The position numbers were made by a program, and so were the translations under genes. Below are positions 1-64,000 of a DNA stretch of 64,000 bases, in pieces. A model generated the notes under the pieces. The model was not told where the DNA came from, made no database searches, and saw nothing but the letters and a program-made list of their open reading frames with translations. Location of the stretch: the sequence record OM386667.1, one strand, 5' to 3'. Source of the DNA: Escherichia phage vB_EcoM_REC. How positions within the stretch are numbered: position 1 is the first letter of the stretch; each line of letters starts with the position of its first letter.

Positions 1-27
1 ACATTACCGACAGAATAAGGGATCACT

Positions 28-363
28 ATGGAATTTCAAGAAGCATGGGGACTTGCAAAGGATGCAATAATCCCTTTAATCGGAGTCATCTGGTTCTTTT
101 TCAAACAAAAAATGGATAAATTCGGCTCTGATCTTGAGGAAATGGAGGAGAAAAGTCGAGAGCTAGAGAAGAAGTTGGTCTTTGTTGAATCAACTTATGC
201 AACTAAAGCCGAACTTACCCAGATGCTAAATCAAATTAACTCTACATTAATGGCAAATAATAACACTCTTGAGCAAAAAATTGAAAAGATTATGGACCTC
301 AAGAATGCGACTATCCAAATGATGCTAGATGACATAGTTAAACGTACACAGAATAAGGGGTAA
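28..363 (+). CDS. hypothetical protein, N-terminal hydrophobic segment plus coiled-coil
   Basis: 111 aa ORF ending 4 bp before the tail-fibre gene; hydrophobic N-terminus (IIPLIGVIWFFF) then charged heptad-like region. Confidence 0.4.
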   Translation: MEFQEAWGLAKDAIIPLIGVIWFFFKQKMDKFGSDLEEMEEKSRELEKKLVFVESTYATKAELTQMLNQINSTLMANNNTLEQKIEKIMDLKNATIQMMLDDIVKRTQNKG

Positions 364-366
364 TTA

Positions 367-3300
367 ATGGCAACATTCCCAACATATCCAGCAACGTCTC
401 TCGAACAGGGCGTAGACCTGGTTATTTTCTCATCTAACCAACTCCATGATGTTATTAATGGAAGTGCTACAGAGAGTATTGAAACAGAATCAGGGTTGAT
501 ACCAACCCTGAGAAAATCCCTTGTTGACAACTTTTTCTTTAAAAGCCCATTGGATTGGGCGCAAGGCACAAACGAAACAGTTTTTAACCAACTACGTTAT
601 TTTCAGAATGGGGTATTGAGCGGTTATTATTATGCTCCTAATGCTACATTGGTAAACCCAATTCCTATGCAAGGGACTCCAGTAGGAGATAACAACTGGG
701 TATTGTGGGGACTGAAGACAGAACAACTAGCAACAGAAGTCACCCCTTGGGTATATTCTGGTGCAACTGGTTATGAAACAGTAATCAGTCCTCCCTACAT
801 CTTTGATAGTGCTATTGTTACAATCAATGGTGTTATTCAGGTTCTGGGAGAAGCTTTCCGCATAGAAGATAGTAAAATCATTTTATCTGAACCTTTGGGA
901 CATGATCCTGCAACAGGACTGCCAAACAAGCTTTTTGCCTATATTGGTAAAATCGTAGCTTCCGCAGATACAGATCCTAACTTAGAAAACCGTCTTGTCA
1001 GTTTAGAAACAAAAACTGAAGAACTGACAGAAAACATGGATAAAGTACCTTTACAAACTATTGCTCGTAAATACGGTTTGTTGGATGACGAAGTAGCTTA
1101 CGCAACAGCGGGTCAATCATTAACAGGGATTAAAGCTCTGTATGATCCGGTAGCACAATCTTCCTACACATTGCCTCCTAACATCACAGGGACTTTAACA
1201 TCTTTGTCTGTTTCTGGAGTAATGACTTATTCTGGCGGATCTGTAGATCTTTCTGCATTAGCTGTTGAACGTGGACAGTTTGTTCATTTGCCTACAAGCT
1301 TTGGTAATAATGTAACTCTGACAGCTAAAAATCAGACGATTGGGCGTGGCGCTGGTCGCTATCGTTGGGCGGGAAGTTTACCAAAAAGTATTTTAGCTTC
1401 TGATACATTGGAAACAAGTGGTGGATTAGGTCCAAATGCATGGGTTCTAACTAATACAGAAGGACTGTTAACCCCTCGTGGTGGAACATACAACGATTTA
1501 TTCGATGTTGTCCGCTTATCAGAATTTGCTAACAATACAACTACCTATACCACACCAGAAGCAGCTTTCCAGGCGGCACTGTTAGCAGCAAAAGCTTCGA
1601 AAAGTAAGATTCTCGACGCTTACGGTTGTGATATGACTTTCACGACAAGCTCTTTTGATATTCAAGATATCACTTTGCGTGGGGGTGTGTTCCGTGGTCA
1701 ACGCGATTATCGTGTGCAAAATGCTACAGTAGAAGGCACAACTTTCCGTAACTCTCGTGTTATGTATTGGGGTGGTGCTGTGCGCATGTTCGATTGTTTG
1801 TGGGACGGTGCTCCTCGCGCAGGTCAAGTTGGTAGCTTGGTATTCCAAGGAAACCCAATATCAGGTACTTTTGAAATTGATAATTGTACTTTTAAAAACG
1901 GGTTATATGGCATCCTTCAACAAGGAACAGGGGAACCAGTAACACGCGGTGTCTTCCGTAACCTTACCTTCATGGACATGCAAGGTGATGCAATAGAACT
2001 GAACGTCATCAATAAACATTATGATGATGGTTGTGTGATTGAGAATATTTACCTGTCTAATATTGATGGGACTAACGCTCCTATTCCTCTGTCCAACTGG
2101 GGTATCGGTATTGGTGTGGCTGGTAAAGGACCATATGGTTACGGAATTCCTGATGATCAATATTGCAAGAATATTACAATTCGTAACGTTTTTGCAAAAC
2201 GTTGTCGTCAGATTGTCCACGTAGAAGTTGGTCGTAATATTTCTATCGAAAACATTCATGGCGATCCAGATCAAACTGTATCTGTTGGGACAGGTTTGGC
2301 AACTGGCGCAGTTGTAATGTATGGAAGTAAAGATTTTACGATTGATGGTGTTTACGGAGAGCCTAAAACAGACGGTAGCACACTTGCAAGTAATATCCGT
2401 ATGATTTATTTGGAGTGGGGAACTAACGCAGTTCTGGATGAAGAGGGCAATCCGGTAGTTCCGGCACAGGGCAGACCTTCAAACCCATGCTTTAACTATT
2501 CTGTTCGTAACATTCACACCAAAACTGGGCGTGTTTTTGCAGGAGTTTCCGCTGGGCCAGGTTATGAAAACAGAGTCAGCTTTGAGAATATCCATTGTGC
2601 TGCGTTGCAGTTGTTCGGTGTAGCTTCTTGGCTTTCAATGTCTAACATCACCTGTAATATCTTTGATTGTGTTGGTCAACCTGAATCTGGTCCAGGGACA
2701 TTTTATGATGGATTCTTCCGTAGAGAAAAATCTGTTCTTGAGATGGTTAACGTAAACTGTTACCCAGATGGCAAGACTATGGTTACTGGTCGCCCACAGT
2801 GGAGCCGTTGCCGTTACTCTGATATTCATCGTGTCAACTGTAATGTTGAAGCTAATATGTATACCAATATCGCAGGTGGTATTGGAGCTATTGTAGGGAC
2901 AACTGGCAAAGTTTATTACTTAGAGCCTAACCCTAGCCGAAACATTGATGGGATGCATTTCCCAACAGGGAAGGAGTTTGACAAAGGGGATATGATAGTC
3001 AAAGCGGATAATACGTTCTTCCTTGTAACAACAAGTGGGGCATACATTCCAGATATCCCAGCTTTCGGTATTCGAGCTACACAAGCAGGAGATACCTTCC
3101 TGACACAGAACTTGACTCCTAATGGGACAGCAACAAACGCTTCTTGGTTGTATCACTATCCTCTGTCAGCAGGAACACGTATCCGTATTCCTGGTGCTGG
3201 TGTAGGTGGAGCAGATTTGGACACAGTTATTACTCGTGCACCTTATCAAGATAATGATACGTGGACTAACCCAGTTAAAATAGACATTGCAGATCCAATT

Positions 3301-3420
3301 GTAACGCCTACGAGTGCTGGAGTTAGAATCAAAACCATACCTAACGATTCTAGTAATGTTTCTGTAGGTAATACTGCGGTTATTCGCCCAACACCAGTGG
3401 TAGATGTGCCAACAACCTAA
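367..3420 (+). CDS. tail fibre / tailspike-like protein with predicted parallel beta-helix domain
   Basis: 1017 aa ORF; central region rich in short N-x-T/S/I turns (NITIRNVF, NISIENIHG, NCTFKNG) typical of right-handed beta-helix depolymerase-type tailspikes; heads a fibre gene cluster. Confidence 0.5.
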   Translation: MATFPTYPATSLEQGVDLVIFSSNQLHDVINGSATESIETESGLIPTLRKSLVDNFFFKSPLDWAQGTNETVFNQLRYFQNGVLSGYYYAPNATLVNPIPMQGTPVGDNNWVLWGLKTEQLATEVTPWVYSGATGYETVISPPYIFDSAIVTINGVIQVLGEAFRIEDSKIILSEPLGHDPATGLPNKLFAYIGKIVASADTDPNLENRLVSLETKTEELTENMDKVPLQTIARKYGLLDDEVAYATAGQSLTGIKALYDPVAQSSYTLPPNITGTLTSLSVSGVMTYSGGSVDLSALAVERGQFVHLPTSFGNNVTLTAKNQTIGRGAGRYRWAGSLPKSILASDTLETSGGLGPNAWVLTNTEGLLTPRGGTYNDLFDVVRLSEFANNTTTYTTPEAAFQAALLAAKASKSKILDAYGCDMTFTTSSFDIQDITLRGGVFRGQRDYRVQNATVEGTTFRNSRVMYWGGAVRMFDCLWDGAPRAGQVGSLVFQGNPISGTFEIDNCTFKNGLYGILQQGTGEPVTRGVFRNLTFMDMQGDAIELNVINKHYDDGCVIENIYLSNIDGTNAPIPLSNWGIGIGVAGKGPYGYGIPDDQYCKNITIRNVFAKRCRQIVHVEVGRNISIENIHGDPDQTVSVGTGLATGAVVMYGSKDFTIDGVYGEPKTDGSTLASNIRMIYLEWGTNAVLDEEGNPVVPAQGRPSNPCFNYSVRNIHTKTGRVFAGVSAGPGYENRVSFENIHCAALQLFGVASWLSMSNITCNIFDCVGQPESGPGTFYDGFFRREKSVLEMVNVNCYPDGKTMVTGRPQWSRCRYSDIHRVNCNVEANMYTNIAGGIGAIVGTTGKVYYLEPNPSRNIDGMHFPTGKEFDKGDMIVKADNTFFLVTTSGAYIPDIPAFGIRATQAGDTFLTQNLTPNGTATNASWLYHYPLSAGTRIRIPGAGVGGADLDTVITRAPYQDNDTWTNPVKIDIADPIVTPTSAGVRIKTIPNDSSNVSVGNTAVIRPTPVVDVPTT

Positions 3421-3484
3421 TGGAAATAGAGAGGGGGATTCCCCCTCTTCTTCCAATAGAATGGTCTAATAATAGGAGAGATAA

Positions 3485-5509
3485 ATGAATTTAACAAGAC
3501 CTAATAGTGCGATAGCCGATCTAGTAGAAGCTACTTATCGAAAACGTCGCAGTTTTGAGGCAGGTTTTACATTACGTAATTCCCGTGAAGTTTTGCTGTT
3601 AGCGGCAGAAGGGAATTATTACCAATGGAAAGGAACTTTTCCTAAAGTAGTTCCAGCAAACTCTACGCCAGCCACCACAGGTGGTATTTCTTCCCTTGCA
3701 TGGCAAAGTGTTGGGACCGCTGATGATATAGCAATTATCAATGCCAAGTTTACGGCAATGCAGCAACAGATTGATGATCTGTCGGAAACAATACCTGAAG
3801 CTGGTAAATCGGCTTATCAGATCGCACTTGATAATGGTTTTGTTGGAACAGAAGCACAATGGCTTGCTTCTTTGAAAGGGGATACTGGTGCTCAACTTAA
3901 TATTAAAGGATCATTAGCAAGCACTAGTGAACTACCATCTACAGGTAACGTAGCAGGTGATGGTTATATTGTAGGAGATGTAATCTACGCTTGGGATGGG
4001 GCTGTTTGGAAACTTATCTCTTCTCTTGGGCCAGAAGGGAAATCAGCTTACGAGGTATGGTTAGCAGATGGTAATACAGGATCTGTTTATGACTTTCTTG
4101 CCTCTATAAAAGGTGATAAAGGAGACGTTGGTCCTACAGGTCCACAGGGTGCACCTGGTGTCAACGCTAATGGTTTTGATTACCGTGGAGATTTGCCTTC
4201 TACAAGTAACTTACCACAACCTAACTCTGAAAACGTAAGCCAAGCTTATTCTATTAATGGTAATCTTTATGTCTCTAATGGGACAGCTTGGGTCAACATG
4301 GGTAATATTGTTGGTCCTCAAGGTCCACAAGGTGAGGCAGGTAAAGACGGTCTAGATGGAACAGATGGAGACGAAGGGAAATCTGCATATCAAAGTTGGC
4401 TGGATGCTGGTAATGAAGGGACAGAAGTAGATTTTATTGCCTCACTTAAAGGTCCAAAAGGAGACAAGGGTGATCAAGGAGAGCGAGGTCCACAAGGTGA
4501 ACTAGGTCCACAAGGATCAGTGGGTGCAACAGGATCAGGTTTAGAGATTATCGGGGTTCTGAACAGCGAAGCTGAACTTCCTCCTACTGGAGAAGTAGGT
4601 GATGCATATAAAATTAATAATGATTTGTATGTTTGGGTTCAAGATGCTACAGAATGGATGAATGTAGGCAGTCTTGGAGGAACATCAATTACAGCTAAAG
4701 GTCATGTTCCGAACAGTGAAGCTCTCCCTGTTTATAATAACTACGGTGATGCCTATTTAACTGAAGACACTAGTAATCTTTACATCTATACCTACGATCA
4801 AGACACCAATTCCGCATCTTTTGTTGACATGGGAAGTATTAAAGGCGACAAAGGTGAAAAAGGGGATAAAGGAGATAAGGGTGATCCTGGAACAAACGGA
4901 ACCAACGGTACTGATGGGACCAACGGTAAGGACGGCGCACAGTGGTTTGTAGCAACAACTAATCCAGTCACAGGAGACGGTGTTATCAATGATTACGCCT
5001 TCAATACTACCACTGGAGCAGTATTTAAGAAAACAGATTCTTCTACGTGGACACTTATAGGAACTCTTCCTAGTATACCAGAAGCCCCTCAAGACGGCTT
5101 GACGTATGGTCGTTCTGATGGAAACTGGATCGAAATATCAGGATCAGATCCTACGGAAGCTATAACACCAACTAGAGTTACAGCAGGTTTCATGGAACTT
5201 GAAACAACTACTGCCAACTCTGGAGCATCTTGGACTCCTTCTGGAACTTCCAATATGTATGTTGTTACAGTAACTGACGCTCTGACAGTTGGAGCATGGC
5301 CTGGTGTCACTGGCTCTACAAAACCTAAAGCGTTTTCAGCAATGATTTATTTGATTCAAGATACAACGGGACACACGGTTACACTAGATGCGTCTTATGG
5401 AGCACTAAATGATACAGAAATAGCAACTACTGCTAACGCAGTAACAATTTTGCAATTAACGTATCCTGGTGTGGGTGATATCGTGGACATGGTTGTTGTA
5501 ACACGATAA
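3485..5509 (+). CDS. collagen-like tail fibre protein with phage-fibre repeats
   Basis: 674 aa; several G-X-Y runs (GPTGPQGAPG, GPQGPQGEAGKDGLDGTDGDEG, GDKGEKGDKGDKGDPGTNGTNGTDG); three copies of EGKSAYxxWLxxGNxGxxxDFxASxKG motif; terminator follows. Confidence 0.65.
   Translation: MNLTRPNSAIADLVEATYRKRRSFEAGFTLRNSREVLLLAAEGNYYQWKGTFPKVVPANSTPATTGGISSLAWQSVGTADDIAIINAKFTAMQQQIDDLSETIPEAGKSAYQIALDNGFVGTEAQWLASLKGDTGAQLNIKGSLASTSELPSTGNVAGDGYIVGDVIYAWDGAVWKLISSLGPEGKSAYEVWLADGNTGSVYDFLASIKGDKGDVGPTGPQGAPGVNANGFDYRGDLPSTSNLPQPNSENVSQAYSINGNLYVSNGTAWVNMGNIVGPQGPQGEAGKDGLDGTDGDEGKSAYQSWLDAGNEGTEVDFIASLKGPKGDKGDQGERGPQGELGPQGSVGATGSGLEIIGVLNSEAELPPTGEVGDAYKINNDLYVWVQDATEWMNVGSLGGTSITAKGHVPNSEALPVYNNYGDAYLTEDTSNLYIYTYDQDTNSASFVDMGSIKGDKGEKGDKGDKGDPGTNGTNGTDGTNGKDGAQWFVATTNPVTGDGVINDYAFNTTTGAVFKKTDSSTWTLIGTLPSIPEAPQDGLTYGRSDGNWIEISGSDPTEAITPTRVTAGFMELETTTANSGASWTPSGTSNMYVVTVTDALTVGAWPGVTGSTKPKAFSAMIYLIQDTTGHTVTLDASYGALNDTEIATTANAVTILQLTYPGVGDIVDMVVVTR
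3780..4480 (+). repeat. three in-frame protein repeats (GKSAY..WL..GN.G....F.AS.KG) inside the fibre gene
   Basis: AGKSAYQIALDNGFVGTEAQWLASLKGDTG / EGKSAYEVWLADGNTGSVYDFLASIKGDKGD / EGKSAYQSWLDAGNEGTEVDFIASLKGPKGDKGD read in the translation; coordinates approximate. Confidence 0.6.
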
Positions 5510-5512
5510 CAG

Positions 5513-5537
5513 AAGCCCCGAAAGGGGCTTTCTTTTT
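5513..5537 (+). terminator. rho-independent terminator
   Basis: AAGCCCC-gaaa-GGGGCTT hairpin followed by TCTTTTT, directly after the stop at 5509. Confidence 0.7.
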
Positions 5538-5550
5538 ATGGAGGGTTTAA

Positions 5551-8223
5551 ATGTTTCCAATTCCAATATTTACTATTATGACCAGCACTGGTGTCGTTCC
5601 TCTGCCAGCAGGTATTGTTAAAAAAGTAATCACTCTAGATTACCCAGATAATGCTGGCAATTCTAATAGCAGTTTAGCAATTTTGCTTAATGATGGTAGA
5701 TTGTTTACTCAAGGCGCAAACCTTTTTGGTGAGATTGCAGATGGAACTCGTAGTGCACGATTCAATAATTTCCACTTAGCTTCTACTGTAGTAGCGGATG
5801 TGTTTACCGCAGATCGTTGTTTTGTTATTAAAACTAACAGTGGGGGATGGCAATATTCAGGATTGACAGCAGGGTTGGTAGGATCTATAGCAGCAGGTGG
5901 TACGGATGCATGTGTAACTACTTGGACCAGCTTTCCATCTGTAATAACAGGGACTATCTCTTTAGCCAATCTTAAAGAGGTTAAGGGAGGATATAACAAC
6001 ACTCTCTGGTTGATGAATAGTGGTGTTCTTTATGGATCAGGTCAAAACACAGTAGGCAGTTTAGGTGCAAGTACTACTAACGAAGTTTCTACTCCTCGTC
6101 AGATAACAAGTGCAGCAGTTGCTTTTGATGCAGGTTACAACCAATGCTCTTATGTCAACAATGTGGGAACCTTGCGTGTTTGTGGGGCTAGTAAAGGTTT
6201 AGCAGGTAATAATAACACAACAACAGCTTTTGTCAATGCCAAGATATCCGCTACTGAAACAGTGTATGTCAAAGATTACATCAATACAGTTTCCCAGACA
6301 ATAGTTGTAGGAGATACCTCCGGTGGCACGGGTACAGTAAACTACTTATATGTTAGATCTAATACAGAAACAACCTACACTAAACTGGACACCTTTGCAG
6401 CAGGTTTCTCAACATGGAAATTTCCACCAAGCCGCCACTCTTTTTTCGTTGGGATCAATAATTCCTTGTGGGCTATTGGTAAGAACTACACTGCAAACTT
6501 AGGTTTGGGGTATGATTCTGCGAGCGGAGATCCACTCCAAGTGGGAAAACCAGTTAAACCTGAAGGAGTGGGTTCCTGGGATATAAACAAGCTCACAAGC
6601 GTTCATACACTGAATATGGATGTTACTAACCAATTAGGTTATCAAGGAACCTTTTTCGTTTATAATGGAGATATGTATTATTCAGGTATTTGGAAAGATG
6701 GGAAAGCCTCGTATCTGTTCAATAGTGGTCTAAACTATAATAAATTCACACCAATAGCAAGCTCCGTGATTACAGGGGATGTTCTGGCAACTGGCTTAAC
6801 TACAGATTCTTTAGGAATTTGTATTGTAGGTGGAACTAAACAGTTGACACATTCTGTTAGCCCAGAAGGAGGTAAACTTTTCAATATTAAATACACTTCT
6901 TCTGCCCCTGCAAACATGACAATATCATCTACTGGTTTAATGACTTTCCATGCAGAAGGTGGTTTTGATGCAGGTATGACAGCCTTAAACGCTGAAGGAA
7001 CAATTTTATCAGATACCTCTGGAGGATATGCTTCAACATTGAGTGTTTACACCCCTAGCTTATCTGCGATGGATGTAGGAACAACACAAACAATGGTAGC
7101 AGAAATAACACCAACAGGAGCAGCAAGCTTACCTGATATGGTTGTTGAGTATACAACTACAGATCCTAATGTTGCTACAGTAGATCCTACAACTGGTGTA
7201 ATAACTGGTGTTGGTGATGGTGGTTGTAGGATTGGTTGCACAGCTACGTATCAAGGTGTTGTTACCGCTTCTGATAGTTCTTATTTAACGGTGAATGCTG
7301 TTGCGGGAAAGGAGTTAGCTCCATCTCCGAGTAGTAGTTTAACGGTTCTAAACGGATATTTCAACCACTCGGCAGATGGGGCAATTACGTTCCCAACTTT
7401 ATCGGGTACTGTTACACCAGCTAACTTTGTAGTTAAGGTGGATGACGTTGTAGTTCCTTCAAGTAAAGTAATATTTAGAAACAAAGCTTTCTCTACAGTG
7501 GATAGTTATCCAGCAGGAGAATATAGACTGGCTATTGAATTTGCAAGTGCTTCAGTAGTTAATAGTGTGGAAGTGTCTATGGAAGCAAACCCAAGTCTTT
7601 TAGAACTTTGGGGCGGTAATAGAATCAGTTATTCTACAAGCCCAGCCTCACAATTCTTAAAAGGTTGTGCTAACTTAAGACGAATAACTTCTGATTGTTT
7701 TAGTAACACATCTTACACCGGAACATCTATAAGCGGTATCTTCTCTGGCTGCACAAGTTTGACAGCTATCCCTGAAGGATTATTCAGTGATGCTTTATTT
7801 CCTTCAATGACAACAATGTCAAGCACGTTTGAAGGTTGTACATCTTTAACATCTATTCCTTCAGATTTATTTAAGAATCTGTCAAAAGTTACAAGATATT
7901 CTTACACCTTTAAAGATTGCACCTCTCTTGCAGAAGTTCCAGCAGGAATGTTTGATAATATTCCAACGAAAGTGACCTCTTTAACAGCTACATTCCAAGG
8001 TTGTTTAGGACTTACAGATTTTAATAAGATCTTTAATGACAACCCAGGGTTAACTGTTTGTGGTAAACGTGGAGCATTATCTTCTTTCTTTAGTGGATGC
8101 ACAAATCTTACAGGAACAGGAACAACATTAACAAATACATTAGGCGGAGTAGCTAATAGTTACCTATTCAGGTATTGCACAAAACTTTCTGATTATAACA
8201 ACATTCCTTCCGGTTATAAATAA
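5551..8223 (+). CDS. tail fibre / adhesin-like protein with Ig-like (Big_2-type) segment and C-terminal BspA-type leucine-rich repeats
   Basis: 890 aa; segment DVGTTQTMVAEITPTGAASLPDMVVEYTTTDPNVATVDPTTGVITGVGDGG resembles bacterial Ig-like domains; C-terminus has repeated F.GCTSLT.IP..LF units. Confidence 0.5.
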   Translation: MFPIPIFTIMTSTGVVPLPAGIVKKVITLDYPDNAGNSNSSLAILLNDGRLFTQGANLFGEIADGTRSARFNNFHLASTVVADVFTADRCFVIKTNSGGWQYSGLTAGLVGSIAAGGTDACVTTWTSFPSVITGTISLANLKEVKGGYNNTLWLMNSGVLYGSGQNTVGSLGASTTNEVSTPRQITSAAVAFDAGYNQCSYVNNVGTLRVCGASKGLAGNNNTTTAFVNAKISATETVYVKDYINTVSQTIVVGDTSGGTGTVNYLYVRSNTETTYTKLDTFAAGFSTWKFPPSRHSFFVGINNSLWAIGKNYTANLGLGYDSASGDPLQVGKPVKPEGVGSWDINKLTSVHTLNMDVTNQLGYQGTFFVYNGDMYYSGIWKDGKASYLFNSGLNYNKFTPIASSVITGDVLATGLTTDSLGICIVGGTKQLTHSVSPEGGKLFNIKYTSSAPANMTISSTGLMTFHAEGGFDAGMTALNAEGTILSDTSGGYASTLSVYTPSLSAMDVGTTQTMVAEITPTGAASLPDMVVEYTTTDPNVATVDPTTGVITGVGDGGCRIGCTATYQGVVTASDSSYLTVNAVAGKELAPSPSSSLTVLNGYFNHSADGAITFPTLSGTVTPANFVVKVDDVVVPSSKVIFRNKAFSTVDSYPAGEYRLAIEFASASVVNSVEVSMEANPSLLELWGGNRISYSTSPASQFLKGCANLRRITSDCFSNTSYTGTSISGIFSGCTSLTAIPEGLFSDALFPSMTTMSSTFEGCTSLTSIPSDLFKNLSKVTRYSYTFKDCTSLAEVPAGMFDNIPTKVTSLTATFQGCLGLTDFNKIFNDNPGLTVCGKRGALSSFFSGCTNLTGTGTTLTNTLGGVANSYLFRYCTKLSDYNNIPSGYK

Positions 8224-8225
8224 GA

Positions 8226-8252
8226 AAAGGAGCCATTTGGCTCCTTTCTTTT
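8226..8252. terminator. bidirectional rho-independent terminator between convergent gene blocks
   Basis: AAAAGGAGCC-attt-GGCTCCTTTT, 9-bp stem flanked by A-run upstream and T-run downstream; lies between plus-strand stop (8223) and minus-strand stop (8280). Confidence 0.7.
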
Positions 8253-8279
8253 ATAAAAACTCTTTATAAATCAATAAGA

Positions 8280-9167
8280 TCAGAACGGAATATCATCATC
8301 GAAGTCCATCGGAGGTTCTTCTTGATTACTTGGAGTTGGTTCTGGTTGTGGTTCAGGCTTTTTAACTTCTTTCTTCTCTTCTTTCTTAGGTTGTTCTGCG
8401 GAACCACGAATGGCAGCAGCAACTTTATCAGACAGAGCCAGAACTTTACGAGCAGAATCAATCAGATCTTCTACAGATACAGTCTTAATGGTATGGTCTT
8501 TACAAGCATTAAGGATAGCGTGACCAACAGATGCCCCAAGATCATAATCATTAATATCAACGCCACGAGATTCAGCAATTTCAGATTTCAGCGTGACAGT
8601 TGCAGATTGAACAACCCCAGCGATATCGAAAGCATCGCCTTTAACACCATTACGAATCAGTTCCAGTGCACCATTTACTGCGTGACCAGTTTCCAGACCT
8701 ACAGTATCACGTTTTTTATAGGACTGTTTAGGAGCAGCATCGTTGGAACCTTTATTGCCAGAAGATTTGTTAGACTTCTGAACACCATCGGTAGACAATA
8801 CTGTAATACGAGATTTTTTAGTATTGTAGTAAGTTTTACCGCCTTTATTATCAACGCGATCAATATCAATACTTACTTCTACACCTTTTTCAATAGTGAT
8901 CCAGTTATCACCTTCTTTGACTTGCAGGTTTTCATAACCTTCTTTCAGTTCAATGTCACCAAGAGAAATCCAAACACCTTTCTCCTCTGGTTTAGCACCT
9001 TTCTCTTTCAGAACAAGAGAAGCTCGGTGAGTTGAAACAATCGTTTTTCCTTCCCAATGAAAAGTTTTAGGTTCAGCGAATTTATCCAGTTTAACGTAGT
9101 CTACGATACCAGTTGCATAAGTTACGGTTTTGCCTTTACGATCAGTTTCAGTATTAATTACGGACAT
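8280..9167 (-). CDS. single-stranded DNA-binding protein-like, with proline-rich linker and acidic C-terminal tip
   Basis: 295 aa; C-terminus ...KPEPQPEPTPSNQEEPPMDFDDDIPF is identical in its last residues to the E. coli SSB tip motif; N-terminal part is not a canonical E. coli-type OB sequence. Confidence 0.55.
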   Translation of the reverse strand: MSVINTETDRKGKTVTYATGIVDYVKLDKFAEPKTFHWEGKTIVSTHRASLVLKEKGAKPEEKGVWISLGDIELKEGYENLQVKEGDNWITIEKGVEVSIDIDRVDNKGGKTYYNTKKSRITVLSTDGVQKSNKSSGNKGSNDAAPKQSYKKRDTVGLETGHAVNGALELIRNGVKGDAFDIAGVVQSATVTLKSEIAESRGVDINDYDLGASVGHAILNACKDHTIKTVSVEDLIDSARKVLALSDKVAAAIRGSAEQPKKEEKKEVKKPEPQPEPTPSNQEEPPMDFDDDIPF

Positions 9168-9183
9168 TATTATCTCCTCTATA

Positions 9184-9576
9184 TTACATTAATTTTGCAC
9201 AGAAAGAGCGGAGTCTTTCCATATCATCTTGCTCTAACAGGTATTTACCTTTACCTATTCCAACTCCAATTTCACCGTTAGGGAAATGAACTATTTGCAC
9301 TGGAAAACCTCCGAGTTTAATTGTGGCAGCTTTGCCTTCTTCGTCTATAACGTTTCGGATTGTATCTTGCAGTGAAATGAATTCTTTGTTTGTAACAGTG
9401 GCTTCAATTATTTCAGAGGTTTCAACACGAGCCGTTAGCTTCTTGTCTCCACCTTGAATAATCAAAATTTGAAAATAAAAAGAGTTGTCAAGACCTACAA
9501 CATTTTTCTCAACTAGTGTCAAACTGGTATAATTTCCATAAACAGTTTCAACAGCTATTTTAGAACGTTCAGTCAT
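9184..9576 (-). CDS. hypothetical protein
   Basis: 130 aa ORF in the co-directional replication block, tight spacing to neighbours. Confidence 0.4.
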   Translation of the reverse strand: MTERSKIAVETVYGNYTSLTLVEKNVVGLDNSFYFQILIIQGGDKKLTARVETSEIIEATVTNKEFISLQDTIRNVIDEEGKAATIKLGGFPVQIVHFPNGEIGVGIGKGKYLLEQDDMERLRSFCAKLM

Positions 9577-9621
9577 TGAATGCTATCCTATCATAAAATG
9601 TTTAATATTGTCAAGCTTTAA

Positions 9622-10215
9622 TTACCAAGGAATATCTTCTTCTTCCAATTTGGTATCTACTTGAGGTGGACGTGGAACCTTAACCTCTTTAACAAAACGA
9701 AGATATGGAAAACGTGTAGCGATTTTAATAACATGTTTGGCATCTTCTCTAACATCTTTGTGCAAGAAGCAGATCCCTGTTTCCAAAGTTGTTTCAAAAT
9801 CTTTAGAGTAATAACAATCCTTTCCATCAAATGCAGCCTGGCAGATGGACAGATCAAACTCATTCAGAAAGGTTGTCATTACATTTGGGTCCATAATCAT
9901 AAGGTTGCAAAGCTGACCGTCACGTTCAAATTCAAAAACGTGTTTAAGACCAGTAACACCCTCGTAGTTATCAGAAGCCTCTTTGTTTCCTAGCTTACGA
10001 ACATTAGTTCCCATTAAAGCAGATGCAATTAGTTCTTGTATTTGCTCTTCTGATCGATGTGCAGGAAGTGACGTATAGAAATCCAGATCACGTCCAGCAA
10101 TATCAAGAATACGCCAATCACGAACAGCACCGCCAGCCAAGACAGAATTAGGATCAGCGATCTTTAAGACAGTAAGAATTTCTTTGGCAATGTTGATTTG
10201 TTTTGATTTAGTCAT
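9622..10215 (-). CDS. minimal nucleotidyltransferase (Pol-beta superfamily) with SSB-tip-like C-terminus
   Basis: 197 aa; GGAVRDWRILDIAGRDLDF resembles the GGxVRD...DxD head motif of CCA-adding/poly(A) polymerase-type nucleotidyltransferases; ends LEEEDIPW. Confidence 0.45.
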   Translation of the reverse strand: MTKSKQINIAKEILTVLKIADPNSVLAGGAVRDWRILDIAGRDLDFYTSLPAHRSEEQIQELIASALMGTNVRKLGNKEASDNYEGVTGLKHVFEFERDGQLCNLMIMDPNVMTTFLNEFDLSICQAAFDGKDCYYSKDFETTLETGICFLHKDVREDAKHVIKIATRFPYLRFVKEVKVPRPPQVDTKLEEEDIPW

Positions 10216-10426
10216 TGATACGCTCCACAGTTACTTTAACAATATCGTCCATATTAATCTCATCTCCCAAGACTTCAATAACACCTTCCTCATAAAGTCG
10301 AGCACATTCTTCCCATACTTCTGCTTCCGTCATTCCACCTTCAATCTTATTTGCAAGACCTTTAATAACATCTTCATTTTGTTCATCAATAAGAATTGAA
10401 ACATTAAAGCTCACTAGTTTACGCAT
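10208..10426 (-). CDS. hypothetical acidic protein
   Basis: 72 aa ORF overlapping the upstream stop by 8 bp. Confidence 0.35.
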   Translation of the reverse strand: MRKLVSFNVSILIDEQNEDVIKGLANKIEGGMTEAEVWEECARLYEEGVIEVLGDEINMDDIVKVTVERIND

Positions 10427-10603
10427 TGTTTTCTCCTTATACCTCTAAACGGAAAGTTTCTTTAGATACAAAATCGTATCCACCTTTTTCAAGCCAGTCA
10501 TTGTAAACCTCATCAGCTTGAGACTCTATCATAAAATACCGAGTGGTAATTTCGTCTCCGACAATACGCACAATTTTATAGCAAATCATGATACCATTTC
10601 CCA

Positions 10604-10795
10604 TTAATCTTCCTCCAGATCAATTTCATTATAGCAATGTATGCAGTAGCCATCGTTGTGCATATGTTGTTCATAAGACATATCTTTACCACAAGACCAA
10701 CAACGAATATCGCCATCGTCCCATTCACGTTCTTCTTCGCCTTCAAATGCATCTGGTAGGTAAGGCATACCAAGACAATCTAAATCGTAATGCAT
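10604..10795 (-). CDS. small Cys-rich (zinc-ribbon-like) protein
   Basis: start moved to the internal ATG at 10795 preceded by AGGAGGA; CWSCG...CIHC pairs; the longer track ORF would overlap the polymerase. Confidence 0.35.
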   Translation of the reverse strand: MHYDLDCLGMPYLPDAFEGEEEREWDDGDIRCWSCGKDMSYEQHMHNDGYCIHCYNEIDLEED

Positions 10796-10844
10796 ATCTC
10801 CTCCTATAAAGGGGCAGAAGCCCCTTATAAAACAATATGTTAGA

Positions 10845-13800
10845 TCAATGACAGGATGCCCAGGAATTACCCACGTCATATCCGGCAGTAAGCTGAACGT
10901 TAAGATTGTAAAATTCTCCAGCCTTAGTAACAGCTAAAGCAGCAAGTTCACCTGCCCGACTATAAGCTGTAAACCATCCACCTTTGGGAGATTCATGAAT
11001 GTTAGCCCAAATTTGCCCTGTCTCTTTTTCCTTATTATGCTTCCATTCTTCAACTTTAGCAAGGCATTCTTTATCAATTTTCTTTTGTTCTTCAGGATCG
11101 TCTACTTTCTTCCAACCTAATGATTCAGGTGAAAACCATTTGAATTCTACAAGGTTACGAGAAACTTCAAGCTGGGCTTCATCGTGGTATGCAATCATTT
11201 GTTGCACGAAGTCTTTATTCTTCCAGTCATCTTTAAAGAAGTCAACACTTAGTCCTTCTTCTTCGATCATATCGTCATAAATAACCATTGCACGTTTAGC
11301 ACAGATAACCCCACCACTTTGGAACAGAGAGTTAAGAATCGCGTGAGCAGAACGAGTAGGAACCTTACGACCGTCAATACCCAAAACATACTGTTTACCA
11401 GTCTTAACCCAGAAATCGTTTAAACGTTCTTTAAGACGCGCCAGTGGGAATGCAGCTTCCCAGAAAGCATCGAACACCAGTTGCCCTGTAAACTTATCGC
11501 TACCAATTGTTTTAGCAACCTTGTCGGCTTGTGCACCATAGGTAATACCATACTTAACAGATTTAGCAGGACTACGTTCAAATTTACGTCCAATAGTTTC
11601 AGTGATACGTTTTGCCATCATGGTATGAACATCGTTAGGCTTCTCTAACAAGAGAGCGTTACAGTATTCATGAGGCTCCGGTTCGTAGCGCCAACAGTTT
11701 CCTGTGATGGTAATGCAGTCTTTCTGACGCATGACCCACGTACCAAGTTCTGTTTGTGGACACCAAACATCCTCTACACCCCACTCTTCAATAGTCAAAC
11801 TTTGAACAGGAATGTGAGAGCGGTTAGCCAATGTTACCACTTTTACTTTCTGCTCTTTTGTATTGAAAGCTACAGAGATATTGCCTCCATGCACCAGGTA
11901 CGAGGCAGTTAAAGCTGCTTCAAAAAGTTCACCTGGGTTCTGCGCCCAACGCCAAACAGGTTTTTGTTTATGTTCATGCCAGTAACCATCTGCAATCAAG
12001 AAACCTTCCAAGAAAGCTACACGCTCGGCATGAGACATATTAACTACACGCTCTACCCACGGAACATCCCATTTACCTTGTTGAACAGAAGTTAAACTAT
12101 TTACCTGATCTTGTTCCATGTTAAATGGAGCATTACAAATAATATTATCTCCTGTGCAAAGCTCGGCAGTTGTTCTGACTTTAGGCACATAAGTATTCCC
12201 TTTACTACGGGTATTAACATACCAACGGTGATCTGCTGTTGCACGGTAAGTGTGTGATTTCCCTTTAATCTCAAACGTCTTACTATTTTTATAGAAGACC
12301 TTACCTTTTACTTTAGTCCATTCTTTCAGACCTGTTTCAGCATTGTACCCTAAAATCTCATCCCCTTCCTTCAGGTCGTGATATCCTACCCAACCTTTAC
12401 GAGTCAAAGCTTGAGCATCCATCGGCACACAGTAATGTGATTCAATTTTTGCTTCCAAAGAGTCGAAGTCGTAGCCGATCTGGAAGTATTTAGGAACCTC
12501 TACACCAAACAAGTTACGCATCTCCCATCCAAACAAAGATGTGACACGAGGAATATTAGCTACAGATCTATGTTTCATACGAGAGGTTGCAGCATCACAT
12601 GTAGCGGCTGGTGTAGGAATACGCCCATCCGCCCTTACTGCGGCTAAGAAACCTTTATCGTATTCTTGATCTTCTTCATCTTCTTCCCAATCAGCACCGC
12701 CACCTAAAATAGAGTTCCTACGATGCTTATACGTTAAGTATTCTACAATCTGTGTAGCATAAGGAAATTTCTCACCCAAAGCTTGCAGGTTAGGACAAAT
12801 TTCTTTTTCCTGACCTTTGGTAAAACATGGGTTAGTCAATACTTTAAGACCGCGACCTTTACCTTTTGCTATACGCTCTTGAATCTTCCTTTCCAAAGTT
12901 TCCGGTGTGCACTCCAGATGATCACAACGATCCTGACAAAAATTAGAAGATAGAGTTTGCTCAACGTAAGCTCTAATACCTTTCTGAAGTTCTTCCTCGC
13001 TCTTTTTAATTTTGGTGCCAGATTTAAGCGTCAAGTCTTTATCTTTATATTCAGACGGTACCCAACCTAATCCTACGAGCCAGTTTTTAATATGGGTTGT
13101 ATCGTTCAATGTTGCAGGGATGTTAGGATCACATAGAGGCTCATCTGCTGCAACTGGCAGTTTCCACTCTTTCCCCCACATAACTAACCACCAATCGCCA
13201 TCCCTCTCTTCCAAATGACCATCATGTTTCTTAGCAAAATTGATCATATGGTTAGTTGGCTCTAAGTTCTTTTTAATTTGCAACTTAGGTGGAATAAAAG
13301 CCTTAAGATAACCTTTTGTTGCTGGTTTAGGTGGCAAAATAGGCTCAACGAGTAAACGAAGACGCTCCATTTCTGCATCCAAAAAAGCAAGGTTCTCTTC
13401 TGCTTGCTTCATGTTAAAAGCAAACCCACGGTGTTCCTGGCGTGTAATAATGTCTGCTACACGTTGTTCAAGTTCAAATGGACCTTCCCATTTATCATAA
13501 TCGCCCCATTCTTCCATAAGGTAATTATATACGCTCGTATTGGCTTTGTTGTCATAGATACAGTAATAAAGCATATCCGCAGCAAAAGTCTTAAATCGAT
13601 CTTCTTCTGGAATCTCTTTACGGAAATCTATTTTTACATCACCACCTGCTTTTCGAGAAAGTGCTGCCAAGCTATGTCCTGATTTGCCCTCAATCTTTCG
13701 ATCTGGGTTTAACACTTTACTCAAAATCAAGGAGTCAATAAGTTTTACCTTATTTTTGCCCCACGTATTATATTTAACACTGTAATCTAATCCATAAAAC

Positions 13801-14177
13801 AGTTTTGTAGCCAACCAGTCGTAGTTGATACCGTTGTGAGCCACAGCCATTTCAACCAGATATTCAGGCTTGTCTTTAAAATAACCTTCATGATTAATAA
13901 AATCTGGGAAATCTTTTAGTTGAAAATGTGTGTAATCTTGCGCCACATACTCTTTAAGAACATATGTGTATTTACCATCTGACTCTTCATAAGGACGCCC
14001 ATCAAAGATGTATTTAGGGCCATCGTGGAAAGCTACTATTTCTCCTGTTTCATGGTTCTCTAAGACAATACAGTGCATTTGAAATGTGTCTTTGAGACGA
14101 TAAGGACTAGCTAAATAATCAATAGTGTCATTATTCAACAATCCGTTTGCTTCAATATCCCATGTAAACTTACTCAC
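10845..14177 (-). CDS. family A DNA polymerase (T7 gp5-like) with 3-prime to 5-prime exonuclease domain, interrupted by an intein
   Basis: 1110 aa; N-terminal FTWDIEANGLL (exo I, cf. T7 MIVSDIEANALL), DFDSLEAKI (motif A), KYGITYGAQADKVAK (motif B), C-terminal GNSWASCH (cf. T7 GPNWAICH). Confidence 0.9.
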   Translation of the reverse strand: MSKFTWDIEANGLLNNDTIDYLASPYRLKDTFQMHCIVLENHETGEIVAFHDGPKYIFDGRPYEESDGKYTYVLKEYVAQDYTHFQLKDFPDFINHEGYFKDKPEYLVEMAVAHNGINYDWLATKLFYGLDYSVKYNTWGKNKVKLIDSLILSKVLNPDRKIEGKSGHSLAALSRKAGGDVKIDFRKEIPEEDRFKTFAADMLYYCIYDNKANTSVYNYLMEEWGDYDKWEGPFELEQRVADIITRQEHRGFAFNMKQAEENLAFLDAEMERLRLLVEPILPPKPATKGYLKAFIPPKLQIKKNLEPTNHMINFAKKHDGHLEERDGDWWLVMWGKEWKLPVAADEPLCDPNIPATLNDTTHIKNWLVGLGWVPSEYKDKDLTLKSGTKIKKSEEELQKGIRAYVEQTLSSNFCQDRCDHLECTPETLERKIQERIAKGKGRGLKVLTNPCFTKGQEKEICPNLQALGEKFPYATQIVEYLTYKHRRNSILGGGADWEEDEEDQEYDKGFLAAVRADGRIPTPAATCDAATSRMKHRSVANIPRVTSLFGWEMRNLFGVEVPKYFQIGYDFDSLEAKIESHYCVPMDAQALTRKGWVGYHDLKEGDEILGYNAETGLKEWTKVKGKVFYKNSKTFEIKGKSHTYRATADHRWYVNTRSKGNTYVPKVRTTAELCTGDNIICNAPFNMEQDQVNSLTSVQQGKWDVPWVERVVNMSHAERVAFLEGFLIADGYWHEHKQKPVWRWAQNPGELFEAALTASYLVHGGNISVAFNTKEQKVKVVTLANRSHIPVQSLTIEEWGVEDVWCPQTELGTWVMRQKDCITITGNCWRYEPEPHEYCNALLLEKPNDVHTMMAKRITETIGRKFERSPAKSVKYGITYGAQADKVAKTIGSDKFTGQLVFDAFWEAAFPLARLKERLNDFWVKTGKQYVLGIDGRKVPTRSAHAILNSLFQSGGVICAKRAMVIYDDMIEEEGLSVDFFKDDWKNKDFVQQMIAYHDEAQLEVSRNLVEFKWFSPESLGWKKVDDPEEQKKIDKECLAKVEEWKHNKEKETGQIWANIHESPKGGWFTAYSRAGELAALAVTKAGEFYNLNVQLTAGYDVGNSWASCH
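11697..12431 (-). mobile_element. intein with LAGLIDADG homing-endonuclease domain inserted between polymerase motifs A and B
   Basis: residues 583-827: begins CVPMDAQAL, contains TADHRWYV (block B T..H), FLEGFLIADGYW (LAGLIDADG), ends ...CITITGN followed by Cys +1; flanking extein sequence aligns with T7 polymerase. Confidence 0.6.
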
Positions 14178-14971
14178 TATTCCTCCTTTCTAATGTTCTC
14201 CAGAACCCACTGAAGTTCTTTTAAACTTAAACTTCTTACTCCCGCAGTTTTACTAGCTTCAGCTTTAAGTAACGGGTAAGCCTCAATGATACGCGTTTTA
14301 AGATCAGAAGTCAAGGCTTTTAAAAAATAGGTAGATGCTTCAGATAAAGAATCTTCTTCTGATAACACTCTACCTGCACTTGCTCCCGCTCTCCTAACAG
14401 CTATATCGTAGTCTTTACTGTTACCTAATACGAATAGTCGATTCTCTCCTAAAACAACGGGAGAACGCTTCTCGTTGCGTTTAATCCATACCTGGAATAC
14501 ACAAGGAACATCCCAAGGTTCTCCATGAAGAATAAAAGATCCTTTTGGACATTCTTCTTCGTAAAGAAGATGCATATGGGGATTTAGTTTGTGTGCAAAA
14601 AAGATTTTTTGAAATGTGCGAGGCAAGATAAAACAAATACCACCTTCGTTATCCAGCATTTCAGCACAATGGTTAAAGAATTTAATGGCAAGACTAGCAT
14701 TTTTTCCAAATGGAGGATTACCGACAAAAGCAGTTACACTACCAACAGACTCAACAGATTGAGCTAAAAAATCTGCCTCAATACAATCTTCAAACTTAGG
14801 GTCAATATCAAAAGAAGTTATGTTTTTAAAACAAGAAGAGAAAGCTCCTTCTCCCGCAGATGGTTCTACGTAGTTAGCTTCCTCTCCAAAAATTTCTTTG
14901 ATCTTATCACATAAGAACCCCGCATAAGCGGGGTTAGTGTAATATTGATCAAGTGTGTTCAACTTGCTCAA
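14177..14971 (-). CDS. DNA methyltransferase, N6-adenine (or N4-cytosine) amino-methyltransferase type
   Basis: 264 aa; EPSAGEGAF (SAM-binding motif I-like) and GNPPFG (catalytic motif IV, NPPF variant); start overlaps polymerase stop (ATGA). Confidence 0.6.
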   Translation of the reverse strand: MSKLNTLDQYYTNPAYAGFLCDKIKEIFGEEANYVEPSAGEGAFSSCFKNITSFDIDPKFEDCIEADFLAQSVESVGSVTAFVGNPPFGKNASLAIKFFNHCAEMLDNEGGICFILPRTFQKIFFAHKLNPHMHLLYEEECPKGSFILHGEPWDVPCVFQVWIKRNEKRSPVVLGENRLFVLGNSKDYDIAVRRAGASAGRVLSEEDSLSEASTYFLKALTSDLKTRIIEAYPLLKAEASKTAGVRSLSLKELQWVLENIRKEE

Positions 14972-14980
14972 TAGTCCTCC

Positions 14981-15412
14981 TTAGTTGTTAGCGAACTCAA
15001 TAGTGAGGTCAACTTTACCATCATCAGAAATAACCATGTTTTTAGTATTTTTAAAGATGATATCTACTTTACCTTCACTTACACGACAGAATGCAACACC
15101 ATCTGCAACTTTATCGATATAATATTTGTAAGAAAGAATACCCACTTTACTACGACCAGCACCTTTTGTGAAAGAAGGGCTTACATCGAAACGGAAACCT
15201 TTAGAAGAAACAACACGGTAAGAACGTCCAGTTGGGATATGTTCAATAACAGAAACATTGTTCTCAACAACTTTTACAGCAAACTCTTCAGGATGATCCT
15301 CAACAATCATATGTGGGATGGCAAATGCCAACGCTTGTTTGTGTTTAATAACACCAGCACCCAGAGCACCAGCAGCTTTAACTTTTGCATTCAGATCGAT
15401 TGTCATACGCAT
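14981..15412 (-). CDS. hypothetical protein
   Basis: 143 aa ORF with its own near-consensus promoter upstream. Confidence 0.45.
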   Translation of the reverse strand: MRMTIDLNAKVKAAGALGAGVIKHKQALAFAIPHMIVEDHPEEFAVKVVENNVSVIEHIPTGRSYRVVSSKGFRFDVSPSFTKGAGRSKVGILSYKYYIDKVADGVAFCRVSEGKVDIIFKNTKNMVISDDGKVDLTIEFANN

Positions 15413-15446
15413 TTTTTACTTCTCCTCTTGTTTGGTTGATGAGACA

Positions 15447-15475
15447 AGTATAAGCCTCTGCCGTAAAGTTGTCAA
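15447..15475 (-). promoter_or_regulatory. sigma70-like promoter (TTGACA-17-TATACT) for the 14981-15412 gene
   Basis: minus-strand TTGACA at 15475-15470, 17-nt spacer, TATACT at 15452-15447, then AGAGGAG RBS and ATG. Confidence 0.55.
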
Positions 15476-15477
15476 CA

Positions 15478-15507
15478 GGTATTTTTAATAAAAGGGCCGA
15501 AGCCCTT
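15478..15507 (-). terminator. putative terminator after primase-helicase
   Basis: AAGGGC-cgaa-GCCCTT hairpin overlapping the stop codon, followed on the minus strand by UUAUUAAAAAU. Confidence 0.45.
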
Positions 15508-17284
15508 AATAGTTGCTATCCGTAGGCAAATTAGCAGGATTGTTGAAATACTGCTCTTTGTCATGCAGAGTTGCAGTTCTAATGTCATAGTAAAACTGCC
15601 CTGCCGGACCAGTTTCCGAGAACTCACGGTTTTTTAGGATAAAGCAATGAGTCGTATTGCGTTCTACAGGGTCTTCAGCGGCTTTATCTCGTTCCAAAGC
15701 CAAGGTAATACCAGCACCTTTAGCCAAGAAACTACTACCCATTGCATCGTCCTCTGTTAAGTGTTCATTGCCACCATTAGCCGATTTCTTAACGTGTGAG
15801 ATGACGATAATAGTTATAGCATACTCTTTCATAATGCGCTTCAACCATGTTGCTAACTCTTCTTGGGCTTGAACATCCATACCAGAAAGCAAATCAGAAT
15901 AAGGGTCGATAACAAGAATTGTTACTCCAAAATAGATGATCATCTCCAAAACTTTTTCTTTGATAGACTCCACATCTGCTCCACGATCATCACATACATA
16001 AAAACGTGGTGATCCATCTTCTCTTTCGTAAAAATCTAGGATTTTTTCTTTATTCTCTTCCAAGATTTGAAATTTCTCTTCCGGTGTTTTCCTGTGTAGA
16101 GGAATATGCAGGAACGAGGACAACAGGTTACGAGAATATTTCTTATAAGTTGCTTCCAAGGACAGGATACCTAGGGTATGTTCTGGGTGCGCAACAATAA
16201 TATGTTTGGTGATCTCGTTCACCATCAAAGTTTTACCGATACTGGTCTTTGCCAGGATGACTGTAATCTCTTCCTCTACTAAACCACCACCCAGCATGTT
16301 TGCAGCTACACGCATAAAAGGAGGCAAGGTAATCATCTTGGATTCCAAGCATTCTAATGCAGCTTCATACAAGACATTAGAAGCATAAACACCTGCTGGG
16401 GTGTATAGACGAGCACTCCAAAAAGCTTTTACGAAATCTTTTGCACGACCTTCTTCCAGATACTGATTGGCATCCTTAAGATCCATCTGCATACGGTAGA
16501 CTTTGTTACGAGGCAGCACCTTAACAATATTTTCAAATGCCTCATTACCTGCTTTATCATTATCCATGCAAACAATAATCTTCTTAAATTTTTCAAAGAA
16601 AGGATATTGTGCCTGAACTTGTTTATACATACTGGTTTCACCAGTTGTGCCACTAACTACTGCTGGAAGTTCATACTTGTTGTCCAAGTTTTCAGATAGC
16701 ATTTGATAAGCTGCCAGAGCATCGTGTTCACCACCTGTAATTACCACAGTATGAGAACGGTCTGCAAAACGAATTTGTCCAAAAAGATCTACATCTTTAC
16801 CTACTTGACCAATAGGTTTACTGAAATCTTTAGGATGAATACGACGCTTAAAACCAACCAATTCTTTACCGATAGTAGTCGGATATAAACAACTTTCTAC
16901 TACCATCTGATCCCCTTCCTGACGGTATTCATAACGAACACCATAGAAAGATGAAACTTTTTCTTTAATGCCTCGATAACCACGTGGGTTGGTTGATGTT
17001 TCTTGAACAATTTTACGATGAATCTGTTTATTAAATTCCGAACCCACAATCTCCTCCTCTTCTTCTAAAACTTCACCATTTTCTCGTAACCATTCTACGC
17101 TAGGAATAGTGTATTCACACGCAAAGCACTTAGCACCTTTATGCTCTCCATTAGAATCTAATCCATAAACCATCAGGTTATTACGAGAGCGATCCTTGCC
17201 ATTTTTCATGCAGCGCGGACAACCTGTATGCCCTTCCTTGCTAAGATCAACATCAAATCCATATTTAGTTATAATGTGCGACAC
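15506..17284 (-). CDS. bifunctional primase-helicase (T7 gp4-like)
   Basis: 592 aa; N-terminal Cys4 zinc ribbon (CPRC...CFAC), central TOPRIM-like region (VVITGGEHDALAAY), C-terminal P-loop helicase region (ILAKTSIGKTLMVNE). Confidence 0.8.
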   Translation of the reverse strand: MSHIITKYGFDVDLSKEGHTGCPRCMKNGKDRSRNNLMVYGLDSNGEHKGAKCFACEYTIPSVEWLRENGEVLEEEEEIVGSEFNKQIHRKIVQETSTNPRGYRGIKEKVSSFYGVRYEYRQEGDQMVVESCLYPTTIGKELVGFKRRIHPKDFSKPIGQVGKDVDLFGQIRFADRSHTVVITGGEHDALAAYQMLSENLDNKYELPAVVSGTTGETSMYKQVQAQYPFFEKFKKIIVCMDNDKAGNEAFENIVKVLPRNKVYRMQMDLKDANQYLEEGRAKDFVKAFWSARLYTPAGVYASNVLYEAALECLESKMITLPPFMRVAANMLGGGLVEEEITVILAKTSIGKTLMVNEITKHIIVAHPEHTLGILSLEATYKKYSRNLLSSFLHIPLHRKTPEEKFQILEENKEKILDFYEREDGSPRFYVCDDRGADVESIKEKVLEMIIYFGVTILVIDPYSDLLSGMDVQAQEELATWLKRIMKEYAITIIVISHVKKSANGGNEHLTEDDAMGSSFLAKGAGITLALERDKAAEDPVERNTTHCFILKNREFSETGPAGQFYYDIRTATLHDKEQYFNNPANLPTDSNY

Positions 17285-17296
17285 TTTGTTCTCCTG

Positions 17297-17575
17297 TTAA
17301 AATGGTTCGTTAGTCTCCATCATATATTCTGCTTCTAGTTCTTCCATATGCTTTCTAAATTGGAAAGCAATTTCTGCTACAGTTACATTTAAATCTTTTT
17401 CAAAAACTTCTGTAGAGCCTTCATAAAAACGAATACCGTCAATTAAAAGCCCTCCGTGGTAATCCCAATCACTTTCACGAGAAAGCGGGTTAGGCTCTTC
17501 ATAATAGTAATCCACCTCCACAACTAAGGCTTTCCCGTTACGAGTGATGTATTCAAAATCAAAAGTGTTAATCAT
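17297..17575 (-). CDS. hypothetical protein
   Basis: 92 aa ORF. Confidence 0.4.
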   Translation of the reverse strand: MINTFDFEYITRNGKALVVEVDYYYEEPNPLSRESDWDYHGGLLIDGIRFYEGSTEVFEKDLNVTVAEIAFQFRKHMEELEAEYMMETNEPF

Positions 17576-18519
17576 TATAGCTCCTCAAATAAAAGTCTAC
17601 GACGCTCATTCAACACATCAATGTGATAATGAGTCCTGACATACTTAGCTAATGCTAATCCTTTCTCCATGCAAACATCGGGAGCACTTAATAAGTATTC
17701 CGTAATATCTTTCCACTCGGAAGGTGTTTCAGCAAAGAATAACAAATCTTTAAACTCTTGTGTATGATAATTCTCACGAGGAGAACAGATCAAAGGTAAA
17801 CCCTTAGCACCTGCCTCAAGAATTTTAAGATTGCTTTTTGCATTATTAAACACGTTATCAATCAATGGCGCAAGACTGATTTGATGACCATCGTAAGATT
17901 CCATGTAGTTGGCATATGGTCTTACACCTTCATAAACACAAGTTGGTGCTACATTTTCTCTGATTACAGACCATTCACGACTACTTAAAACTTCAGAATC
18001 CCTACGAAAACCACATATTGTAAGATCTTTACCAAAATCGGGCAAGATAGCCAAATCTTGTTTATGTGTTTCACTTCCAGCCCAGACTAATGGAGTTTTG
18101 GAGTAGCGATCACGGGTCAACACAAATTGACCTTCATCATAAGGAAGTCCATTAGGGATTATGTGCACATTATCATTGTATTGTGAAAGTTCAACTTGCA
18201 AGGCAGGTGTCGTAGTTGTAACAAGATCACTGTGCTCTAAAAACCATTTTAAATGTTCACGAATACCTGATTCAAAAATACCTTCTAACATGTGTCCTTT
18301 TGGAATAACTAAAGAGTCATCCAAATCCATAACCATTTTAAAGCCTAGGTTTTTAAGGGCTAAAAAGCCCTCTTTACCTTTTGTTGGCACTCCGTTAAAA
18401 ACGAAAACGTTGTATTTAGGTTGTGAAGAGAACTGCCTTGAGTAAGGCAGCACTACCCTATGGAAATCGCAGACACTATAATTGATTCCGTTACGATTGT
18501 CAAGAATTATTTGTCCCAT
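17575..18519 (-). CDS. putative glycosyltransferase (GT-B-like), paralog 1
   Basis: 314 aa; KSNLKILEAGAKGLPLICS resembles the E..EA.A.G.P.I.S donor-binding motif of GT-B glycosyltransferases; paralogous to the next gene (DFHRVVLPY / DYHRIVMPF, VMDLDD / VVDLDD). Confidence 0.45.
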   Translation of the reverse strand: MGQIILDNRNGINYSVCDFHRVVLPYSRQFSSQPKYNVFVFNGVPTKGKEGFLALKNLGFKMVMDLDDSLVIPKGHMLEGIFESGIREHLKWFLEHSDLVTTTTPALQVELSQYNDNVHIIPNGLPYDEGQFVLTRDRYSKTPLVWAGSETHKQDLAILPDFGKDLTICGFRRDSEVLSSREWSVIRENVAPTCVYEGVRPYANYMESYDGHQISLAPLIDNVFNNAKSNLKILEAGAKGLPLICSPRENYHTQEFKDLLFFAETPSEWKDITEYLLSAPDVCMEKGLALAKYVRTHYHIDVLNERRRLLFEEL

Positions 18520-18526
18520 ACTTCAC

Positions 18527-19474
18527 CTACAAACTTTCAATAACCTGGCGTCGCAACTCGTTTGCATCTGCCAGATTATAATGTGTTCGAACATGTTCAG
18601 CCAAGAACAAGCCACGATCTTCCCGATAGTTTGGATTGCGAAGAAGCTTAACAATTTCGTAATGCCATTCTGCTTTATTCTCTGCGTAAGCAACAGCGCG
18701 AGCATCTACAGGGTTAAAATAAGGTAATACCTTAGAACAAACAATCGGAATACCTTTTGCTCCAGCTTCCAGGATTTTGAGATTACTTTTACAATTATTA
18801 AAATCATTGTCTACCAAAGGAGCTATAGCAATAGCATGACTTTCGTAAACACTCATGTAATTATCTAAATCTTTTACAGCAGCTTTATATTTGGCATTTG
18901 GTAAATTTCTGCGAATCTTAATCCACTCTTGTCCCGTGATGCTTTGTGATGCTTCATATCCCGCAATAGTAAGAAGTTCATCATCGAAAGTATTAGAGAC
19001 TAGTCGTAAATCTGGTTCGTGACTAGCACCGCCAGCCCATACAACAGGGGTACCGGATGAACGATCATTTGACAAAGTGAATTGTCCGCTATCAAAAGGA
19101 AGTGCATTTCGGATCACAACGACATTTCTATTTAAGTGACGGATCTTATATGCCAAATATTCTGTAGTCACAATAACCACATCAGCAAGCTTAACCATAG
19201 CTACAATAGCATGAGTGTTTGACTCGTATAGACTTGCTAAATAATGCTCTGGATTAAGTTGGTAAAAATCATCTAAATCTACAACAACCTTAACACCTTG
19301 ACGTTTCAAAGATAAAACGTATTCTGCACCTTTAGAGTGGATACGGTTAAACACAACAATATCTTTCTTAGGTTGAAAATTATTGTTGTTAAATGGCATA
19401 ACAATACGATGATAGTCACAACCGCTATGAGGTTTTGCATCAATTTTTAGTTTAGACCATTTTTTATTTGACAT
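18527..19474 (-). CDS. putative glycosyltransferase (GT-B-like), paralog 2
   Basis: shares KSNLKILEAGAKGIPIVCS and other blocks with paralog 1; start moved to the internal ATG (19474) that aligns with paralog 1 and avoids a 50-bp overlap; longest ORF would start at 19513. Confidence 0.45.
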   Translation of the reverse strand: MSNKKWSKLKIDAKPHSGCDYHRIVMPFNNNNFQPKKDIVVFNRIHSKGAEYVLSLKRQGVKVVVDLDDFYQLNPEHYLASLYESNTHAIVAMVKLADVVIVTTEYLAYKIRHLNRNVVVIRNALPFDSGQFTLSNDRSSGTPVVWAGGASHEPDLRLVSNTFDDELLTIAGYEASQSITGQEWIKIRRNLPNAKYKAAVKDLDNYMSVYESHAIAIAPLVDNDFNNCKSNLKILEAGAKGIPIVCSKVLPYFNPVDARAVAYAENKAEWHYEIVKLLRNPNYREDRGLFLAEHVRTHYNLADANELRRQVIESL

Positions 19475-20147
19475 GTGCCAGTGCCTCCTCATAGGAAATT
19501 CGGATTTTCCCATTTTTAATATCCTCTAAAGATGCTTTATATTCTTCCCAGTTAATCCCGATAGCAGCTTCTTTCTCTTCTTTTGTCAGATTAGCAAAAG
19601 GCATAGGGTTGTTTCCAAAAACATCGTCTGGGTGGATATAAGCCATGATACGAAGTGGACAAGGTGTTGCCTGAATACCATGATTCAAACCAGCAGCTTG
19701 CAAACGGTGTCCCCATTCAGCATCTTCAAAACCATAGCCGTGAGTGTAAGGACGGAAATAACCCATCTTCTCAACAACGGCACGAGAATACATTGCAAAT
19801 TGACACATTGCAAGTTCCCAGAGAATAACTTCTCCTTTGCTTCCAACAACTTTATCTTTGAAATACTCCGGCATACCAAAGAAATCCCATCCTCCAGAGA
19901 CAGCTTGATCTACAAAGTATGTTTCCCATCCCTCCATGACTGGGTAGCAATCGTCGTCAAAAATAAACCAATAATCATAACCTTCTTCATAAAACTGGTG
20001 CATAAGTTCATTCCTGGCATAAGCTACACCTTTACGATCTGGATCGTTGAATACTCGAAAATCTGCACGTGGATCTGTTACAAGGTAGTCTTTAAGTGGA
20101 CGGACACCTACAGTGATAACACCCACTCCAATTTTAATATTTTCCAT
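19464..20147 (-). CDS. putative glycosyltransferase, GT-A fold (family 2-like)
   Basis: 227 aa; N-terminal GVGVITVGVRP, KGVAYARNELM, and FIFDDDCYP (DxD-type metal/nucleotide-sugar motif). Confidence 0.45.
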   Translation of the reverse strand: MENIKIGVGVITVGVRPLKDYLVTDPRADFRVFNDPDRKGVAYARNELMHQFYEEGYDYWFIFDDDCYPVMEGWETYFVDQAVSGGWDFFGMPEYFKDKVVGSKGEVILWELAMCQFAMYSRAVVEKMGYFRPYTHGYGFEDAEWGHRLQAAGLNHGIQATPCPLRIMAYIHPDDVFGNNPMPFANLTKEEKEAAIGINWEEYKASLEDIKNGKIRISYEEALAHVK

Positions 20148-20155
20148 TTTCTCTC

Positions 20156-20719
20156 CTAAATAGTTTTACTGTGATCATGACAGTGTAATAAATGATGTAT
20201 AGACCGTTGAGGATTTGTTTGACCTAATCTGTAAATGTGAAACAGATACATTCCCCGCATCAATCCTAACCTCTTTCCTTTTTCATGTAAAGTGCGAGAG
20301 AAAATTAAGTCGAATTGGATAGATTTTTCTTCGAAAGGAATTTCATTCCACAATGATTTTCTAAAAAGCAAGAAGAAACCTGCCAGAGGTGTTCCGAAAG
20401 GAACTTCTTCAACACTCACTTTATGATATTCTCTTGCAATCTTAGCATATTCTATATGGTTTAGAATATCTGGATCATCGTTAATTTGGTTAGAGAAAAG
20501 CTGATAACCACTGCCTAACCTGTTACAAGTTGCACCTATTACATCAAAAGGCGGGTTTGACATAACAAGCTCTTCAAGCATAGATGGTTGATCAGGTAGG
20601 AGGAACATTGTATCGGTATCTCTTAAACACACCCAACTATCATCTGGAAGAACGGCAATGGCTTTATTGATAGCCTTGCCGATATTTCCTGTCAGATAGG
20701 GAGTAATATAATAAATCAT
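20156..20719 (-). CDS. putative nucleotide-sugar transferase-like protein (GT-A-like, weak)
   Basis: 187 aa; IYYITPY...LPDDSWVCLRDTDTMF with acidic DTD motif. Confidence 0.3.
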   Translation of the reverse strand: MIYYITPYLTGNIGKAINKAIAVLPDDSWVCLRDTDTMFLLPDQPSMLEELVMSNPPFDVIGATCNRLGSGYQLFSNQINDDPDILNHIEYAKIAREYHKVSVEEVPFGTPLAGFFLLFRKSLWNEIPFEEKSIQFDLIFSRTLHEKGKRLGLMRGMYLFHIYRLGQTNPQRSIHHLLHCHDHSKTI

Positions 20720-20735
20720 TCTCCCCTCCGTTATA

Positions 20736-20927
20736 TTAACTGTCAGCTACAATCCCACGTTTAATCATTTCTTGTTGAATCTGGATCACACGATCTCGTG
20801 CTTCCATATATTCTTTAAAAGATTCTTGGAGATGGTCACGAGCTACATCCCGTAGTTTAATCAGCTTGTCGTTTGTCACTTCTTGAAGAGAGATTTCGCC
20901 AGTTTCATTGGTCCCAAGCGTTTTCAT
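20736..20927 (-). CDS. hypothetical protein
   Basis: 63 aa ORF. Confidence 0.3.
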   Translation of the reverse strand: MKTLGTNETGEISLQEVTNDKLIKLRDVARDHLQESFKEYMEARDRVIQIQQEMIKRGIVADS

Positions 20928-21183
20928 TTACAACCTCCTTAATAGCTACTGCACAGTTCTTACAAATACATTGACCTTTGTTCTTAGAAATTTCAATGTA
21001 AGGTTCATTTTCGTTTTCTCCGCGTCGTGAGTCGTATATTACTGTATTGAAGCAGACAACGCAAATGTTTTTAATAACGACATATTTTTGCACTTTCTGT
21101 TTAGTGCGAAAATTGACTTCAATGACTTCTCCCATCAATGAATCTCCCCTAAAATGTTGTTTTGAGACATTACTGCGGAGCAT
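20905..21183 (-). CDS. small zinc-ribbon-like protein
   Basis: 92 aa; CVVCFN...CICKNC Cys pairs. Confidence 0.3.
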   Translation of the reverse strand: MLRSNVSKQHFRGDSLMGEVIEVNFRTKQKVQKYVVIKNICVVCFNTVIYDSRRGENENEPYIEISKNKGQCICKNCAVAIKEVVNENAWDQ

Positions 21184-21419
21184 TCTACAGCATCATGAGT
21201 CCTTGCAAAACGCTCCCACAACACAGCATCTACTTTAAGAACCATACAAGGATAAATACTGTCGTTGATCATATCAATGCTATATTTATCTACATCCTTT
21301 TCATCTTCCATAAACAAAGTAGCGTATGCTTCCAAATGCTTACGGGTGTAGTATACGTCCTCTTCGGTAAGACCGACAACCAGGTAACTTGCTACAACAA
21401 CAGTATTATCTTCTTGCAT
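21135..21419 (-). CDS. hypothetical protein
   Basis: start moved to the internal ATG at 21419 (RBS AAGGGGAG) abutting the downstream gene. Confidence 0.3.
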   Translation of the reverse strand: MQEDNTVVVASYLVVGLTEEDVYYTRKHLEAYATLFMEDEKDVDKYSIDMINDSIYPCMVLKVDAVLWERFARTHDAVECSAVMSQNNILGEIH

Positions 21420-21420
21420 T

Positions 21421-21942
21421 TTAACTCCCCTTTGGTAGATAGAAACCATGCACTTTATCTCGATAAACAAGACGCATATCACGTTCCCAGTGTGTCCTTA
21501 TATTCCGTTTCTTGAAGTATAGAGCACCTTTAGTAACATCTAAAACAGACCGCAATTCAGGAAAATGTTTCTCTAAATAAAGTAAACGCTCCGCTATTGC
21601 TTTTGCTTCCTGCCACTTATCTTTCTCTGTTACGTTAAAAGTTTTCGCATATGAGAATTGTCCTTTCTGGAACAAGACTCCTCTGACTGTGTTAGGGAAG
21701 TAGGTATCATTTCTTCTGTTGATTACCACATTCCCAACGGCATTCATTCCTTTTTTACCCAGACCGCGACCTTCTGCGTAAATTGCACAAGCTAATAGAA
21801 TTTTATCATTATATTGCTTTGTACATTTGTGAACTACTTTAGCGGTTTTTACGTTTGCAGCTTCGGCTTTCGCCACAACAGGTGTAAATGTAAAAGCAGT
21901 TAAGGATAGTAACGCAACTGTTACAAAGTTTTTTATCAGCAA
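21421..21942 (-). CDS. secreted cell-wall hydrolase, SleB-like
   Basis: 173 aa; N-terminal signal peptide (LLSLTAFTFTPVVAKA); core LLACAIYAEGRGLGKKGMNAVGNVVINRRNDTYFPNTVRGVLFQKGQFS resembles the SleB-type hydrolase signature. Confidence 0.55.
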   Translation of the reverse strand: MLIKNFVTVALLSLTAFTFTPVVAKAEAANVKTAKVVHKCTKQYNDKILLACAIYAEGRGLGKKGMNAVGNVVINRRNDTYFPNTVRGVLFQKGQFSYAKTFNVTEKDKWQEAKAIAERLLYLEKHFPELRSVLDVTKGALYFKKRNIRTHWERDMRLVYRDKVHGFYLPKGS

Positions 21943-22041
21943 ATTTTGCCTCCTTTTTAAGTTAACGAATTTCTAGTATAACACGATAGAGGCTTTATTG
22001 CAAGAGGGGGATTTCTCCCCCTCAAAATCATTTGTTAATTA

Positions 22042-22644
22042 TTATGGACATTCATACCATTCTTTTTTACCACCGAAGGCCATCACCACATCACAAATAT
22101 CCAGACCAGCTTTACCTACACCATATGCTTTCAGCTTCCATTCCCCATCTTCACGAACCAAGGAAGCCACGTGGCAGATTGTGTTGCCAGCTACTTCAGG
22201 AGCCAGGAAGTCAAAATCCAGAATTTCCACATTGCGCTCGGAGTCGAAGATTTTAAGCATACCTTCAGAAGCATGACCAAAACGTTTCAGACCTGTATCA
22301 TCATCAATGGTCAGAACAAAGGCAATCTCTTGTGCATCAGGAGAGATTTTAGCCAAAGTAATATCAATCTGCTCCATGCTGCCAGTTCCATCACGAACAT
22401 CGTCACCAGCGAAGGTAGAACGTTCAGGATCAAACTTGTTAGCATAGCAAACCAGATGACGTGCAGACAGCATTTCAGGATTACCAGCGGCATTGTGACG
22501 ACAAACCAGTGCACTTACATCCAGATCCAGTTTAGAATCAGATTTCCAAGAGAATTCCAGGCGCAGTTCTTTCAGAGCCGGAGCAACTTTCTTCAGGGAA
22601 ATTTTTTCGCTAGAGCCTTTTTTCAGGGAAATTTTATCAGTCAT
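22042..22644 (-). CDS. terD: TerD-family protein (tellurite-resistance TerD domain)
   Basis: 200 aa; N-terminal doubled ISLKKG/ISLKKV strand, DLDVSAL, GDDVRDGTGSMEQI, IAFVLTIDD, GEWKLKAYGVGKAG follow the bacterial TerD pattern closely. Confidence 0.85.
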   Translation of the reverse strand: MTDKISLKKGSSEKISLKKVAPALKELRLEFSWKSDSKLDLDVSALVCRHNAAGNPEMLSARHLVCYANKFDPERSTFAGDDVRDGTGSMEQIDITLAKISPDAQEIAFVLTIDDDTGLKRFGHASEGMLKIFDSERNVEILDFDFLAPEVAGNTICHVASLVREDGEWKLKAYGVGKAGLDICDVVMAFGGKKEWYECP

Positions 22645-22659
22645 CTTTTGTCTCCTCTA

Positions 22660-22929
22660 TTATTTAAGTGTAATACCAGTTACAGTCAATTCTACTTCCA
22701 AAAGCTTAGATGTGTTTTGGATTGATACTAATTGTGCATGATGGTTTAGTTCTACAGCAGAATAATCATTTTCCCCATCATCTACTTTTAAATAAACAAT
22801 GATTTCACTAAGGTCTAAACCATTTTCGTCAAATGCATTTTCATAGACGAAAGTATCTCCTACATCCAAATCTTTAATGGTAAGGCATCGTTTATTTACT
22901 TTTTGCTCATCAATTTCGAAGTTTAACAC
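22660..22929 (-). CDS. small protein, paralog of 23951-24229
   Basis: 89 aa; shares DLDVG.TF.Y..A..E.GLD ... E.TVT.ITLK with the ORF upstream of the vWA gene. Confidence 0.4.
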   Translation of the reverse strand: MLNFEIDEQKVNKRCLTIKDLDVGDTFVYENAFDENGLDLSEIIVYLKVDDGENDYSAVELNHHAQLVSIQNTSKLLEVELTVTGITLK

Positions 22930-23158
22930 TTCTTCCTCCTAATGTTATCTCCGGTTTGTATATACGAAGAATTATAGCATTTTCATTTTCTTTGTCAACC
23001 CATTCTTCATAATCGGGCCATACATGAATCTCCACTCTACTTACAATATCTTCCATTCGCACAGTCCCAATGAAATACTCTTTGAGACTGCGCATAATGA
23101 AAGCTTCTCTCTCGCGCCAATAATTTTCTATGACTTGAGAGGCAAGCTCGTCGATCAT
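22910..23158 (-). CDS. hypothetical protein
   Basis: 82 aa ORF. Confidence 0.35.
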   Translation of the reverse strand: MIDELASQVIENYWREREAFIMRSLKEYFIGTVRMEDIVSRVEIHVWPDYEEWVDKENENAIILRIYKPEITLGGRSVKLRN

Positions 23159-23949
23159 TTTTTAGCACCTACTTTAACAACCCACTCTCCGAACTCTTCA
23201 GATAAGAGTTTGTCATAAAGCTCTGAATCTGTCAAGTCTAAATCTTTAATGCCAATAAAACCAACATTATCATAAGCATTTGCCAGTTCTTTCAGGAACC
23301 CAAACTTCTCATTACCAACGCCAACCATGAACCAATAAATAGGTTTATTCTTATTCTCTTCAATAAGACGACGAACAGCACTAGGATCACCATTCTCACC
23401 ATCCGTCTGGAAGAATACAACACCAGGGGTAACGTCAGCACCTGGTTCAGATACAGCTACAACTTTTTCACGCTCTACAGACACTGTTTCAGTTTTACCA
23501 AGCAGACGATTAAAGAAGCCTTTCTTTGGAGCCTCCTCTTGTACCACTTGTTTAGTGGTAATATATTTGGTAACAGTGCCAAAATACTCACCGTAGATAT
23601 CTGCCATTACAGGGGCGTAATTTGTTCCACCTCCGATACGAACATTACGCATACATTTACCAACATAGTCATCGTAAACGTCTGCTGTTGCTGGAGTAAG
23701 CTCTTGGGAACTCGTATTGAAGGCCCACATATCAATTTGTTGATTATCGTCGAACAGCATACCAAAAGGAAGCAGTTTACCTACAAAATCACTCACTACC
23801 CCACTAGAATATAGACCATGCATACTACCAGAAATATCTAGAGCACATGCTACACGAAGAACAATCTTACCTTCATTCAGGTTCTTATTCTTTTTCAGAG
23901 AGAAAGCAAGGTTTTCTTGACGTTTTTTCAGGCTGATTTTCTCGGACAT
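23155..23949 (-). CDS. von Willebrand factor A (vWA) domain protein with TerD-like N-terminal strand
   Basis: 264 aa; MIDAS motif DISGSM, later FFQTDGENGD; N-terminus MSEKISLKK...AFSLKK echoes the TerD N-terminal motif. Confidence 0.65.
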   Translation of the reverse strand: MSEKISLKKRQENLAFSLKKNKNLNEGKIVLRVACALDISGSMHGLYSSGVVSDFVGKLLPFGMLFDDNQQIDMWAFNTSSQELTPATADVYDDYVGKCMRNVRIGGGTNYAPVMADIYGEYFGTVTKYITTKQVVQEEAPKKGFFNRLLGKTETVSVEREKVVAVSEPGADVTPGVVFFQTDGENGDPSAVRRLIEENKNKPIYWFMVGVGNEKFGFLKELANAYDNVGFIGIKDLDLTDSELYDKLLSEEFGEWVVKVGAKK

Positions 23950-23950
23950 A

Positions 23951-24229
23951 TTATTTCTCCTTCTTAAGTGTAATATTGGTAACTTCTAAATCTACTTCCA
24001 CCATATTTGTATCTGGTGGGATGCAATGAGTATAGCCTCGTTGTGCTAGTGATCCATTAATACAAATCGCACTGTTTGTGGAATTTTTAATGAACACCAA
24101 GTTACGGTAGGTATCCAACCCTGCGTCTTCATAGGCATCATAATACATGAATGTTGCCCCTACGTCAAGATCTTCGAAAGCAATAGGTAAATCTTGACTT
24201 TTTTCTTCTTGAATATTGAATCTAAACAC
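23951..24229 (-). CDS. small protein, paralog of 22660-22929
   Basis: start placed at the GTG (24229) preceded by AGGAGG at 6-nt spacing, which removes a 74-bp overlap of the longest ORF. Confidence 0.4.
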   Translation of the reverse strand: MFRFNIQEEKSQDLPIAFEDLDVGATFMYYDAYEDAGLDTYRNLVFIKNSTNSAICINGSLAQRGYTHCIPPDTNMVEVDLEVTNITLKKEK

Positions 24230-24785
24230 GCATACCTCCTCTACCAATTTTGAAGCCCAAATCGTAAGCTTCCTTAGTGATCTTTTGTAACTCACTTATA
24301 GGAAGTGTTACAAGAGGATCATCTTCTTCAATTTCCATCTTGTCATCTTCTGTTTCAATGAGAGTATTATGCACTTTGTGATAAGGGTTGTCAACACGTT
24401 TAAACTTATTCTTTTCTGTGCTGAAAAAACAATCTGGATCTTCTTCACCATCACCCCAACCTTGGTTAGGATCTCCGTCAGATTGTTCTGTAGGGATTTC
24501 ACCTGTAAAGTACTCTTCCAGCACCATAGCGATACCGTCCCTTGGATTTGAGGAATGCATCAAATCACAAACCTTACTCCAATCCATAGCCCATTCAAAT
24601 CGTTCACGAACACCATTTTCATCCTCCTTTCCAGAGAAAACACAACCATAACTATCATAGTTCCCATACATCTCTTCAATAACAACACCGTCCTTCAAAA
24701 GAAAGAGGTAGCAAGGTGATCCGTCGAAAGAAGTAGAAAGGGCAGCTTTGCCCGATTCTTTGCACAAAAAGCTAAAACAACCCAT
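24222..24785 (-). CDS. hypothetical acidic protein
   Basis: 187 aa ORF. Confidence 0.4.
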   Translation of the reverse strand: MGCFSFLCKESGKAALSTSFDGSPCYLFLLKDGVVIEEMYGNYDSYGCVFSGKEDENGVRERFEWAMDWSKVCDLMHSSNPRDGIAMVLEEYFTGEIPTEQSDGDPNQGWGDGEEDPDCFFSTEKNKFKRVDNPYHKVHNTLIETEDDKMEIEEDDPLVTLPISELQKITKEAYDLGFKIGRGGMRV

Positions 24786-25183
24786 TACAAACCCTCCTTC
24801 AGATTATCAAGAGCTACAGTGGTTTCACAAAATTCTCCATAAGCTTTATGATGTTCCAGAAAAGCTTCGGGTCCACCCCAGTCATTATCTTGTGTATTCC
24901 AGCCATCAATAAAAGCATCTTCAATGATTGTGATCAGTTCCTGTCGAGTCAGCGTAATGGTATCAGGTTTCTGCGTAGTTTCCACACGGAACCCTGGTTC
25001 TTCATAAAAACCTTTAGTTACAATGGACTCTAACTCTTCTGCATCACAGAGGAAGTAGCCACAAAGATAACACCAACCGTCACCATCTTTCATTACTTCA
25101 TAAACTTCACCACTTGCTAACTTAGTGAAAAGAGTAGGGTCTGTTACTGTAAGTTTTAAAAGAATACCTGTTGGATTATACAT
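24785..25183 (-). CDS. hypothetical protein
   Basis: 132 aa ORF. Confidence 0.4.
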   Translation of the reverse strand: MYNPTGILLKLTVTDPTLFTKLASGEVYEVMKDGDGWCYLCGYFLCDAEELESIVTKGFYEEPGFRVETTQKPDTITLTRQELITIIEDAFIDGWNTQDNDWGGPEAFLEHHKAYGEFCETTVALDNLKEGL

Positions 25184-25349
25184 CTTCTTCCTCCTCTAAA
25201 ATATGGAACCCGTAATTACAATAATCCTGAAAGGTTTCGTGTGCAAGATCTTCTATATCCTCTTGAGACATATCATCTTCAATTTCGATATCCACAACCT
25301 CATTGCATCCACACCAAGCAGTTTCAATATTCACTCGTAATATTTTCAT
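25176..25349 (-). CDS. small acidic Cys-containing protein (57 aa), not in ORF track
   Basis: ATG overlaps upstream stop (TAATG); fills an otherwise empty 165-bp gap. Confidence 0.25.
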   Translation of the reverse strand: MKILRVNIETAWCGCNEVVDIEIEDDMSQEDIEDLAHETFQDYCNYGFHILEEEEDV

Positions 25350-25549
25350 TACTCCTCCTCCTCCTCATTGAAGTCAATATCTGCAAGGAGTTCGAATTTA
25401 CGGAAGTTACGACAACCTTCATAAATATAACAATCACGACAAACTGCTAGAACACTTGGGGGATATATGCCTCCCATCGGTGCGAATCGTTTTTCGTCAT
25501 CATAACGGACACCAATGTCTTCATCAATTATATAGATACGGATTCTCAT
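25349..25549 (-). CDS. hypothetical small protein with acidic tail
   Basis: 66 aa ORF ending EEEEE. Confidence 0.3.
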   Translation of the reverse strand: MRIRIYIIDEDIGVRYDDEKRFAPMGGIYPPSVLAVCRDCYIYEGCRNFRKFELLADIDFNEEEEE

Positions 25550-26658
25550 TTACCAAGCCCTCGTTTCACAGCAGCTACCATCCCGTCTTCCAGAGATTGA
25601 ACTTCATTAATATAATCAACACGAGCAGCACGGGCTTCCGTATTGATGCGGTTAGTTTCTTCCAACATCTTAACCAAGTTTTCCTGATCGTGACGCAGAG
25701 TTTCAATATCCAACACTTGACGGTTAGCCAGTGCTGCTGCTTCGATCTGATTCTGTGTGGCAAGATCGCTACCCAGTTTAATTGCCAGGTTAAATTCATC
25801 AAGAACGTTATTCTGCGTCTCTGCTGCTTTCATTTGACGTAAGCTCTCGATATACATTGAGAAGTTAGCAGAGTAAGCAGGAATAACATTATTTACTATG
25901 TTACGCGCAGATCGCATTAAGCTTGCAGAAACTTTTTGCATACCTTGTACACGCGGTCCCATTTGGACACACAGTAGGCGCAATGCTTTTAAATCTGCAA
26001 TACGAATCTCCAGAAGATCCAAAGTATCTCGGATCACTTGTCGCTGTTCTACTGCATCTTCTGGAAGAGCAGCCAAAGCTTGTTCTTCTTTTTCATAGGT
26101 TGCTGTTAGAAGCTGCATATCTCGGTTCAAACTTGCAGCATATTGTCCAATAGCTTGATGTAGCTTTTCAAGATATACCAAGGAATCTTCTTCTTTGCGA
26201 ATATCCATTTGAAGGTTCTTTACCAACTCTTCAATACGGTTATTAACATTATCAAACTCCCCGAACAGGTCTTCTTTCATACCCATAACTTTTTTAATGA
26301 GTTTAGTAATACCCTTACTTTGTTTAATAGAGTTTGGATCAAGTTGTTTTGCCTGTTTAATCAAAGCTGTGAGTCGTTCACTCATCTGATCGCCTTGATT
26401 ACTACGTTGATGTTTTAACACCTCGGCATTCAAGGAACGCAAGGTTGTTCCTGCCTCTGCCCCAATCTCTTCAATCTCTTGTCGGGTCATAGAAGGCAAA
26501 ACTGGAACTTCTTGCGGTGCCGCTGGTGCATAAACAGGACTGGCATCTAACACGCTTGGAGCGAATACAGATTTACTTGCATCTGTTGTTGCAGCAAATA
26601 CGCTCATTTCAGGCTTCTTCTGACCACCAGTAGCTGCTTTTAAAAATGGACTTGTCAT
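25546..26658 (-). CDS. TelA/KlaA-like coiled-coil protein (toxic-anion-resistance family), tentative
   Basis: 370 aa, predominantly helical/coiled-coil; size and composition fit TelA; the call rests largely on the Ter-gene neighbourhood. Confidence 0.35.
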   Translation of the reverse strand: MTSPFLKAATGGQKKPEMSVFAATTDASKSVFAPSVLDASPVYAPAAPQEVPVLPSMTRQEIEEIGAEAGTTLRSLNAEVLKHQRSNQGDQMSERLTALIKQAKQLDPNSIKQSKGITKLIKKVMGMKEDLFGEFDNVNNRIEELVKNLQMDIRKEEDSLVYLEKLHQAIGQYAASLNRDMQLLTATYEKEEQALAALPEDAVEQRQVIRDTLDLLEIRIADLKALRLLCVQMGPRVQGMQKVSASLMRSARNIVNNVIPAYSANFSMYIESLRQMKAAETQNNVLDEFNLAIKLGSDLATQNQIEAAALANRQVLDIETLRHDQENLVKMLEETNRINTEARAARVDYINEVQSLEDGMVAAVKRGLGK

Positions 26659-27245
26659 TCTTCATTCTCCTCTTCTGCATCTCTTATATATGGTGAAACA
26701 CCGTACTCTTTAGCTACTTTAACCCAATCGTCCCATTTATACAACCATAATTTTCCTTCGGTCCCTTCTTTATCTGATTTCAACCACATATTAGGTTGCT
26801 TACCTGGGTACATGCGATTAGGTTTACGATTATAACCTCTAACACATCTTGTCGCAAACCTATCTACCAGAACAAGAACATATTTATATTCGTGGTTCAA
26901 CGGCTCTTTGGAAGTGGCTTTAGGATTAGCCCCTAATTCTGCTGCCAGTTTTTGCCAATGAGCACCGTGCCTACTAAACTTACCCATACAACCATCAATA
27001 GCATGAGCAATTTCGTGCTTCATTGTATCCACGATCATATCTCTTGTGGAGTTCTTATGCAAGTGCCAATTTACAACAACAATTTTATCTCGGTAGTTGC
27101 ACCAACCGAAAGAGTTATTCACTTTGTTTCTAACACAAGCTTTATATCCTGCTTCACGTAACATGTTGTAGTAAACAGGAAAATCTTCTTTTATTTCCTG
27201 CATCACTTCCCACCACAAGAGTTGCAAGTCTCTCTCGGTATGCAT
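26655..27245 (-). CDS. SprT-like zinc metalloprotease domain protein
   Basis: 196 aa; HEIAHAIDGCMGKFSRHGAHW contains HExxH followed by GHxxxW as in SprT-like domains. Confidence 0.5.
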   Translation of the reverse strand: MHTERDLQLLWWEVMQEIKEDFPVYYNMLREAGYKACVRNKVNNSFGWCNYRDKIVVVNWHLHKNSTRDMIVDTMKHEIAHAIDGCMGKFSRHGAHWQKLAAELGANPKATSKEPLNHEYKYVLVLVDRFATRCVRGYNRKPNRMYPGKQPNMWLKSDKEGTEGKLWLYKWDDWVKVAKEYGVSPYIRDAEEENEE

Positions 27246-27248
27246 AAC

Positions 27249-27842
27249 TTACACCTTAAAAGCGAAATGCGTGGTCGTGGCTTCAAAATCAGGGCCAGAT
27301 AAACTTGCACTGAAATCTGAAATATTTGTAATTAAAAAGCTTTTATGCATACCTAACACAGCCACGCTTTCAATATCTTCTACTAACATTTCAATCATGT
27401 TAGAAACATGGCTGAACGTATAGTTTTGTTTTTTGATGGTGTAGAAAGAAAGACTCCCACCTGCTGTATAAGATACCTCTTCAAAATCTTTAATCGTATA
27501 TTGTGTGCCATCAGTAAAGAAAATGGTAGCTTTATTAGTAGCACGTTTCTTGTTTTTTGGTCCTTTTTTACGTTTACTGCGAGTAGGCAAACCGTTTGGG
27601 AACACCATAGCTACAAATTCTTCAGGAGAAACCTCCTTACCGAAATCATAACCGTAAGAAACAGCGTCTATAAACTCGTCGTCTTCATTTTTAAAATAAT
27701 GAAAATAGGGCCAATTTGAGAGATTATCGAGCATCTTATGCTCATCCACAGCAGAGAACGTATCCCTCAAAGCACGTGTGATTTGCAAAGCATTAGGCAA
27801 ACTTTTAACACCTGTAATGGAAGTACGAATAGAAATTGTCAT
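27249..27842 (-). CDS. hypothetical protein
   Basis: 197 aa ORF. Confidence 0.4.
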   Translation of the reverse strand: MTISIRTSITGVKSLPNALQITRALRDTFSAVDEHKMLDNLSNWPYFHYFKNEDDEFIDAVSYGYDFGKEVSPEEFVAMVFPNGLPTRSKRKKGPKNKKRATNKATIFFTDGTQYTIKDFEEVSYTAGGSLSFYTIKKQNYTFSHVSNMIEMLVEDIESVAVLGMHKSFLITNISDFSASLSGPDFEATTTHFAFKV

Positions 27843-27856
27843 TGTTTTTCTCCTTA

Positions 27857-28294
27857 TTAACGTCGCTTGCTACGAGATGAACTCTTTTTACTTAAAGGGC
27901 TATTGTAAGATTTACGAGTTGTATAGCTACTATTTGTTTTAAAAGTTTGTCTCGGCTTTTCATAAGTTTTTATCTCTTGTTTAGGCTTACCATAAAAATT
28001 AGTTTTCGGTTTAGGTGTATTATAATGCTTATTAATAATCGTTCTGTTATCGTTATAATCCCCACTGCTACGATTACTACCGCCACTCATCATATGCCCT
28101 AACAACATACCTGTAGCAAACTCACCAACACCGCTACTACTAGAACCGCCACCATTGTTGATAATAGTTGTATCTCCGTCAGATCCTTGTTGAGCGTATT
28201 GTTGAGGAGGTTGTTGGTATTGTGCAGGATTTGTTTCATCCTCGCAAGCTGTTAAAAAGATACAACCAATTAAAATCAGGGCTAGTTTTTTCAT
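27857..28294 (-). CDS. lipoprotein, Gly/Ser-rich with basic C-terminus
   Basis: start placed at MKKLALILIGCIFLTAC (lipobox LTAC) preceded by GAGGAAA RBS; C-terminus SKKSSSRSKRR. Confidence 0.5.
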   Translation of the reverse strand: MKKLALILIGCIFLTACEDETNPAQYQQPPQQYAQQGSDGDTTIINNGGGSSSSGVGEFATGMLLGHMMSGGSNRSSGDYNDNRTIINKHYNTPKPKTNFYGKPKQEIKTYEKPRQTFKTNSSYTTRKSYNSPLSKKSSSRSKRR

Positions 28295-28481
28295 ATTTGC
28301 TTTCCTCGTTTTGGCTATTAATACATCTGTGTTTGAAATCTCCAGAGAAGCAATAAAGTTGCTCTCCATCTCGGTATAAACTCACTTTACTGCCGTTGAT
28401 TACGCTTGTCAATACAAAAATTACAACAAACAACCCTATTGCAAAACAGATATTTTCAAACACAACCAACAAGTATTTCAT
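28236..28481 (-). CDS. small membrane protein (uncertain)
   Basis: 81 aa with hydrophobic N-terminus; overlaps the lipoprotein start region, so one of the two calls may be wrong. Confidence 0.25.
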   Translation of the reverse strand: MKYLLVVFENICFAIGLFVVIFVLTSVINGSKVSLYRDGEQLYCFSGDFKHRCINSQNEESKYEKTSPDFNWLYLFNSLRG

Positions 28482-28828
28482 TTTAAAAACACCTCATCAT
28501 CAGTCTCATTATCCCAGAAGAACAAATCCCAACCATTTGGATCATTCCATTTGGCTGCTGGAGAAGTCCATATTTGCTCAATATCAATATTCAAAACTTC
28601 ACCGTTTCGTTTTGAAACAGCTTTAGTTAATTCCCAACGAGATACAGGCTCTACTTCTCCTGAACCACTTCCACAACAAGCTACAACATTAGGAGGCAAA
28701 TTAATTGGATCTTTGGTCACAATCATAACGCTTACCCCAGGGTAAACTTTTGAAAGATAATCTGAAATGTAATCCACATCACCAGATAAATCCCAAACAA
28801 GTTCTTGAATTTCATCAAAATTACTCAT
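28478..28828 (-). CDS. hypothetical protein
   Basis: 116 aa ORF with AGGAGAG RBS. Confidence 0.4.
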   Translation of the reverse strand: MSNFDEIQELVWDLSGDVDYISDYLSKVYPGVSVMIVTKDPINLPPNVVACCGSGSGEVEPVSRWELTKAVSKRNGEVLNIDIEQIWTSPAAKWNDPNGWDLFFWDNETDDEVFLK

Positions 28829-28870
28829 AAGTCTCTCCTATAAAATAGCCTCCCGAAGGAGGCTCATTTA

Positions 28871-29845
28871 TTAAACAGTAGCTTCTTCTTTTTCAGGGAA
28901 GATAAAGCTTGCAATAACACCAAGAGCTAATGTGCCCAGGACAATATACATACTAATAGTTGGATCAATGTGCGCTGGCAGGAAGCTCATTTTTTCATGT
29001 AACGTTTCTGCAAACGGGTGATACATTAGTTTAACACCTACAAACACCAGAACCACAATAACTGCTTTCTCCAAGTGAACCAGATACTTCAGTGCAACAC
29101 TAAGAACAAAGAACAGAGCACGTAGACCTAAGATTGCACATAACATCGAAGAGAATACAAGCAGAGGTTCTTGTGTTACTGCGATCACTGCCGGAACAGA
29201 ATCTACTGCAAAGATTACATCAACCATTTCCATCACGAATACGCAAACCAAAGCTGGAGTTGCTACACGAACACCATTTTCGATTGTGAAGAACTTCTCC
29301 CCATCCATTTTATTAGATACAGGGAACAGTTTACGAACAATACGGGTAGCCCAGTGTTTAGAGTAATCAACTTCTGCGTCATTATTTCCAGCAAATACCA
29401 TTTTAGCTGCACAGAAAAGGATGACCGCACCGAAGAAGATATTAACATACCAGCCCAAACTTAACAAGTAAGTGCCTACTGCTACAAACACACCTCGGAA
29501 GACAATCGCACCTGCAATACCCCAAAGTAGAATCTTGTGCTGCAAGTGTGTGCTTTTAATACCAAAACTTGCGAATACTGCTACAAATACTACCAAGTTA
29601 TCTACCGACAAAGATTTTTCCAACACATATCCACTTAAAAACAAGTTAGCAAAATCGGCACCATGTTGGAAGTATACAAAACCATAATAAGCTAATGATA
29701 CACCAATCCAAAAGATCGACCAACCAACTGCGGATTTGAATGAAATTTCTTTATTTTCTTTGTGACCAAAGAAATCAATACCAATAGACAATGCTAAAAT
29801 ACCAACTAAAACAACTACATCAATAATTGGGAAACCAAGTTGCAT
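28871..29845 (-). CDS. terC: TerC-family integral membrane protein
   Basis: 324 aa, multiple TM helices; FGHKENKEISFKSAVGWSIFWIGVSLAY and LEKSLSVDNLVVFVAVF match the TerC/Alx signature. Confidence 0.85.
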   Translation of the reverse strand: MQLGFPIIDVVVLVGILALSIGIDFFGHKENKEISFKSAVGWSIFWIGVSLAYYGFVYFQHGADFANLFLSGYVLEKSLSVDNLVVFVAVFASFGIKSTHLQHKILLWGIAGAIVFRGVFVAVGTYLLSLGWYVNIFFGAVILFCAAKMVFAGNNDAEVDYSKHWATRIVRKLFPVSNKMDGEKFFTIENGVRVATPALVCVFVMEMVDVIFAVDSVPAVIAVTQEPLLVFSSMLCAILGLRALFFVLSVALKYLVHLEKAVIVVLVFVGVKLMYHPFAETLHEKMSFLPAHIDPTISMYIVLGTLALGVIASFIFPEKEEATV

Positions 29846-29924
29846 TCTTTTCTCCTCTCTTTGCGGGGAACTATTCCCCGCTTCATGTGATATATCTTAC
29901 TCTTTTTAAGAACTATGTCAACAC

Positions 29925-30146
29925 TTATTTTGTTGAATGAGAGGAAAAGATTCCTCGTAATACAGCCAGAATAAACGAAACACAAACCACGGTCCAGAAG
30001 GTTACTGGGACAGTGATATCTGCATGACCCATAACTTCAGCAACATAGTTGTAAGCCAGCAACAGTAACCAAGCTGGAATCAAACTAAGCATAAAAGCAA
30101 TAACAAAAAAGCTTACCACTGCAACAATACCTGCAAAAACACCCAT
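29925..30146 (-). CDS. small membrane protein (two predicted TM helices)
   Basis: 73 aa hydrophobic ORF. Confidence 0.4.
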   Translation of the reverse strand: MGVFAGIVAVVSFFVIAFMLSLIPAWLLLLAYNYVAEVMGHADITVPVTFWTVVCVSFILAVLRGIFSSHSTK

Positions 30147-30158
30147 ACTAATCTCCTC

Positions 30159-30632
30159 TTAAAGTTTATAAATAGTCACATCGTGACCTGTTTTTACTAA
30201 AGTTTCTTCAATCATCACTTGGATGATAGCCCAATTACCTCCAGCATATCCAGCGCCAATCATAGGTAAGCCGATCTTACATTTTTGGTCACGGAGAAGC
30301 AAATCGTTAGCCATAGCTATTAGTGCATCGTAAAGTGCATCATAGTCCAACTGACGACCTTTAGCATTGTATCCGTAACGGTATTGCCCGTATAGATTAT
30401 ATACCAAAGGGTCTGATTGTTCGTCTGGCACCCCTAAACTAAAACAACCTAGTTTACTTTGATCACCAGCCGTTGTGTCTAAGTCTGCTGCATATGCGTA
30501 AGGAAATGCTTGTTTGATTTGTGGGGCAATACCTGCCCCCATATTACACATACAGTTGCAACAATGAGCAATAACAGTTACTTCACCTGCTTTAGCGGCA
30601 TCAATAAGATTACCTGTTTTCATTTTAAGCAT
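30159..30632 (-). CDS. macro-domain-like protein (ADP-ribose / Appr-1-p processing family), tentative
   Basis: start placed at the internal ATG (30632) with AAGGAG RBS just after the upstream stop; VTVIAHCCNCMCNMGAGIAPQIKQAF and IGLPMIGAGYAGGNW resemble macro-domain nucleotide-binding loops. Confidence 0.4.
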   Translation of the reverse strand: MLKMKTGNLIDAAKAGEVTVIAHCCNCMCNMGAGIAPQIKQAFPYAYAADLDTTAGDQSKLGCFSLGVPDEQSDPLVYNLYGQYRYGYNAKGRQLDYDALYDALIAMANDLLLRDQKCKIGLPMIGAGYAGGNWAIIQVMIEETLVKTGHDVTIYKL

Positions 30633-30645
30633 TTTTAGCTCCTTA

Positions 30646-31473
30646 TTACAGAATGTGTTGTTTTGTGTAACGATCCAAGAATTCAAAGTTTTCAGCATAC
30701 TTTGAAATTCGGTTGTAACCTTCTCCCAAGCATCCAAAGAAAAGTTGCTCTACATAGTAATGTGGCAATTGGCTAAGAATGATTTTGAAGTCTTCATGAT
30801 TTTGGCCCATAAGATACTTAATAGGACGAACAAGACACTGTGCATCACGTTCTTCACTAATCATTTTAACAAACGCTTCTGGTGTATTAATGTAGTTAAA
30901 ATTCAGTTTAGCTTCGGTATCTGCTTGATTACCTTCGTATTTTGCAAAATACAAGAAGTAAACATCATTTTTAACTTGATTTTCATCAAGGATCTCAATC
31001 AGTTTGTCTTCATGCGTTCCAGTGATATTTACATCATCAATGAATACAAGCTTCTTATCACCCCAGAATTCTTTGTTGCAGTAGAATGTATCACCATCAA
31101 TAAGTTTCTTACGACTAGCTTTATCCAAGAAACCATAATCGTTGATATAGCTAACTTTACGATGAATAATGTCCAGTTCTGCTGAACGACCTTGATCATA
31201 TTGTGATTGCAACATATTAAAATAATTAATAAAATGATCTGTCATCATTGTTGCAGCATTATGCACATGGTTATAAGGAGAAGGAATGATAACAAATTGT
31301 TCCCCAATATGTTTCATTGCCACTTGAGCAAAAAACTGAAGTGCCAATTCTTTACCCATACGACGCGCAGCTTGGTTACTACCAAATTTCAATTTTGAAT
31401 AATCTTGGATATCAAAAGTAGCAGTTTCCAGGTCATCAAATTTATTTGCAAAAATTTGAGTTTGATTACGCAT
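30646..31473 (-). CDS. phosphoribosyltransferase (PRTase type I)-like protein
   Basis: 275 aa; KLVFIDDVNITGTHEDKL matches the PRPP-binding loop pattern (hydrophobic run, DD, then TG-T). Confidence 0.5.
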   Translation of the reverse strand: MRNQTQIFANKFDDLETATFDIQDYSKLKFGSNQAARRMGKELALQFFAQVAMKHIGEQFVIIPSPYNHVHNAATMMTDHFINYFNMLQSQYDQGRSAELDIIHRKVSYINDYGFLDKASRKKLIDGDTFYCNKEFWGDKKLVFIDDVNITGTHEDKLIEILDENQVKNDVYFLYFAKYEGNQADTEAKLNFNYINTPEAFVKMISEERDAQCLVRPIKYLMGQNHEDFKIILSQLPHYYVEQLFFGCLGEGYNRISKYAENFEFLDRYTKQHIL

Positions 31474-32122
31474 TTACAATTTCTCCTCTTTTAAGTTTCT
31501 CTAGTAAGTCGTTAGGGTTCTTAATATGACAGAAGTTAAATCCTAAGTCAACACATTTTCCATCATATTCTTCACTATCGCCTACGTGCAACACTTCGTG
31601 CCCTAACAGAGGGATCGGAGAATACGTGAGCGTGCGAGCAAAGAATCGCGGATCTGGTTTACAAAGTAAAGCTTCATCCGAGAAATGGGTGAACTCAAAA
31701 CAATTCCAACTATCAAACTTACAAGCACGACGCAGGATATCCCCTGATATGAAGTTGGTATTGCTCTTAATACTCAAATCATAACGCCCCGAAAGATACA
31801 GCAAGTACATCGGCAGATCCACGGCTACGTGTGGTGGAAACTTAAGGAACCACTGTTCACACTCGAAACGAAGCTTTGCAGACTTCCAAGGCGTTATCCC
31901 AAGTTCAGAACCAAGTCTTTCCCAGGCGTATGCTGCACACTCGGCTTTGCCTTGAAGTGCTGCATTATCCAGTTCCTTTTTGATCTTCTTATAAGCTGCT
32001 CTTGCTTCCACTTCCGTAATATCTCCATATTTTGCGATAGTCCAGGCTCGCATGTCTGCGTAATTGGAGTTTGCTGTGATCAGTGTGTTCCATACATCAA
32101 AAGAGATATGTTTAATAGTCAT
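31466..32122 (-). CDS. HAD-superfamily hydrolase (phosphatase)
   Basis: 218 aa; motif I ISFDVWNTL (D-x-W-x-T variant), motif III LCKPDP, motif IV HVGDSEEYD. Confidence 0.6.
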   Translation of the reverse strand: MTIKHISFDVWNTLITANSNYADMRAWTIAKYGDITEVEARAAYKKIKKELDNAALQGKAECAAYAWERLGSELGITPWKSAKLRFECEQWFLKFPPHVAVDLPMYLLYLSGRYDLSIKSNTNFISGDILRRACKFDSWNCFEFTHFSDEALLCKPDPRFFARTLTYSPIPLLGHEVLHVGDSEEYDGKCVDLGFNFCHIKNPNDLLEKLKRGEIVNA

Positions 32123-32123
32123 A

Positions 32124-32729
32124 TTAAGCCCACCATGCGTCTAAGTTAAGATTACTGTCTACCACAACTTGTTCTATGTGGTAGCCTTTTATCTGTATCC
32201 CACTGTTCAAGAGCATATCATACGCTTCATTGAAACGCAACTTATCTTCTGCGGAATATAAGCGAGCATTATAAAATCGGTAATCAATTTCTTCAGCATT
32301 AGAAGAAATACGGAAGAAGTTTGTTTCTACTTCGGGATCACTTGCTGAAGTCTTAATGTGAACTTCTCCATAATTTTCTTTACTTAGATCCATGAAAAGA
32401 ACACAGGCAACATGTTTAAACATTCGTTCCAGTTTGTAACGAACAACATTGAAACCTGCATTCTCAAGTTTTTCTACACACTGCAACATTAAAGTAGTGT
32501 CGAGATCGCTTTGATACTTTGTTAACATACGATCACGTTGAGACTTTGTATCCCGATGTAAATCAATTGTTGTGCATTTGGCACCAATAATCTTAGCTGC
32601 TTTCATCAACTCTTCAGAACTAACGTTAGATAAAGTAAGATGAAAATGGGCTTTCCACACTTTTTTAGCAGGGACACCAAAAGATTTATCCCCACTATTC
32701 GGCATGTTGACTACTACACTATGTTGCAT
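32124..32729 (-). CDS. hypothetical protein (one H-x-T-x motif; possible 2H-phosphoesterase relative, unproven)
   Basis: 201 aa; KAHFHLTLSN contains a single H-x-T-x tetrapeptide; a second clear motif was not found. Confidence 0.35.
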   Translation of the reverse strand: MQHSVVVNMPNSGDKSFGVPAKKVWKAHFHLTLSNVSSEELMKAAKIIGAKCTTIDLHRDTKSQRDRMLTKYQSDLDTTLMLQCVEKLENAGFNVVRYKLERMFKHVACVLFMDLSKENYGEVHIKTSASDPEVETNFFRISSNAEEIDYRFYNARLYSAEDKLRFNEAYDMLLNSGIQIKGYHIEQVVVDSNLNLDAWWA

Positions 32730-32744
32730 TACTTATCTCCTCAC

Positions 32745-32936
32745 TTAAAATGGAAGTCTTTGAAGTTCATCTCCTCCGATATCAAGTAATTTAGCAACAT
32801 CTCGATCAGAAAGCAACTCTTTTCTTTGTAAAATATCCACAAGGGTTGCAAGAATGTCCTTAACGTCCCGATCACTGTTCTTCAAAAGTTCTCCTGCCGT
32901 CCCTACTCTATCTCCTACAGCAAAATATGTAACCAT
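32745..32936 (-). CDS. hypothetical small protein
   Basis: start moved to the internal ATG at 32936 with AGGAGG RBS overlapping the end of nrdG. Confidence 0.35.
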   Translation of the reverse strand: MVTYFAVGDRVGTAGELLKNSDRDVKDILATLVDILQRKELLSDRDVAKLLDIGGDELQRLPF

Positions 32937-32949
32937 GAAACCTCCTAAG

Positions 32950-33420
32950 TTAATCTGATTGCCAACCACTTGCCGTTTTGGTCCATAATCTTTGATTATC
33001 TGACCCTCTGAAAGGTTTTGTAGTTGGATTGTTTATTTCATACTTTCCGTCTACAATAATGTCAACAAGATTTTTAATATACAAAGGCACTTCCTCAAAA
33101 GTATATCCTGTATACACCATTATATCTTTGCTTGACCCATAAACGTCTCTAACCTTTTCTATAAGGTTTTTAACATTGTAAATATTCTGCGGATCTAATG
33201 GCTCTCCTCCTAAAATTGTTAAACCTTTTACAAACGGTCTTGACAAATCTTTTAAAACTTGCTCTACATTTTCGTGAGTAAACGGTTTCCCATAAGAATA
33301 AGACCAGGCTTTTTGGTTAAAACAGCCACGACAACCGTGGCTACAACCACTAACCCAGAGGGAGCACCTAACTCCCTCACCATTAATAAGATCTACAGGT
33401 TCATATCCTGCAAAATTCAA
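32950..33420 (-). CDS. nrdG: anaerobic ribonucleotide reductase activating protein (radical SAM)
   Basis: 156 aa; CSHGCRGC cluster near the N-terminus; directly downstream of and overlapping nrdD. Confidence 0.85.
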   Translation of the reverse strand: MNFAGYEPVDLINGEGVRCSLWVSGCSHGCRGCFNQKAWSYSYGKPFTHENVEQVLKDLSRPFVKGLTILGGEPLDPQNIYNVKNLIEKVRDVYGSSKDIMVYTGYTFEEVPLYIKNLVDIIVDGKYEINNPTTKPFRGSDNQRLWTKTASGWQSD

Positions 33421-35282
33421 AGATGTTTCTCCCTTTGCAAAACTTCCTGCATTTTACCTTTGTTGTAAGGCCGTGAATTAGGGGCAGAAAGATACCCTGA
33501 TACACGTCTAACTACAGAAATAGTTTCTTCTTCATGGTTGCCACAATCAGGACACTCAAACCCTTTAGCCGTTGCCTTAAATTCTCCATGAAAACCACAC
33601 TTAAAGCATTGATCCACGGGCTGATTAATACCAAAATAGTGAATATGTTCATAAGCGTAGTCTACTAAAGTCTCCAAAGCTTCTAAGTTATTCTTTAAGT
33701 TTGGTGTTTCGACATAACTTATGTTACCACCATTACTAATCTGTGCAAAACCTGCTTCATAATCCCATTTTTCAAAAGGATTTGTTACCAACCATACAGG
33801 TTGATGAAAAGAGTTAGTAAGATAGTCTCTTTCTACCAAACTTGGGTATTTTTCATTTAAAGCTGTTGCAAACTTATAGCACAAAGATTCTGCTGGAGTT
33901 CCATAGAGACTAAACGCCAGCTTAGATCGTTCTTTAAACACAGCACACACATCTTTCATATGTTGCAGAATGCTTTTACCAAGTTCCTTTTTATCTTTTT
34001 CTTCTGGATAAAGGATTTCCAAAGCTTCGGCAAGACCTACATAACCAATACTAATAGAAGCATAACCACCTTCAAACAAAACACCAATTTCATCATTGGC
34101 ATTTAAACGCGCTAAAGCCCCTTCCATGAAAAGAATAGGGTTTTCAGATGCTTTGGTATGTCTGATACGGTTTACACGTAGCATGTGAGCATCGTAGGCT
34201 ATCTCCATATGTTTATTAAGAAGATCGGTGAAAGATTCTCCTTTACTTCTCGCTTCCGCAGCGATCAGAGGTAAGTTGATAGAAACTACTCCAAGGTTGA
34301 ATCGTCCATCGTATTTTTCTCCTTGTTCGGTGGCATAGTACGACAAAAAGGAACGACAACCCATACTCGTAACAGTACCATCTGCTGATCCCGTAACTTC
34401 TTTGTTCAAAGGAACAGAAATAAAATCTGGATAAATACGATCAGCACAACATGCCAAAGCTTGTTGCTTAAGGTCATAGTTAGGATCACTAGGTTTCATG
34501 TTAACACCTTCTTGTAAAAAGAAAATAACTTTAGGGAATACAGGCGTTACATGATCTTTGCCTAGACCGTTACTATGCACTTTAAGATAGTTAGCTGTAA
34601 TCATTCTGCCAAAAACAGAGGTATCCAGACCCATACTGATTGTAATAAAAGGAGATTGTCCATTAACACTCATTAAAGTATTAACCTGATACAAGAGAGT
34701 TTGCATAGCATCGTATACATCTTGTTCGGTCATTTCTAGGGCTTCTTTCCTTGCATAACAACCGTAGCGACGTTTGGTTATCTCCATGTTTTTAAGGAAA
34801 CTAGCTTCAACATAAGGACTAAGACCTTTATCAATGTGCGCACACGTGAAACTAGCTTCAACATAAGGACTAAGACCTTTATCAATGTGCGCACACGTCT
34901 GACCTCCATACTGACTGGAGGCAACAGCTTGGATAATTTGAGTTAGCACTGTGGTAGCTACCCCAATAGATTTTGGTTTTTCTATCTGTGCGGCTCCGAT
35001 CTTAAAACCATTCTCTAACATATCTTGATAATTAACAAGACAACAGTTTGTAAGAGGAGAGAGTAGATAATCCAAGTCGTGAATATGTCCAAAACCTTCT
35101 GTATGCCACTCTGACAAGTTTTTTGGCAGTATCTGTGTCATTGCCATATGTTTGCTTAAAATCCCCGCCAAGAGATCCCTATGCGTGTTAACGAGGTGGG
35201 AAGGTTTGTTTGCATTCTCTCTAGTGTATGTTTCTGAAGTGCGATCTAAAAAAGAAAAAACATCTTGGTACAAATCTTTCAT
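33417..35282 (-). CDS. nrdD: anaerobic ribonucleoside-triphosphate reductase
   Basis: 621 aa; C-terminal zinc ribbon CFKCG...CPDCG followed by glycyl-radical motif RVSGYL; carries a 17-aa in-frame tandem duplication. Confidence 0.9.
   Translation of the reverse strand: MKDLYQDVFSFLDRTSETYTRENANKPSHLVNTHRDLLAGILSKHMAMTQILPKNLSEWHTEGFGHIHDLDYLLSPLTNCCLVNYQDMLENGFKIGAAQIEKPKSIGVATTVLTQIIQAVASSQYGGQTCAHIDKGLSPYVEASFTCAHIDKGLSPYVEASFLKNMEITKRRYGCYARKEALEMTEQDVYDAMQTLLYQVNTLMSVNGQSPFITISMGLDTSVFGRMITANYLKVHSNGLGKDHVTPVFPKVIFFLQEGVNMKPSDPNYDLKQQALACCADRIYPDFISVPLNKEVTGSADGTVTSMGCRSFLSYYATEQGEKYDGRFNLGVVSINLPLIAAEARSKGESFTDLLNKHMEIAYDAHMLRVNRIRHTKASENPILFMEGALARLNANDEIGVLFEGGYASISIGYVGLAEALEILYPEEKDKKELGKSILQHMKDVCAVFKERSKLAFSLYGTPAESLCYKFATALNEKYPSLVERDYLTNSFHQPVWLVTNPFEKWDYEAGFAQISNGGNISYVETPNLKNNLEALETLVDYAYEHIHYFGINQPVDQCFKCGFHGEFKATAKGFECPDCGNHEEETISVVRRVSGYLSAPNSRPYNKGKMQEVLQREKHL
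34797..34898. repeat. perfect 51-bp tandem duplication (2 copies) inside nrdD
   Basis: GAAACTAGCTTCAACATAAGGACTAAGACCTTTATCAATGTGCGCACACGT at 34797-34847 and again at 34848-34898; encodes TCAHIDKGLSPYVEASF twice. Confidence 0.9.
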
Positions 35283-35349
35283 TATTAATCCTTATTTTGT
35301 GAGTAGAACTATTATTCTACCTCTTCCAACCGAAAAAAGCTTTGAGGAA

Positions 35350-35378
35350 AATCAAAAAAAGGCGCAAAGTGCGCCTTT
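35350..35378 (-). terminator. rho-independent terminator downstream of the 448-aa gene
   Basis: GGCGC-aaagt-GCGCC hairpin with flanking A7 on plus strand (U-run on minus transcript). Confidence 0.6.
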
Positions 35379-35383
35379 AAGTT

Positions 35384-36730
35384 TTATCGTTTGGAGAGGA
35401 ATTGTCTTCCCATGATCTTACCGTTCTTTACAGCGGTCCCATCGTGTCCATTATAATCCCAAGTTCCATCAATATTACGCAAGAAGCTATCACGAACAGT
35501 GTAGGCTTTACCGTTCTCTACTTTACTTTCTTCCACAATGATTGCCATAACAAGCTTATTTTCAATTTCGGTAGTAACCGATTCTTTGATACCCTCTGTA
35601 ACTTCACGGTCATATTGGATATAAACTCGCTCCTCGGTTACTTGCACGTCTACCACATTTTTAAATGTGTAGGTCTGTTGTGTAGTGTAGAGGACACGAA
35701 CGACACTCTTCTTACCTACTGGCGGCTTCTGACGACGTTTGCGGTAACGTGGAGATGGGTTAAGTTTAATATAACCTACAATATCTGATCCATCTCCAGA
35801 GTGGCTCCAATAAAATGTCTCTGCCAAACCTTTTCCTTGGTCCCCATTTCGAAAAAGAACATTAACAGGACCATCACAAGGGCGTCTACCTCCGATGTGT
35901 GCTTGGTATTTTGCTGTTCTTGGGAGAACAAAATATTCTTCAATCTGCCATTCACTATCGTATTTCTCCCATTCGAAGTGGTTGGCTTTACATACTTCTA
36001 AAACACCATTTTTGTAACGGACTTGAACAAAGTCTTCACAAGGTTGAATACCTGTATTAGGAATATAGGTAGGCTCTGTGTCTTCTGGTTCAAAAGTCTC
36101 TTTTTGTTGTTCCACATCTTCCACTTTTCTTACATGCTTAGTATAAAACATATCTTTAAACTCCTGCGCTTCAACCTCAACTGCAAATTCATGTTCTCTG
36201 ACAGCCGGAGGCACAAGGCTTCCACACTCAAGATGCAGCGCATCCAGACCTGCCATTTTATCGTAAAAGATAACTTTTCGATACTTCTTACCGTCTTCTG
36301 GAATAGCAGGGTCTACTCGTTTAAGACGGGAAGCATCGCTTTTAGTCCAAAAACTCTTCCCTGTTGTATTATTGAAAGTAGTAATCATTTCTTCAATTTC
36401 TTCTTCAGAAAGGTTACTAGTGTCTGTGTAAACATCTTCAATTTTTAGCATTTTAGTTTTCTTAAGAATTAAATCTAGCATTGCATCTCCTGTAAAACGT
36501 AGCTCATTATCTCCTACTGTCGGCTCTCCAGAAAATTCATTGGTCCCGACTGTATGACAGATGTATGGAAAATTTGTGCAACCGTGTAAAAGAGCATATT
36601 GTCCTGTAAGTTTAGGATCTGTCTCTTTAGTCCAACCATATGCAATTTCAATAGCTTTGCAAAGCCTATCGAACAAGCCCCGATTGTTTGCCGCTGTTAC
36701 CAAATCTTGCTTATGTGTATATACATTCAT
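35384..36730 (-). CDS. hypothetical protein (448 aa)
   Basis: long ORF with RBS; no motif recognised by eye. Confidence 0.5.
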   Translation of the reverse strand: MNVYTHKQDLVTAANNRGLFDRLCKAIEIAYGWTKETDPKLTGQYALLHGCTNFPYICHTVGTNEFSGEPTVGDNELRFTGDAMLDLILKKTKMLKIEDVYTDTSNLSEEEIEEMITTFNNTTGKSFWTKSDASRLKRVDPAIPEDGKKYRKVIFYDKMAGLDALHLECGSLVPPAVREHEFAVEVEAQEFKDMFYTKHVRKVEDVEQQKETFEPEDTEPTYIPNTGIQPCEDFVQVRYKNGVLEVCKANHFEWEKYDSEWQIEEYFVLPRTAKYQAHIGGRRPCDGPVNVLFRNGDQGKGLAETFYWSHSGDGSDIVGYIKLNPSPRYRKRRQKPPVGKKSVVRVLYTTQQTYTFKNVVDVQVTEERVYIQYDREVTEGIKESVTTEIENKLVMAIIVEESKVENGKAYTVRDSFLRNIDGTWDYNGHDGTAVKNGKIMGRQFLSKR

Positions 36731-37281
36731 AATAACCCTCCTCGTTTTATTGCAATAGATGCCCTAGGCTCTGCGATACCAGTGGCGTATAAATACGGAT
36801 GACCTTGTGGAGAAGTTCTCATCCCAAACGAACCTAATTCTAACCCATACATATCTTCCACGTCAAGACCAATATCTGTCTCTATGATTTGAGTTTGAAC
36901 TTTGTAATACGTCCAAAAGAAATAGCGCATAGTTTCGGCATATTCTTTGATGGATGCTCCTGGATAAAACTCAATAATTTCCAACTTCAAGAAAATGTTA
37001 AAATGAACATCATCTAACTCTTCTTCTGTTCGGTAGCAAGGTGTTAGAGCCATATAAGGATGATCTGTTGAAAATTCAAACCCGTCTTTCTCCATCTGGA
37101 GGAAAGACTGCTCTGCACTGGCTACGTAGAACTTACCATTAGGATGCCCCAAGGGGCAATCCTCTTTACCTTCTGGTAATGTATATGCAAGGATATCCGC
37201 ATCTACAAGATAAGGGACTTCCAACATCTCCGCAAATCGCCCATAGTAATCAATAGCTTGAGCAATAACAGCTACGTTCAT
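36727..37281 (-). CDS. hypothetical protein
   Basis: 184 aa ORF. Confidence 0.45.
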   Translation of the reverse strand: MNVAVIAQAIDYYGRFAEMLEVPYLVDADILAYTLPEGKEDCPLGHPNGKFYVASAEQSFLQMEKDGFEFSTDHPYMALTPCYRTEEELDDVHFNIFLKLEIIEFYPGASIKEYAETMRYFFWTYYKVQTQIIETDIGLDVEDMYGLELGSFGMRTSPQGHPYLYATGIAEPRASIAIKRGGLL

Positions 37282-37529
37282 GATCTTCCTCCTGTGCGGA
37301 AAGCACGTTTAGTAATGTTGGACATAACGATTAAATCTTGTAAAGTCATGTCTGGGAACTGTTGTTCTAAAACTCCCTCAACAGCACCTATAATATCTGA
37401 CAATTCAACAAGTTGCATTATTTTGCAATCCTGCTCAACAGCATCAAAAAGTTCTTCTACTTCCTCTTTAATCTTTTCTATGCTGCCATAAGGTTGTTTC
37501 TTAATGTCTGTTATGTGATACCCTGCCAT
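37278..37529 (-). CDS. MazG/HisE-like all-alpha nucleotide pyrophosphohydrolase, tentative
   Basis: 83 aa; KIKEEVEELFDAV (EExxE) and ELSDIIGAVEGVLEQ (ExxD) resemble the metal-binding helices of small MazG-like NTP pyrophosphatases. Confidence 0.35.
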   Translation of the reverse strand: MAGYHITDIKKQPYGSIEKIKEEVEELFDAVEQDCKIMQLVELSDIIGAVEGVLEQQFPDMTLQDLIVMSNITKRAFRTGGRS

Positions 37530-39122
37530 TTAACGATCCTCTCTGATTTGATTAATCTTACGAGCAAGGGCAGCTATAAGCTTATCTTCTTCAGATACAG
37601 GAGCCGTGCTCTTACCTAAACGATGCATGTCTAGAATCTCTTGAACAGTCCGGTTCCATTGTAGACATTTAATACAACGTGTATGTGCAACATACAGAAG
37701 ATTTCGTTCTGATTCTTCAAGACCTACCCACTCACCCTTCTTATCATAATTAGAAGGAAAGTCATTTGCAACAATAACCTGATCCCATTCCAAACCTTTT
37801 GATTTGTGGGCTGTAGTTAAAGTAACTTTAGCCGTTGGAGAGTTACGGTGCATACGTAAAGTGTATGCAATATTATTAGCTTTACCAGAAACAACGATGT
37901 TTAAAAGTCGTTTTGCATCAGGATCTGATTCTGCACACTCTACAAATTCTTCCCAAGAAGTGTAAGGTAGGACTGTCTCATGCTTAACTTTGTCCAAATC
38001 ACCTCTACGTAAAGCATTAACACTATCCACCATAGAAATGAAATCTTTGGTATCTACGTTAATAATAATCTCTTCTCCGTTAGCGATTCGGTCCATAGCT
38101 TCGAGCAACAGAGTCAAATTCTTACGGAAAATAATGGTGTAAGGTTTACTATAATCTACCACATCAGAATGAAAACTTCCAGTGACAGTATCATAACCTT
38201 TGCCTACCAGCGGATGCTTCAGAGGTGAGCGATCAGAAAGGATCGCATTAGCAATGTCCGCAACTTTAGGACCAAAGCGAAAACAAGCTGTCAGAGGCAA
38301 CTCAACCCCATATGTAGCCGTTTGCTTCATCATGTTCTGGCTTCCACGGAACTGATAAATACTCTGAAATTCATCACCCACAACAACAATACGTTTAGCC
38401 GATTTAGCATTGCGAAGGATAGACAGGAATGCAGGGTTAACATCCTGGAATTCATCTCCAAAAATAATATCATATCCTAAGTCTTCTTTGCTCAATTCAA
38501 AGAGTTTCACATAGGTGTCATGAGTCATAATGGTTTCTGATTTAGGATCAATACGCTCACGCCAAAGTTGCTTCGCATATTTAACAACTTCGTTAATAAG
38601 TTTTTGTTCGTTGATGTTCTTACGTTTAAGATCTGACATATGCACTTTAGGAAAATGTTTATGTCCAATATGTTCATCGTCAGAAAACTCATATTTAGCT
38701 AAAGTTTGTTTTACCATTAACCCGATCATTGCACGAGTCAGTAGCACTTTACCATTCTTATCAATCAAATTCTGAATCTTGAATTTTTTGGCAATCTCAC
38801 TACCAGTTCCAGCTACGTTAACATATTGACCTTCTGGACGAGACAATTTGTGTCGAAGGTTTTGTGGAAGACGCTGGTAACAGATTGAATGTAGCGTTCG
38901 GCACATAACGTTAGGCGGCATTTTACGTCGAGCTTCCTCTGCCATACTTTTGTTAAACGCCAAATATAGAATACTATCATTTGTGCCATTAGCCAACATA
39001 TACAGTGTTGACGTTTTACCTGATCCAGATTTAGCTTGAATTGTAACGAAACGATTTTCTTGATACCCACTTTCAATAGCGTATTGTTCGTCGGTAGGTG
39101 TAAAACTCAATTGTGTAGACAC
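37530..39122 (-). CDS. superfamily 1 DNA helicase (UvrD/Rep-like)
   Basis: 530 aa; AKSGSGKTST (Walker A), RTLHSICYQ, IIFGDEFQDVN (motif II), VVVGDEFQSIYQFRG (motif III), LTTAHKSKGLEWDQV, LLYVAHTRCIKCL. Confidence 0.8.
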   Translation of the reverse strand: MSTQLSFTPTDEQYAIESGYQENRFVTIQAKSGSGKTSTLYMLANGTNDSILYLAFNKSMAEEARRKMPPNVMCRTLHSICYQRLPQNLRHKLSRPEGQYVNVAGTGSEIAKKFKIQNLIDKNGKVLLTRAMIGLMVKQTLAKYEFSDDEHIGHKHFPKVHMSDLKRKNINEQKLINEVVKYAKQLWRERIDPKSETIMTHDTYVKLFELSKEDLGYDIIFGDEFQDVNPAFLSILRNAKSAKRIVVVGDEFQSIYQFRGSQNMMKQTATYGVELPLTACFRFGPKVADIANAILSDRSPLKHPLVGKGYDTVTGSFHSDVVDYSKPYTIIFRKNLTLLLEAMDRIANGEEIIINVDTKDFISMVDSVNALRRGDLDKVKHETVLPYTSWEEFVECAESDPDAKRLLNIVVSGKANNIAYTLRMHRNSPTAKVTLTTAHKSKGLEWDQVIVANDFPSNYDKKGEWVGLEESERNLLYVAHTRCIKCLQWNRTVQEILDMHRLGKSTAPVSEEDKLIAALARKINQIREDR

Positions 39123-39136
39123 GTATTTCTCCTCTC

Positions 39137-39652
39137 TTAATAAAAACTCTTGACAATCCTCATCATTTCCTTAGCTCTGCTGGCATAAGGTTCTTTTAGA
39201 TTAGGTGGCAAATGTGCATTAATGTATCCCATTTGTTTTTCCCATGTCCACTTATCTTTAAATCTTGGCATGGTATCTCCTGCTAAACTGTTTTCTTTTC
39301 GTGTTTGAATAATCCAATTACATGGAAAATGCACACCACCTTTACGGAAGGGAATATAATGTCCCAATGTGAATGCCTTATTGTTCTTTAAACGTCCAGC
39401 TAAATTAAGATTAACAATAAGACTACGAAACACATAGTATTGATAAAGATTGTCAACAGTATATACAGAGTAGTATGCTCTAAGTGCATTATCTCTACTA
39501 AGATTACCAACATCCAAACTGCACCAGTTTAAATTACTTGGATCATAGTTGTGATTATCAATCCATTCTTCTCTTTCCTCAAATTCTGCATTAACAGCAG
39601 ATTGCCCTGCTGTAGATACAAAAAGAGAATTTGCATCAAAGAACATACACAC
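39137..39652 (-). CDS. hypothetical protein
   Basis: 171 aa ORF. Confidence 0.4.
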   Translation of the reverse strand: MCMFFDANSLFVSTAGQSAVNAEFEEREEWIDNHNYDPSNLNWCSLDVGNLSRDNALRAYYSVYTVDNLYQYYVFRSLIVNLNLAGRLKNNKAFTLGHYIPFRKGGVHFPCNWIIQTRKENSLAGDTMPRFKDKWTWEKQMGYINAHLPPNLKEPYASRAKEMMRIVKSFY

Positions 39653-39660
39653 TCCCTCCT

Positions 39661-40014
39661 TTAGTTTACATCGTTTAGAGCATTACCAATCTTTAAGATA
39701 ATAACATCGTTAAGGGCTTCTTCTCCATTAAGGCCAGAGAAAGCAGGAGTAACGAAAGTTACCATATAATAATGGTCTTCTTGTAGGATTGCGATAACGC
39801 CGTCTAGTTTAACATCTCCTGTGAAACGAAAAACTTTCAACTTTTGTTCTAAAGGAAGATCTCCTTCAACATTTAAAACCATATCTCCAACACCAAACTT
39901 TTCTGCCCCGATGTAGATGTAAGCTTGGTCCTCTTTTTTATGATAATACAGTGTTGCTTGTTTGTCTTGTAGTGTTGTGATACCAAACACATCTACATCA
40001 ATAATATTTTTCAA
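39661..40014 (-). CDS. hypothetical protein
   Basis: start placed at a TTG 5-6 nt after GGAGGAG to avoid a 61-bp overlap; start uncertain. Confidence 0.3.
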   Translation of the reverse strand: MKNIIDVDVFGITTLQDKQATLYYHKKEDQAYIYIGAEKFGVGDMVLNVEGDLPLEQKLKVFRFTGDVKLDGVIAILQEDHYYMVTFVTPAFSGLNGEEALNDVIILKIGNALNDVN

Positions 40015-40379
40015 AAATTCTCCTCCCAAATCCAATAATTGTCTACATAAGTAGGATGCCTTTTGTCCCACTCTTTTCTAGCCCAAGCCACGGCTGCTAT
40101 CAATACATCTCCATGACAAGGTTGAGGGGAGCAGAAGCAAACTAAATCTTTCCCTTCTAGCTCTAATAAATCTTCAAGAGTGATCTTACCACAACGAATT
40201 TGCTCCCACAACCACTCTTTATACCTTTGTATAGTTGATCCTCGTGGTTCATCATCTTTTAACTTAAAAGGGTTTGCAAACTTGGAGGCTTTTAGTCCCA
40301 TGTGTGGCATTGCTCTACCAATATAAACAGCACCTTCTGGGATTGTTTTGCCTAAATGGTAAAAGTTTAATACCTTCAT
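40011..40379 (-). CDS. DUF4326-like phage protein
   Basis: 122 aa; GRAMPHMGLKASKFANPF...YKEWL...GKDLVCFCSPQPCHGDVL follows the conserved pattern of this phage/plasmid family. Confidence 0.5.
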   Translation of the reverse strand: MKVLNFYHLGKTIPEGAVYIGRAMPHMGLKASKFANPFKLKDDEPRGSTIQRYKEWLWEQIRCGKITLEDLLELEGKDLVCFCSPQPCHGDVLIAAVAWARKEWDKRHPTYVDNYWIWEENF

Positions 40380-40380
40380 A

Positions 40381-40743
40381 TTAACCTAAACACATACGTG
40401 CGATCAGACCTTGAATTAGTTTATCTGCTTCTTCTCGATCATAGTCGGTATCTTCTATACCACCATCTTCGTCACGATAAACTTTACCTTCCAAGTACCC
40501 AGCATCGATCAAACCAATAATCAAATCGAACTGCCAACAAGAATTACCGAAAGGACGTTTTCCACTGAAACTGTCTTCTTCTTCCCAAAGTGTAGAGAGC
40601 AGTCGTCTGAAATATTCACGCACAGTAACAGTGCCAAGATCATCGTCTTCAAAAACAACATCTAAAGCATCTGGTTCAGCTTTATCTACAACAGGCACAT
40701 AACGTTGACCATTAATAACAACATCTACAATCGTTTCTCTCAT
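40381..40743 (-). CDS. hypothetical protein
   Basis: 120 aa ORF. Confidence 0.4.
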   Translation of the reverse strand: MRETIVDVVINGQRYVPVVDKAEPDALDVVFEDDDLGTVTVREYFRRLLSTLWEEEDSFSGKRPFGNSCWQFDLIIGLIDAGYLEGKVYRDEDGGIEDTDYDREEADKLIQGLIARMCLG

Positions 40744-41102
40744 TTTTCCTCCTTCTTGTATTCTAAGAACATGTCAACTTCATAAGCTGCCCGTTCATTA
40801 AATTTACTAGGATCTACTAAAATAAAAAGTTGTTTATTTATATCTTGAAACTCTTTTACTACAATGTAAAGGTGTTTCTTACAAGAGAAGCCTGTTGCTT
40901 GATAAGCATCGCCCCAATCATCCACACCTTTTAATGTTTCTACATACTTACATTTTATTTTATCTTTACCGTCTTGGTAAAGTGCTTCACCTCCGAACCA
41001 TGTGAAGAATTTAGTGCGATCTGCCCCAACCTTAAAGCCGTCACGAGCAAAAACACCAGTAGAGGCTAATAACAGCAAGGCAAACAGCACTTTTCTCATC
41101 AC
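40740..41102 (-). CDS. secreted hypothetical protein
   Basis: 120 aa; N-terminal signal peptide MMRKVLFALLLLASTGVFA. Confidence 0.4.
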   Translation of the reverse strand: MMRKVLFALLLLASTGVFARDGFKVGADRTKFFTWFGGEALYQDGKDKIKCKYVETLKGVDDWGDAYQATGFSCKKHLYIVVKEFQDINKQLFILVDPSKFNERAAYEVDMFLEYKKEEK

Positions 41103-41407
41103 ATCTCCTCGTCGGACTTCAAGGCTTTAGAGAATACTACATTAAACATTTCACCGCAACCATTATTAACATAATACATGATGTAATTATCATCTTCGTC
41201 TACAGGCGCACGATACTCCAATTCATAACTATACAGATTAGAATTACTTGTGCAACCTTGTGGATACCAAAAGTAAAGTTCACCACAAGATTCTACCCAT
41301 TTAAGACCAGTCCGATCTTCAAACACCAATGTAGAAGGGTTTTCTGAATCTTTCACAGCTTCTTCATACTGTTGATGTACCATAACTGCTAATGATAATG
41401 TACTCAT
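41099..41407 (-). CDS. hypothetical protein
   Basis: ORF with ATG at 41407 (track start 41410 is the in-frame GTG). Confidence 0.4.
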   Translation of the reverse strand: MSTLSLAVMVHQQYEEAVKDSENPSTLVFEDRTGLKWVESCGELYFWYPQGCTSNSNLYSYELEYRAPVDEDDNYIMYYVNNGCGEMFNVVFSKALKSDEEM

Positions 41408-41580
41408 CACGCCTCCAAATAGTGTTTACAAATGACAAAACGCCATGTTTGTTTATAATAGTCTCTTTTTTCAAGAGCCTCTTTGTAAGAGGGTATACGT
41501 TGCGACAGAAGCATCCATTCACAATCTGCACCCATTCTTCCATAAAGCGCGTAACGGATGTTACTTTGTTTATCTCCCAT
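41407..41580 (-). CDS. small hypothetical protein (about 58 aa), not in ORF track
   Basis: ATG at 41580 preceded by AAGGAGGCA; stop overlaps next start (TGATG). Confidence 0.3.
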   Translation of the reverse strand: MGDKQSNIRYALYGRMGADCEWMLLSQRIPSYKEALEKRDYYKQTWRFVICKHYLEA

Positions 41581-41623
41581 AAATGCCTCCTTAATCTTGT
41601 TTACAAGTATACCCTCTAATTAG

Positions 41624-41821
41624 TTACACTTTTTCCCAAGTACCAAAAGCACAGGAAGGGTAGATTCCAACTTGAGGGTTTCCGTTATCATCTTTGAAAG
41701 TAAAACTGTTGTTGTCTTTATCAAGAACTGTAGAATAAATCTTACCAACAGTAACGCAGTTGGAAGCTTGACCCAGTTCAGTAAGAGTAAGACATTTCAT
41801 TTTCTGTTTCTTTGTAGCCAT
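41624..41821 (-). CDS. hypothetical protein
   Basis: 65 aa ORF. Confidence 0.3.
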   Translation of the reverse strand: MATKKQKMKCLTLTELGQASNCVTVGKIYSTVLDKDNNSFTFKDDNGNPQVGIYPSCAFGTWEKV

Positions 41822-41903
41822 TTATAAAGTCTCCTTAGTAAGTGAATCTTTATTCTACACAAAGAGCTTTGCACATGTCAAGTAACTCTTTGTGAGATTA
41901 ATC

Positions 41904-42173
41904 TTAATGATTGATGATGTTGATGACGATCTTAGTTTCAACCTTAGCCCAACAGGAATCTGCTTCATTAAAACGACTATTTGCAATGTATTCTCCTGCA
42001 CGAGAACCTGTTAAGCAAACTGCACCTGTATCTGTAGCTAAGTAGTAGTCCCGTTCTTGTTCATTTACTTCTGAGTTGTAGTAATAGAAAACAGACATAG
42101 GTTCAATTTCAGATAAACGGTATAACTTTGGAACAGGGGATTTCTCGATAAACTCAACAGAAGTTTTACTCAT
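41904..42173 (-). CDS. hypothetical protein
   Basis: 89 aa ORF. Confidence 0.35.
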   Translation of the reverse strand: MSKTSVEFIEKSPVPKLYRLSEIEPMSVFYYYNSEVNEQERDYYLATDTGAVCLTGSRAGEYIANSRFNEADSCWAKVETKIVINIINH

Positions 42174-42406
42174 TTGTTTTCTCCTAGATCTAAACTAATT
42201 AAGAAGTCACGAAGGATGATCATTTGTTCTGTAGACAATGATAATACACCTTCTCCATAAATATCACCAGACCATTCAGCAGTTAGATCTAGTGTACCAG
42301 TACCAGGAAACCAATCAATAGTGATCTGATTACCATTAGAGTCAGGTAGTATTTCACTGACTAACATAACACACTCTCCTATTATTGTTCTTGATCTTAC
42401 GATCAT
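42170..42406 (-). CDS. hypothetical protein
   Basis: 78 aa ORF. Confidence 0.35.
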   Translation of the reverse strand: MIVRSRTIIGECVMLVSEILPDSNGNQITIDWFPGTGTLDLTAEWSGDIYGEGVLSLSTEQMIILRDFLISLDLGENK

Positions 42407-42536
42407 CTACCGATAAGAACAAGTACTTAAATCTCTGTTCTTCGAACATCTAACGATAGAGATTAATCTATTACATAATCTATACTCGCTATCGCTCGAC
42501 CCTTCGGGGTTAGGGTAGCATATTTTTTGAAAAAAG

Positions 42537-42893
42537 TCAACACTTATTTTTGGTAAGTAGATAAATCAATTGTTCACCTGCTTCTGGTGCATATAGTGCT
42601 TTAGTATCGAAGTCAAAGAAGTGAGTGACTCCTGTTACTTTGGATGCCTGAATAGATAATCGTGCAAGCTTAAGCAGATTATCCATTTCTGCAATCTTTG
42701 CACGAAACACTGCACGTGTAGCGTCAAAAGCTGCATGTGGCATGTATTTACGATTTAGACTACTACGTTTAAATTTACGATAATCTGCAATGATCTTGTT
42801 ACGTTCTTTGTTCAAGTGCTTTACCAGTGCAGTGTATACATGTGGTTCTTTGTTAGCCATTGTTAATCTCCTCTTCATATGTTGGTAGTGCAT
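42537..42893 (-). CDS. hypothetical protein
   Basis: 118 aa ORF. Confidence 0.4.
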   Translation of the reverse strand: MHYQHMKRRLTMANKEPHVYTALVKHLNKERNKIIADYRKFKRSSLNRKYMPHAAFDATRAVFRAKIAEMDNLLKLARLSIQASKVTGVTHFFDFDTKALYAPEAGEQLIYLLTKNKC

Positions 42894-43065
42894 GGTATGC
42901 GATCACAGGTGCCAAGTCAAAATAAAAATGACCATTGATAACAGCTATCGTGCCATTGCGTGTTTTGTTAACTTCACAGAATCCCTTCTTGCCGTTTGCC
43001 ATGATTACAAGCCACTCTCCGATAGGAACATCCTCGGTACCAGATACTTTAATCCATCCACTCAC
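42853..43065 (-). CDS. hypothetical protein
   Basis: 70 aa ORF, GTG start, overlaps upstream gene by 41 bp; start uncertain. Confidence 0.3.
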   Translation of the reverse strand: MSGWIKVSGTEDVPIGEWLVIMANGKKGFCEVNKTRNGTIAVINGHFYFDLAPVIAYHALPTYEEEINNG

Positions 43066-43319
43066 TTTACTTCCCCTTTGTAATCGGACACTATACCAGG
43101 TCTTACTTTTGCCTTAAGATGTTTCAACTCTACCATAGGAGTTGCCACTTGTATAGGGCTAACTTCAACCTTGTAGATAGTATATTCATAAGTCGCATAT
43201 TTACCGATGGAATGCAAATACTTAATTGCGTGTTCAGGGGAATCTGCTTCAACATACCCTAAATCTTTCGTAGTACGACCTTCGGTATCGCCTTCAGTGG
43301 TTACGTGATAAAGTGTCAT
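43062..43319 (-). CDS. hypothetical protein
   Basis: 85 aa ORF. Confidence 0.35.
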   Translation of the reverse strand: MTLYHVTTEGDTEGRTTKDLGYVEADSPEHAIKYLHSIGKYATYEYTIYKVEVSPIQVATPMVELKHLKAKVRPGIVSDYKGEVK

Positions 43320-43639
43320 AAAACCTCCTTCTGGTTGGCTGCTTCAATCATAACGTTAAGAGTCTCCATACCGCTTTCAACTGCTTGAGCAATCTCTTGG
43401 AACACTGTTTTCTTAAAGATGTATAAAGATCCTGCCTGTAAGCGTTGCACACAGCATAAGAGGGTTTGGTGATCCATAACAAAGTCTCCATAAGCACAAT
43501 CAATTTTCCCTGTGATTGGGTTGTCTCGTGAGCGAGGATCGTATTCTAATGTGATATGCGTTACACCAGGTAAAGTAACAAACTGACAACGGATGTTGAC
43601 ACGTGGTGCAATTGACACGCTAAACAAACTGTTTGACAT
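43316..43639 (-). CDS. hypothetical protein
   Basis: 107 aa ORF. Confidence 0.35.
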   Translation of the reverse strand: MSNSLFSVSIAPRVNIRCQFVTLPGVTHITLEYDPRSRDNPITGKIDCAYGDFVMDHQTLLCCVQRLQAGSLYIFKKTVFQEIAQAVESGMETLNVMIEAANQKEVL

Positions 43640-43782
43640 TTAAACCTCCTCGTAGTAAGGCAAAGCTTTGATCAGCTGTTCTGAAGTGCCATTCTCTGTC
43701 CATGTAACCCCGTTGTCAAGAGAAACATACCCTTTCTTATCGATAAATTTACGGAGACAACCAGTGAACTTGTTTTTGTAGA

Positions 43783-44217
43783 TCATTTCTTCTTTCCTTT
43801 CTTTAATTTGTTGTGACCTTTACCCTTATAAAGCTTGTGATTACGAGCAGATGGGTTATTTTGGTTCTCCAGTCGGCTAACAGGTGTATTCCAAAGATTT
43901 CCTGCTACAAAAGATGCTGCCACAAGTTCTTCCAGGTATACAAAATCCAAAGCAGGTATCTTTGTTTCCCTCATCTTGCGTTCTACATTAGACAACACGC
44001 CTTCTTCCTTACTGTCTTCTTTTTCAATTACAGACCAACCCTCTTCCTGCCAAGCTTCCCCTCTGAACCAAGTTTCCATGTTATAACCTTGTTCGTCGAG
44101 AATAACACCATCTCGCATCTCAAACCATTCACCACCGCAAAAATAACTGTGCTCAACACGTCTACCTTCCTTCATTGCTTCTTTAGCTTCGGTCCAAGTC
44201 AGTTTGATGTTTTGCAT
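43783..44217 (-). CDS. hypothetical protein with basic C-terminus, first gene of the leftward transcription unit
   Basis: 144 aa; RBS AAGAGGAGAAAA; promoter immediately upstream. Confidence 0.4.
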   Translation of the reverse strand: MQNIKLTWTEAKEAMKEGRRVEHSYFCGGEWFEMRDGVILDEQGYNMETWFRGEAWQEEGWSVIEKEDSKEEGVLSNVERKMRETKIPALDFVYLEELVAASFVAGNLWNTPVSRLENQNNPSARNHKLYKGKGHNKLKKGKKK

Positions 44218-44247
44218 TTGTTTTCTCCTCTTGTTTTGTATGAGTTG

Positions 44248-44275
44248 ATCTTAACAGGACTAAAAAGCATGTCAA
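44248..44275 (-). promoter_or_regulatory. sigma70-like promoter (TTGACA-16-TAAGAT), leftward
   Basis: minus-strand TTGACA 44275-44270 and TAAGAT 44253-44248; same -10 variant as the early-region promoters. Confidence 0.5.
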
Positions 44276-44278
44276 TAC

Positions 44279-44306
44279 TTGATCTGAAATTATTTTCAGG
44301 TATCAT
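44279..44306 (+). promoter_or_regulatory. sigma70-like promoter (TTGATC-16-TATCAT), rightward
   Basis: TTGATC 44279-44284 and TATCAT 44301-44306, then AAGAGAGG RBS and ATG at 44332. Confidence 0.4.
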
Positions 44307-44331
44307 ATATGAACATTAACAAGAGAGGTAG

Positions 44332-44625
44332 ATGATGAACATTACTTTAGCAACTAAGAATATTTCTGAGACAATTAACGGTTTTGGTGTCATTGTAGCC
44401 TTACACGGTAACAACGAGAAATGGTTGGCTTCTTTTGAAGAGGATCGTCAGCACAACATTATTTTAGATGCTCCTATAAAAGTTATGCATATCGTTGGTG
44501 AAAGCAAAGTGCTCACTTCCTCCCGTTCAAAAGAACAAATTACAAATGAATTAGTAAAACTGCTTGACAATGTTCTTAACATGTTTGATAATGCACCCAT
44601 CGATACAAAACGTGTCTTAATGTGA
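44332..44625 (+). CDS. hypothetical protein
   Basis: 97 aa ORF with RBS. Confidence 0.4.
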   Translation: MMNITLATKNISETINGFGVIVALHGNNEKWLASFEEDRQHNIILDAPIKVMHIVGESKVLTSSRSKEQITNELVKLLDNVLNMFDNAPIDTKRVLM

Positions 44626-44637
44626 GAGGAGAACCAA

Positions 44638-44925
44638 ATGTATTATTCACAAAATGAAGTAGCAAACATTAAACTGGCAGTTGGCGATCTTATTGTGTCA
44701 CCTAACTACCATTGGGATAACACAGACTTGGTTGAAGTAGTAACTCATGTTGGGTTTGAGGGTGTTGTGCTCTACACCCTGGGTGGAGGTGTTGTTGGGG
44801 AAATGGAACGTTATACAACGACCAAGAAACTGGTAAGTTCTTATCGTATGTTCTTGCATCAAGGCTCAGAAGAGTATGCAACCTTCTTGTTGAAATTGGA
44901 CGCAGATCGGGAGAAGGCACGATGA
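44638..44925 (+). CDS. hypothetical protein
   Basis: 95 aa ORF, RBS GAGAGGAG. Confidence 0.4.
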   Translation: MYYSQNEVANIKLAVGDLIVSPNYHWDNTDLVEVVTHVGFEGVVLYTLGGGVVGEMERYTTTKKLVSSYRMFLHQGSEEYATFLLKLDADREKAR

Positions 44926-45278
44926 AAATTGTACACGATGAAATTCAAATAGAAGAAAGTGACCTGATGGATTTGGATGCAGCTCTGGGGAAGGTAATCT
45001 ATGCAGGAATTAAAGCCTTCCGTGAGAAGGCAAACAATAGCACGTTTGTCATGATCCCCACTAAACTGATGCGTGTTTTGTATCCAAATAGAAGTGCGCC
45101 GTATACAGATGAAGAAGAGGAGACAGGTAGAAGAGAGTGGTTAAATATTTTAGAAAAGATGGAGAATGCTTTTATTGATAGTGGTAATCCAGAAATCGTG
45201 TATGCTGAAGATCAAAGGAAGGCACGGTTAGAGGGCCGTCTTTTATTCGCTAGTTATTTTGATAATCTTTGGAGCTAA
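44922..45278 (+). CDS. hypothetical protein
   Basis: 118 aa ORF. Confidence 0.4.
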   Translation: MKIVHDEIQIEESDLMDLDAALGKVIYAGIKAFREKANNSTFVMIPTKLMRVLYPNRSAPYTDEEEETGRREWLNILEKMENAFIDSGNPEIVYAEDQRKARLEGRLLFASYFDNLWS

Positions 45279-45457
45279 ATATGTCTGAATTCTTCACAAT
45301 GGCTTTCTTAGGGATCTATCTGATTATTAGTGCTGTTGGCTTAATCATGTCTCTAATAGAGGAAATGGGAATTAAGTGGAATTGTGCATTCGGTATAGCT
45401 CTTATGCTCACTCCGGTTTGGATCTACATCTGCAAAGCAGTTGAACTCATTGGTTAA
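45269..45457 (+). CDS. small membrane protein
   Basis: 62 aa, hydrophobic. Confidence 0.35.
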   Translation: MELNMSEFFTMAFLGIYLIISAVGLIMSLIEEMGIKWNCAFGIALMLTPVWIYICKAVELIG

Positions 45458-45467
45458 TGGAGGTAAT

Positions 45468-45806
45468 ATGTTTAGTAAAGAAATGAGAGAGGTGATCGCT
45501 ACTCTGGTAGTAGATCATGGTGTTGAAGTTGAGCGTCACGTTTGGAAAGATGAGCCTCCTTTCTTTGATTTGGCATCACGGGCTAAAAGTCACATGTATC
45601 TCCTTGAAGATGATAAGGATTTTATTCTGCGTATGCGTTATGATCGAGAGTTTAGAATTCCTCTTGACACAGATCCTGATGATGTAGTATTGTGGTTGGC
45701 AGAGCATTTCGCATTTAACGCTCTACATGGAAGAAGTTTTGGTAATGAACGTTGGGATACCATTTGTCGTAAACATAATATTGAACCAGAATACGGGAGT
45801 ATGTAA
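45468..45806 (+). CDS. hypothetical protein
   Basis: ATG at 45468 preceded by GGAGGTAAT; track ORF begins upstream at a TTG. Confidence 0.4.
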   Translation: MFSKEMREVIATLVVDHGVEVERHVWKDEPPFFDLASRAKSHMYLLEDDKDFILRMRYDREFRIPLDTDPDDVVLWLAEHFAFNALHGRSFGNERWDTICRKHNIEPEYGSM

Positions 45807-46057
45807 TGTTAAGTATCAAACCTAAAATGATTACTGAAGATCAAAAAGATTACATTTATAAATGTGGTCGGGTGTGGAAAGAATACACTAAAGGTAATGA
45901 AGTTATTGTAGTTACGGAACATGCTATTTCTTTATCAGATCTTTTTGGTGATTATTTGCAAGTCATTAAAATTGGTATTGACAGAGGTTTGGTGCAGGTG
46001 TTAACATTATCCCAAGTTGAAGCAGAACACTTAGACAAAATCATTGTCGAGTTCTAA
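45806..46057 (+). CDS. hypothetical protein
   Basis: 83 aa ORF. Confidence 0.4.
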   Translation: MLSIKPKMITEDQKDYIYKCGRVWKEYTKGNEVIVVTEHAISLSDLFGDYLQVIKIGIDRGLVQVLTLSQVEAEHLDKIIVEF

Positions 46058-46070
46058 GAGGAGAAAGAAT

Positions 46071-46235
46071 ATGATCTCTTTAGAATCAATAGCTTTTAAG
46101 AAGGGGTATACCGCAGGGTTCAAGTTTGGTATGTTTAATAAAGTAAATCCATATTGTCCAATGACACACAAAAAGGAATTCGAAGAATGGGAAGATGGAT
46201 TTTCTAAAGGCTATCAGGCAAAAGGTTGGTTGTAA
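46071..46235 (+). CDS. hypothetical small protein
   Basis: ATG at 46071 preceded by AAGAGGAGAAAG. Confidence 0.35.
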   Translation: MISLESIAFKKGYTAGFKFGMFNKVNPYCPMTHKKEFEEWEDGFSKGYQAKGWL

Positions 46236-46244
46236 GGAGAGAAT

Positions 46245-46409
46245 ATGATTTTAAACTTCATCATCAACTTGTGTTTGACATTGGGGTTACTCTGTGCAAT
46301 AGTATCCCCTTTGGTTGGTGAATATTGTTCTGAACTGGCGATGTTTATAGTTCTTGGTGCGGCTATTGCTAATATGTTTGTCGCTGCGATTTGTATGTTG
46401 TGGGAATAG
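46245..46409 (+). CDS. small membrane protein (54 aa), not in ORF track
   Basis: ATG after AAGGAGAGA RBS; hydrophobic. Confidence 0.3.
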   Translation: MILNFIINLCLTLGLLCAIVSPLVGEYCSELAMFIVLGAAIANMFVAAICMLWE

Positions 46410-46420
46410 GAGGGAAGTTT

Positions 46421-46777
46421 ATGAAAAAACTAATCTTAGCCACATTGCTGGCTACCGTAAGCTTCACCACTTACGCTCAAAAATTTGTAGCAGTTAAAAC
46501 AGATATTGGTAAAGATGTTGTGATCACAGGCAACAAGTTTTACTATACACCTGGGAATGGTGTTCTAGAAGAGTGTAAAGATGTTGAGGCATATACGGGA
46601 AAAGAAGATAACACGGAACGTCCTTTTTATTCGATTATAGCTACTTGCAAAAATGAAATAGTAGCTATTAAACAATACAAAGATGCCCCTGGAGGAGAAT
46701 ACTTATTAGTCAAGAATATTAAGAGTGAAAAAACTGCAAAGTTTACAGTAATTATTTTAAAAGGAGAAACGTTCTAA
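46421..46777 (+). CDS. secreted hypothetical protein
   Basis: start at MKKLILATLLATVSFTTYA (signal peptide) preceded by GGAGGGAAG. Confidence 0.45.
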   Translation: MKKLILATLLATVSFTTYAQKFVAVKTDIGKDVVITGNKFYYTPGNGVLEECKDVEAYTGKEDNTERPFYSIIATCKNEIVAIKQYKDAPGGEYLLVKNIKSEKTAKFTVIILKGETF

Positions 46778-47916
46778 TGAAATACACTATTTTTGGAGAT
46801 GTAGCTGTTGTAAATAAGGAATATGGCGTTGAAGCTAATAAACTTCCTGCTGGAGTTTGGGTTGTCAACTGCGATCCGCACGGTAACTACTCTTTAGTGC
46901 GTGGTGAAAGTTTCTCTCTTCCGAACACTCTTTATGGGGAAACTAAAGATCGCGCCGCACATGTTATTAAAACATTTGCTCGTCGTAGTAAAGAAGGTAA
47001 AAATACTGGGGTGTTACTGACAGGGACAAAAGGCAGTGGTAAGACGATGTTAGCTAAACTAATTAGCATGTCTCTAATGTCCACAGAAGGTTTAGGTATT
47101 CCAACCATTTTGGTTACACAGCCTTACACAGATGCTGGCTTCTTAGAATTTATGAGTAAAATTACAGATCGTGCTGTTGTTTTATTTGACGAATTTGATA
47201 AAGTGTACGCTAAGAAAGAAGATCAGGAAGCACTGTTGACCTTGTTGGATGGAACAGGAAGTGGGAATAAACTTTACATCCTCACTAAAAATAGTGGTTA
47301 TATCTCGGAATATTTTGTAAACCGTCCTAGTCGTATCTACTACAGTTTCAATTACGATAAACTGTCTAGTGAAACTATGTTAGATTACTTGGATAAGAAC
47401 TTGGTAAATAAAAAGCACGTAGATAACTTCCAACGTTTATGGGATGTTAGCACAGAGTTGTCTTTCGATGTTATTCAAGGCATTGTAGAAGAATTGAATT
47501 TCTATCCAAAAATGACTTTTAAAGAATGTCTTGAAATGATGGGTATTTCTTTAGGGAACGATGCTAAATGGAATGTGGCTTCTATCGTAGCTAATGGCAA
47601 AACCTTGAAGGTGAATTGGATCAATAACTGGCACGACTTCACCCCTACTAAGTTTTTGTCGGGTGCTTGTTCCCTGAACATCTATCTACAAAGTTTGAAA
47701 GATGATGAAGTGGAAGCAATGGAAACCAACAGTTATGTTATCCTGGATGAAGATGGTGATCCACATATTGATCTATGTGCAACGGCTGATGGTCTAACTT
47801 GTGATCTGATTGAAGGTGGTAAGATTCTGGTTATGAGCACTACACCAGGAAACACTTTGCGAGTGGTGCTGGAGCCTGTAACACAACGTTCCACTACACT
47901 TGGTAGCGTGTTCTAA
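46777..47916 (+). CDS. P-loop ATPase (AAA-like)
   Basis: 379 aa; GVLLTGTKGSGKTMLAK (Walker A) and AVVLFDEFDKV (Walker B). Confidence 0.55.
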   Translation: MKYTIFGDVAVVNKEYGVEANKLPAGVWVVNCDPHGNYSLVRGESFSLPNTLYGETKDRAAHVIKTFARRSKEGKNTGVLLTGTKGSGKTMLAKLISMSLMSTEGLGIPTILVTQPYTDAGFLEFMSKITDRAVVLFDEFDKVYAKKEDQEALLTLLDGTGSGNKLYILTKNSGYISEYFVNRPSRIYYSFNYDKLSSETMLDYLDKNLVNKKHVDNFQRLWDVSTELSFDVIQGIVEELNFYPKMTFKECLEMMGISLGNDAKWNVASIVANGKTLKVNWINNWHDFTPTKFLSGACSLNIYLQSLKDDEVEAMETNSYVILDEDGDPHIDLCATADGLTCDLIEGGKILVMSTTPGNTLRVVLEPVTQRSTTLGSVF

Positions 47917-47921
47917 TAAAG

Positions 47922-47944
47922 ATGCCCCGCAAGGGGCATTTGTT
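47922..47944 (+). terminator. rho-independent terminator
   Basis: ATGCCCC-gcaa-GGGGCAT then TTGTT, right after the stop at 47916. Confidence 0.65.
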
Positions 47945-48004
47945 ATGGAGGGATTTTAGTTATTCTTTTGTTGTAGGCTCGCACTAATAGCTAAAGGGGG
48001 AGGT

Positions 48005-49465
48005 GTGCCAAAAATAGTCACTTGGGAACAATATAAAACAGATATAAAACAAGCTTATCAAGGTAAGTCTTGGACTGTTGTAGATTATATTGAGCCGTGG
48101 AACGGCAATAAAACTAAACTTAGATGCATCTGTGCTCTGCATGGAGAATGGAAAACAACAAGCATAAATACCGCTAAACTAGGGAGGGGTTGTCCAGAAT
48201 GCGGTAGGGAGATTATAAGTAAAGCAGTATCTATAAACAAATCAAAAACCTGGGAGCAATATAAAGAAGAAGTGCAAACCACTTACAATCAGGCAGGTAA
48301 GTTTTGGACTGTTACAGGATGGCACGGAGAATGGAAAGGATGGAATACTAAACTGGTTTGTTGTTGTGCTTTACATGGGGAGTGGAGGTCTACTTCTATA
48401 TCTTCTGCGAAAAACGGGAGTGGATGCAGGAAGTGTATGGGAGAAGCAAACAGAGAAAGAACATCGATTGCATGGGAGAAACATAAAGAAGAAGTAGAAG
48501 AAGCTTATAAAGAAAAACCCTGGATTGTTAGAGGCTATGTGGAACCGTGGAACGGTTCCCGCACTAAGTTGATTTGTGAGTGTAAGGTTCATGGTCAATG
48601 GTGCACTACCACTGTAAACAGTGCTAAACAAGGGACTGGATGCTACAGTTGTCAAAGAGAAATGACGAAACAAAGGAATACAATGGAGGATAAACAACAT
48701 GTTGAAGATTTTATAAAAGCTTGTCCTGATAATGTAGAGCGTAAATATTATCGTAGCGATAGAGTAGATAGATTAGGTCGTCAGGTTTACTGGATTGTAG
48801 AATGTCCTATATGTGCAGAGGATGATTATTGTAAAGAAGGCTTATGCGATAATAAATTTGAGATGAAGATGAGTCATTTGAAAAGGGGTGGCCTTCCTTG
48901 CCGTTGTTCTAAATATTATCATTACACTCCTGAACAATGGGCCTACCGTATGACCAAAGCTTGCCAGGAACGAGGGGATCAATTTATAGGATTCATTGAT
49001 AAGGTAAGCAATAACAGCAAGTTTAAATATCTATGTAGGGAGCATGGAGAGCAAACGATCACACCTACCGATTATCTCAATGGGAAAGGTTGTCCAGGCT
49101 GTAAGAACAGAAATATGCAAGAATTTTACATCAATATTATTCTTGATGAGTACGGAGAAGACACGGGAGCTTACAAGTTGGGGATTGCAAAGGACAGTGA
49201 TATCAGGATCAAAGGGCAGAATGCAAACAACAATTACTCTATGCGCCGTATAGCATTGTTCGATCTGCCGTCCTACCAAGCTTGCAGGGCGTTAGAGAGT
49301 AAGCTAAAGTCTAAGACTGATCAGATTCTACCGTCTATTGGCTGTGTAGAACGCTTGCACATGAAAGATGGTCATAGTGAAACCTTCCTGCGCGAGGATT
49401 TGGCTATCGTCTTAAGTGCTATCAACCAAGCAGGTGGAATAATGAGAGAGGAGGAAACATGTTAG
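48005..49465 (+). CDS. zinc-ribbon-repeat protein with C-terminal T5orf172 (GIY-YIG-like) domain, possible homing-endonuclease-type element
   Basis: 486 aa, GTG start; three tandem units of W.G..TKL.C.C..HG.W..T.I..AK.G.GC..C plus a fourth Cys-rich unit; C-terminus FYINIILDEYGEDTGAYKLGIAKDSDIR...FDLPSYQACRALESKLK resembles T5orf172. Confidence 0.45.
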   Translation: MPKIVTWEQYKTDIKQAYQGKSWTVVDYIEPWNGNKTKLRCICALHGEWKTTSINTAKLGRGCPECGREIISKAVSINKSKTWEQYKEEVQTTYNQAGKFWTVTGWHGEWKGWNTKLVCCCALHGEWRSTSISSAKNGSGCRKCMGEANRERTSIAWEKHKEEVEEAYKEKPWIVRGYVEPWNGSRTKLICECKVHGQWCTTTVNSAKQGTGCYSCQREMTKQRNTMEDKQHVEDFIKACPDNVERKYYRSDRVDRLGRQVYWIVECPICAEDDYCKEGLCDNKFEMKMSHLKRGGLPCRCSKYYHYTPEQWAYRMTKACQERGDQFIGFIDKVSNNSKFKYLCREHGEQTITPTDYLNGKGCPGCKNRNMQEFYINIILDEYGEDTGAYKLGIAKDSDIRIKGQNANNNYSMRRIALFDLPSYQACRALESKLKSKTDQILPSIGCVERLHMKDGHSETFLREDLAIVLSAINQAGGIMREEETC

Positions 49466-49824
49466 TTGACGTTCAAATTATGCGCAACGAAAGAATGGAC
49501 TTCTTTGAAGCAGTAGAGAAACATCTGATCAGATGGGACTATGAATTTGTTCCTGCTGGATGTGGACCAGTAGAGCATTTAGCGGAAGACGACGATGTAT
49601 ACATGATCATTCGTCAAGTGTACCAGACAGACCAGTGTGAAGAAACTCCCGAACTGATTTTGTTTGAGTGTAAAGATCTTGCAAAATATTTTGACTATGG
49701 CGGAAAAGAGGGTCATAATCTCTCCAGATACAATAAACGTCTACTTATCTTAGACTACATGCGGAACAACAAACACAAACTCATCGACGCAGACGCAGTT
49801 TATGGCTACTGGTGGATGGACTAA
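49459..49824 (+). CDS. hypothetical protein
   Basis: 121 aa ORF, RBS GAGAGGAGG. Confidence 0.4.
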   Translation: MLVDVQIMRNERMDFFEAVEKHLIRWDYEFVPAGCGPVEHLAEDDDVYMIIRQVYQTDQCEETPELILFECKDLAKYFDYGGKEGHNLSRYNKRLLILDYMRNNKHKLIDADAVYGYWWMD

Positions 49825-49837
49825 CAAAGGAGAAACT

Positions 49838-50017
49838 ATGGCACGTTTAGCAGATCATGAAATCTTTAAACCTATTCTGAACCACTATGATGAACTTAAA
49901 GCAGTGTTGGATTGTTATAGAGAGGATGAAGAACGTTTGGAAGTCAATCTTAAGATAGTTCTGATGAAAGCTTTTCAAGACGGGCAAGCTAAAGTTTTAG
50001 AAGGCATGAAAAAATGA
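49838..50017 (+). CDS. hypothetical small protein
   Basis: ATG at 49838 preceded by AAAGGAGAAACT. Confidence 0.35.
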   Translation: MARLADHEIFKPILNHYDELKAVLDCYREDEERLEVNLKIVLMKAFQDGQAKVLEGMKK

Positions 50018-50556
50018 GAATAACTGATGAATATGTATTCTTCTTTTCACATAAAGATGTGTTTAGTAATTGGTATATTGCACCCTTTACAGAAACTGAA
50101 CCAGGTTACAATGAGACTTTCTGTTGTGTTGAGCAATATATGATGTGGCGTAAGGCTTTGCTGTTCAAGGATCATGCGATTGCAGCAGCTATCCTTGATC
50201 ACTCAACTATACGTGACAACGAGAGGAAACAAGCATACTACAAACGTATGGGTCGAGCGGTATCTGGTTTTAATAATGATATGTGGGAAGAGAACCGTGA
50301 GCGTATTGTTATGCGAGGCTTATGCTTGAAATATGTACAGAATCCAGATTTGTATGCAGACTTACACCTTTACCAATACAAAACGTTTGTTGAAGCAAGT
50401 CCTTACGATAAGGTTTACGGTATTGGAATGGGAATGTATGAACCAGGGGTGCTAAACCCTGCTACCTGGAAAGGGCAGAATCTTTTAGGCAAATATCATA
50501 ATAAACTGATCGAAATACTTTTCCCAGACAAAATACCGCAAAGACGATATTTGTGA
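50014..50556 (+). CDS. NADAR-domain protein (YbiA/DUF1768 family)
   Basis: 180 aa; FSNWYIAPFT, CVEQYMMWRKALLF, KYVQNPDLYADL, YDKVYGIGMG and GQNLLGKYHNKL follow the conserved NADAR blocks. Confidence 0.7.
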   Translation: MRITDEYVFFFSHKDVFSNWYIAPFTETEPGYNETFCCVEQYMMWRKALLFKDHAIAAAILDHSTIRDNERKQAYYKRMGRAVSGFNNDMWEENRERIVMRGLCLKYVQNPDLYADLHLYQYKTFVEASPYDKVYGIGMGMYEPGVLNPATWKGQNLLGKYHNKLIEILFPDKIPQRRYL

Positions 50557-50611
50557 TATTTTAACTTTTTTCATTTTTAGAACAAAGGCGTCACTTTGTA
50601 GCACAGAAATA

Positions 50612-50650
50612 AGGCTCCTACAGCACCGTAGAGAGCCTGTTATTTTGTCC
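50612..50650 (+). terminator. rho-independent terminator ending the 44.3-50.6 kb unit
   Basis: AGGCTCCTAC-agcacc-GTAGAGAGCCT (one bulge) followed by GTTATTTTG. Confidence 0.6.
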
Positions 50651-50798
50651 TATACAAACCCTTGTCTTTTTCAGTTTGCATCACTAGGATTCGATCTGAG
50701 TGGGTTCCTGAAGGTTTACCAATAAGATTAAAGGTTATATCAAATTCCCACTATCTTTTATCTCAAAAATCCCTCAAATTATTTAAACTTTTTAAGAA

Positions 50799-50984
50799 TT
50801 TACAAAAGTGAAAGTTGAAAACCAAAATTTAAAGTTTAGGAAAATTATCTTAAAATGTTAGATACAAAACAAAACTCAAAAGTCAAGGAAAATTTTAAAA
50901 ATTTTGCGCGCCCACAGTATTTAAAGTTTTTTTGCTTTTACAAAAATGAAAGTACAAAAGCAAAATTTAAAGTTTACAAAAATT
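50799..50984. repeat. AT-rich region with two 48-bp imperfect direct repeats and AAAGTT-type submotifs
   Basis: 50799-50846 TTTACAAAAGTGAAAGTTGAAAACCAAAATTTAAAGTTTAGGAAAATT versus 50937-50984 TTTACAAAAATGAAAGTACAAAAGCAAAATTTAAAGTTTACAAAAATT. Confidence 0.7.
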
Positions 50985-51000
50985 TTTATGCAGGTGAAAA

Positions 51001-51114
51001 TGAGAAGAGTTCTCATATGGAAATGCAAATGATAATGATTCGCATTTAAGTTTATAAATGAGATTGATTCTTATTTAATAAGGTAAATGACAATCATTCT
51101 CATTTAGAGAATGA
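51001..51114. promoter_or_regulatory. two palindromes (candidate protein-binding sites)
   Basis: TGAGAA-gag-TTCTCA at 51001-51015 and TCATTCTC-attta-GAGAATGA at 51094-51114. Confidence 0.4.
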
Positions 51115-51364
51115 CGCGCAGGGGTGGTGTTTGTCTCGCGCTCCCGTGTCCCCTCGCCATGTAATAAGAATAACAGATCCAACCAGGAAAGCAAGCGATT
51201 ATTTTATCTTTACATTTCTTTACAAATATATAGCACCCAGCCTACCGGCGATCAACCTTCCAACCAGTGCCCCCTGGTATGTTAGCCCCGCCTTTACGCC
51301 GTGGGGTGGCGCTTCCTCTTCTGTATGTAAAACAGTATAAGCCCGATCCCTGGGCTTGTCAAGA

Positions 51365-51631
51365 TTATTTTTTGTTTTCTTGCCAGGATAGGACACCTAA
51401 CCAAAAATACATATCGCCCCGCGCCCCTGGTGGTATCTTGCTTTCCCCGCCGCCACTGCAAGCCCATAGATAACCATTTGCGAACGTATCAAAATGATCT
51501 ATCTCTTCCACCTTATGATCGCCCAGGTTGAGAACGGTTTCAACCTTTAAGCCTGTTGCGCTTGCTACCTGGTGGACCGTGCCGCCTTGCCAGCCCAATG
51601 AGTGCATAAGGTGTAATGTAGTATTTGTCAT
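51365..51631 (-). CDS. hypothetical protein encoded in a GC-rich island, opposite orientation to the early genes
   Basis: 88 aa ORF with ATG at 51631 preceded by AAAGGG; local GC content clearly higher than flanks; weak support. Confidence 0.25.
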   Translation of the reverse strand: MTNTTLHLMHSLGWQGGTVHQVASATGLKVETVLNLGDHKVEEIDHFDTFANGYLWACSGGGESKIPPGARGDMYFWLGVLSWQENKK

Positions 51632-51739
51632 GATATCGCCCTTTCTTTGTTGTGCGCCCTGGTTGGCGCGGTAGAAAGATAATAGCCCTTTTCTTTATAT
51701 ATAGCAAGCAAAAAGAAAATAAAAAAGATTGAAAAATGG

Positions 51740-51796
51740 TTGACGTTAACCAGGCGGCGGCGTAGTATTCATCTTGTAGGGCGGCAATGGTGCCGC
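51740..51796 (+). promoter_or_regulatory. early promoter-leader module (TTGACG-17-TAGTAT plus hairpin GCGGCA-atgg-TGCCGC)
   Basis: -35 51740-51745, -10 51763-51768, hairpin 51781-51796, ATG at 51818. Confidence 0.6.
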
Positions 51797-51817
51797 TCAC
51801 TATTTGGAGTTAAGATC

Positions 51818-52015
51818 ATGGCAACATTGCACATTGTGGCGAAAGCTGGACAAATCAACGTAGTGGTAAACGGTTTTACTGAGTTCAGTCACCCCCAGGA
51901 TGATCATGAAACGGTTTTATCTTTCATTGATTCCCTGTTAGAAATGGGAGTCATTACAGAAGACCAGCACGCTACAAAATGCAAGCGCGTTAATCAAATC
52001 GCAGGAATAGAATAA
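51818..52015 (+). CDS. early small protein
   Basis: 66 aa from ATG 51818 after RBS GGAG; the track ORF starts at a TTG that is the -35 box. Confidence 0.5.
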   Translation: MATLHIVAKAGQINVVVNGFTEFSHPQDDHETVLSFIDSLLEMGVITEDQHATKCKRVNQIAGIE

Positions 52016-52021
52016 AAACTA

Positions 52022-52080
52022 TTGACAACAAACAACAACCTGATAAGATGTATCACATAGGGCGGGAAGTGGTTTCCCGC
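52022..52080 (+). promoter_or_regulatory. early promoter-leader module (TTGACA-16-TAAGAT plus hairpin GCGGGAA...TTCCCGC)
   Basis: -35 52022-52027, -10 52044-52049, hairpin 52062-52080. Confidence 0.6.
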
Positions 52081-52105
52081 TCGTAACAGAAGAGAGATTA
52101 TCATC

Positions 52106-52378
52106 ATGGCATCATATAGCGCAACAATGATCGTAGCTGGCACAACTGGTAAACCTATGAGCGGTGGCGGATCTTTCGCTAATATCAATATTGACGGGCG
52201 TTTATCCCTGGACGCAGCGATCGCTATTGCACGGGAAACATTTAAGAAAGAATGTAATTTCAACAAGCAAGATTATCTCGGTTTCGCTATTGAAAAAACC
52301 GCGCGCTTTGTTGATTATAAAAGCCCGAAAATGGTTGATACTACACTAAAAGCGCAAGATGTAGCGTTTTTGCTTTAA
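52106..52378 (+). CDS. early small protein
   Basis: 90 aa; RBS AGAGAGA. Confidence 0.5.
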   Translation: MASYSATMIVAGTTGKPMSGGGSFANINIDGRLSLDAAIAIARETFKKECNFNKQDYLGFAIEKTARFVDYKSPKMVDTTLKAQDVAFLL

Positions 52379-52381
52379 GGC

Positions 52382-52436
52382 TTGACATTAACGAATAATT
52401 TGTTAATATGTTACATAAAGCGGGAATAGTTCCCGC
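52382..52436 (+). promoter_or_regulatory. early promoter-leader module (TTGACA-16-TAATAT plus hairpin GCGGGAA-tag-TTCCCGC)
   Basis: -35 52382-52387, -10 52404-52409, hairpin 52420-52436. Confidence 0.6.
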
Positions 52437-52454
52437 TATTTGTAAGGTGGTAGA

Positions 52455-52712
52455 ATGTTTTACATCAAATTAAAAGGTCACGTGATCGCGTTCAAAGATA
52501 ACGCTTTTTACAGATTAGCAAAATATGCGTTAATACATCCCCACTATGTTTATATAAGGGGGCGTGATGAAATAAATATCTTTGATCAAACAACATGCGA
52601 GAACATCGAGATCCGCAAGGTTGGCGTACGTGATTATCGTACATCTTTCTACCCTTGCAAGGATTCAGCAAGTCTTTTTAAAGTATGCCAATTGTTGAAA
52701 AAAGGTGGTTAA
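52455..52712 (+). CDS. early small protein
   Basis: 85 aa; RBS AAGGTGG. Confidence 0.5.
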   Translation: MFYIKLKGHVIAFKDNAFYRLAKYALIHPHYVYIRGRDEINIFDQTTCENIEIRKVGVRDYRTSFYPCKDSASLFKVCQLLKKGG

Positions 52713-52713
52713 T

Positions 52714-53271
52714 ATGGGCCGCGAATATGTGATCCAGTCTTGGGTAAAACATGAAGCAGATGATCCGCGCATCATTCCCGATCATCTTATCGATGAATCC
52801 ACGGGATATAGCGGTGAGCAAATAGGTAACAGATTAGCACGTAGTAACGGCAACGTAAAAGCGCGTTATGTGCGCCCTGGCTGGCTGGCAAATGGTAACG
52901 CTGATTTATCCAGTGCGGAAGATGCGAGCGACGGCGCGAAAGATAATCCTTTGTACAAAGTTGATCCGGCTTTTCGTGTCCTGGATGAATACCCCAGCAA
53001 GATAGCGGCGCTCGATCAGGCCCTGGAAAGTAAGCGCATCACCTGGACCGCTTACAACATGGCAAAAAACGTACTTGATGGTAAATTGATTCAAGCTGAA
53101 AGAAAATTAGCCAAAATTGCAGCCATAGCCCAGGAGGAAGACGAGGAGACAACGGAAGAGGAAGAGTACGAAGAGATCCCGCCGTTGTTGTGTGTTGATG
53201 CTTTTCCTGATTATCAGCCGACAGAGGAAGAAAAAAGGATCGCACTAGAAAACTTTGAAAATAGTCTTTGA
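52714..53271 (+). CDS. early protein with acidic C-terminal region
   Basis: ATG 52714 after AAAGGTGG; acidic stretch EEDEETTEEEEYEE. Confidence 0.5.
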   Translation: MGREYVIQSWVKHEADDPRIIPDHLIDESTGYSGEQIGNRLARSNGNVKARYVRPGWLANGNADLSSAEDASDGAKDNPLYKVDPAFRVLDEYPSKIAALDQALESKRITWTAYNMAKNVLDGKLIQAERKLAKIAAIAQEEDEETTEEEEYEEIPPLLCVDAFPDYQPTEEEKRIALENFENSL

Positions 53272-53324
53272 CATATCGCCGCCACTGGCATAATATTTAC
53301 CACGTAGGGCGGCAATGGTGCCGC
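53268..53324 (+). promoter_or_regulatory. early promoter-leader module (TTGACA-17-TAATAT plus hairpin GCGGCA-atgg-TGCCGC)
   Basis: -35 53268-53273 overlapping the upstream stop, -10 53291-53296, hairpin 53309-53324. Confidence 0.6.
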
Positions 53325-53353
53325 TCATAGTGAAATTATGCAAGAGGCTTACA

Positions 53354-53449
53354 ATGATTAATAAAGAAAATAGCTTGACGGTTGGAACGATTAACGCTAT
53401 CATTCTAGCCGTTCCATTTTGGATTGTAGTAGCGGCTATTATTTTCTAA
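53354..53449 (+). CDS. 31-aa hydrophobic peptide (putative)
   Basis: ATG 53354 after CAAGAGGCT; sits between two promoter modules. Confidence 0.25.
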   Translation: MINKENSLTVGTINAIILAVPFWIVVAAIIF

Positions 53450-53457
53450 AAATATTC

Positions 53458-53517
53458 TTGACAACGTTTTTTAATCTGATAAGATGTATCACATAGGGCG
53501 GCGGAATACTTCCCCGC
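53458..53517 (+). promoter_or_regulatory. early promoter-leader module (TTGACA-16-TAAGAT plus bulged hairpin GCGGCGGAA-tac-TTCCCCGC)
   Basis: -35 53458-53463, -10 53480-53485, hairpin 53498-53517. Confidence 0.55.
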
Positions 53518-53539
53518 CAAAACAAAAAAGGGTAACACA

Positions 53540-53902
53540 ATGAGCAAGCAAATCAATACTATCATGTTAAACCTGGTATCCTTCCGTGATGATATGAAAA
53601 ATTTACCACGTGAAACGGTTGATATTCATGTTTCAGCTTATCGCGCCCTTATTGACATGTTACCGCTAAAACGTGATCAACATGCCGCTAACATGATGCT
53701 TAATGCTATGCTTAAAAAGATGATTCAAACGGATCTCATCCTGGCGTATGAGTATCAAGGGCGCTTATATGCTACTTACAACAAGGCGGTACCTGGTCTG
53801 GGAAGTACCGAAGAGTTGCACGGCTTAAACCTGGATCAGAACACTTGGGATAGTATGCGCCGCGTTATGGTATGGGCCGAAAGCGGTAAAATTTACGAAT
53901 AA
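53540..53902 (+). CDS. early small protein
   Basis: 120 aa. Confidence 0.5.
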   Translation: MSKQINTIMLNLVSFRDDMKNLPRETVDIHVSAYRALIDMLPLKRDQHAANMMLNAMLKKMIQTDLILAYEYQGRLYATYNKAVPGLGSTEELHGLNLDQNTWDSMRRVMVWAESGKIYE

Positions 53903-53907
53903 AACGG

Positions 53908-53963
53908 TTGACACTGTTTAAAATTCTGGTATAGTTTATCACGTAGGGCGGCAATGGTGCCGC
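53908..53963 (+). promoter_or_regulatory. early promoter-leader module (TTGACA-16-TATAGT plus hairpin GCGGCA-atgg-TGCCGC)
   Basis: -35 53908-53913, -10 53930-53935, hairpin 53948-53963. Confidence 0.6.
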
Positions 53964-53984
53964 CAACAATAAAAGGTTAACATC

Positions 53985-54164
53985 ATGACTATCATTGCAA
54001 AAACTGAGATTATAGGTTTAGATTCGATCCTCCTGGTTTATGAGGAAACTTTAAAAATGTATGTAGTGACCTATGGTGATTATGTGCGTGAATACGAATA
54101 CATTGATCTTGCTTTCGAATGTTACATTCGCCAGGTCAATAAAGCTTATAACGATTATCGTTAA
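53985..54164 (+). CDS. early small protein (59 aa), not in ORF track
   Basis: ATG 53985 after AAAAGGTTAA; follows a promoter module. Confidence 0.4.
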   Translation: MTIIAKTEIIGLDSILLVYEETLKMYVVTYGDYVREYEYIDLAFECYIRQVNKAYNDYR

Positions 54165-54183
54165 AAGTTTTAGTCTTATACTA

Positions 54184-54235
54184 TTGACAATGAGTGATAG
54201 TATAAGCATAATAACTTTTATCGGGAATACTTCCC
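54184..54235 (+). promoter_or_regulatory. early promoter-leader module, diverged (TTGACA, hairpin GGGAA-tac-TTCCC)
   Basis: -35 54184-54189, hairpin 54223-54235; -10 less clear. Confidence 0.45.
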
Positions 54236-54261
54236 ACTAACCAAAAAAAGAGAGTAATATC

Positions 54262-54627
54262 ATGGCTATTAATATCAATGTTTCCTCTTATGCTACCCTG
54301 GCTGACACGGCTAAAATTGAATTATCCAGCATTGAGGCGGTGCATATTAGCGCCCGTCGTTGGTTTCAACAGTCCTACGGTAACACATATTTTTCTTTAA
54401 TGGTTGACGTTGAGATCGGCGGTAAACTGATCGAGGTGGTTAACGTTCCGTTTCAATATGGTTATGGTGATCATTTTGATACCGTCGCCCTGGAAGAATT
54501 TAGCAAGGTTATTAATATGGAAGGTAAAGAGTTTTCACGCGGCGCGTATCTTTCCCGTTTTTGCCGTGACAATGGGATCACTGTATACAGTCATGCAAGC
54601 GATGTTAAACGTAAAAAAGATTTATAA
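54262..54627 (+). CDS. early small protein
   Basis: 121 aa; RBS AAGAGAG. Confidence 0.5.
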   Translation: MAININVSSYATLADTAKIELSSIEAVHISARRWFQQSYGNTYFSLMVDVEIGGKLIEVVNVPFQYGYGDHFDTVALEEFSKVINMEGKEFSRGAYLSRFCRDNGITVYSHASDVKRKKDL

Positions 54628-54633
54628 AAAGCA

Positions 54634-54692
54634 TTGACAGCACGAATAAAAAGAGTAAACTGTATTACATAGAGAGCGGGAACACTTCCCGC
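54634..54692 (+). promoter_or_regulatory. early promoter-leader module (TTGACA-16-TAAACT plus hairpin GCGGGAA-cac-TTCCCGC)
   Basis: -35 54634-54639, -10 54656-54661, hairpin 54676-54692. Confidence 0.6.
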
Positions 54693-54716
54693 CTCACTGA
54701 AAAAGAGATTAACATC

Positions 54717-54956
54717 ATGGCTAAATCAAAAATGTTCTTAGGTCACAAAAATAAAACTCATTGGAATGTAAGCCTTTGGATTAATAACGACGAATCATTA
54801 TATCGGTTGGCGAAAGAATTTATCGCCGCTAATACTAATCGTAATGATGCTGCCCGTGATATGATGTTATTCCTGGAACAAACTGGACAAGATAAAACTC
54901 CAGACGGTTTCAAGTATAGTAAAACTGCAATCCGTGCCGCGATGGTTGGAATGTAA
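54717..54956 (+). CDS. early small protein
   Basis: 79 aa. Confidence 0.5.
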   Translation: MAKSKMFLGHKNKTHWNVSLWINNDESLYRLAKEFIAANTNRNDAARDMMLFLEQTGQDKTPDGFKYSKTAIRAAMVGM

Positions 54957-54965
54957 TAAAAACAG

Positions 54966-55024
54966 TTGACAACGTTTAAAATTAGTGTAAGATGTATCAC
55001 ATAGGGCGGGAAATGGTTTCCCGC
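54966..55024 (+). promoter_or_regulatory. early promoter-leader module (TTGACA-16-TAAGAT plus hairpin GCGGGAA...TTCCCGC)
   Basis: -35 54966-54971, -10 54988-54993, hairpin 55006-55024. Confidence 0.6.
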
Positions 55025-55047
55025 TCACAACAGAGAGATTAAAGATT

Positions 55048-55275
55048 ATGGCTATCAATATTGTTCGCGTATCCGGCACCGTTGGCTATTCCCAGGTTGT
55101 AGCAGTTGTAACAAACAAAAAGATTAATGATGTATGTGAGATCTTGAATAAGTGGGCTATTGCTAATTTTGGAGAATATGCAAGCGTCGAGTACATCGAA
55201 TCCTACCAGGTGCCGACCATCAGCCTAACCGATCTCAACGTTGATCGCCTGTTATGCCTGGATGAATTAAACTAA
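55048..55275 (+). CDS. early small protein
   Basis: 75 aa. Confidence 0.5.
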   Translation: MAINIVRVSGTVGYSQVVAVVTNKKINDVCEILNKWAIANFGEYASVEYIESYQVPTISLTDLNVDRLLCLDELN

Positions 55276-55283
55276 AAATAATA

Positions 55284-55339
55284 TTGACAAGATAACTAAA
55301 ATCAGTAAAATGTAATGCATAGGGCGGCAATAGTGCCGC
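55284..55339 (+). promoter_or_regulatory. early promoter-leader module (TTGACA-16-TAAAAT plus hairpin GCGGCA-atag-TGCCGC)
   Basis: -35 55284-55289, -10 55306-55311, hairpin 55324-55339. Confidence 0.6.
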
Positions 55340-55362
55340 TCATAGTAAGAGGGATTATCAAA

Positions 55363-55578
55363 ATGGCTAATATCCGCACACTGTTAAAAAATGCAAGTCA
55401 AGTTTTATTTTCAGATGACGAGTATTTCAATAAAGACATTACAGGCGTGAAAAATTTAAAAGACGTTAAGGATGTAATAGGTATTCGAGGATCTTTACGT
55501 AAAGGTGACTACTACGGCAATAAAGTACAATATAAATTAAATCAGTCTTATGATTTTACTTTGACAATTATTTCATAA
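55363..55578 (+). CDS. early small protein
   Basis: 71 aa from ATG 55363 after AGAGGGA; track ORF starts upstream inside the hairpin. Confidence 0.5.
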   Translation: MANIRTLLKNASQVLFSDDEYFNKDITGVKNLKDVKDVIGIRGSLRKGDYYGNKVQYKLNQSYDFTLTIIS

Positions 55579-55584
55579 AACCGC

Positions 55585-55646
55585 TTGCAATCTTAATAAA
55601 ATAAAGTAAACTGTATTACATCAAGGCGGCGGAATGGTCCACCGCC
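55585..55646 (+). promoter_or_regulatory. early promoter-leader module (TTGCAA-16-TAAACT plus hairpin GGCGGCGGA-atgg-TCCACCGCC)
   Basis: -35 55585-55590, -10 55607-55612, hairpin 55625-55646. Confidence 0.55.
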
Positions 55647-55670
55647 TAACAAAGAGAAGAGGAAAACATC

Positions 55671-55838
55671 ATGATCACTTTCGCTACCCGTGAAGCCGCT
55701 CGCAACGTTGCCCGTAAAGTTAACGCCGCCAACCTGGGCGCTACGCTTAAAGCCCCTGTAAAAGATGAATCAGGAAAATGGATCTTCCCTGGTCTGCGTC
55801 ATGCTGACAAGTTAGGTACTTTAAGCCTTAAAAAATAA
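55671..55838 (+). CDS. early small protein (55 aa), not in ORF track
   Basis: ATG 55671 after AGAGGAAAAC; N-terminus MITFA shared with the next gene. Confidence 0.4.
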   Translation: MITFATREAARNVARKVNAANLGATLKAPVKDESGKWIFPGLRHADKLGTLSLKK

Positions 55839-55841
55839 TCG

Positions 55842-55879
55842 TTGACTTTTCGTTATAGCGCCTTATAATGGGCGCTATA
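55842..55879 (+). promoter_or_regulatory. early promoter (TTGACT-16-TATAAT) with the -10 box inside the loop of hairpin TATAGCGCC...GGCGCTATA
   Basis: -35 55842-55847, -10 55864-55869, inverted repeat 55854-55879. Confidence 0.55.
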
Positions 55880-55912
55880 GAGAAGAGAAACCACTACTAA
55901 CAAGGAAACATC

Positions 55913-56134
55913 ATGATCACTTTCGCTATTGTCGCCGTTGTCGCTGGTCAGGTTTACATAAACGATACATTCACCACAGAAGACAAGGCCGCAGGAGACA
56001 TAACCGCCGTTTACAATGAGTGCAAGGCAGTAGAAAGGATGTTAGCGCCTTGTATGCTAATGAGTGAACGCCAGGACGGGATAACAGTATTTACTAACAT
56101 TGAAACAGGGTACCAAATGGTAGTAACAAAATAA
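55913..56134 (+). CDS. early small protein
   Basis: 73 aa; N-terminus MITFAIVAVVAG. Confidence 0.5.
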   Translation: MITFAIVAVVAGQVYINDTFTTEDKAAGDITAVYNECKAVERMLAPCMLMSERQDGITVFTNIETGYQMVVTK

Positions 56135-56137
56135 AGC

Positions 56138-56194
56138 TTGACACGGATTTAATTTTTAGTAAACTGTTACACGTAGGGCGGGAATAGTTCCCGC
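56138..56194 (+). promoter_or_regulatory. early promoter-leader module (TTGACA-16-TAAACT plus hairpin GCGGGAA-tag-TTCCCGC)
   Basis: -35 56138-56143, -10 56160-56165, hairpin 56178-56194. Confidence 0.6.
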
Positions 56195-56213
56195 TCAAAA
56201 AGAGAGAAAGACC

Positions 56214-56567
56214 ATGAAAGCACAAAATGCAATTAAAGAGTACATCCTTGCCGCTATCGATTTTAATGATTACGGTATTACAACCGAAAAAGAGAAGATC
56301 GCGGAATTGATGCGCCGTTTTAATTCCGAGTACTGGTACCCTGATAACCAATCACGTTTTAATTATAGTATTGTTAAAGCACTTGCATCATGGTTACAAG
56401 GCTTGCCATCAGATATCAATATCGCTTTCGAATATTGGGAAATTGATCGCCTGTTAACATCCTGGGGATACATTAAAGAGAATAGCAGCGATGATAAAAT
56501 CCAACGAGAAAGGGAAAATTATTGGCTTTATATTGCAGGCGTGATCCTTGCTTGCTCTTATGAATGA
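56214..56567 (+). CDS. early small protein
   Basis: 117 aa. Confidence 0.5.
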   Translation: MKAQNAIKEYILAAIDFNDYGITTEKEKIAELMRRFNSEYWYPDNQSRFNYSIVKALASWLQGLPSDINIAFEYWEIDRLLTSWGYIKENSSDDKIQRERENYWLYIAGVILACSYE

Positions 56568-56573
56568 TAAACC

Positions 56574-56626
56574 TTGACAATTTTACAAAACAGTTTAAAT
56601 TAACAATATAGCGGCAATGGTGCCGC
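56574..56626 (+). promoter_or_regulatory. early promoter-leader module (TTGACA, hairpin GCGGCA-atgg-TGCCGC)
   Basis: -35 56574-56579, hairpin 56611-56626; -10 probably TTAAAT around 56595. Confidence 0.5.
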
Positions 56627-56646
56627 TCATATGAAGAGGAAACAAA

Positions 56647-56793
56647 ATGAATACATCTAATCGCGCAGAAAAAATTCAATCTTCCAAGATCCGCAAGGCC
56701 TGGAACGAGGAAGTGATCCGCAAAGGCGACAAGCGCAATAAAACAAAGCGCGGGAAGAGTGACAAATATAATTGGATGGATTTAGAGGATTAA
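56647..56793 (+). CDS. early small basic protein (48 aa), not in ORF track
   Basis: ATG 56647 after GAAGAGGAAAC; Lys/Arg-rich. Confidence 0.4.
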   Translation: MNTSNRAEKIQSSKIRKAWNEEVIRKGDKRNKTKRGKSDKYNWMDLED

Positions 56794-56799
56794 CATAAC

Positions 56800-56829
56800 A
56801 AGGGGCGCACCAAGCGCCCTTTCTTTTTA
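56800..56829 (+). terminator. rho-independent terminator
   Basis: GGGCGC-accaa-GCGCCC followed by TTTCTTTTT. Confidence 0.7.
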
Positions 56830-56849
56830 CATGTAGAGGATAAACAAAG

Positions 56850-57035
56850 ATGACTTTAAGCGAGCTTAAAACAGCCTACAACGCAACGTTAAAAATAGCC
56901 GTGCGTTACCGTGACGAATACGGTTTTATTGCGCAGGGCGTGATCCTGGGCTTTTCTGACGATGGTTTGATCTATGTTGATGCACATCACAATAAGGTTA
57001 AACCTGAAAACGTCATTAGCATAAAATATCTTTAA
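56850..57035 (+). CDS. early small protein
   Basis: 61 aa; no promoter module of its own, lies just after a terminator. Confidence 0.45.
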   Translation: MTLSELKTAYNATLKIAVRYRDEYGFIAQGVILGFSDDGLIYVDAHHNKVKPENVISIKYL

Positions 57036-57041
57036 AAGTGG

Positions 57042-57097
57042 TTGACACCATAACCGGACCTGTTAAACTGTATTACATCAGGCGGGGAATAGTTCCC
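57042..57097 (+). promoter_or_regulatory. early promoter-leader module (TTGACA-16-TAAACT plus hairpin GGGAA-tag-TTCCC)
   Basis: -35 57042-57047, -10 57064-57069, hairpin 57085-57097. Confidence 0.55.
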
Positions 57098-57119
57098 ACC
57101 ATACAAAAAGGTAAATATT

Positions 57120-57326
57120 ATGATCACCGCAAAACAAGAAAAAATCATTATCGACGTTGCAGCCGTTGCCGCTATTGCTATTATTGGATCTTATTATGAC
57201 ACCGCGCGTCCTTCCTCCTTGCATGAGGTCGCCGCCGTTGCATCAGTTGGCGTACTGTTTTACGTTGGTAAACGCTATTTATCACCAATGATTAACAAGC
57301 TGACACCGTGGAAAAATAAAGGTTGA
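57120..57326 (+). CDS. early small membrane protein
   Basis: 68 aa; hydrophobic AAVAAIAIIGS. Confidence 0.5.
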   Translation: MITAKQEKIIIDVAAVAAIAIIGSYYDTARPSSLHEVAAVASVGVLFYVGKRYLSPMINKLTPWKNKG

Positions 57327-57377
57327 TCCTGTTTTATATTGTGTTATAGTTATCGTGTAGGGCGGCAATGGTGCCGC
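57323..57377 (+). promoter_or_regulatory. early promoter-leader module (TTGATC-16-TATAGT plus hairpin GCGGCA-atgg-TGCCGC)
   Basis: -35 57323-57328 overlapping the upstream stop, -10 57345-57350, hairpin 57362-57377. Confidence 0.55.
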
Positions 57378-57397
57378 GCCCTTTTGAGGATGCAATC

Positions 57398-57682
57398 ATG
57401 AGTAAAGCTAACACCGTGCTAATGTTTTCCCTGATTAATGATTCCGCTTACTTGTCCAACATGACGCAGGAGGGTAACACATTAACGGCAACATTCACCA
57501 ATAAGCTTGACCGGGTGATCATCGTCTCACTGAAAACAGTTAGTAAAGGCTTTTACTCGTTAGCTTATCATTGGATCACCGATACCGATGAGACAAGCCA
57601 GGACTATAGCACCCCTTTCCCTGAATCAATGGCACGGGAGGTCATCGCCGCCGTTGTAAATGATGGTTTGTTTACTGCATAA
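57398..57682 (+). CDS. early small protein
   Basis: 94 aa from ATG 57398; track ORF starts at the ATG inside the hairpin loop. Confidence 0.5.
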   Translation: MSKANTVLMFSLINDSAYLSNMTQEGNTLTATFTNKLDRVIIVSLKTVSKGFYSLAYHWITDTDETSQDYSTPFPESMAREVIAAVVNDGLFTA

Positions 57683-57700
57683 AATAATTTAGAAAAAGGC

Positions 57701-57757
57701 TTGCAATCATTTTGAGATAGTGTATATTTAATTCATAGGGCGGCGGGAATAGTTCCC
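57701..57757 (+). promoter_or_regulatory. early promoter-leader module (TTGCAA-16-TATATT plus hairpin GGGAA-tag-TTCCC)
   Basis: -35 57701-57706, -10 57723-57728, hairpin 57745-57757. Confidence 0.5.
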
Positions 57758-57780
57758 AAAGCAAACGAGAGGATTACACG

Positions 57781-57900
57781 ATGAGCAAGTACACAGTAGA
57801 ATACACGGTAGAGAATCCGGCAGTATCCGAAGGTAAAAAGATGACATTTGCCATCAGTATAATCGCTTTCGTTGTCACTATCTTATCAATCATCTTATAA
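57781..57900 (+). CDS. early small membrane peptide (39 aa), not in ORF track
   Basis: ATG 57781 after ACGAGAGGA; hydrophobic C-terminal half. Confidence 0.35.
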   Translation: MSKYTVEYTVENPAVSEGKKMTFAISIIAFVVTILSIIL

Positions 57901-57910
57901 GGTGCACACC

Positions 57911-58072
57911 ATGAAAACAACAGATATTATCAAAGAGATCGCCCTTGCCGCTGACGTTGAGATCGAGGAAGTGATCGCGCTCAATCTTACAGAAAACGAT
58001 CTGCGCAACTATGAAGCGGAAAGCGTGAAAGCAAGTGGCGCGGTCCTGGCATATAATCCGGCTAACAAATAG
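57911..58072 (+). CDS. early small protein
   Basis: 53 aa from ATG 57911; longer track ORF overlaps the previous peptide. Confidence 0.4.
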   Translation: MKTTDIIKEIALAADVEIEEVIALNLTENDLRNYEAESVKASGAVLAYNPANK

Positions 58073-58073
58073 T

Positions 58074-58128
58074 TTGACAAGCTGAATCAACCTGATAAGA
58101 TGTATCACATAGGGGCGACAAGCGCCCC
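58074..58128 (+). promoter_or_regulatory. early promoter-leader module (TTGACA-16-TAAGAT plus hairpin GGGGCG-acaag-CGCCCC)
   Basis: -35 58074-58079, -10 58096-58101, hairpin 58112-58128. Confidence 0.6.
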
Positions 58129-58152
58129 GCCTAACAGAAGAGAGAAAAAATC

Positions 58153-58431
58153 ATGACCATCGTTAAATTAACAACCGAAGAAATGAAAACAATGTTAACC
58201 ACTAATTTACAAAATTGGAAAATTGGTGTTGACGTTGAAACAGTGTGCAAATTGAACGACAAACTAACACCGGACGACATTGAAACGATCATCCGTGCAG
58301 ATTTCTATGATGCTTTATACGATGATTCCACAGTCCTTGAAACGATGTTGGATAACGCTTGGATCAATCCCGATTTGGCGGCTTATGGTCATCTTGCCTT
58401 TGAAGCCATCCATAATGTTTATAATCGTTAA
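58153..58431 (+). CDS. early small protein
   Basis: 92 aa. Confidence 0.5.
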   Translation: MTIVKLTTEEMKTMLTTNLQNWKIGVDVETVCKLNDKLTPDDIETIIRADFYDALYDDSTVLETMLDNAWINPDLAAYGHLAFEAIHNVYNR

Positions 58432-58441
58432 GGGGGATAAC

Positions 58442-58558
58442 ATGAATCCGAAAGATATGCAAGCATGGAAAGGGTACGACGATCTAAGCGCCTTGCGCAA
58501 TAAGTCAAGCCGTAACCTTAGACGGTTGGAAGCAAAGAAAAAGAAAAAAATAGTTTGA
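58442..58558 (+). CDS. early small basic peptide (38 aa)
   Basis: ATG 58442 after AAGGGGGATAAC. Confidence 0.35.
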   Translation: MNPKDMQAWKGYDDLSALRNKSSRNLRRLEAKKKKKIV

Positions 58559-58610
58559 CAAGTCCGCCTAGTCTGATAATATGTATCTTGTAGGGCGGCA
58601 ATGGTGCCGC
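58555..58610 (+). promoter_or_regulatory. early promoter-leader module (TTGACA-16-TAATAT plus hairpin GCGGCA-atgg-TGCCGC)
   Basis: -35 58555-58560 overlapping the upstream stop, -10 58577-58582, hairpin 58595-58610. Confidence 0.6.
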
Positions 58611-58631
58611 TCACAAGAAGAGAGAAAAATC

Positions 58632-58916
58632 ATGAAAATCACAAAAAGCCTGACTAATTATGCAGCACGTCGCGGATTATGTTTAACCGTTGAAAACTTA
58701 GGGAAAGAAGACTTTTTGTGTTTTTGGGAGCTTGAAAATGATTGCGAGTGGATGTTTTCTTATTCTATCTGCGAAGATCAAAACGGTTGTTTGTTAACCT
58801 GGCGCGGTAATATCTATTTACCGGAAGAAATTAAAGAAGAGTTACCAGGTACGATCATGACAGAGAGACAGCTTAAGGAAGTGATCAATTTTGTAGGGCA
58901 AAACATTAAAAAATAA
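58632..58916 (+). CDS. early small Cys-containing protein
   Basis: 94 aa from ATG 58632; track ORF starts inside the promoter. Confidence 0.5.
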   Translation: MKITKSLTNYAARRGLCLTVENLGKEDFLCFWELENDCEWMFSYSICEDQNGCLLTWRGNIYLPEEIKEELPGTIMTERQLKEVINFVGQNIKK

Positions 58917-58917
58917 T

Positions 58918-58978
58918 TTGACAGTAGGCAAACAACGTAGTAAAGTTTATTACATAGGGCGGCGGAATGGTCCACCGC
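58918..58978 (+). promoter_or_regulatory. early promoter-leader module (TTGACA-17-TAAAGT plus hairpin GCGGCGGA-atgg-TCCACCGC)
   Basis: -35 58918-58923, -10 58941-58946, hairpin 58959-58978. Confidence 0.55.
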
Positions 58979-59001
58979 TCACAACAGAAGAGAAACAAAT
59001 C

Positions 59002-59172
59002 ATGATCCCGACTATGTTTTATGTATCGCGCAAAGGTCACAATATTTTTTGGTCTGAAGATTTAAATGAAGCCATGACGTTTGCCCGTGATCGTGTCGCT
59101 ATCGGTGGCGTTAACATCACCGTAACCGATGAAAACGGCATTGAATACTATAACGGCAACGATGAAGAGTAA
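59002..59172 (+). CDS. early small protein
   Basis: 56 aa from ATG 59002; track ORF starts at the TTG of the -35 box. Confidence 0.45.
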   Translation: MIPTMFYVSRKGHNIFWSEDLNEAMTFARDRVAIGGVNITVTDENGIEYYNGNDEE

Positions 59173-59178
59173 TCAACA

Positions 59179-59198
59179 AGGCGGGATTAATCCCGCCT
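59179..59198 (+). other. intergenic stem-loop without U-tract (candidate RNA processing or stability element)
   Basis: AGGCGGGA-ttaa-TCCCGCCT, 8-bp perfect stem, not followed by a T-run; similar U-less GC hairpins at about 60541-60558 and 60823-60842. Confidence 0.4.
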
Positions 59199-59216
59199 GT
59201 ATTAAAGGGTAATATA

Positions 59217-59363
59217 ATGAAAACTTTCAACGCAACAGCCTCGACAATTGGTTATATTATTACAGTGCAAGCCGTGGATCTGGTAGCAGCAACAAACAAG
59301 ATTAAAAGAATGATCCCGATAGGCAGTGAATTTTCCGTTTGGGAAGTAAAAAATAAATCTTGA
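59217..59363 (+). CDS. early small protein (48 aa)
   Basis: ATG 59217 after AAAGGGTAAT; stop overlaps the next -35 box. Confidence 0.35.
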   Translation: MKTFNATASTIGYIITVQAVDLVAATNKIKRMIPIGSEFSVWEVKNKS

Positions 59364-59421
59364 CGATAATTTGTTATCTGATAGAATGTATTTCGTAGGG
59401 CGGGGCAATAAGGCAACGCCC
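59360..59421 (+). promoter_or_regulatory. early promoter-leader module (TTGACG-16-TAGAAT plus imperfect hairpin GGGCG...CGCCC)
   Basis: -35 59360-59365, -10 59382-59387, hairpin about 59398-59421. Confidence 0.5.
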
Positions 59422-59439
59422 ATTAATGAGGGTAGAATC

Positions 59440-59544
59440 ATGTTAGAGAAAATTTTCACGGTTGTAGTAGTTGGCCTGGCGTTATCGGTTGGAGTGGTTG
59501 CAACTATGGCTAACATGATCCTATCTTCCCACGGTATCGGTTAA
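59440..59544 (+). CDS. early small membrane peptide (34 aa)
   Basis: ATG 59440 after GAGGGTAGAATC; hydrophobic. Confidence 0.3.
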   Translation: MLEKIFTVVVVGLALSVGVVATMANMILSSHGIG

Positions 59545-59554
59545 GGTGAAACAA

Positions 59555-59770
59555 ATGATCACGAACAAAACAGGCAAAACGGAATTTTTACGCGGCTTAC
59601 AAGTTGGTAAGCCTGAGATCTGGCATTGCACGAAGTCCGCGCATAATGAAATGAAAGATTTCACCGCTACTTTACAACGTGTTAAAATATCTATCACACA
59701 GAAAAAAGCCTTGTTGGTAGTAGAAAACGAGATCCCGCAAACTATTATTATTGTCGAGCGTACAGCATGA
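59555..59770 (+). CDS. early small protein
   Basis: 71 aa from ATG 59555 after AAGGTGA. Confidence 0.45.
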   Translation: MITNKTGKTEFLRGLQVGKPEIWHCTKSAHNEMKDFTATLQRVKISITQKKALLVVENEIPQTIIIVERTA

Positions 59771-60153
59771 AAACAGAAATCATTATTGAAATCATCAACG
59801 GCTATAAAGAAGCCTTTATTTTTGCTGAATCAGCAAGGGATCATGAAGGTAATTTTATTGATAACTTAGACGATTATGATTTTTCTCCTAGCGCGGACGA
59901 ACGGATCGCCCAGGATGTAACAGCCTTTATTAATGCTAATCTTGCCGCTATCTCTGAGGCAATGAGCGACGGCGCAACAGCCAACCAGATCGGGAATGAT
60001 TTACATTTTACCCGTAACAGTCACGGCGTAGGCTTTTGGGATCGCCCTGAAATATACACCACTAACACGGCGAACCGCCTAACCAATGCAGCTAAGTTTA
60101 TGCCGAACGTGTCGGCTTACATTGGTGAAGATAATTTGATTTATATTGAATAA
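59767..60153 (+). CDS. early protein
   Basis: 128 aa, start overlaps the upstream stop. Confidence 0.5.
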   Translation: MKTEIIIEIINGYKEAFIFAESARDHEGNFIDNLDDYDFSPSADERIAQDVTAFINANLAAISEAMSDGATANQIGNDLHFTRNSHGVGFWDRPEIYTTNTANRLTNAAKFMPNVSAYIGEDNLIYIE

Positions 60154-60159
60154 AAAGTA

Positions 60160-60215
60160 TTGACACAGATCGCCAGTGTGCTAATATTTACCACGTAGGG
60201 CGGCAATGGTGCCGC
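60160..60215 (+). promoter_or_regulatory. early promoter-leader module (TTGACA-16-TAATAT plus hairpin GCGGCA-atgg-TGCCGC)
   Basis: -35 60160-60165, -10 60182-60187, hairpin 60200-60215. Confidence 0.6.
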
Positions 60216-60234
60216 CGATAATGAGGAAAGTAAA

Positions 60235-60534
60235 ATGGAAACTATCGCTATTGTTACCGTAGAAAAACTGGTTGTTGGTGATGTATTCGCGTTAATGGTG
60301 CCTAACAGCAGCAAACTGGGTGCTTATGAAGTAATGGATCATAAAAATGAATCATTTGGCGACGGTTGCACAATGGCGGTAAAATCTTTAAAGGATGGAA
60401 TCATCCGCCAGGCTAACTGGCACAAAGGGAATCAAGTCGGTTTAATATCAGCTAATTTCTTGCCAGAAGAGCAAACGTTAGACCAACTATCAGGCGGTAA
60501 GACGTTAGCCGAACTACTGGAAACAGCGATCTAA
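60235..60534 (+). CDS. early small protein
   Basis: 99 aa. Confidence 0.5.
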   Translation: METIAIVTVEKLVVGDVFALMVPNSSKLGAYEVMDHKNESFGDGCTMAVKSLKDGIIRQANWHKGNQVGLISANFLPEEQTLDQLSGGKTLAELLETAI

Positions 60535-60578
60535 TCAACAAAGGGGCGGCAACGCCCCACATCAGAAAGGAAAAGATT

Positions 60579-60815
60579 ATGAGTATTGCAACAGTATTAA
60601 ACGCCGTTAAAACCGCTGAATCATCCGGCTTGCATGTTGAGCTTATAGATCAACCAGGTGGCGATCTCCTTGTCCAGGTTTACCCGCCGAAAGTAGGGGA
60701 TGATTATTATTGGGCTTATTCTGATACGTTCGAACAAGTAGACACGAAAGCGATCACGGCTTTTATTTTAAAAGCTATTGAAGAAAATAACTTTCATCAT
60801 AACATCAATCAATAA
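60579..60815 (+). CDS. early small protein
   Basis: 78 aa; preceded by a U-less GC hairpin. Confidence 0.5.
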   Translation: MSIATVLNAVKTAESSGLHVELIDQPGGDLLVQVYPPKVGDDYYWAYSDTFEQVDTKAITAFILKAIEENNFHHNINQ

Positions 60816-60869
60816 ACCATAAGCGGGGCGGTAACGCCCCATTAAACGCAATAGGAAGAGGATAGACGC

Positions 60870-61154
60870 ATGAAAAAGATGATCGCAGTAGTTGCCCTGG
60901 TTGTTGGTATTAACGCGCCTGTAATGGCGAAAGAGTTGCCAGAATCCATCACGTTAACCGATATTAACGCAGTGAACCGGATCGGCGTTAATTATCGCCT
61001 ATGCCTTGCCGCTAAAACTTTCCAGGACGGCACAACAGAGTACTACGGATTCGAGGGTGTCCGGTGCGGTGAGCTTGCACGCGACCTTAAGGAAGATCCA
61101 GACCTTGAGGCCATACCGATGACCGTAAACGGTAAAGCCCAGGTAAACCGCTAA
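60870..61154 (+). CDS. early secreted small protein
   Basis: 94 aa; signal peptide MKKMIAVVALVVGINAPVMA. Confidence 0.5.
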   Translation: MKKMIAVVALVVGINAPVMAKELPESITLTDINAVNRIGVNYRLCLAAKTFQDGTTEYYGFEGVRCGELARDLKEDPDLEAIPMTVNGKAQVNR

Positions 61155-61156
61155 CC

Positions 61157-61291
61157 ATGAGAAAGGTAATCATCACAATGGGGATCGTAGTAGCAACGCT
61201 GGCGCTTATCCCCTTCATGGTTGAATATGTGCTGATTAATGTTGTCCTGGTAGTCAGTGACCTATTGGAAACGGTTGGCACCTGGTTTTAA
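61157..61291 (+). CDS. early small membrane peptide (44 aa)
   Basis: ATG 61157 immediately after the upstream stop; hydrophobic. Confidence 0.3.
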   Translation: MRKVIITMGIVVATLALIPFMVEYVLINVVLVVSDLLETVGTWF

Positions 61292-61303
61292 GGAGTAATA
61301 AAA

Positions 61304-61423
61304 ATGAATGCAGAACAAGTTAGAAAGGTATTAGCAGCGTTGCGGTATCACAACCATAGCAAGGTAAAAAATGATCCTGATTATGTGGATCAAGCCTGGA
61401 AGAAGACACATTGCAAGCTATAA
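61304..61423 (+). CDS. early small peptide (39 aa)
   Basis: ATG 61304 after AAGGAGTAATAA. Confidence 0.3.
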   Translation: MNAEQVRKVLAALRYHNHSKVKNDPDYVDQAWKKTHCKL

Positions 61424-61504
61424 GCCATATGCAAGAATTGTTTAAGCGTATGACAGAGAAAAACAGATCTGATTATATAGGTGACGAGATCTAATCTTTA
61501 CAAA

Positions 61505-61535
61505 AACAGGGCTTGCTTTTGTCCTGTTTTTTGTT
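61505..61535 (+). terminator. possible terminator
   Basis: AAACAGG-gcttgcttttgt-CCTGTTTTTTG; long loop, low confidence. Confidence 0.3.
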
Positions 61536-61671
61536 ATGCTTATTGAACGGGCGGCACTTGGGAGCAGGGGAAGATAATCACCGGAAGACCCCGCTATATA
61601 TTGATAGCTAATACCTATCAAACAACAAAACATCAAAGAGATAAACTATCAAATCTTTACAATCCCACCTA

Positions 61672-61729
61672 TTGACACCGGATCACGCTTACATTATTAT
61701 TTATCACGTAGGGCGGGAATGTTTCCCAC
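61672..61729 (+). promoter_or_regulatory. early promoter-leader module (TTGACA-17-TATTAT plus hairpin GCGGGAA-tgt-TTCCCAC)
   Basis: -35 61672-61677, -10 61695-61700, hairpin 61713-61729. Confidence 0.55.
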
Positions 61730-61748
61730 CTGATTTAGGAGTCATATC

Positions 61749-61982
61749 ATGATCGAACAAATTAAAAGCACTACACCAAATGTTAACGGTAATGTTTCTC
61801 ACTTTATCGGGGATAATGAAAGAGGTACACCGTACGCCGCCGTAACCGTTCAACCTAACGGGGATTATTGGTTTACCGTGTACGGATCTTACTCTTTTGG
61901 ACGTTCGGCACATGATAAGATCTTGCAAGTGGTTAAGCCTACTGGGAAGAATATCACAGCAGAAAAATTTTATAAAAAATAA
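61749..61982 (+). CDS. early small protein
   Basis: 77 aa; RBS TTAGGAG. Confidence 0.5.
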   Translation: MIEQIKSTTPNVNGNVSHFIGDNERGTPYAAVTVQPNGDYWFTVYGSYSFGRSAHDKILQVVKPTGKNITAEKFYKK

Positions 61983-61983
61983 C

Positions 61984-62012
61984 TTGCTTTATAGCTCCTG
62001 TTAACTTATAGT
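61984..62012 (+). promoter_or_regulatory. weak promoter candidate (TTGCTT-17-TATAGT)
   Basis: -35 61984-61989, -10 62007-62012; followed by a different GC element rather than the canonical hairpin. Confidence 0.35.
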
Positions 62013-62060
62013 TATTGCGTAGGGCGAGCAATACAGCAAGCCCACAAAGAGGAAAATAAA

Positions 62061-62429
62061 ATGAGCAAATCAGCAATTAAAGCACTTGAAAAAGCACAAG
62101 AAGTGATCGCAACGTCAACCACTGGCGCAAAGGTTAATCTCGTTGGTTATCTGACAGATGAAACTATCCGTAAAAATTGGCGTAATGCTGATTTACTCGC
62201 TTGCTTATTGATTAATAGTGTCGCTAATGCTTTCCAGTGTGAAACAGCCGAGAGCCTGGAGGAAAACTTGTTTGATAATATGGATCAAGCCATTGAAACC
62301 TATATACAATCAAACCTGGATAGCTGGAACAGTAAAACATGGCCCGACAATTTACGCGATACAACTGATCAACTGATCCGCCTTGCCCTGATGGTTGAAC
62401 GCGATAACGTTCACAACCGCACAAAGTAA
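62061..62429 (+). CDS. early protein
   Basis: 122 aa; RBS AAGAGGAAAA. Confidence 0.5.
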   Translation: MSKSAIKALEKAQEVIATSTTGAKVNLVGYLTDETIRKNWRNADLLACLLINSVANAFQCETAESLEENLFDNMDQAIETYIQSNLDSWNSKTWPDNLRDTTDQLIRLALMVERDNVHNRTK

Positions 62430-62439
62430 GATTATACAA

Positions 62440-62460
62440 GGGGCGCACTAAGCGCCCTTT
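62440..62460 (+). terminator. weak terminator or stem-loop
   Basis: GGGCGC-actaa-GCGCCC followed by TTT only. Confidence 0.4.
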
Positions 62461-62495
62461 AACGTAAAGAAATGTAAATAATGCGCTATCCCCTA

Positions 62496-62524
62496 TTGAC
62501 AGGGGATCGGCGTTATATTATATT
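62496..62524 (+). promoter_or_regulatory. promoter (TTGACA-17-TATATT), no leader hairpin
   Basis: -35 62496-62501 embedded in palindrome CCCCT-attgac-AGGGG, -10 62519-62524. Confidence 0.45.
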
Positions 62525-62564
62525 TAACTCACTGGCAGCAAACAACGAAACAAAGGACAACACC

Positions 62565-62984
62565 ATGAACATTAAATCAAATAATCCAGCTTACTCCTTC
62601 GATAACGCTTTTTGTCACGGTAGCGCCGCCAAAGGCTTCGAAATCGATGGTAAATTGGTTATCGTGAACGTTGACGGGGAAGAGGTTGCAGTATATCCGG
62701 TAAACGATGTTAAAAGCCGTTTACAATGCCGCATGGATGTTACCGCATATCAGCTTGATCCGATCCGTGTAGTTGCCCTGGTATTAGAGGAAGAGATCAA
62801 AGCAATGCATCACAGTAATAAGTTTATTGGTGACGCGCAGGATAATATGAACGTTTGCCGCCATAAAGTTAATGAAGCACTGAAAGAATGCGGTTTTAAG
62901 GATCTGATGATCAAACGTGATGAAAAATTCCGCTTTCGTAATGACCTGGCAAACCGGATCTACTCAATCTATGAAGCGTTATAA
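62565..62984 (+). CDS. early protein
   Basis: 139 aa from ATG 62565; track ORF starts at an ATG upstream of the promoter. Confidence 0.5.
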   Translation: MNIKSNNPAYSFDNAFCHGSAAKGFEIDGKLVIVNVDGEEVAVYPVNDVKSRLQCRMDVTAYQLDPIRVVALVLEEEIKAMHHSNKFIGDAQDNMNVCRHKVNEALKECGFKDLMIKRDEKFRFRNDLANRIYSIYEAL

Positions 62985-62999
62985 TTGACAACAAAACAA

Positions 63000-63026
63000 G
63001 GGGCGCACCAAGCGCCCTTTCTTTTT
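63000..63026 (+). terminator. rho-independent terminator closing the early array
   Basis: GGGCGC-accaa-GCGCCC followed by TTTCTTTTTG. Confidence 0.7.
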
Positions 63027-63119
63027 GCCCGAACAATGTTGATAGCTTTCGCCTATGAAAAACCGACACAGAACAAAATTGAATAAATCGCGGTATCGAG
63101 CTAATCAACCATTAAACGA

Positions 63120-63560
63120 ATAACCATACCTCCCAGGGTAACAGGCTGTTAGAGAGCCATTTATAACGGTTAAAATCGATCAACAACCAACAACAAACCA
63201 TCAAAAACACCCTTTTACCTCCTTTCTAGTGCAATGATAACCATTATCATCTATACATGATTATATATGCAATATAAGCGCATAACTATAATGTTGATAA
63301 CAGTTCGCAACAACTAACTAACCAACAACCTAAAACAATAAGCAAACTAATCATAATCAAAGGAATAATAGCAAGATGATTGATAACGACAAACAATCAA
63401 ACCATGATGAATACTAAGCAAGATAACGATAACACGACAAAACAACCAACTAACGAACAATAACAAACGAAACCATTAAAATAATAACTATTGCCATAAT
63501 AGTGACTGAATGAAATCATTACAAAACGAATCATTCCCAGGATCATCATTAGCACGCTAT
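63120..63560. other. non-coding A/C-rich, G-depleted tract (CAA/AAC-rich on the plus strand)
   Basis: runs such as AACAACCAACAACAAACCATCAAAAACACC and AAACAACCAACTAACGAACAATAACAAACGAAACC; no ORF of 60 aa or more on the plus strand from 62985 to the window end. Confidence 0.6.
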
Positions 63561-64000
63561 GCCGGACACATAGCGAGCTAATAATAAGCCAACTACACCC
63601 CAACAATCATAACCATCGGTGATGGTTATTTCTTGTTACTGCGTAGCTTGCAATAATTGCAAGCGTAATGACGCTTACACTTATTGCGCTGGCTTATTAT
63701 TAGCATTATATGTAATTACCAAGATCATAACATTAGCGCAATAACAATAATCATTGTAATAATTACAATATGAAATCATTAGCAAGATGAATAATTGCAC
63801 GTAGCAACATGAGCGAATAGCGACAGGTTGCATAGTGTGCACATAGATGTACACGTAGTGTATAAACATACAAGAAAATAAAGGCTAATCTTTTGGGGGC
63901 GAATACTATCGCGTAGCGATATGTTGAGCACCTTCTCTTAAACGTAAATAAAATCAGAAAATTCTTGATTTATTTTAGTTTTTATGTTAATAAACGTTTA

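Follow-up and report, generated by a model that had tools for sequence, protein, structure and literature searches.

A host-identical SSB tip on a Phapecoctavirus SSB-like protein and an SSB-tip-type tail on a nearby minimal nucleotidyltransferase

Bacterial genome maintenance relies on the C-terminal tip of SSB as its central docking handle, and in E. coli this tip (SSB-Ct, DFDDDIPF) has an interactome that includes ExoI, RecQ, PriA, chi, RecO, RecG, DnaG and others. The tails of E. coli SSB, T7 gp2.5 and T4 gp32 also bind the DNA-binding domains of their own proteins, where they compete with ssDNA, and phage SSBs are known triggers of several defence systems, i.e., DRT10, Retron-Eco8 and DARNA. 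Both halves of the E. coli tip, DFDD and DIPF, contribute to the binding of ExoI and RecO, and affinity for these two proteins rises about 10-fold when the last residue is a bulkier aromatic (PMC10143822). A precedent from T7 is that gp2.5 and gp4 each have an acidic tail ending in Phe, and the T7 polymerase accommodates both tails at one and the same site (PDB 6P7E; PMC12339929). In the Vequintavirus RudolfGeigy, Bas52_0087 has been described as an SSB-like trigger of DRT10, with its FDDDIPF tip and a link to ExoI/SbcB noted (bioRxiv 10.64898/2026.04.29.721553).

We analyzed a window of 64,000 nucleotides from Escherichia phage vB_EcoM_REC (OM386667.1), a Phapecoctavirus with a genome of approximately 150 kb, in which two proteins encoded within the same replication module carry tails of this kind (Table 1). 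Positions 8000-10500 of the window are 100% identical to Escherichia phage ESCO5, the recorded host of which is E. coli; this agrees with the enterobacterial host that the original prediction had read from the DFDDDIPF tip of the SSB-like protein. The nucleotidyltransferase gene lies inside the replication module, between the genes for the DNA polymerase and the SSB-like protein, and had been described as two genes away from the latter, which is correct because one 130-aa ORF (9184-9576) separates the two tailed genes. The position of this intervening ORF is kept in phage phi92 (gp157) and in locus L010, and a nucleotidyltransferase gene is found two genes from the SSB gene in three phage lineages.

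Table 1. Features of the replication module and of the two tailed proteins (positions in the window; residues numbered within each protein)
Feature	Position	Strand	Details
Terminator-like hairpin, bidirectional	8225..8248	.	between the SSB-like gene and a convergent tail-protein gene
SSB-like protein gene	8280..9167	-	295 aa; RefSeq YP_009787160.1, annotated 'single-stranded DNA-binding protein'
Lys/Glu/Pro-rich disordered linker, SSB-like protein aa 254-295	8283..8408	-	tip EPPMDFDDDIPF at 8283-8318
Four-helix domain, SSB-like protein aa 156-253	8409..8702	-	helices 156-172, 179-201, 208-223, 232-253; pLDDT 88-95
N-terminal OB-fold domain, SSB-like protein aa 1-125	8793..9167	-	
130-aa ORF between the two tailed genes	9184..9576	-	conserved; match to PHROG 16560 (E 3.5e-76)
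Nucleotidyltransferase gene	9622..10215	-	197 aa, minimal Pol-beta fold; YP_009787162.1
Disordered C-terminal linker, nucleotidyltransferase aa 178-197	9625..9684	-	tip LEEEDIPW at 9625-9648
Catalytic motifs GGAVRD (aa 28-33) and DLD (aa 43-45)	10081..10134	-	nucleotidyltransferase
Family-A (T7-like) DNA polymerase	10845..14177	-	Pfam DNA_pol_A and annotation
gp4-like primase/helicase, leftward replication module	15506..17284	-	ORF and annotation; C-terminus ...PTDSNY

The ORF of the SSB-like protein (8280-9167, minus strand) ends in ...PSNQEEPPMDFDDDIPF, and its terminal 12 residues, EPPMDFDDDIPF, match those of E. coli SSB (chains 1eqq/4mz9 and 7f2n) at 12 of 12 positions, as does the PSN just ahead of them. 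The E. coli-type tip proposed for this protein is thus present, with the identity running over the last 12 residues and carried, as in E. coli SSB, on a disordered linker (pLDDT <50 over residues 259-283). At the nucleotide level, the last 40 nt of the gene share 90-92.5% identity with E. coli ssb; we do not claim a recent capture of the 3' end of the host gene as DNA, since by our own estimate codon choice alone would give approximately 82% identity for 12 identical codons.

For the SSB-like protein, the structure model predicts an OB fold that resembles SSB or RPA, and the disordered linker and the I-P-F tip are both present, but the carrier differs from E. coli SSB in that it is not a PF00436 SSB and belongs to a separate family with an OB fold followed by a four-helix domain. 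Our Pfam search gave no PF00436 match at E-values up to 0.1, the matches in PDB and NCBIfam were limited to the C-terminal tail, and the protein matched PHROG 4477, which is listed as 'unknown function' (E 4e-97). A BFVD fold search with the model of the protein returned uncharacterised phage proteins only. We regard the modeled four-helix domain as a candidate oligomerisation domain, and on the basis of its fold, its gene position and the Bas52_0087 genetics we suggest that the protein may bind ssDNA and form homotetramers.

Homologues of the SSB-like protein (n = 120) allowed us to examine how strictly the tip is kept. The C-terminal end is acidic-x-[ILVC]-P-F in 103 of the 120, with P294 and F295 invariant in 121 sequences, and the alignment of homologues showed D154, G161, G211 and G215 to be invariant or nearly so. 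In the remaining 17 homologues the same tip is buried under an extension of 14-17 residues, for example in phi92 gp156, which ends in ...IPFAPIGLQYGRNFLHCF, and the free C-terminal Phe is therefore not indispensable for the family. Bas52_0087 is homologous to the window protein in its OB and helical domains (33-35% identity) and has the same FDDDIPF tip, and its escape mutation D252V aligns with the near-invariant D154; it differs in being 408 aa long, with an additional OB domain inserted. The 16 kb that we examined around the Bas52_0087 gene contained no tailed nucleotidyltransferase. For the SSB-like protein, the tip itself is already annotated, and published for this homologue; the tail of the nucleotidyltransferase is a modest new twist.

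The nucleotidyltransferase ORF (9622-10215, minus strand) ends in ...VDTKLEEEDIPW, i.e., in EDIPW followed directly by the stop codon, and the terminal residue is W and not F. Residues 178-197, which carry the tip, have a pLDDT <50. Like the E. coli tip, this tail has an acidic run, an I-P pair and a terminal aromatic; the differences are the W at the end and the nature of the carrier, which is an enzyme without a known ssDNA-binding domain. An acidic run, a hydrophobic residue and a P-W end are found in all 10 close orthologues (58-97% identity), nine with DDIPW or EDIPW and one with DDSFPW, and across 11 sequences of the enzyme the tip is conserved on a linker that varies in both length and sequence. 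Several orthologues have tails (DFEDDIPW, DFQDDIPW, DYKDDIPW and NFPDDIPW) in the full 8-residue register of the DFDDDIPF of SSB. The window allele, LEEEDIPW, retains the acidity (EEED) and lacks the aromatic at -7 that is present in these orthologues.

The tail is also found on more distant enzymes. For example, the allele P0136 of locus L010, at 35% identity, keeps the same tail and occupies the same position in a series of polymerase, nucleotidyltransferase, 130-aa ORF and SSB genes, next to an SSB with an N-terminus nearly identical to that of the window protein; the tail at this locus has therefore survived either divergence or replacement of the enzyme. Two further enzyme lineages, at about 27-30% identity, end in NDIPW and DDGIPF, and one of these adjoins a primase-helicase. 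The genomic contexts of P0136 and of the relatives P0238 and P0280 were obtained by exact look-up, and an IMG/VR search for these contexts gave no match. Enzymes of the phi92 type (36% identical) and of the L016 type occupy the same gene position without such a tail, so that the tail must be dispensable for the core role of the enzyme. We also considered whether the enzyme is tailed only where the SSB tip is free, and found no consistent link among the loci compared: the SSB is extended in L002, next to a tailed enzyme, and also in phi92, where the enzyme is untailed, and L016 combines a free tip with an untailed enzyme.

Our census of viral contigs demonstrated that the tail is not confined to nucleotidyltransferases. 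Using the pattern [DE][DE]DIPW-TAA, limited to this one acidic pattern and to TAA among the three stop codons, we identified at least 120 occurrences, and 114 of 120 lie at the end of an ORF with a length of 50 aa or more. The proteins that carry the tail fall into 22 clusters, which include PF00436 SSBs, gp32-like SSBs, gp4-like primase-helicases, SF2 helicases, DUF6511 proteins and others, and the tail is thus a transferable module shared by numerous phage replication proteins that are unrelated to one another. Among true phage SSBs, DDDIPW ends occur on two folds (PF00436 and gp32-like), and W is therefore a natural variant of the terminal residue. A set of bacterial genomes totalling 596 Gb contained only 76 stretches with the W-ended pattern; [DE][DE]DIPW-stop is a common and mainly viral tail on unrelated replication proteins. 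This census, together with the register of the orthologue tails, strengthens the original prediction that the tail of the nucleotidyltransferase resembles the SSB tip in style. None of the papers searched reports an SSB tip on a protein other than an SSB. W-ended tips are rare in cellular genomes, and pockets in host proteins may not be the target of the enzyme tail.

Both tails are conserved C-terminal peptides of the SSB-tip type on disordered linkers, with a conservation far beyond chance. The reading that we favor, and to which we assign a probability of roughly 0.6, is that the two proteins share a portable SSB-type docking peptide, i.e., an acidic run and then I-P-aromatic with a free carboxylate on a disordered linker, by which each would be tethered to SSB-tip pockets. 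The SSB-like protein, with its OB fold and helical domain, would be the phage's own ssDNA coat, and its host-identical tip would allow phage ssDNA to engage host SSB-interacting proteins, e.g., ExoI, and probably also the T7-like replisome of the phage. The D-I-P-W tip would tether a minimal Pol-beta enzyme, catalytically intact as judged from its motifs, to the same class of pockets, and this tethering would deliver the enzyme to SSB-coated ssDNA or replication forks, where it would also compete for binding, in place of acting as a free CCA-adding enzyme on tRNA. Such binding is what the tails suggest, and the identity of the protein that owns the pocket and of what the enzyme modifies are likewise matters of inference: the owner may be one of the host SSB partners or the phage polymerase. 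Our guess is that nucleic-acid 3' ends on ssDNA intermediates serve as the substrate, with nucleotidylylation of a tip-binding protein as the alternative.

Comparison with T7 makes the family-A polymerase (10845..14177) a candidate for a tip-binding partner encoded by the phage itself. As in T7, two proteins of the replication module share acidic, aromatic-ended tails and the phage has both a polymerase of family A and a primase-helicase of the gp4 type, here encoded in the same operon; a DDIPW tail occurs on gp4-like primase-helicases of other phages. The window phage differs from T7 in that its second tailed protein is a nucleotidyltransferase and not the helicase, and in that its tail copies the host SSB and not the T7-type ...DTDF; docking to the polymerase is proposed by analogy. 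The acidic tail found on the primase-helicases of T7 and Bas52 is absent from that of the window phage, which ends in ...PTDSNY. If portable docking is correct, the central handle of bacterial genome maintenance is a module that phages attach to enzymes lacking an SSB fold, the nucleotidyltransferase being one of them; identifying the pocket in which the tail sits would then be a concrete and cheap route to the targets of orphan phage enzymes, and inhibitors that mimic the SSB tip could be designed with the mostly viral W-ended variant as a guide.

A different purpose for the same pockets is conceivable, in which the W tip, which may bind more tightly than the F tip, acts as a competitor or decoy: it would mainly fill the tip pockets of host proteins that interact with SSB, or of defence sensors watching the phage SSB, and either block them or guide their nucleotidylylation, in the service of anti-defence or host takeover. 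The stronger binding of bulkier terminal aromatics to ExoI and RecO (PMC10143822) would suit such a role, as would the mainly viral distribution of W tips, the fact that phage SSBs of the SSB-like family trigger DRT10 in an ExoI-dependent setting, and the arms-race-like contrast at P0136 between an enzyme that evolves fast or is replaced (35% identity) and the nearly identical SSB beside it. W tips are, however, also present on bona fide phage SSBs and helicases, for which plain docking is the simpler reading. The possible connection to Gad2, the anti-Gabija nucleotidyltransferase of SPbeta-like phages, bears on this question. Like the window enzyme, Gad2 (PF26128) is a phage-borne protein with a nucleotidyltransferase domain, and precomputed PF26128 matches exist on the relatives P0009, P0136, P0238 and P0280; those that were graded are weak or faint, our local Pfam and NCBIfam scans gave no Gad2 match, and Gad2 has about 400 aa compared with the 197 aa of the window enzyme. 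We do not assign the enzyme to Gad2 on these matches, and we consider the competitor or decoy role unlikely. Still more tentative is the idea that W-ended tips are virus-specific, portable and possibly higher-affinity versions of the SSB tip that outcompete host SSB, and that here they guide a fast-evolving nucleotidyltransferase to nucleotidylylate or block a tip-binding host protein or defence sensor; if true, the nucleotidyltransferase would be a tip-guided anti-host or anti-defence enzyme.

The tail might instead act as an ssDNA mimic that involves no third-party pocket. In such a scheme the acidic tail would bind the OB-fold groove of an SSB, either that of the host or the phage SSB-like protein, and loosen it locally so that the enzyme reaches 3' ends. 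This would follow the general precedent of the self-binding tails of E. coli SSB, T7 gp2.5 and T4 gp32, and it is compatible with a strongly acidic tail on a flexible linker and with the placement of the enzyme gene two genes from the SSB gene in three phage lineages. The strict conservation of I-P-W, and not of charge alone, points to a shaped hydrophobic pocket, and the phi92-type enzymes at the same locus do without the tail, which makes this mechanism improbable in our estimation.

The GenBank annotation offers a third reading, i.e., that the protein is a tRNA nucleotidyltransferase or poly(A) polymerase; its tail would then have nothing to do with SSB biology and would be neutral, a degron or an aid to oligomerisation. 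The enzyme shares the GGxVRD and DxD motifs of the class II CCA-adding/poly(A) polymerase head (PF01743), which also provides its best, weak sequence matches. Across 13 sequences of the family, down to 33% identity, no variation occurs at G28, G29, A30, V31, R32, D33, D43, L44 and D45; the phage carries 10 tRNAs along with RNA-ligase and phosphoesterase genes. The PF01743 score is nevertheless 15.4 bits against a Pfam gathering cut-off of 23, and the best E-value among the 13 family members is 0.0011. Our model of the enzyme, which is only moderately confident (pLDDT 65), contains a Pol-beta core, a small beta/alpha extension and the disordered tail, and nothing more; as judged from this model and from the length of 197 aa, the neck, body and tail domains that hold tRNA are absent. 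Searches by sequence, with the single sequence or with a profile, identified no solved relatives, and the enzyme differs from PF01743 proteins and from minimal Pol-beta nucleotidyltransferases such as MenT, MntA and LinB in this respect and in its SSB-type tail. A role in tRNA maturation is argued against because the CCA is already encoded in each of the 10 phage tRNA genes and because the enzyme lacks the tRNA-binding body and tail domains. In addition, the gene is located between those for the DNA polymerase and the SSB-like protein and not beside the tRNA and RNA-repair genes, and the annotation leaves both the conservation of the tail and its recurrence on replication proteins unexplained. 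We consider this reading very unlikely, and our analysis corrects a misleading 'tRNA nucleotidyltransferase' annotation found in dozens of Phapecoctavirus genomes.

Finally, the idea that the nucleotidyltransferase tail resembles an SSB tip by chance, for which one could cite that the window allele shares just D-I-P, an aromatic and the upstream acidity with that tip, is effectively refuted by an expectation of about 0.0016 such tails per genome (270 proteins of phage amino-acid composition), by a tip kept down to 35% identity across a variable linker, by the match of orthologues over the full 8-residue register, and by the 114 of 120 viral DDIPW-stop matches that are genuine ORF ends. Of the 922 ORFs with a length of 40 aa or more that we scanned in the window and the remainder of the ESCO5 record, only those for the SSB-like protein and the nucleotidyltransferase have an acidic-[ILVM]-P-aromatic end, and the same scan contained a weaker, non-acidic case, ...ELQRLPF, at 32745-32969.

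Translation of the open reading frames confirmed both C-termini exactly as the original prediction had given them, with the 295-aa SSB-like protein ending in ...PSNQEEPPMDFDDDIPF and the nucleotidyltransferase ending in ...TKLEEEDIPW; the accompanying interpretation, that the phage may use these tips to recruit or compete for host SSB-interacting proteins, is partly supported. The final 12 residues of the SSB-like protein are identical to those of E. coli SSB, and these two proteins are the only ones with an acidic-[ILVM]-P-aromatic end among the 922 ORFs of 40 aa or more in the window and the rest of the record of phage ESCO5, with ~0.0016 such ends expected per 270 proteins from phage composition. 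Separately, a 74-aa ORF with no Pfam family ends in ...GGDELQRLPF, i.e., L-P-F with no acidic run. An acidic-x-[ILVC]-P-F end is present in 103 of 120 SSB-like homologues, the remaining 17 containing the tip followed by a short extension, and only four alignment columns are invariant, P294 and F295 among them. In each of the ten close orthologues of the nucleotidyltransferase (58-97% identity), an acidic run and then a hydrophobic residue lead up to a terminal P-W (DDIPW or EDIPW in nine, DDSFPW in one), and the linker preceding this tip varies among them in both length and sequence. A fixed tip on a variable, disordered linker is the usual form of a short linear docking motif.

Both genes are part of a leftward replication operon. 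Positions 8000-10500 are 100% identical to ESCO5 (Phapecoctavirus, Stephanstirmvirinae; host E. coli) and 95-99% identical to ~60 other coliphages; positions 58500-64000 are 100% identical to the sister phage ESCO37, a better match than ESCO5, with no match within 1-91000 of the ESCO5 record, although a collinear extrapolation would overshoot the end of this record. The number of promoter-like sites in the region around the one listed in the table was no higher than in shuffled sequence. The polymerase ORF encodes 1110 aa, of which Pfam reported only DNA_pol_A (residues 845-1009), and it reads as if a putative intein were present after motif A (...ESHY/CVPMD...ITGN/CWRYEP). The annotation of the Bas52 polymerase joins two pieces; in a close relative (L002), the polymerase is 1189 aa long and there is an extra 198-aa ORF.

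Coordinates of features in the window and in comparison loci
Feature	Sequence	Coordinates	Strand	Remark
Bidirectional hairpin	window	8225-8248		operon end
'SSB', 295 aa	window	8280-9167	minus	last operon gene; stop 8280-8282
Conserved 130-aa ORF	window	9184-9576	minus	between nucleotidyltransferase and SSB-like gene
Promoter-like site	window	9585-9614	minus	between nucleotidyltransferase and 130-aa ORF; TTGACA, 18-nt spacer, TG-TAGGAT
Nucleotidyltransferase, 197 aa	window	9622-10215	minus	
Family-A DNA polymerase	window	10845-14177	minus	three small ORFs between polymerase and nucleotidyltransferase
Primase/helicase	window	15506-17284	minus	two ORFs between primase/helicase and polymerase
74-aa ORF	window	32745-32969	minus	
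tRNA gene cluster	ESCO5 (L004)	7194-9205		outside window
Primase/helicase	Bas52 (L009)	132-1691		
Nucleotidyltransferase P0136	L010	10001-10600		
SSB-like gp156, extended	phi92 (L013)	699-1646		
Extended SSB-like gene and HNH start	L002	4001-5399		
Extended SSB-like gene and HNH start	L023	8001-9850		
Extended SSB-like gene and HNH start	L026	7674-8700		
Tandem SSB-like paralogues, 370 and 480 aa	L019	8001-9113; 9150-10592		
Canonical SSB and PolB-exo-like exonuclease	L079	626-1357; 2265-2720		

The SSB-like protein has no match to PF00436, its PDB and NCBIfam matches are restricted to the tail, and its PHROG family is labelled 'unknown function'; by sequence, it is not a canonical SSB. An AlphaFold2 model built on 121 sequences (mean pLDDT 77) predicts a beta-barrel (residues 1-125), a disordered segment (131-149), a confident four-helix domain (156-253), and a disordered, Lys/Glu/Pro-rich linker up to the tip. 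Homology in both domains (33-35% identity) is found with Bas52_0087 of the Vequintavirus RudolfGeigy; a 2026 preprint shows that this protein is needed to trigger the DRT10 reverse-transcriptase defence, calls it SSB-like, notes its conserved FDDDIPF 'C-tip' and ties it to host ExoI/SbcB (bioRxiv 10.64898/2026.04.29.721553). Of the two Bas52_0087 escape substitutions, one (D252V) corresponds in the alignment to the near-invariant D154, located at the beginning of the window protein's helical domain. The SSB-like tip was correctly called but is not new, since RefSeq already annotates the protein and its homologue is essentially published. The final 40 nt of the gene share 90-92.5% identity with E. 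coli ssb; we do not claim a recent capture of the host ssb 3′ end, because this identity is not clearly beyond what identical codons give. Tandem SSB-like paralogues in another locus (L019) end in ...DLDIPF and ...DLDVPF.

The enzyme family comprises 1039 representatives at 50% identity, mostly of 180-220 aa, and among the 150 best of these the strict tip is carried by four lineages: the Phapecoctavirus clade, P0136 (NFPDDIPW, 35% identity to the window enzyme), P0238 (NDIPW, 27%) and P0280 (DDGIPF, 30%). P0280 adjoins a primase-helicase, and the P0238 contig also contains a FEN-like exonuclease with an acidic ...DDFDDF end. The P0136 contig has the gene order of the window (polymerase, small ORFs, enzyme, 130-aa ORF, SSB) and an SSB N-terminus almost identical to that of the window, and this points to an enzyme that diverged or was swapped with its tail retained; such fast divergence beside a conserved SSB would be compatible with an arms-race role. 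We class the tail as accessory, i.e., outside the catalytic design, since the phi92-type enzyme (36% identical, gene position unchanged) ends in ...NNEEFKI and a further relative (L016) ends in ...FMDEI, both without the tip. The orthologue tails DFEDDIPW, DFQDDIPW, DYKDDIPW, DMDDDIPW and NFPDDIPW are in the register of the SSB tip D-F-D-D-D-I-P-F, the aromatic residue at -7 being lost in the window allele, LEEEDIPW. In peptide binding to ExoI and RecO, the DFDD half and the DIPF half both contribute, and a bulkier aromatic at the last position increases affinity ~10-fold (PMC10143822).

The best-supported reading is that the tip would serve as a docking tag common to the phage ssDNA coat protein and the small nucleotidyltransferase, with the tagged enzyme concentrated at, and competing for, tip-binding pockets on ssDNA intermediates. 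The owners of these pockets could be host SSB partners, to which the 12-mer shared with the host and the connection of the Bas52 homologue to ExoI point, or the family-A polymerase that the phage encodes. The nearest precedent studied in detail is T7: its SSB gp2.5 and its primase-helicase gp4 have acidic tails ending in Phe that share one polymerase site, and a structure of gp5 bound to DTDF, the tail peptide of gp4 (PDB 6P7E), was used as the template to position the gp2.5 tail (PMC12339929). The Bas52 primase/helicase has an acidic ...GFEDDETPF end, like T7 gp4, and its orthologue in the window ends in ...PTDSNY, without acidity. We favour 3′ ends on SSB-coated DNA or RNA primers as the substrate of a docked enzyme; alternatively, its tail may block the tip-binding pockets by plain competition, or the tip may guide nucleotidylylation of the bound protein. 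The SSB tip itself is known biology, to which the SSB-type tail conserved on a nucleotidyltransferase of the replication module and the broader occurrence of grafted, largely viral, W-ended tips add a new variation; both are directly testable by peptides.

The PHROG families containing the enzyme are labelled 'nucleotidyltransferase', GGAVRD (28-33) and DLD (43-45) stay unchanged in relatives as distant as 33% identity, and the structure model is of moderate confidence, with no solved structure related by sequence found. GenBank labels it 'tRNA nucleotidyltransferase / poly(A) polymerase', and the class II CCA-adding/poly(A) polymerase head scores 15.4 bits, below the 23-bit threshold; we consider this label unlikely, as the enzyme does not contain tRNA-holding domains, its gene lies between polymerase and SSB, away from the tRNA and RNA-repair genes, and all ten phage tRNA genes (ESCO5 cluster) encode the 3′ CCA, so that the phage needs no CCA-adding enzyme for tRNA maturation. 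Relatives of the enzyme have weak or faint precomputed matches to Pfam 'Gad2', an anti-Gabija nucleotidyltransferase of SPbeta-like phages, and this link remains a lead because local Pfam and NCBIfam scans did not reproduce them.

The 17 extended SSB-like homologues, including phi92 gp156, run past ...DIPF by 14-17 residues, with AP[IV]GLQY followed by 7-10 mostly hydrophobic residues. In three very divergent lineages (see table), an HNH homing-endonuclease gene begins within or just after this extension, and phi92 has kept the extension and, of the endonuclease, only the first ~10 codons. Among four sequences, each of the seven codons for APIGLQY shows synonymous differences and the encoded residues stay the same, so that the peptide is under selection in the reading frame of the SSB-like gene. 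The arrangement resembles a mobile endonuclease cassette whose homing target is the conserved DNA encoding the tip and which supplies a substitute C-terminus masking that tip. Since such phages, with a tip that is not C-terminal, are viable, caution is needed in calling a free tip essential for the SSB-like family.

Our scan of IMG/VR contigs for [DE][DE]DIPW followed by TAA, restricted to a single stop codon and a single acidic pattern, identified at least 120 matches, and 114 of the 120 listed terminate, in frame, ORFs of 50 aa or more, in 22 sequence clusters. Carriers among these listed matches, as classified by Pfam and PHROGs, include canonical PF00436 SSBs, a gp32-like SSB (PF08804), small SSB-like proteins, a gp4-like primase-helicase (Toprim and DnaB_C), SF2 DNA helicases, DUF6511 proteins, several unknown families, and the window-type nucleotidyltransferase. 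Terminal Trp is thus a natural variant of the SSB tip, since true SSBs of two folds end in it, and phages attach the W-ended tip to many non-SSB proteins; our literature search found no paper describing such tips on non-SSB phage proteins. Searched across 596 Gb of bacterial and archaeal genomes, this pattern yielded only 76 stretches, close to the ~100 expected by chance (a rough information-content estimate), with ~35 distinct ORF ends, several of them phage-like. The Trp-ended tip seems to have arisen mainly in viruses, because it is frequent at viral ORF ends and near chance in cellular genomes, a contrast that is semi-quantitative. In one viral contig (L079), a canonical SSB ending in ...DDDIPW lies beside a PolB-exo-like 3′-5′ exonuclease ending in ...LELDEIPF, again an SSB and a neighbouring enzyme with tip-type tails, with F and W exchanged relative to the window.

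Follow-up and report, generated by a model that had tools for sequence, protein, structure and literature searches.

The polymerase intein described here is already known from sequence records: it is annotated in Bas60 (PaulScherrer, MZ501100; Maffei et al. 2021, PMC8594841) and in SD2 (PQ821640), at the same site, with the same length of 245 aa and at 97.6–100% amino acid identity to the copy analyzed below. The BASEL S5 Table counts 2 inteins in Bas60 (PMC8594841). The GenBank mat_peptide is one codon off (V...C instead of C...N), a shift made possible by the Cys codons that flank both junctions. The same insert is present, unannotated, in phi92, ESCO5, ZCKP1, anhysbys and others; the host polymerase genes of Bas60 and phi92 (Justusliebigvirus) are only 72–79% identical in nucleotide sequence to the one studied here. 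Literature searches returned no experimental work on the Bas60/SD2-type polymerase intein, no papers linking inteins with phi92 and no papers describing single-LAGLIDADG inteins. The class 1 intein of mycobacteriophage Bethlehem gp51 (RDF) also interrupts a phage protein of DNA metabolism and shares Cys1 and a penultimate Gly (Kelley et al. 2016, PMC5050341). It splices efficiently, is slowed when that Gly is changed to His, and carries a toxic, active endonuclease (PMC5050341).

The window was the whole 64,000-nt stretch of Escherichia phage vB_EcoM_REC (OM386667.1), a phAPEC8/phi92-like E. coli myophage (Phapecoctavirus-like coliphage). Its open reading frame at 10845..14177 matched PF00476 (above gathering) and the phrog_17 DNA polymerase family, was 98–99% identical in nucleotide sequence to Phapecoctavirus polymerase genes, and encoded family A motif A (DxSxxE), motif B (RxxAKxxxYGxxYG) and a C-terminal ...CH. 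The following features were assigned.

10845..14177, minus strand: intein-containing family A (T7-type) DNA polymerase precursor (ORF list; GTG start; 1110 aa, 127.7 kDa)
12432..14177, minus strand: N-extein, residues 1-582, comprising the 3'-5' exonuclease region and the polymerase as far as motif A (phAPEC8 and T7 gp5 alignments)
12468-12470, minus strand: catalytic Asp570 in the N-extein (T7 gp5 alignment, D475 = D570)
11697..12431, minus strand: predicted intein, 245 aa, 27.9 kDa, Cys1 ... Thr243-Gly244-Asn245
12138..12431, minus strand: HINT splicing domain, N-terminal part, intein residues 1-98 (family conservation; strands of the AlphaFold 2 model)
12429-12431, minus strand: block A Cys1 codon
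12222-12239, minus strand: block B Thr65, His68 and Trp70
11817..12137, minus strand: linker and single LAGLIDADG half-domain, intein residues 99-205
11985-11990, minus strand: Asp148-Gly149 of the LAGLIDADG motif
11940-11942, minus strand: conserved Gln164 of the LAGLIDADG half-domain
11697..11816, minus strand: HINT domain, C-terminal part, intein residues 206-245 (invariant residues in 122 sequences)
11760-11762, minus strand: block F ...DVWC, Cys224 at F:4
11697-11705, minus strand: Thr243, Gly244 and Asn245 of block G TITGN (residues 241-245)
10845..11696, minus strand: C-extein, residues 828-1110 and stop (phAPEC8 and T7 gp5 alignments)
11694-11696, minus strand: Cys+1 codon, first of the C-extein
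11535-11576, minus strand: motif B RSPAKSVKYGITYG in the C-extein
11622..11696, minus strand: putative co-conversion tract (synonymous differences from the phAPEC8 allele)

An earlier note on this DNA had placed a LAGLIDADG intein at 11697-12431, between polymerase motifs A and B, and the insert was confirmed there to the base as exactly 245 in-frame, stop-free codons (735 nt; precursor residues 583-827). All of the motifs that it had quoted were found: DFDSLEAKIESHY at the end of the N-extein directly upstream of the insert, Cys1, TADHRWYV (intein residues 65-72), the LAGLIDADG motif FLEGFLIADGYW (intein residues 140-151), TITGN and Cys+1. The spliced sequence aligned contiguously with T7 gp5 through the junction (E=1.7e-15), which corresponds to T7 F487|M488. 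The insertion point lies inside the palm, 13 residues past the motif A catalytic Asp, with motif B ~40 residues downstream. Alignment to intein-free homologs showed that exactly 735 nt are missing from the 98–99% identical polymerases of phAPEC8, ESCO37, Mt1B1_P17, SF1-1, ETEC-TG and others. These alleles encode a single chain that reads HY|CWRY at the identical junction, and the empty target site is ...CAC TAC|TGT TGG... (phAPEC8: GAATCACACTAC|TGTTGGCGGTACGAG). The possibility that the segment is a structural domain of homologous polymerases, which the earlier note had named as the reading to be excluded, was rejected, since close relatives lack precisely this segment. The intein was carried by ~34 of ~121 related phage records, in both genera, and in the only polymerase gene. 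The carriers are isolates deposited as complete phage genomes, so they must make a functional polymerase.

All of the junction residues were present in the insert (Cys1, block B Thr65-x-x-His68, C-terminal Asn245 and Cys+1); the penultimate His (block G:6) was absent and is Gly244. An MSA-based AlphaFold model (a single-sequence model had a pLDDT of 36 and was not used) showed the strands of a HINT fold and a LAGLIDADG fold, in which the helix closes with an acidic residue and a beta-sheet saddle comes next. The half-domain was built as helix-strand-strand-helix-strand-strand at intein residues 125-201. Comparison of Phapecoctavirus with Justusliebigvirus copies indicated purifying selection (dN/dS 0.022 overall, 0.039 in the endonuclease part), and the C-terminal part of the HINT domain had zero nonsynonymous changes against the Justusliebigvirus copy. 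Curated models matched the intein alone too weakly to serve as evidence: Pfam Intein_splicing (E=0.009) and LAGLIDADG_3 (E=0.13) both stayed below gathering. NCBIfam gave no match to the intein, PHROGs gave sub-threshold matches only, and phmmer searches of the PDB gave marginal matches with the single intein sequence and nothing relevant with its C-terminal 49 residues. Elsewhere in the window, the family profile found no second copy (the polymerase frame was its sole match, at E=5.5e-73, which chance does not account for), the 10 largest other open reading frames contained no further inteins, and no tRNA genes were found.

A profile of the intein family matched 255 database proteins at E<=1e-5. 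The relatives were inserted in unrelated host proteins (tape measure, portal, TerL, NrdA, other PolA and a small Lys-rich protein family) and shared the conserved termini C1...TGN/[S,C,T], which suggests a large, so far uncharacterized family from phages and metagenomes, with 255 or more proteins. Conservation was counted over 118–122 members at 24–49% identity. Cys1 was present in 118/118, Thr65 (B:7) and His68 in 120/120 and Trp70 (B:12) in 116/120, while V222, W223, C224, T227, T243, G244 and N245 were invariant in 122 sequences. The +1 residue was Ser or Thr in 118/121 members and is Cys in the window copy. The canonical assisting residues Asp F:4, His F:13 and penultimate His were all missing. 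The penultimate Gly, called atypical in the earlier note, does depart from the usual His; it is no oddity of this copy, being Gly in 122/122 members, and inteins lacking the penultimate His are known to splice (PMC5050341, PMC7891396).

Several observations pointed to horizontal transfer. Between the genera, the inteins were 91.7% identical in nucleotide sequence and the exteins 72% and 79%; identity peaked inside the intein and decayed outward, and dS was 0.48 for the intein vs 1.53 for the C-extein. Intein copies no more than 5/735 nt apart sat in flanks differing at up to ~40/600 sites, with variable flank breakpoints that adjoined the insertion. The window copy was followed by 11 synonymous differences from intein-free phAPEC8 in the first 75 nt past the intein and preceded by one at -4 (12435), and all 12 differing flank bases matched a divergent ESCO13/Ro121c4-type haplotype. 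The intein thus moves between phages, with mosaic flanks that look like co-conversion tracts; its younger age than the host genes and its near-identical copies in differing flanks fit active invasion. The same mosaic flanks could stem from ordinary phage recombination without an endonuclease.

Intein-less alleles, fold, homologs in unrelated hosts and signs of horizontal transfer together make it very probable that the insert is a self-splicing, mobile intein, placed 13 residues after the motif A catalytic Asp. They uphold the description in the earlier note of a selfish element interrupting an essential T7-type polymerase. The polymerase would be translated as a 127.7-kDa precursor, from which the HINT domain (residues 1-98 and 206-245) would excise the 27.9-kDa intein and join Tyr582 to Cys828, yielding a 99.7-kDa active polymerase as in intein-free sister phages. 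Either Cys1 or the invariant Cys224 of block F, or both, would serve in the chemistry, assisted by His68, Thr65 and Thr243, and the reaction would proceed through Cys+1 and Asn245 cyclization with no penultimate or block F histidine at hand. At the DNA level, gene conversion into the empty site would carry the insert from one co-infecting phage genome to another. The trigger would most likely be the insert's own LAGLIDADG half-domain, working as a dimer; this is the least certain step of the scheme.

The assignment to class 1 in the earlier note had Cys1 as its sole basis. Cys1 is present and invariant; the Trp-Cys-Thr triplet of class 3 inteins (definitions in PMC2807308 and PMC5222942) is present as well, with the usual F:4 Asp replaced by Cys224, and class 1 membership does not appear secure. 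The pathway cannot be read from the sequence, because this intein and its relatives carry both Cys1 and the class 3 signature. It is somewhat unlikely, though a real alternative, that the same intein follows a class 3 or hybrid route, in which Cys224 attacks the N-terminal junction giving a branched intermediate at block F that is then transferred to Cys+1, with Cys1 dispensable or acting as a relay. The full signature runs through the family (Trp B:12 116/120, Cys F:4 122/122, Thr G:5 122/122), as does the class 3 trait of Ser or Thr at +1, which the window copy itself lacks. The spacing of 21 residues from Cys F:4 to Asn is that of the Mch, Mle and Msm DnaB class 3 inteins (PMC5222942, PMC7664689). 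Conservation of Cys1 and Thr B:7 at 24–49% identity speaks against this route: a Cys1 that could be spared should have drifted, as happened in canonical class 3 inteins, and B:7 is not needed by MP-Be DnaB (PMC2807308). A Cys at F:4 also occurs in class 1 inteins, and those that have it are polyphyletic (PMC3196547); a class 1 intein given the triplet by grafting does not acquire class 3 splicing (PMC7664689). The original and operational definitions of class 3 demand the absence of an N-terminal nucleophile (PMC2807308, PMC7891396). This criterion is not absolute, because the efficiently splicing class 3 intein of mycobacteriophage Catera Gp206 (PMC3196547) also appears to start with Cys and to have the triplet (SLA|CSTPILT...HLW...VRCITV...PTHN|T, with the boundary as read in this analysis).

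The term homing endonuclease, also taken from the earlier note, holds for the type of domain; one half-domain with a single motif was found, not the usual two, and nuclease activity is less certain for that reason. To cut DNA, such a half-domain would need a homodimer of inteins or a dimer of polymerase precursors. There is a sizeable minority chance that the intein splices, that its half-domain is a nuclease-dead remnant or purely structural, and that its patchy distribution and mosaic flanks come from ordinary homologous recombination between co-infecting phages and not from homing. Related inteins of nepoznato (a sister phage), Pseudomonas KIL1 and Gordonia Mcklovin have two motifs, and mini versions of the family without the LAGLIDADG domain (P0005, P0008, P0009) imply that splicing does not need it. 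The empty target showed no palindromic symmetry above background (best 5/11), whereas a palindrome would be expected for a symmetric homodimer; position 165 is Asn in the window copy and Lys in 86% of the family; and ESCO13, although intein-free, shares the divergent flank haplotype of intein carriers. Against these points, the single motif is a family rule and no one-off truncation (~119/122 members at 24–49% identity; longer members have extra inserts in the HINT part and no second motif). The Asp-Gly at the catalytic position is kept in 117/119 members, Gln164, Lys120 and Trp125 are conserved, the endonuclease part is under the purifying selection given above, and, compared across genera, the intein is far younger than the genes that host it. 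On site-specific cleavage and homing, the patchy distribution, the younger intein and the mosaic flanks speak in favor and the non-palindromic target against. Removal at the RNA level as an intron with a LAGLIDADG open reading frame, or an assembly artefact, is extremely improbable. Such frames are common in group I introns, and in one relative, the KIL1 polymerase, the annotated CDS joins two pieces; the insert is nevertheless continuous in frame with both exteins, has HINT halves on either side of the endonuclease, matched nothing in Rfam at E<=1 (neither an RNA family nor an intron was found), and recurs as the same 735 nt in ~34 independently sequenced records. A HINT/BIL-type autoprocessing domain that cleaves and does not ligate, leaving two polypeptides, or a retained extra domain, is likewise very improbable. 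It would suit the non-canonical active site, which lacks both a penultimate His and an Asp at F:4. It is opposed by the presence of all ligation residues (Cys1, His68, Asn245, Cys+1), by an insertion inside the palm just past the catalytic Asp, by the single chain of the intein-free allele with its identical junction, by the recurrence of the element in many unrelated proteins, where the +1 nucleophile is conserved, and by the efficient splicing of penultimate-Gly inteins (PMC5050341).

With the insert read as an intein, the annotation of ~30 phage genomes is corrected, and several of these phages are candidates for phage therapy; most records label the 1110-aa product 'DNA polymerase I'. The intein also contradicts a recent statement that no coliphage inteins have been reported (PMC11162368). 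Three natural alleles (empty, motif A intein and a larger motif B intein) are available in easily grown E. coli phages, a system suited to studies of intein homing, site switching and immunity. Cys1 with the class 3 triplet, no assisting His and half an endonuclease may be of interest to intein biochemists and protein engineers. That the element should prove to be a Cys1-plus-triplet intein without an assisting His and also the first dimeric intein-borne LAGLIDADG homing endonuclease is rather doubtful; searchable papers do not describe the Cys1-plus-triplet and single-LAGLIDADG features together.

The larger intein is found in the sister phages nepoznato, nieznany, ukendt, AV126 and phiWec187, where 324 aa interrupt the same host gene within motif B, 50 residues farther downstream (KYG|xTYG; between G877 and I878 of the precursor studied here). 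These phages have Thr and diverged sequence at the insertion site used in the window. The splicing domain of the 324-aa intein and of the Pseudomonas KIL1 polymerase intein is homologous to that of the window intein (33% identity), with Cys1, HxW, Cys at F:4 and ...TGN/Cys+1 in common; the 324-aa intein has two LAGLIDADG motifs, making a full monomeric-type endonuclease, whereas the window intein has one. The class 3 inteins MP-Be DnaB, Msm/Mch DnaB-1, AceL NrdHF (PDB 6zgq) and MP-Catera Gp206 share the triplet with the window intein, and class 3 inteins also share its phage habitat and its 21-residue spacing from Cys F:4 to Asn. Unlike them, the family described here has retained Cys1 and Thr B:7 without exception. 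Of the class 3 inteins tested, Bvi IcmO is the only one known to share the Cys+1 of the window copy (PMC5222942), and class 3 inteins were described mainly from helicase/ATPase P-loops, whereas this one lies in a polymerase palm. PI-SceI, PI-PfuI and the TliVMA intein (7qsu/7qss) combine two motifs in a pseudo-dimeric nuclease of ~200 aa with DNA-recognition regions; the half-domain of the window intein has ~75–100 aa. I-CreI, I-MsoI and I-CeuI are free-standing, intron-encoded homodimers with pseudo-palindromic targets, and the window domain differs from them in sitting within an intein and in its non-palindromic target.

The insert lies within a single open reading frame (ORF) whose product is a family A DNA polymerase (PF00476 above threshold; phrog_17, E=5e-106):

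10845..14177, minus strand: polymerase ORF, 1110 codons (ORF list)
12431..11697, minus strand: insert, precursor residues 583-827, 735 nt, in frame and stop-free
Intein residues 65-72: TADHRWYV
Intein residues 140-151: FLEGFLIADGYW

The insert runs from CVPMD... to ...TITGN, with Cys as the next residue, and the earlier note had described this segment and both motifs exactly. Precisely these 735 nt are missing from many phages with 98–99% identical polymerases (e.g., phAPEC8, ESCO37, Mt1B1_P17, SF1-1 and ETEC-TG), in which the junction reads ...IESHY|CWRYE...; comparison with intein-free homologs, as the earlier note had proposed, thus identified an insertion. No RNA family or intron signal was found at the segment. 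Once the segment was taken out, T7 gp5 aligned gap-free with the polymerase (E=1.7e-15), which, together with the close homologs that do without it, ruled out a structural domain of the polymerase. In this alignment the catalytic Asp (T7 D475) is polymerase D570, the junction falls at T7 F487|M488, 13 residues past that Asp, and motif B (RSPAKSVKYGITYG) follows ~40 residues downstream, so placement between motifs A and B was correct.

The polymerase gene shares 97–99% DNA identity with those of Phapecoctavirus phages (Ro121c4YLVW, ESCO5, phAPEC8), E. coli myophages of ~150 kb in the subfamily Stephanstirmvirinae. The upstream ORF (14177-14971, minus strand; 264 aa; annotated in relatives as DNA N6-adenine methyltransferase) ends with a stop codon whose last base is the first base of the polymerase GTG start (14177), an overlap that suggests translational coupling.

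Curated HMMs were nearly blind to the insert (Pfam Intein_splicing, E=0.009). Relatives were found by tblastn within unrelated phage proteins (tape measure, portal, TerL, NrdA and other DNA polymerases), and a family profile search returned 255 proteins at E<=1e-5, of which 122 (24–49% identity) were aligned. Cys1, Thr65, His68, Trp70, Val222-Trp223-Cys224, Thr227 and Thr243-Gly244-Asn245 are invariant or nearly so in this alignment, as is a nucleophile at +1. AlphaFold, run with the family alignment, gave a pLDDT of 92.4 and a pTM of 0.90. By homology and predicted structure the insert is unambiguously an intein; with exact empty alleles, homologs in unrelated hosts and a confident model, the finding of the earlier note is real and its reading correct in outline.

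Most of the family (metagenomic proteins P0002-P0122) is hosted by a small Lys-rich protein, ...KFDVYP|SAYANGWAAKWY..., some copies of which match PF19846, PF19197 or PF18905. Three adjacent intein sites fall within five of its residues (YP|SAY, PSAY|S, PSAYA|SG), and this uncharacterised protein looks like a hotspot of repeated intein invasion. The tape measure protein of Gordonia phage Mcklovin (locus L012, MN428055) holds an intein that is missing from the annotation; it has two motifs, Cys1, the Trp-Cys-Thr triplet and a ...TSN/S end.

The window intein is already known at the level of annotation. GenBank MZ501100 (Bas60 PaulScherrer) records an 'intein-containing DNA polymerase precursor' with mat_peptide features, as does PQ821640; in MZ501100 the mat_peptide intein (locus L001, 2504-3238) is one codon off the Cys1...Asn boundaries that splicing chemistry demands (V...C instead of C...N), an offset made possible by the Cys codons that flank both junctions. 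The BASEL paper reports finding inteins through comparison of genomes, and S5 Table there credits Bas60 with two inteins, of which the polymerase one was located, and one intron (PMC8594841). A 2024 paper still states that no inteins have been reported in coliphages (PMC11162368), and no experimental study of the window intein was found in the literature. In Justusliebigvirus phages outra (MN850645) and alia (MN850632) the polymerase is labelled 'putative DNA polymerase, part I', suggesting a gene split or interrupted elsewhere, possibly by the intron that the BASEL table lists.

The insert is present in ~34 of ~121 related phage records, scattered over Phapecoctavirus and Justusliebigvirus. 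Between the window and PaulScherrer (Justusliebigvirus), nucleotide identity is 91.7% in the intein against 72% in the N-extein and 79% in the C-extein, peaking at 97% within the intein and falling outward; synonymous sites have diverged by 0.48 in the intein and by 1.53 in the adjoining C-extein. This lower divergence indicates an intein that postdates the separation of its hosts and was hence transferred horizontally. Within Phapecoctavirus, intein copies differ at no more than 5 of 735 nt, yet their flank haplotypes and breakpoints vary:

iGC_PHA_EC001 and anhysbys: phAPEC8-type flank as far as the intein boundary
Ro121c4YLVW: divergent haplotype in both flanks
Window: Ro121c4YLVW-type divergent haplotype confined to -4 to +75 (11622..11696 plus 12435; 12 silent differences from phAPEC8)
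ZCKP1: a different mosaic flank

Repeated gene conversion with co-conversion tracts that vary would produce such a pattern, and ordinary recombination could contribute to the mosaic flanks. Intein-free ESCO13 (L011, KX552041) carries a divergent flank haplotype (~40 differences in 600 nt), the one found around the intein in Ro121c4YLVW (L007) and partly in the window (11622-11696); either ESCO13 stands for the original home lineage of the intein, or recombination removed the intein from it precisely.

Five sister phages (nepoznato, nieznany, ukendt, AV126 and phiWec187) have no intein at the window's site. There Thr stands in place of Cys, and the surrounding 24 bases differ at 8 positions. 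They carry instead, 50 residues downstream inside motif B, a homologous 324-aa intein (nepoznato: L003 2501-3472, MN850571) with 33% identity to the window intein, two LAGLIDADG motifs and again a ...TGN/Cys end. At most one of the two inteins was present per polymerase among the alleles examined. The intein appears to have reached motif A by a secondary move inside the polymerase gene, since the closest relatives outside Stephanstirmvirinae, metagenomic PolA inteins of 41–49% identity, are all at motif B.

In Pseudomonas phage KIL1 (L013, NC_030934) the annotation builds the polymerase CDS from two joined pieces; the intein at motif B (Cys1, Trp-Cys-Thr triplet, ...TGN end) was apparently taken for an intron. 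Five ~146–151 kb records labelled Campylobacter jejuni phages were also retrieved: over the sampled polymerase segment B15 (MG065650) shares 97.8% identity with phAPEC8 of E. coli, and A150, A145, C3 and A110a (MG065639, MG065645, MG065656, MG065689) reach ~78% and have a motif B intein of the nepoznato type. Acinetobacter, Klebsiella, Dompiswa and Salmonella also appear as labels. The host assignments seem questionable.

Any remaining novelty lies in two under-explored features, a half endonuclease and an active site combining Cys1 with the triplet. The window intein has one LAGLIDADG motif, not two, as is the rule in its family; longer members (280–314 aa) have inserts in the HINT part and no second motif, and the domain is absent from three mini versions. 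Of 119 members, 117 retain Asp148-Gly149; conservation extends to Lys120, Trp125 and Gln164. A single LAGLIDADG half-domain forms an active site only by dimerising. No palindromic symmetry was found in the empty target site, and no description of a single-motif LAGLIDADG intein was found in the searchable literature. The homing endonuclease of the earlier note therefore stands as a conserved LAGLIDADG motif, single rather than paired and of putative activity. Window and PaulScherrer inteins differ by 55 synonymous and 6 nonsynonymous changes; dN/dS values of 0.022 overall and 0.039 for the linker and LAGLIDADG part alone (same two genera) indicate purifying selection on splicing and endonuclease-like parts alike.

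The penultimate Gly, which the earlier note rightly saw and called atypical, is present in 122 of 122 family members, an invariance indicating that it is not a lesion of the window copy. The Bethlehem gp51 intein shares it and splices efficiently, and Gly to His slows splicing there (PMC5050341). As to class, the class 1 reading of the earlier note has Cys1, present and invariant, in its favour; Trp B:12, Cys F:4 and Thr G:5, the defining mark of class 3 (PMC2807308), are present too, so the pathway is not assignable from sequence. Splicing initiated by Cys1 is moderately probable: class 3 is defined by absence of the N-terminal nucleophile (PMC2807308), the invariance of Cys1 and Thr B:7 suggests that both are required, and class 1 inteins with Cys F:4 exist and are polyphyletic (PMC3196547). 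A class 3 or relay route dependent on Cys224 is rather unlikely, although the full triplet and the Ser at +1 in most family members point to it. So do the 21 residues from Cys F:4 to Asn, the spacing of the Mch and Msm DnaB-1 inteins (PMC5222942, PMC7664689), and the structure of AceL NrdHF, the closest one solved: this class 3 intein, like the window intein, lacks His F:13 and His G:6 (PMC7891396). Three of the 37 triplet-bearing inteins of Tori et al. also had Ser1 or Cys1. Mycobacteriophage Catera gp206 (L015, DQ398053 116998-118761) reads SLA|CSTPILT...HLW...VRCITV...PTHN|T and appears to start with Cys; classed as class 3 in the literature (PMC3196547), it would share with the window intein the combination of Cys1 and triplet.

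Follow-up and report, generated by a model that had tools for sequence, protein, structure and literature searches.

The yceCDEFGH operon of Bacillus subtilis is a chromosomal set with three TerD genes, TerC and TelA that is regulated by stress sigma factors and tied to envelope stress. Other bacterial Ter clusters contain terZABCDEF together with terY/PP2C/kinase genes and biosynthetic genes for phosphoribosyltransferases (PRTases) and HAD enzymes (Anantharaman, Iyer & Aravind 2012, as outlined in PMC7824862). Among phages, Iyer et al. 2021 described Ter systems, in one case with PRTase and HAD genes, in Acinetobacter jumbo phage ME3 and in Caulobacter jumbo phages (PMC7824862). A paper on Phapecoctavirus ZCKP1 remarked on four tellurite genes, mentioning only "four genes" (PMC6141743).

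The Ter gene set analysed here occupies positions 22042-32122 on the minus strand of Escherichia phage vB_EcoM_REC, a lytic E. coli myovirus of the phAPEC8 group, within a stretch of 64,000 nt (hereafter the window). Similar to ZCKP1, phiKp34 and the phages of Iyer et al. 2021, it represents Ter genes on a virulent phage, in one of those cases also with PRTase and HAD genes (PMC7824862, PMC6141743, PMC8386662). These papers, however, delimited no core, did not treat the Stephanstirmvirinae, and did not report the invariant order of HAD followed by PRTase_3 or the stand-alone occurrence of this pair. TerD, TerC, TelA, a TerF/TerY-type vWA protein, PRTase and HAD are common to bacterial Ter clusters and the phage, but the phage set is smaller, with a single TerD-domain gene in place of the TerZ/A/D/E/F paralogue series and a lone vWA protein that lacks a TerD domain, and it has predicted phage early promoters. 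No TerB domain was detected in the 20 ORFs scanned, and PP2C, kinase and ATP-grasp enzymes are likewise missing from the set. Both yceCDEFGH and the phage module are compact TerD, TerC and TelA sets, whereas the vWA gene and the PRTase/HAD pair are present only in the phage. The TerY-P anti-phage system (vWA protein TerY, PP2C phosphatase and Ser/Thr kinase) also has a Ter-associated vWA protein; the phage lacks its phosphatase and kinase, and the phage vWA protein has no PADLOC match.

Gene content of the Ter block

The original prediction had read TerD, vWA, TelA, TerC, PRTase, HAD and macro proteins in this region, and all seven assignments hold at their coordinates on the minus strand. Pfam supports TerD, vWA, TelA, TerC and PRTase_3, and the HAD and macro proteins, which are sub-threshold in Pfam, are backed by other libraries. 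The sequence strings quoted for them (a doubled ISLKK, GEWK..YGVGKAG, DISGSM and LEKSLSVDNLVVFVAVF) are all present, and anaerobic nrdDG and replication genes adjoin the block, in line with the predicted location next to replication genes. The Ter region is 100% identical in Escherichia phage vB_EcoM_ESCO37 (Phapecoctavirus), the PRTase of ZCKP1 from the same genus shows 99.3% identity, and gene order is kept throughout the subfamily Stephanstirmvirinae, phi92 included (about 130-150 genomes; 134-156 phage records). A Ter set on a lytic phage is therefore not unusual, contrary to what had been claimed, being a feature of the whole subfamily and of jumbo and other phages, and already published (PMC7824862, PMC6141743). 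The identity of the module and its six-gene core can be considered practically certain.

The HAD-IA hydrolase (31466..32122, minus strand, as are all genes below) matched the NCBIfam HAD-IA/REG-2-like model (E 2e-8), Pfam Hydrolase under the gathering score (E 4e-4) and PDB 2om6 (E 8e-5), with an FDVWNTL motif in both proteins. HAD motifs I-IV are all invariant, but this subfamily has Trp for the general-acid Asp+2, so that phosphatase chemistry is only assumed. This first gene of the pair overlaps by 8 nt the start of the gene for a PRTase_3 (ComF-like) type I phosphoribosyltransferase (30646..31473; PF15610, E 1e-41), in which the PRPP loop FIDDVxITGTH is invariant. The AF2 model of the latter (pLDDT 92.6) has HGPRT/HGXPRT, ComF and PyrR as its nearest solved folds, the match to 6-oxopurine PRTases being weak (TM 0.37-0.47).

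The TerD domain protein (22042..22644; PF02342, E 3e-28) matched PDB 2kxt and 3ibz (E 1e-15). One of its Ca2+-binding loops is degenerate, reading GTGSME in place of GDGDDE, whereas GDDE is kept in other phage TerDs; judging by these residues, part of one Ca2+ site is lost in TerD of the vB_EcoM_REC lineage. The vWA protein (23155..23949) is of the C-terminal TerF type (PF10138 vWA-TerF-like, E 4e-37), not of the TerY type. It has an intact MIDAS (DISGS..T..D residues), with DISGSM, GGTNY and QTDGE legible in the sequence, and an N-terminal TerD-like ISLKK strand. The TelA-like coiled-coil protein (25546..26658) matched PF05816 over nearly its full length (E 3e-33) and phrog_5890, "tellurite resistance" (E 1.5e-139).

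TerC (28871..29845; PF03741, E 1e-38) is a membrane protein of the Alx subfamily, exceeding the curated cutoff of the TerC/Alx model TIGR03718 (E 4e-95), the subfamily of E. coli Alx. It is 95% identical to phi92 TerC between genera and is by far the best-conserved protein in the block. A comparison with 5,426 E. coli genomes gave no DNA match between phage terC and chromosomal alx, so that it is not a recent capture of the host gene. Unlike E. coli alx, phage terC follows a sigma-70 promoter with a short hairpin, and a search for a riboswitch leader detected none.

Several small proteins are interspersed among these genes. A hydrophobic ORF directly upstream of terC encodes a 73-aa two-TM protein (29925..30146; phrog_16065) that is 60% identical in phi92. 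Conserved genes between terC and telA encode small membrane proteins and a lipoprotein, including an 81-aa membrane protein (28236..28481; phrog_17591; 49% identical in phi92) and a predicted lipoprotein (27857..28294; MKKLALILIGCIFLTAC) with an LTAC lipobox and a Gly/Ser-rich basic C-terminus. The start of the latter matches the ESCO37 annotation, and in phi92 the homologue, gp180, carries a signal-peptide annotation. A conserved 187-aa protein (24222..24785; phrog_14928; 76% identical in phi92), for which a Pfam search gave no match, is encoded upstream of the vWA sub-cluster. Two phrog_11278 paralogues, 33% identical to each other (E 3e-13), are located directly upstream of the vWA gene (paralogue A, 23951..24295) and of terD (paralogue B, 89 aa, 22660..22929).

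The region had been described as one minus-strand unit; the genes do share a strand, but several promoters and terminators split it, so that it is not a single operon. Two near-consensus sigma-70 promoters inside the module are oriented with the genes: a perfect TTGACA-16-TATAAT with extended TG (22971..22998), located before paralogue B and terD and the sole 12/12 match of the window, and TTGACA-17-CATAAT (24366..24394), located before paralogue A and the vWA gene. The window contains 15 sites with one mismatch or none, against 1.85 expected. A sigma-70-like promoter, TTGACA-16-TAAGAT, precedes terC (29894..29921), with a 5'-UTR hairpin (29880-29864) between it and the gene; the homologous position bears a promoter annotation in phAPEC8 and ASO2A. 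An intrinsic terminator directly after terC (28847..28864) and a GC-rich hairpin following the stop codon of terD (22004..22023) both correspond to annotated terminators in ASO2A; the second marks the module end, ahead of the promoter of a SleB-like lysin, and a further terminator is predicted before nrdD. Because the core is split over several units with host-type sigma-70 promoters, its genes are probably expressed early.

The co-inherited core and its neighbours

HAD, PRTase_3, TerC, TerD, vWA and TelA constitute a co-inherited six-gene core. Both in Stephanstirmvirinae and at six divergent phage loci whose PRTases are 41-51% identical, the HAD-PRTase pair has TerC, TerD and vWA genes no more than 10 kb away, and TelA was detected at four of these six loci. 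The core families remain grouped in no fewer than four arrangements, and identity matrices of all six show matching lineage groupings, with a partly independent history for TerC. Co-localisation of the same families in many independent phage loci excludes chance. The parallel drawn earlier with bacterial Ter clusters bearing PRTase and HAD genes is supported by a Tannerella MAG, in which the pair lies in a classic Ter cluster with three TerD, three TerY vWA, PP2C, kinase and P-type ATPase genes. In Bacteroidetes MAGs, the genes around the pair include TerD and TerY at one locus (L026) and TerD and TerC at another (L025).

At every locus inspected in phages, rhizobial plasmids and Bacteroidetes, the HAD gene is directly upstream of PRTase_3, and the pair is predicted, with middling confidence, to make a nucleoside-like ligand. 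No Ter genes were found within ~10 kb of it in seven divergent phage loci or in the examined rhizobial plasmids, and the pair occurs alone at roughly half of the phage loci that are divergent, which indicates that it need not signal to Ter proteins.

Three further proteins are neighbours of the core, probably with separate roles. The macro domain protein (30159..30632; T4 Tk.4-like, DarG-like) matched Pfam Macro under the gathering score (E 4e-4), the DarG macro domain (E 1e-8 and 3e-10) and phrog_335 (E 1.5e-53). Its inclusion among the Ter components is not borne out: the family occurs in 2,917 phage records versus about 150 for the Ter genes and is missing from divergent phage Ter loci, and no Ter genes are annotated near the macro gene of rV5 (gp204, "tk.4") in the stretches read. 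A 201-aa protein (32124..32729; phrog_22504) without a Pfam match, but matching PADLOC "AbiEi" (E 5e-13), was modelled by AF2 (pLDDT 82) as a tandem ferredoxin-like fold for which no PDB entry gave a convincing match; it was not found in phi92 and elsewhere is not beside the HAD-PRTase pair. The gene for a SprT-like zinc metalloprotease-fold protein (HExxH; 26655..27245; PF10263, E 4e-9), whose end overlaps the telA start, is also lineage-specific, being missing from phi92 and found in two other loci (L032 and L033). These neighbours possibly serve in anti-defence.

Possible function in infected cells

The most likely role, by inference, is that of an early-expressed envelope and divalent-cation module excluding competitors. 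The PRTase would join a base to PRPP, and the HAD enzyme would take off the 5'-phosphate to give a free nucleoside-like ligand. TerD, vWA and TelA may assemble under the inner membrane with TerC, of a Mn2+-exporting family, and in the infected cell this assembly would alter the properties of the envelope and the flux of divalent cations. The most likely benefit would be to shut out superinfecting phages and colicins, in the manner of plasmid and chromosomal ter operons in bacteria, with an envelope held intact until lysis as a secondary effect. In bacteria, phage inhibition and colicin resistance are lost when transposons insert in terC, terD and terZ, and terC deletion in Klebsiella pneumoniae leads to larger plaques and Zn/Mn sensitivity (PMC12054061, which cites Whelan 1995). 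For phage Ter systems, a role in superinfection exclusion was proposed by Iyer et al. 2021 (PMC7824862). The Mn2+ export reported for Alx (PMC10197570) and the conserved small membrane proteins and lipoprotein between terC and telA also speak for this reading. Competitor exclusion as the selective benefit is suggested here tentatively. The module carriers ESCO5 and ESCO37 co-infect and recombine (PMC10269720), indicating that any exclusion is not absolute against kin.

It is rather unlikely that competitors are irrelevant and that the module instead buffers envelope stress and Mn2+/Ca2+ balance, through Mn2+ export by TerC/Alx, metal binding by TerD and vWA and membrane support by TelA, keeping the host productive through a long infection. 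Such housekeeping would fit a bona fide Alx-subfamily TerC, Alx being a reported Mn2+ exporter (PMC10197570), as well as the strong conservation of TerC, the conserved membrane proteins and lipoprotein nearby and the adjoining nrdDG genes. However, it leaves unexplained the ligand-synthesis pair travelling with the set, and bacterial ter phenotypes include phage and colicin exclusion (PMC12054061). The sister subfamily Vequintavirinae is absent among TerD/PRTase matches in the phage collection, which implies that such phages manage without Ter.

A role in counter-defence is more doubtful. The HAD-PRTase product or the Ter proteins would then hinder host immunity by jamming a host Ter or nucleotide-signalling system, with the macro domain reversing ADP-ribosylation and the 201-aa protein also taking part. 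The resemblance of the former to DarG and the "AbiEi" match of the latter, a homologue of which adjoins an Acb1 homologue in another phage, are consistent with this, as is the annotation, in Rhizobium phages, of an NMN adenylyltransferase/NUDIX gene close to the HAD-PRTase pair. Yet both neighbours are unlinked to the Ter core outside the vB_EcoM_REC lineage, and none of the six core proteins matches any PADLOC model. Moreover, the host field of the records shows that phage relatives were isolated on E. coli K-12 MG1655, which is not known to carry a ter operon.

That independently acquired accessory genes share one early-gene region by chance and act separately is very improbable: the multiple promoters and terminators, the pair's solitary occurrences and the discordant TerC history would agree with it, but chance does not explain co-localisation of six families in at least four rearranged orders, with phage PRTases only 41-50% identical, and in Bacteroidetes MAGs.

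Phage Ter gene sets have been noticed previously, and vB_EcoM_REC adds to this known type. Taken as a whole, the module finds its best explanation, one we hold with about even confidence, as a streamlined, bacterium-derived Ter stress-response set carried by a virulent myovirus.

Gene content and conservation of the Ter module

A run of minus-strand ORFs spans positions 22042–32729, and the seven protein families that the original prediction had read within it were all borne out, five by Pfam and the HAD and macro proteins by other evidence. The TerD-domain protein (22042–22644; PF02342, E 3e-28) also matches TerD structures in the PDB (E 1e-15), and is accompanied by a vWA-TerF-like protein (23155–23949; PF10138, E 4e-37), TelA (25546–26658; PF05816, E 3e-33), TerC (28871–29845; PF03741, E 1e-38) and a "ComF-like" PRTase_3 (30646–31473; PF15610, E 1e-41), all encoded on the minus strand. 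TerC scores 318.8 bits against TIGR03718, the TerC/Alx subfamily model (curated cutoff 246.4). The HAD hydrolase (31466–32122, minus strand) lies just below the Pfam cutoff and was assigned through NCBIfam (HAD-IA/REG-2-like) and PDB 2om6, which carries an FDVWNTL motif identical to that of the phage protein. The macro-domain protein (30159–30632, minus strand) reaches 20.6 bits against Pfam Macro (cutoff 22) and matches phrog_335 (E 1.5e-53) and DarG macro domains (E 1e-8 and 3e-10), its sequence profile being that of a DarG/TARG1-like macro fold. Because Pfam, profile, motif and structure evidence agree, the first observation was right in every part; the gene set is real, conserved and correctly read.

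Set against the definition of Ter systems by Anantharaman, Iyer and Aravind (2012, via PMC7824862), the block encodes a TerD-domain protein, a TerC membrane protein, TelA and a TerF/TerY-type vWA protein, together with a linked biosynthetic PRTase and HAD, in a gene neighbourhood kept across genomes, both in divergent phages and in clusters of Bacteroidetes. Among the 20 ORFs scanned (21421–32729), no TerB domain was detected, and a single TerD-domain gene was found without TerZ/A/E paralogues; TerB and extra TerD paralogues are accessory, non-universal parts of Ter systems. Unlike the TerY-P defence system, which combines a vWA protein with a PP2C phosphatase and a Ser/Thr kinase, the phage block contains no PP2C or kinase domain, and none of the six core proteins (HAD, PRTase_3, TerC, TerD, vWA and TelA), the vWA protein included, matched a PADLOC model. 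TerD of the lineage of this phage retains DxD, D82 and E91, and carries GTGSME where other TerDs, including phage TerDs, have GDGDDE.

Over its 10.7 kb the block matches Escherichia phage vB_EcoM_ESCO37 (Stephanstirmvirinae, Phapecoctavirus) at 100% identity; 64 phage records cover at least 80% of it, and tblastn matched 156 phage records with the PRTase and 148 with TerD. Some of the genes carry labels in GenBank, including TelA-like, integral membrane protein, general stress protein 16U, putative orotate PRTase and putative phosphatase. Phage phi92 (Justusliebigvirus) has the same order, HAD-PRTase-macro-73aa-TerC-...-TelA-...-vWA-TerD, with protein identities to the window from 49% (HAD) to 95% (TerC). 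It lacks the 201-aa ORF (32124–32729), the SprT-like gene (26655–27245) and one of the two small phrog_11278 paralogues, of which it carries one copy.

From 12429 onwards the window is 100% identical to ESCO37, apart from a perfect in-frame 51-bp tandem duplication in nrdD (34797–34898; 17 aa, TCAHIDKGLSPYVEASF, present twice). This duplication is absent from ESCO37, EF1-1, ASO2A, phAPEC8 and the near-identical contig L012, and either a variant of this isolate, an assembly artefact or an edit could account for it. Positions 1–11698 (tail-fibre, depolymerase and ssb region) are ~96.5% identical to ESCO37, with no match at 7302–8244, and because this left 11.7 kb diverges, the window derives from a mosaic relative. 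The family-A DNA polymerase ORF (10845–14177, minus strand) carries a 730-bp in-frame insertion at 11699–12428 relative to ESCO37, giving 1110 aa rather than 865 aa; a weak match to Intein_splicing (E 0.009, below cutoff) is the reason for reading it as probably a mini-intein.

Transcriptional organization

The original prediction had treated the genes as one minus-strand unit. Several predicted promoters and terminators lie within the block, which is not one operon. Predicted minus-strand terminators are located ahead of nrdD (35378–35358) and directly after terC (28864–28847), and terC has its own predicted promoter (29921–29894) and a 5′-UTR hairpin. A near-consensus sigma-70 promoter (24394–24366) precedes a small ORF and the vWA gene, and a perfect-consensus one (22998–22971) precedes the paralogue of that small ORF and terD. 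Annotations of phAPEC8 and ASO2A place promoters and terminators at homologous sites. Across the whole window, 15 sigma-70 matches with at most one mismatch were counted where Markov simulations predict 1.85 (maximum 6), an eight-fold enrichment, and within the minus-strand block of the module such matches face the direction of the genes. This enrichment suggests that the module genes are read early by host RNA polymerase. An Rfam scan of the whole window gave no match at or above gathering score, and so no yybP-ykoY/PRE riboswitch leader of the kind that lies 5′ of E. coli alx.

The two small ORFs (22660–22929 and 23951–24295) are 33% identical and both belong to phrog_11278. Each has a near-perfect sigma-70 promoter 5′ and a protein starting with ISLKK (TerD or vWA) directly 3′, and this arrangement resembles the result of an ancient tandem duplication of a cassette made up of a small ORF plus a TerD-strand protein. 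Next to the module, 21421–21942 encodes a SleB-like cell-wall hydrolase (Hydrolase_2, E 2e-17; annotated endolysin) with a hydrophobic, signal-like start (MLIKNFVTVALLSLTAFTFTPVVAKAEA), pointing to a lysin that is either secreted or signal-anchored. Immediately downstream of the module, 18527–20719 carries three genes in a row that are annotated as glycosyltransferases in the relative EF1-1 and may modify the cell surface or DNA.

The six-gene core and the HAD–PRTase_3 pair

Loci gathered via the PRTase from metagenomic phage contigs, IMG/VR, GTDB genomes and plasmids were scanned with home-made HMMs. In six divergent phage loci (PRTase 41–51% identical), TerC, TerD and vWA all lie less than 10 kb from the HAD–PRTase pair, in at least four different gene orders, and TelA accompanies them in four of the six. 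It is this co-localization across divergent loci, holding for HAD, PRTase_3, TerC, TerD, vWA and TelA, that delimits the six-gene core. The likeness to bacterial ter loci with PRTase and HAD held when neighbourhoods were compared, the pair being found inside a textbook bacterial Ter cluster in a Tannerella MAG (three TerD, three TerY vWA, PP2C, kinase, HAD, PRTase_3 and a P-type ATPase). Pairwise-identity matrices sort the six families into the same lineage groups, TerC being the exception. Between phAPEC8-like phages and phi92, TerC is 95% identical and neighbouring proteins 49–81%; in an unrelated contig (L042), TerC is 60–77% identical to that of Stephanstirmvirinae and the other Ter proteins just 18–53%. 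These identities point to either exchange or unusually strong constraint of TerC. A recent capture of host alx was rejected as the source of terC, no DNA match to chromosomal alx being found in 5,426 E. coli genomes.

Three products of the block fall outside the core as neighbours specific to the lineage: the macro-domain protein, the SprT-like protein and the 201-aa protein. The original prediction had counted the macro-like protein among the Ter set, which its distribution rules out: the family occurs in 2,917 phage records, and its member in phage rV5 (gp204, T4 Tk.4-like) sits in a stretch without any annotated Ter gene. The 201-aa protein (phrog_22504) has a tandem ferredoxin-like fold without a solved relative, matches the PADLOC "AbiEi" model (E 5e-13), and has H28, H30, T32, E122, H124, K126, R151 and R156 invariant across its family (34 clusters). 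Its homologues occur elsewhere in other phages, once (locus L011) directly upstream of an Acb1 homologue, and a role as anti-defence enzyme or antitoxin mimic is possible.

All loci examined have the HAD gene immediately 5′ of PRTase_3. The PRPP loop of the PRTase, FIDDVxITGTH, is invariant across 47 homologues, and its AF2 model (pLDDT 92.6) comprises a type I PRTase core and a C-terminal helical domain; loop and fold together identify a type I phosphoribosyltransferase. Its sequence matched no solved PRTase structure, and Foldseek placed the model nearest to HGPRT/HGXPRT, ComF and PyrR (probability 1.0). Among the fold matches, 6-oxopurine PRTases rank best but share just 11–17% identity, and the comparison points to no particular base substrate; the "orotate" label in GenBank has no specific support. 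In the HAD protein, motifs I–IV (Asp9, S/T, Lys155, GDxxxxD) are invariant, with an equally invariant Trp at the Asp+2 (general-acid) position. In contig L012, which is filed as "Proteobacteria MAG" and is actually the same phage type as the window, HAD (9352–10005) is just 77% identical between a 201-aa protein at 100% and a PRTase at 99%, which looks like local mosaicism.

The pair also stands alone: no Ter gene was detected within ~10 kb of it in seven other phage loci, including T4-like Rhizobium phages and jumbo phage XaC1, or in the rhizobial plasmid and genome loci examined. An origin of the PRTase in ter clusters of IncHI2-type plasmids was discarded, tblastn against plasmids having returned only the rhizobial HAD–PRTase pair and one Hymenobacter match. 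In Rhizobium phage RHph_TM2_3B (L028, 4519–6855), the pair lies near annotated DHFR, NMN adenylyltransferase/NUDIX and PurA genes, with no Ter gene nearby. The lone pair in T4-like Rhizobium phages hints at a nucleotide- or NAD-related role by itself.

Proposed role and implications

The gene set had been described as unusual on a lytic phage; it is conserved, already published for phages and not new in kind. Iyer et al. (2021; PMC7824862) reported phage Ter systems, one with PRTase and HAD, and proposed that they exclude superinfecting phages. The same suggestion accompanied four tellurite-resistance genes in the same-genus phage ZCKP1 (PMC6141743), and the phiKp34 gene list includes terC, terF-vWA, terD and telA (PMC8386662). 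Papers on ESCO37, BME3, O177 phages and BASEL leave the Ter genes unmentioned, and our literature search turned up no experimental work on phage Ter genes. What the present analysis adds is a core bounded at six genes, the finding that HAD and PRTase_3 form an invariant pair that also occurs by itself, the removal of the macro domain from the module and the multi-promoter architecture.

Our preferred reading, inferred from family knowledge, has four steps. Host-type promoters would drive early expression; the HAD–PRTase pair would make a nucleoside-like ligand, PRPP and a base giving a nucleoside 5′-monophosphate that is then dephosphorylated; TerD, vWA and TelA would work together with the Alx-type TerC at the inner membrane; and a modified envelope and a changed Mn/Ca state would result, so that competitors are excluded. 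The degenerate TerD loop, the HAD Trp, the unassigned PRTase substrate, the missing terC riboswitch and the lack of a recent alx copy temper this scheme. That the pair makes a dedicated signal, with TerD, vWA, TelA and TerC as receptor and effector of a minimal phage-encoded, small-molecule-controlled envelope gate against competing phages, is an idea we offer as rather unlikely.

Bacteria with insertions in terC, terD or terZ lose phage inhibition and colicin resistance, and deletion of terC in K. pneumoniae gives larger plaques together with Zn/Mn sensitivity (PMC12054061). Co-infection and recombination of ESCO5 and ESCO37 (PMC10269720) call for caution about exclusion. Envelope and metal housekeeping alone is a rival to the preferred four-step reading, as is counter-defence. 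That the genes form no functional unit at all is disfavoured, since the six families co-localize recurrently in divergent loci.

Should the module exclude rival phages, this would bear on the design of phage cocktails, because phAPEC8- and phi92-like phages are popular therapy candidates. For about 30 years Ter operons have been associated with virulence and with resistance to tellurite, colicins and phages; we know of no mechanism for them, and to our knowledge their predicted nucleoside-like product has never been identified and E. coli K-12 itself lacks a ter operon. The phage module is a natural minimal six-gene set without paralogue redundancy, and the phi92-like Bas60–62 of the BASEL collection (PMC8594841) are virulent phages growing on K-12, which puts deletion genetics, heterologous expression and metabolomics within easy reach. 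It offers a clean, minimal system in which to take up a long-standing question, with few surprises for the specialist. If the envelope gate is real, the six genes, as the smallest naturally co-inherited Ter set and one carried by phages infecting E. coli K-12, could reveal the Ter ligand and how Ter works.
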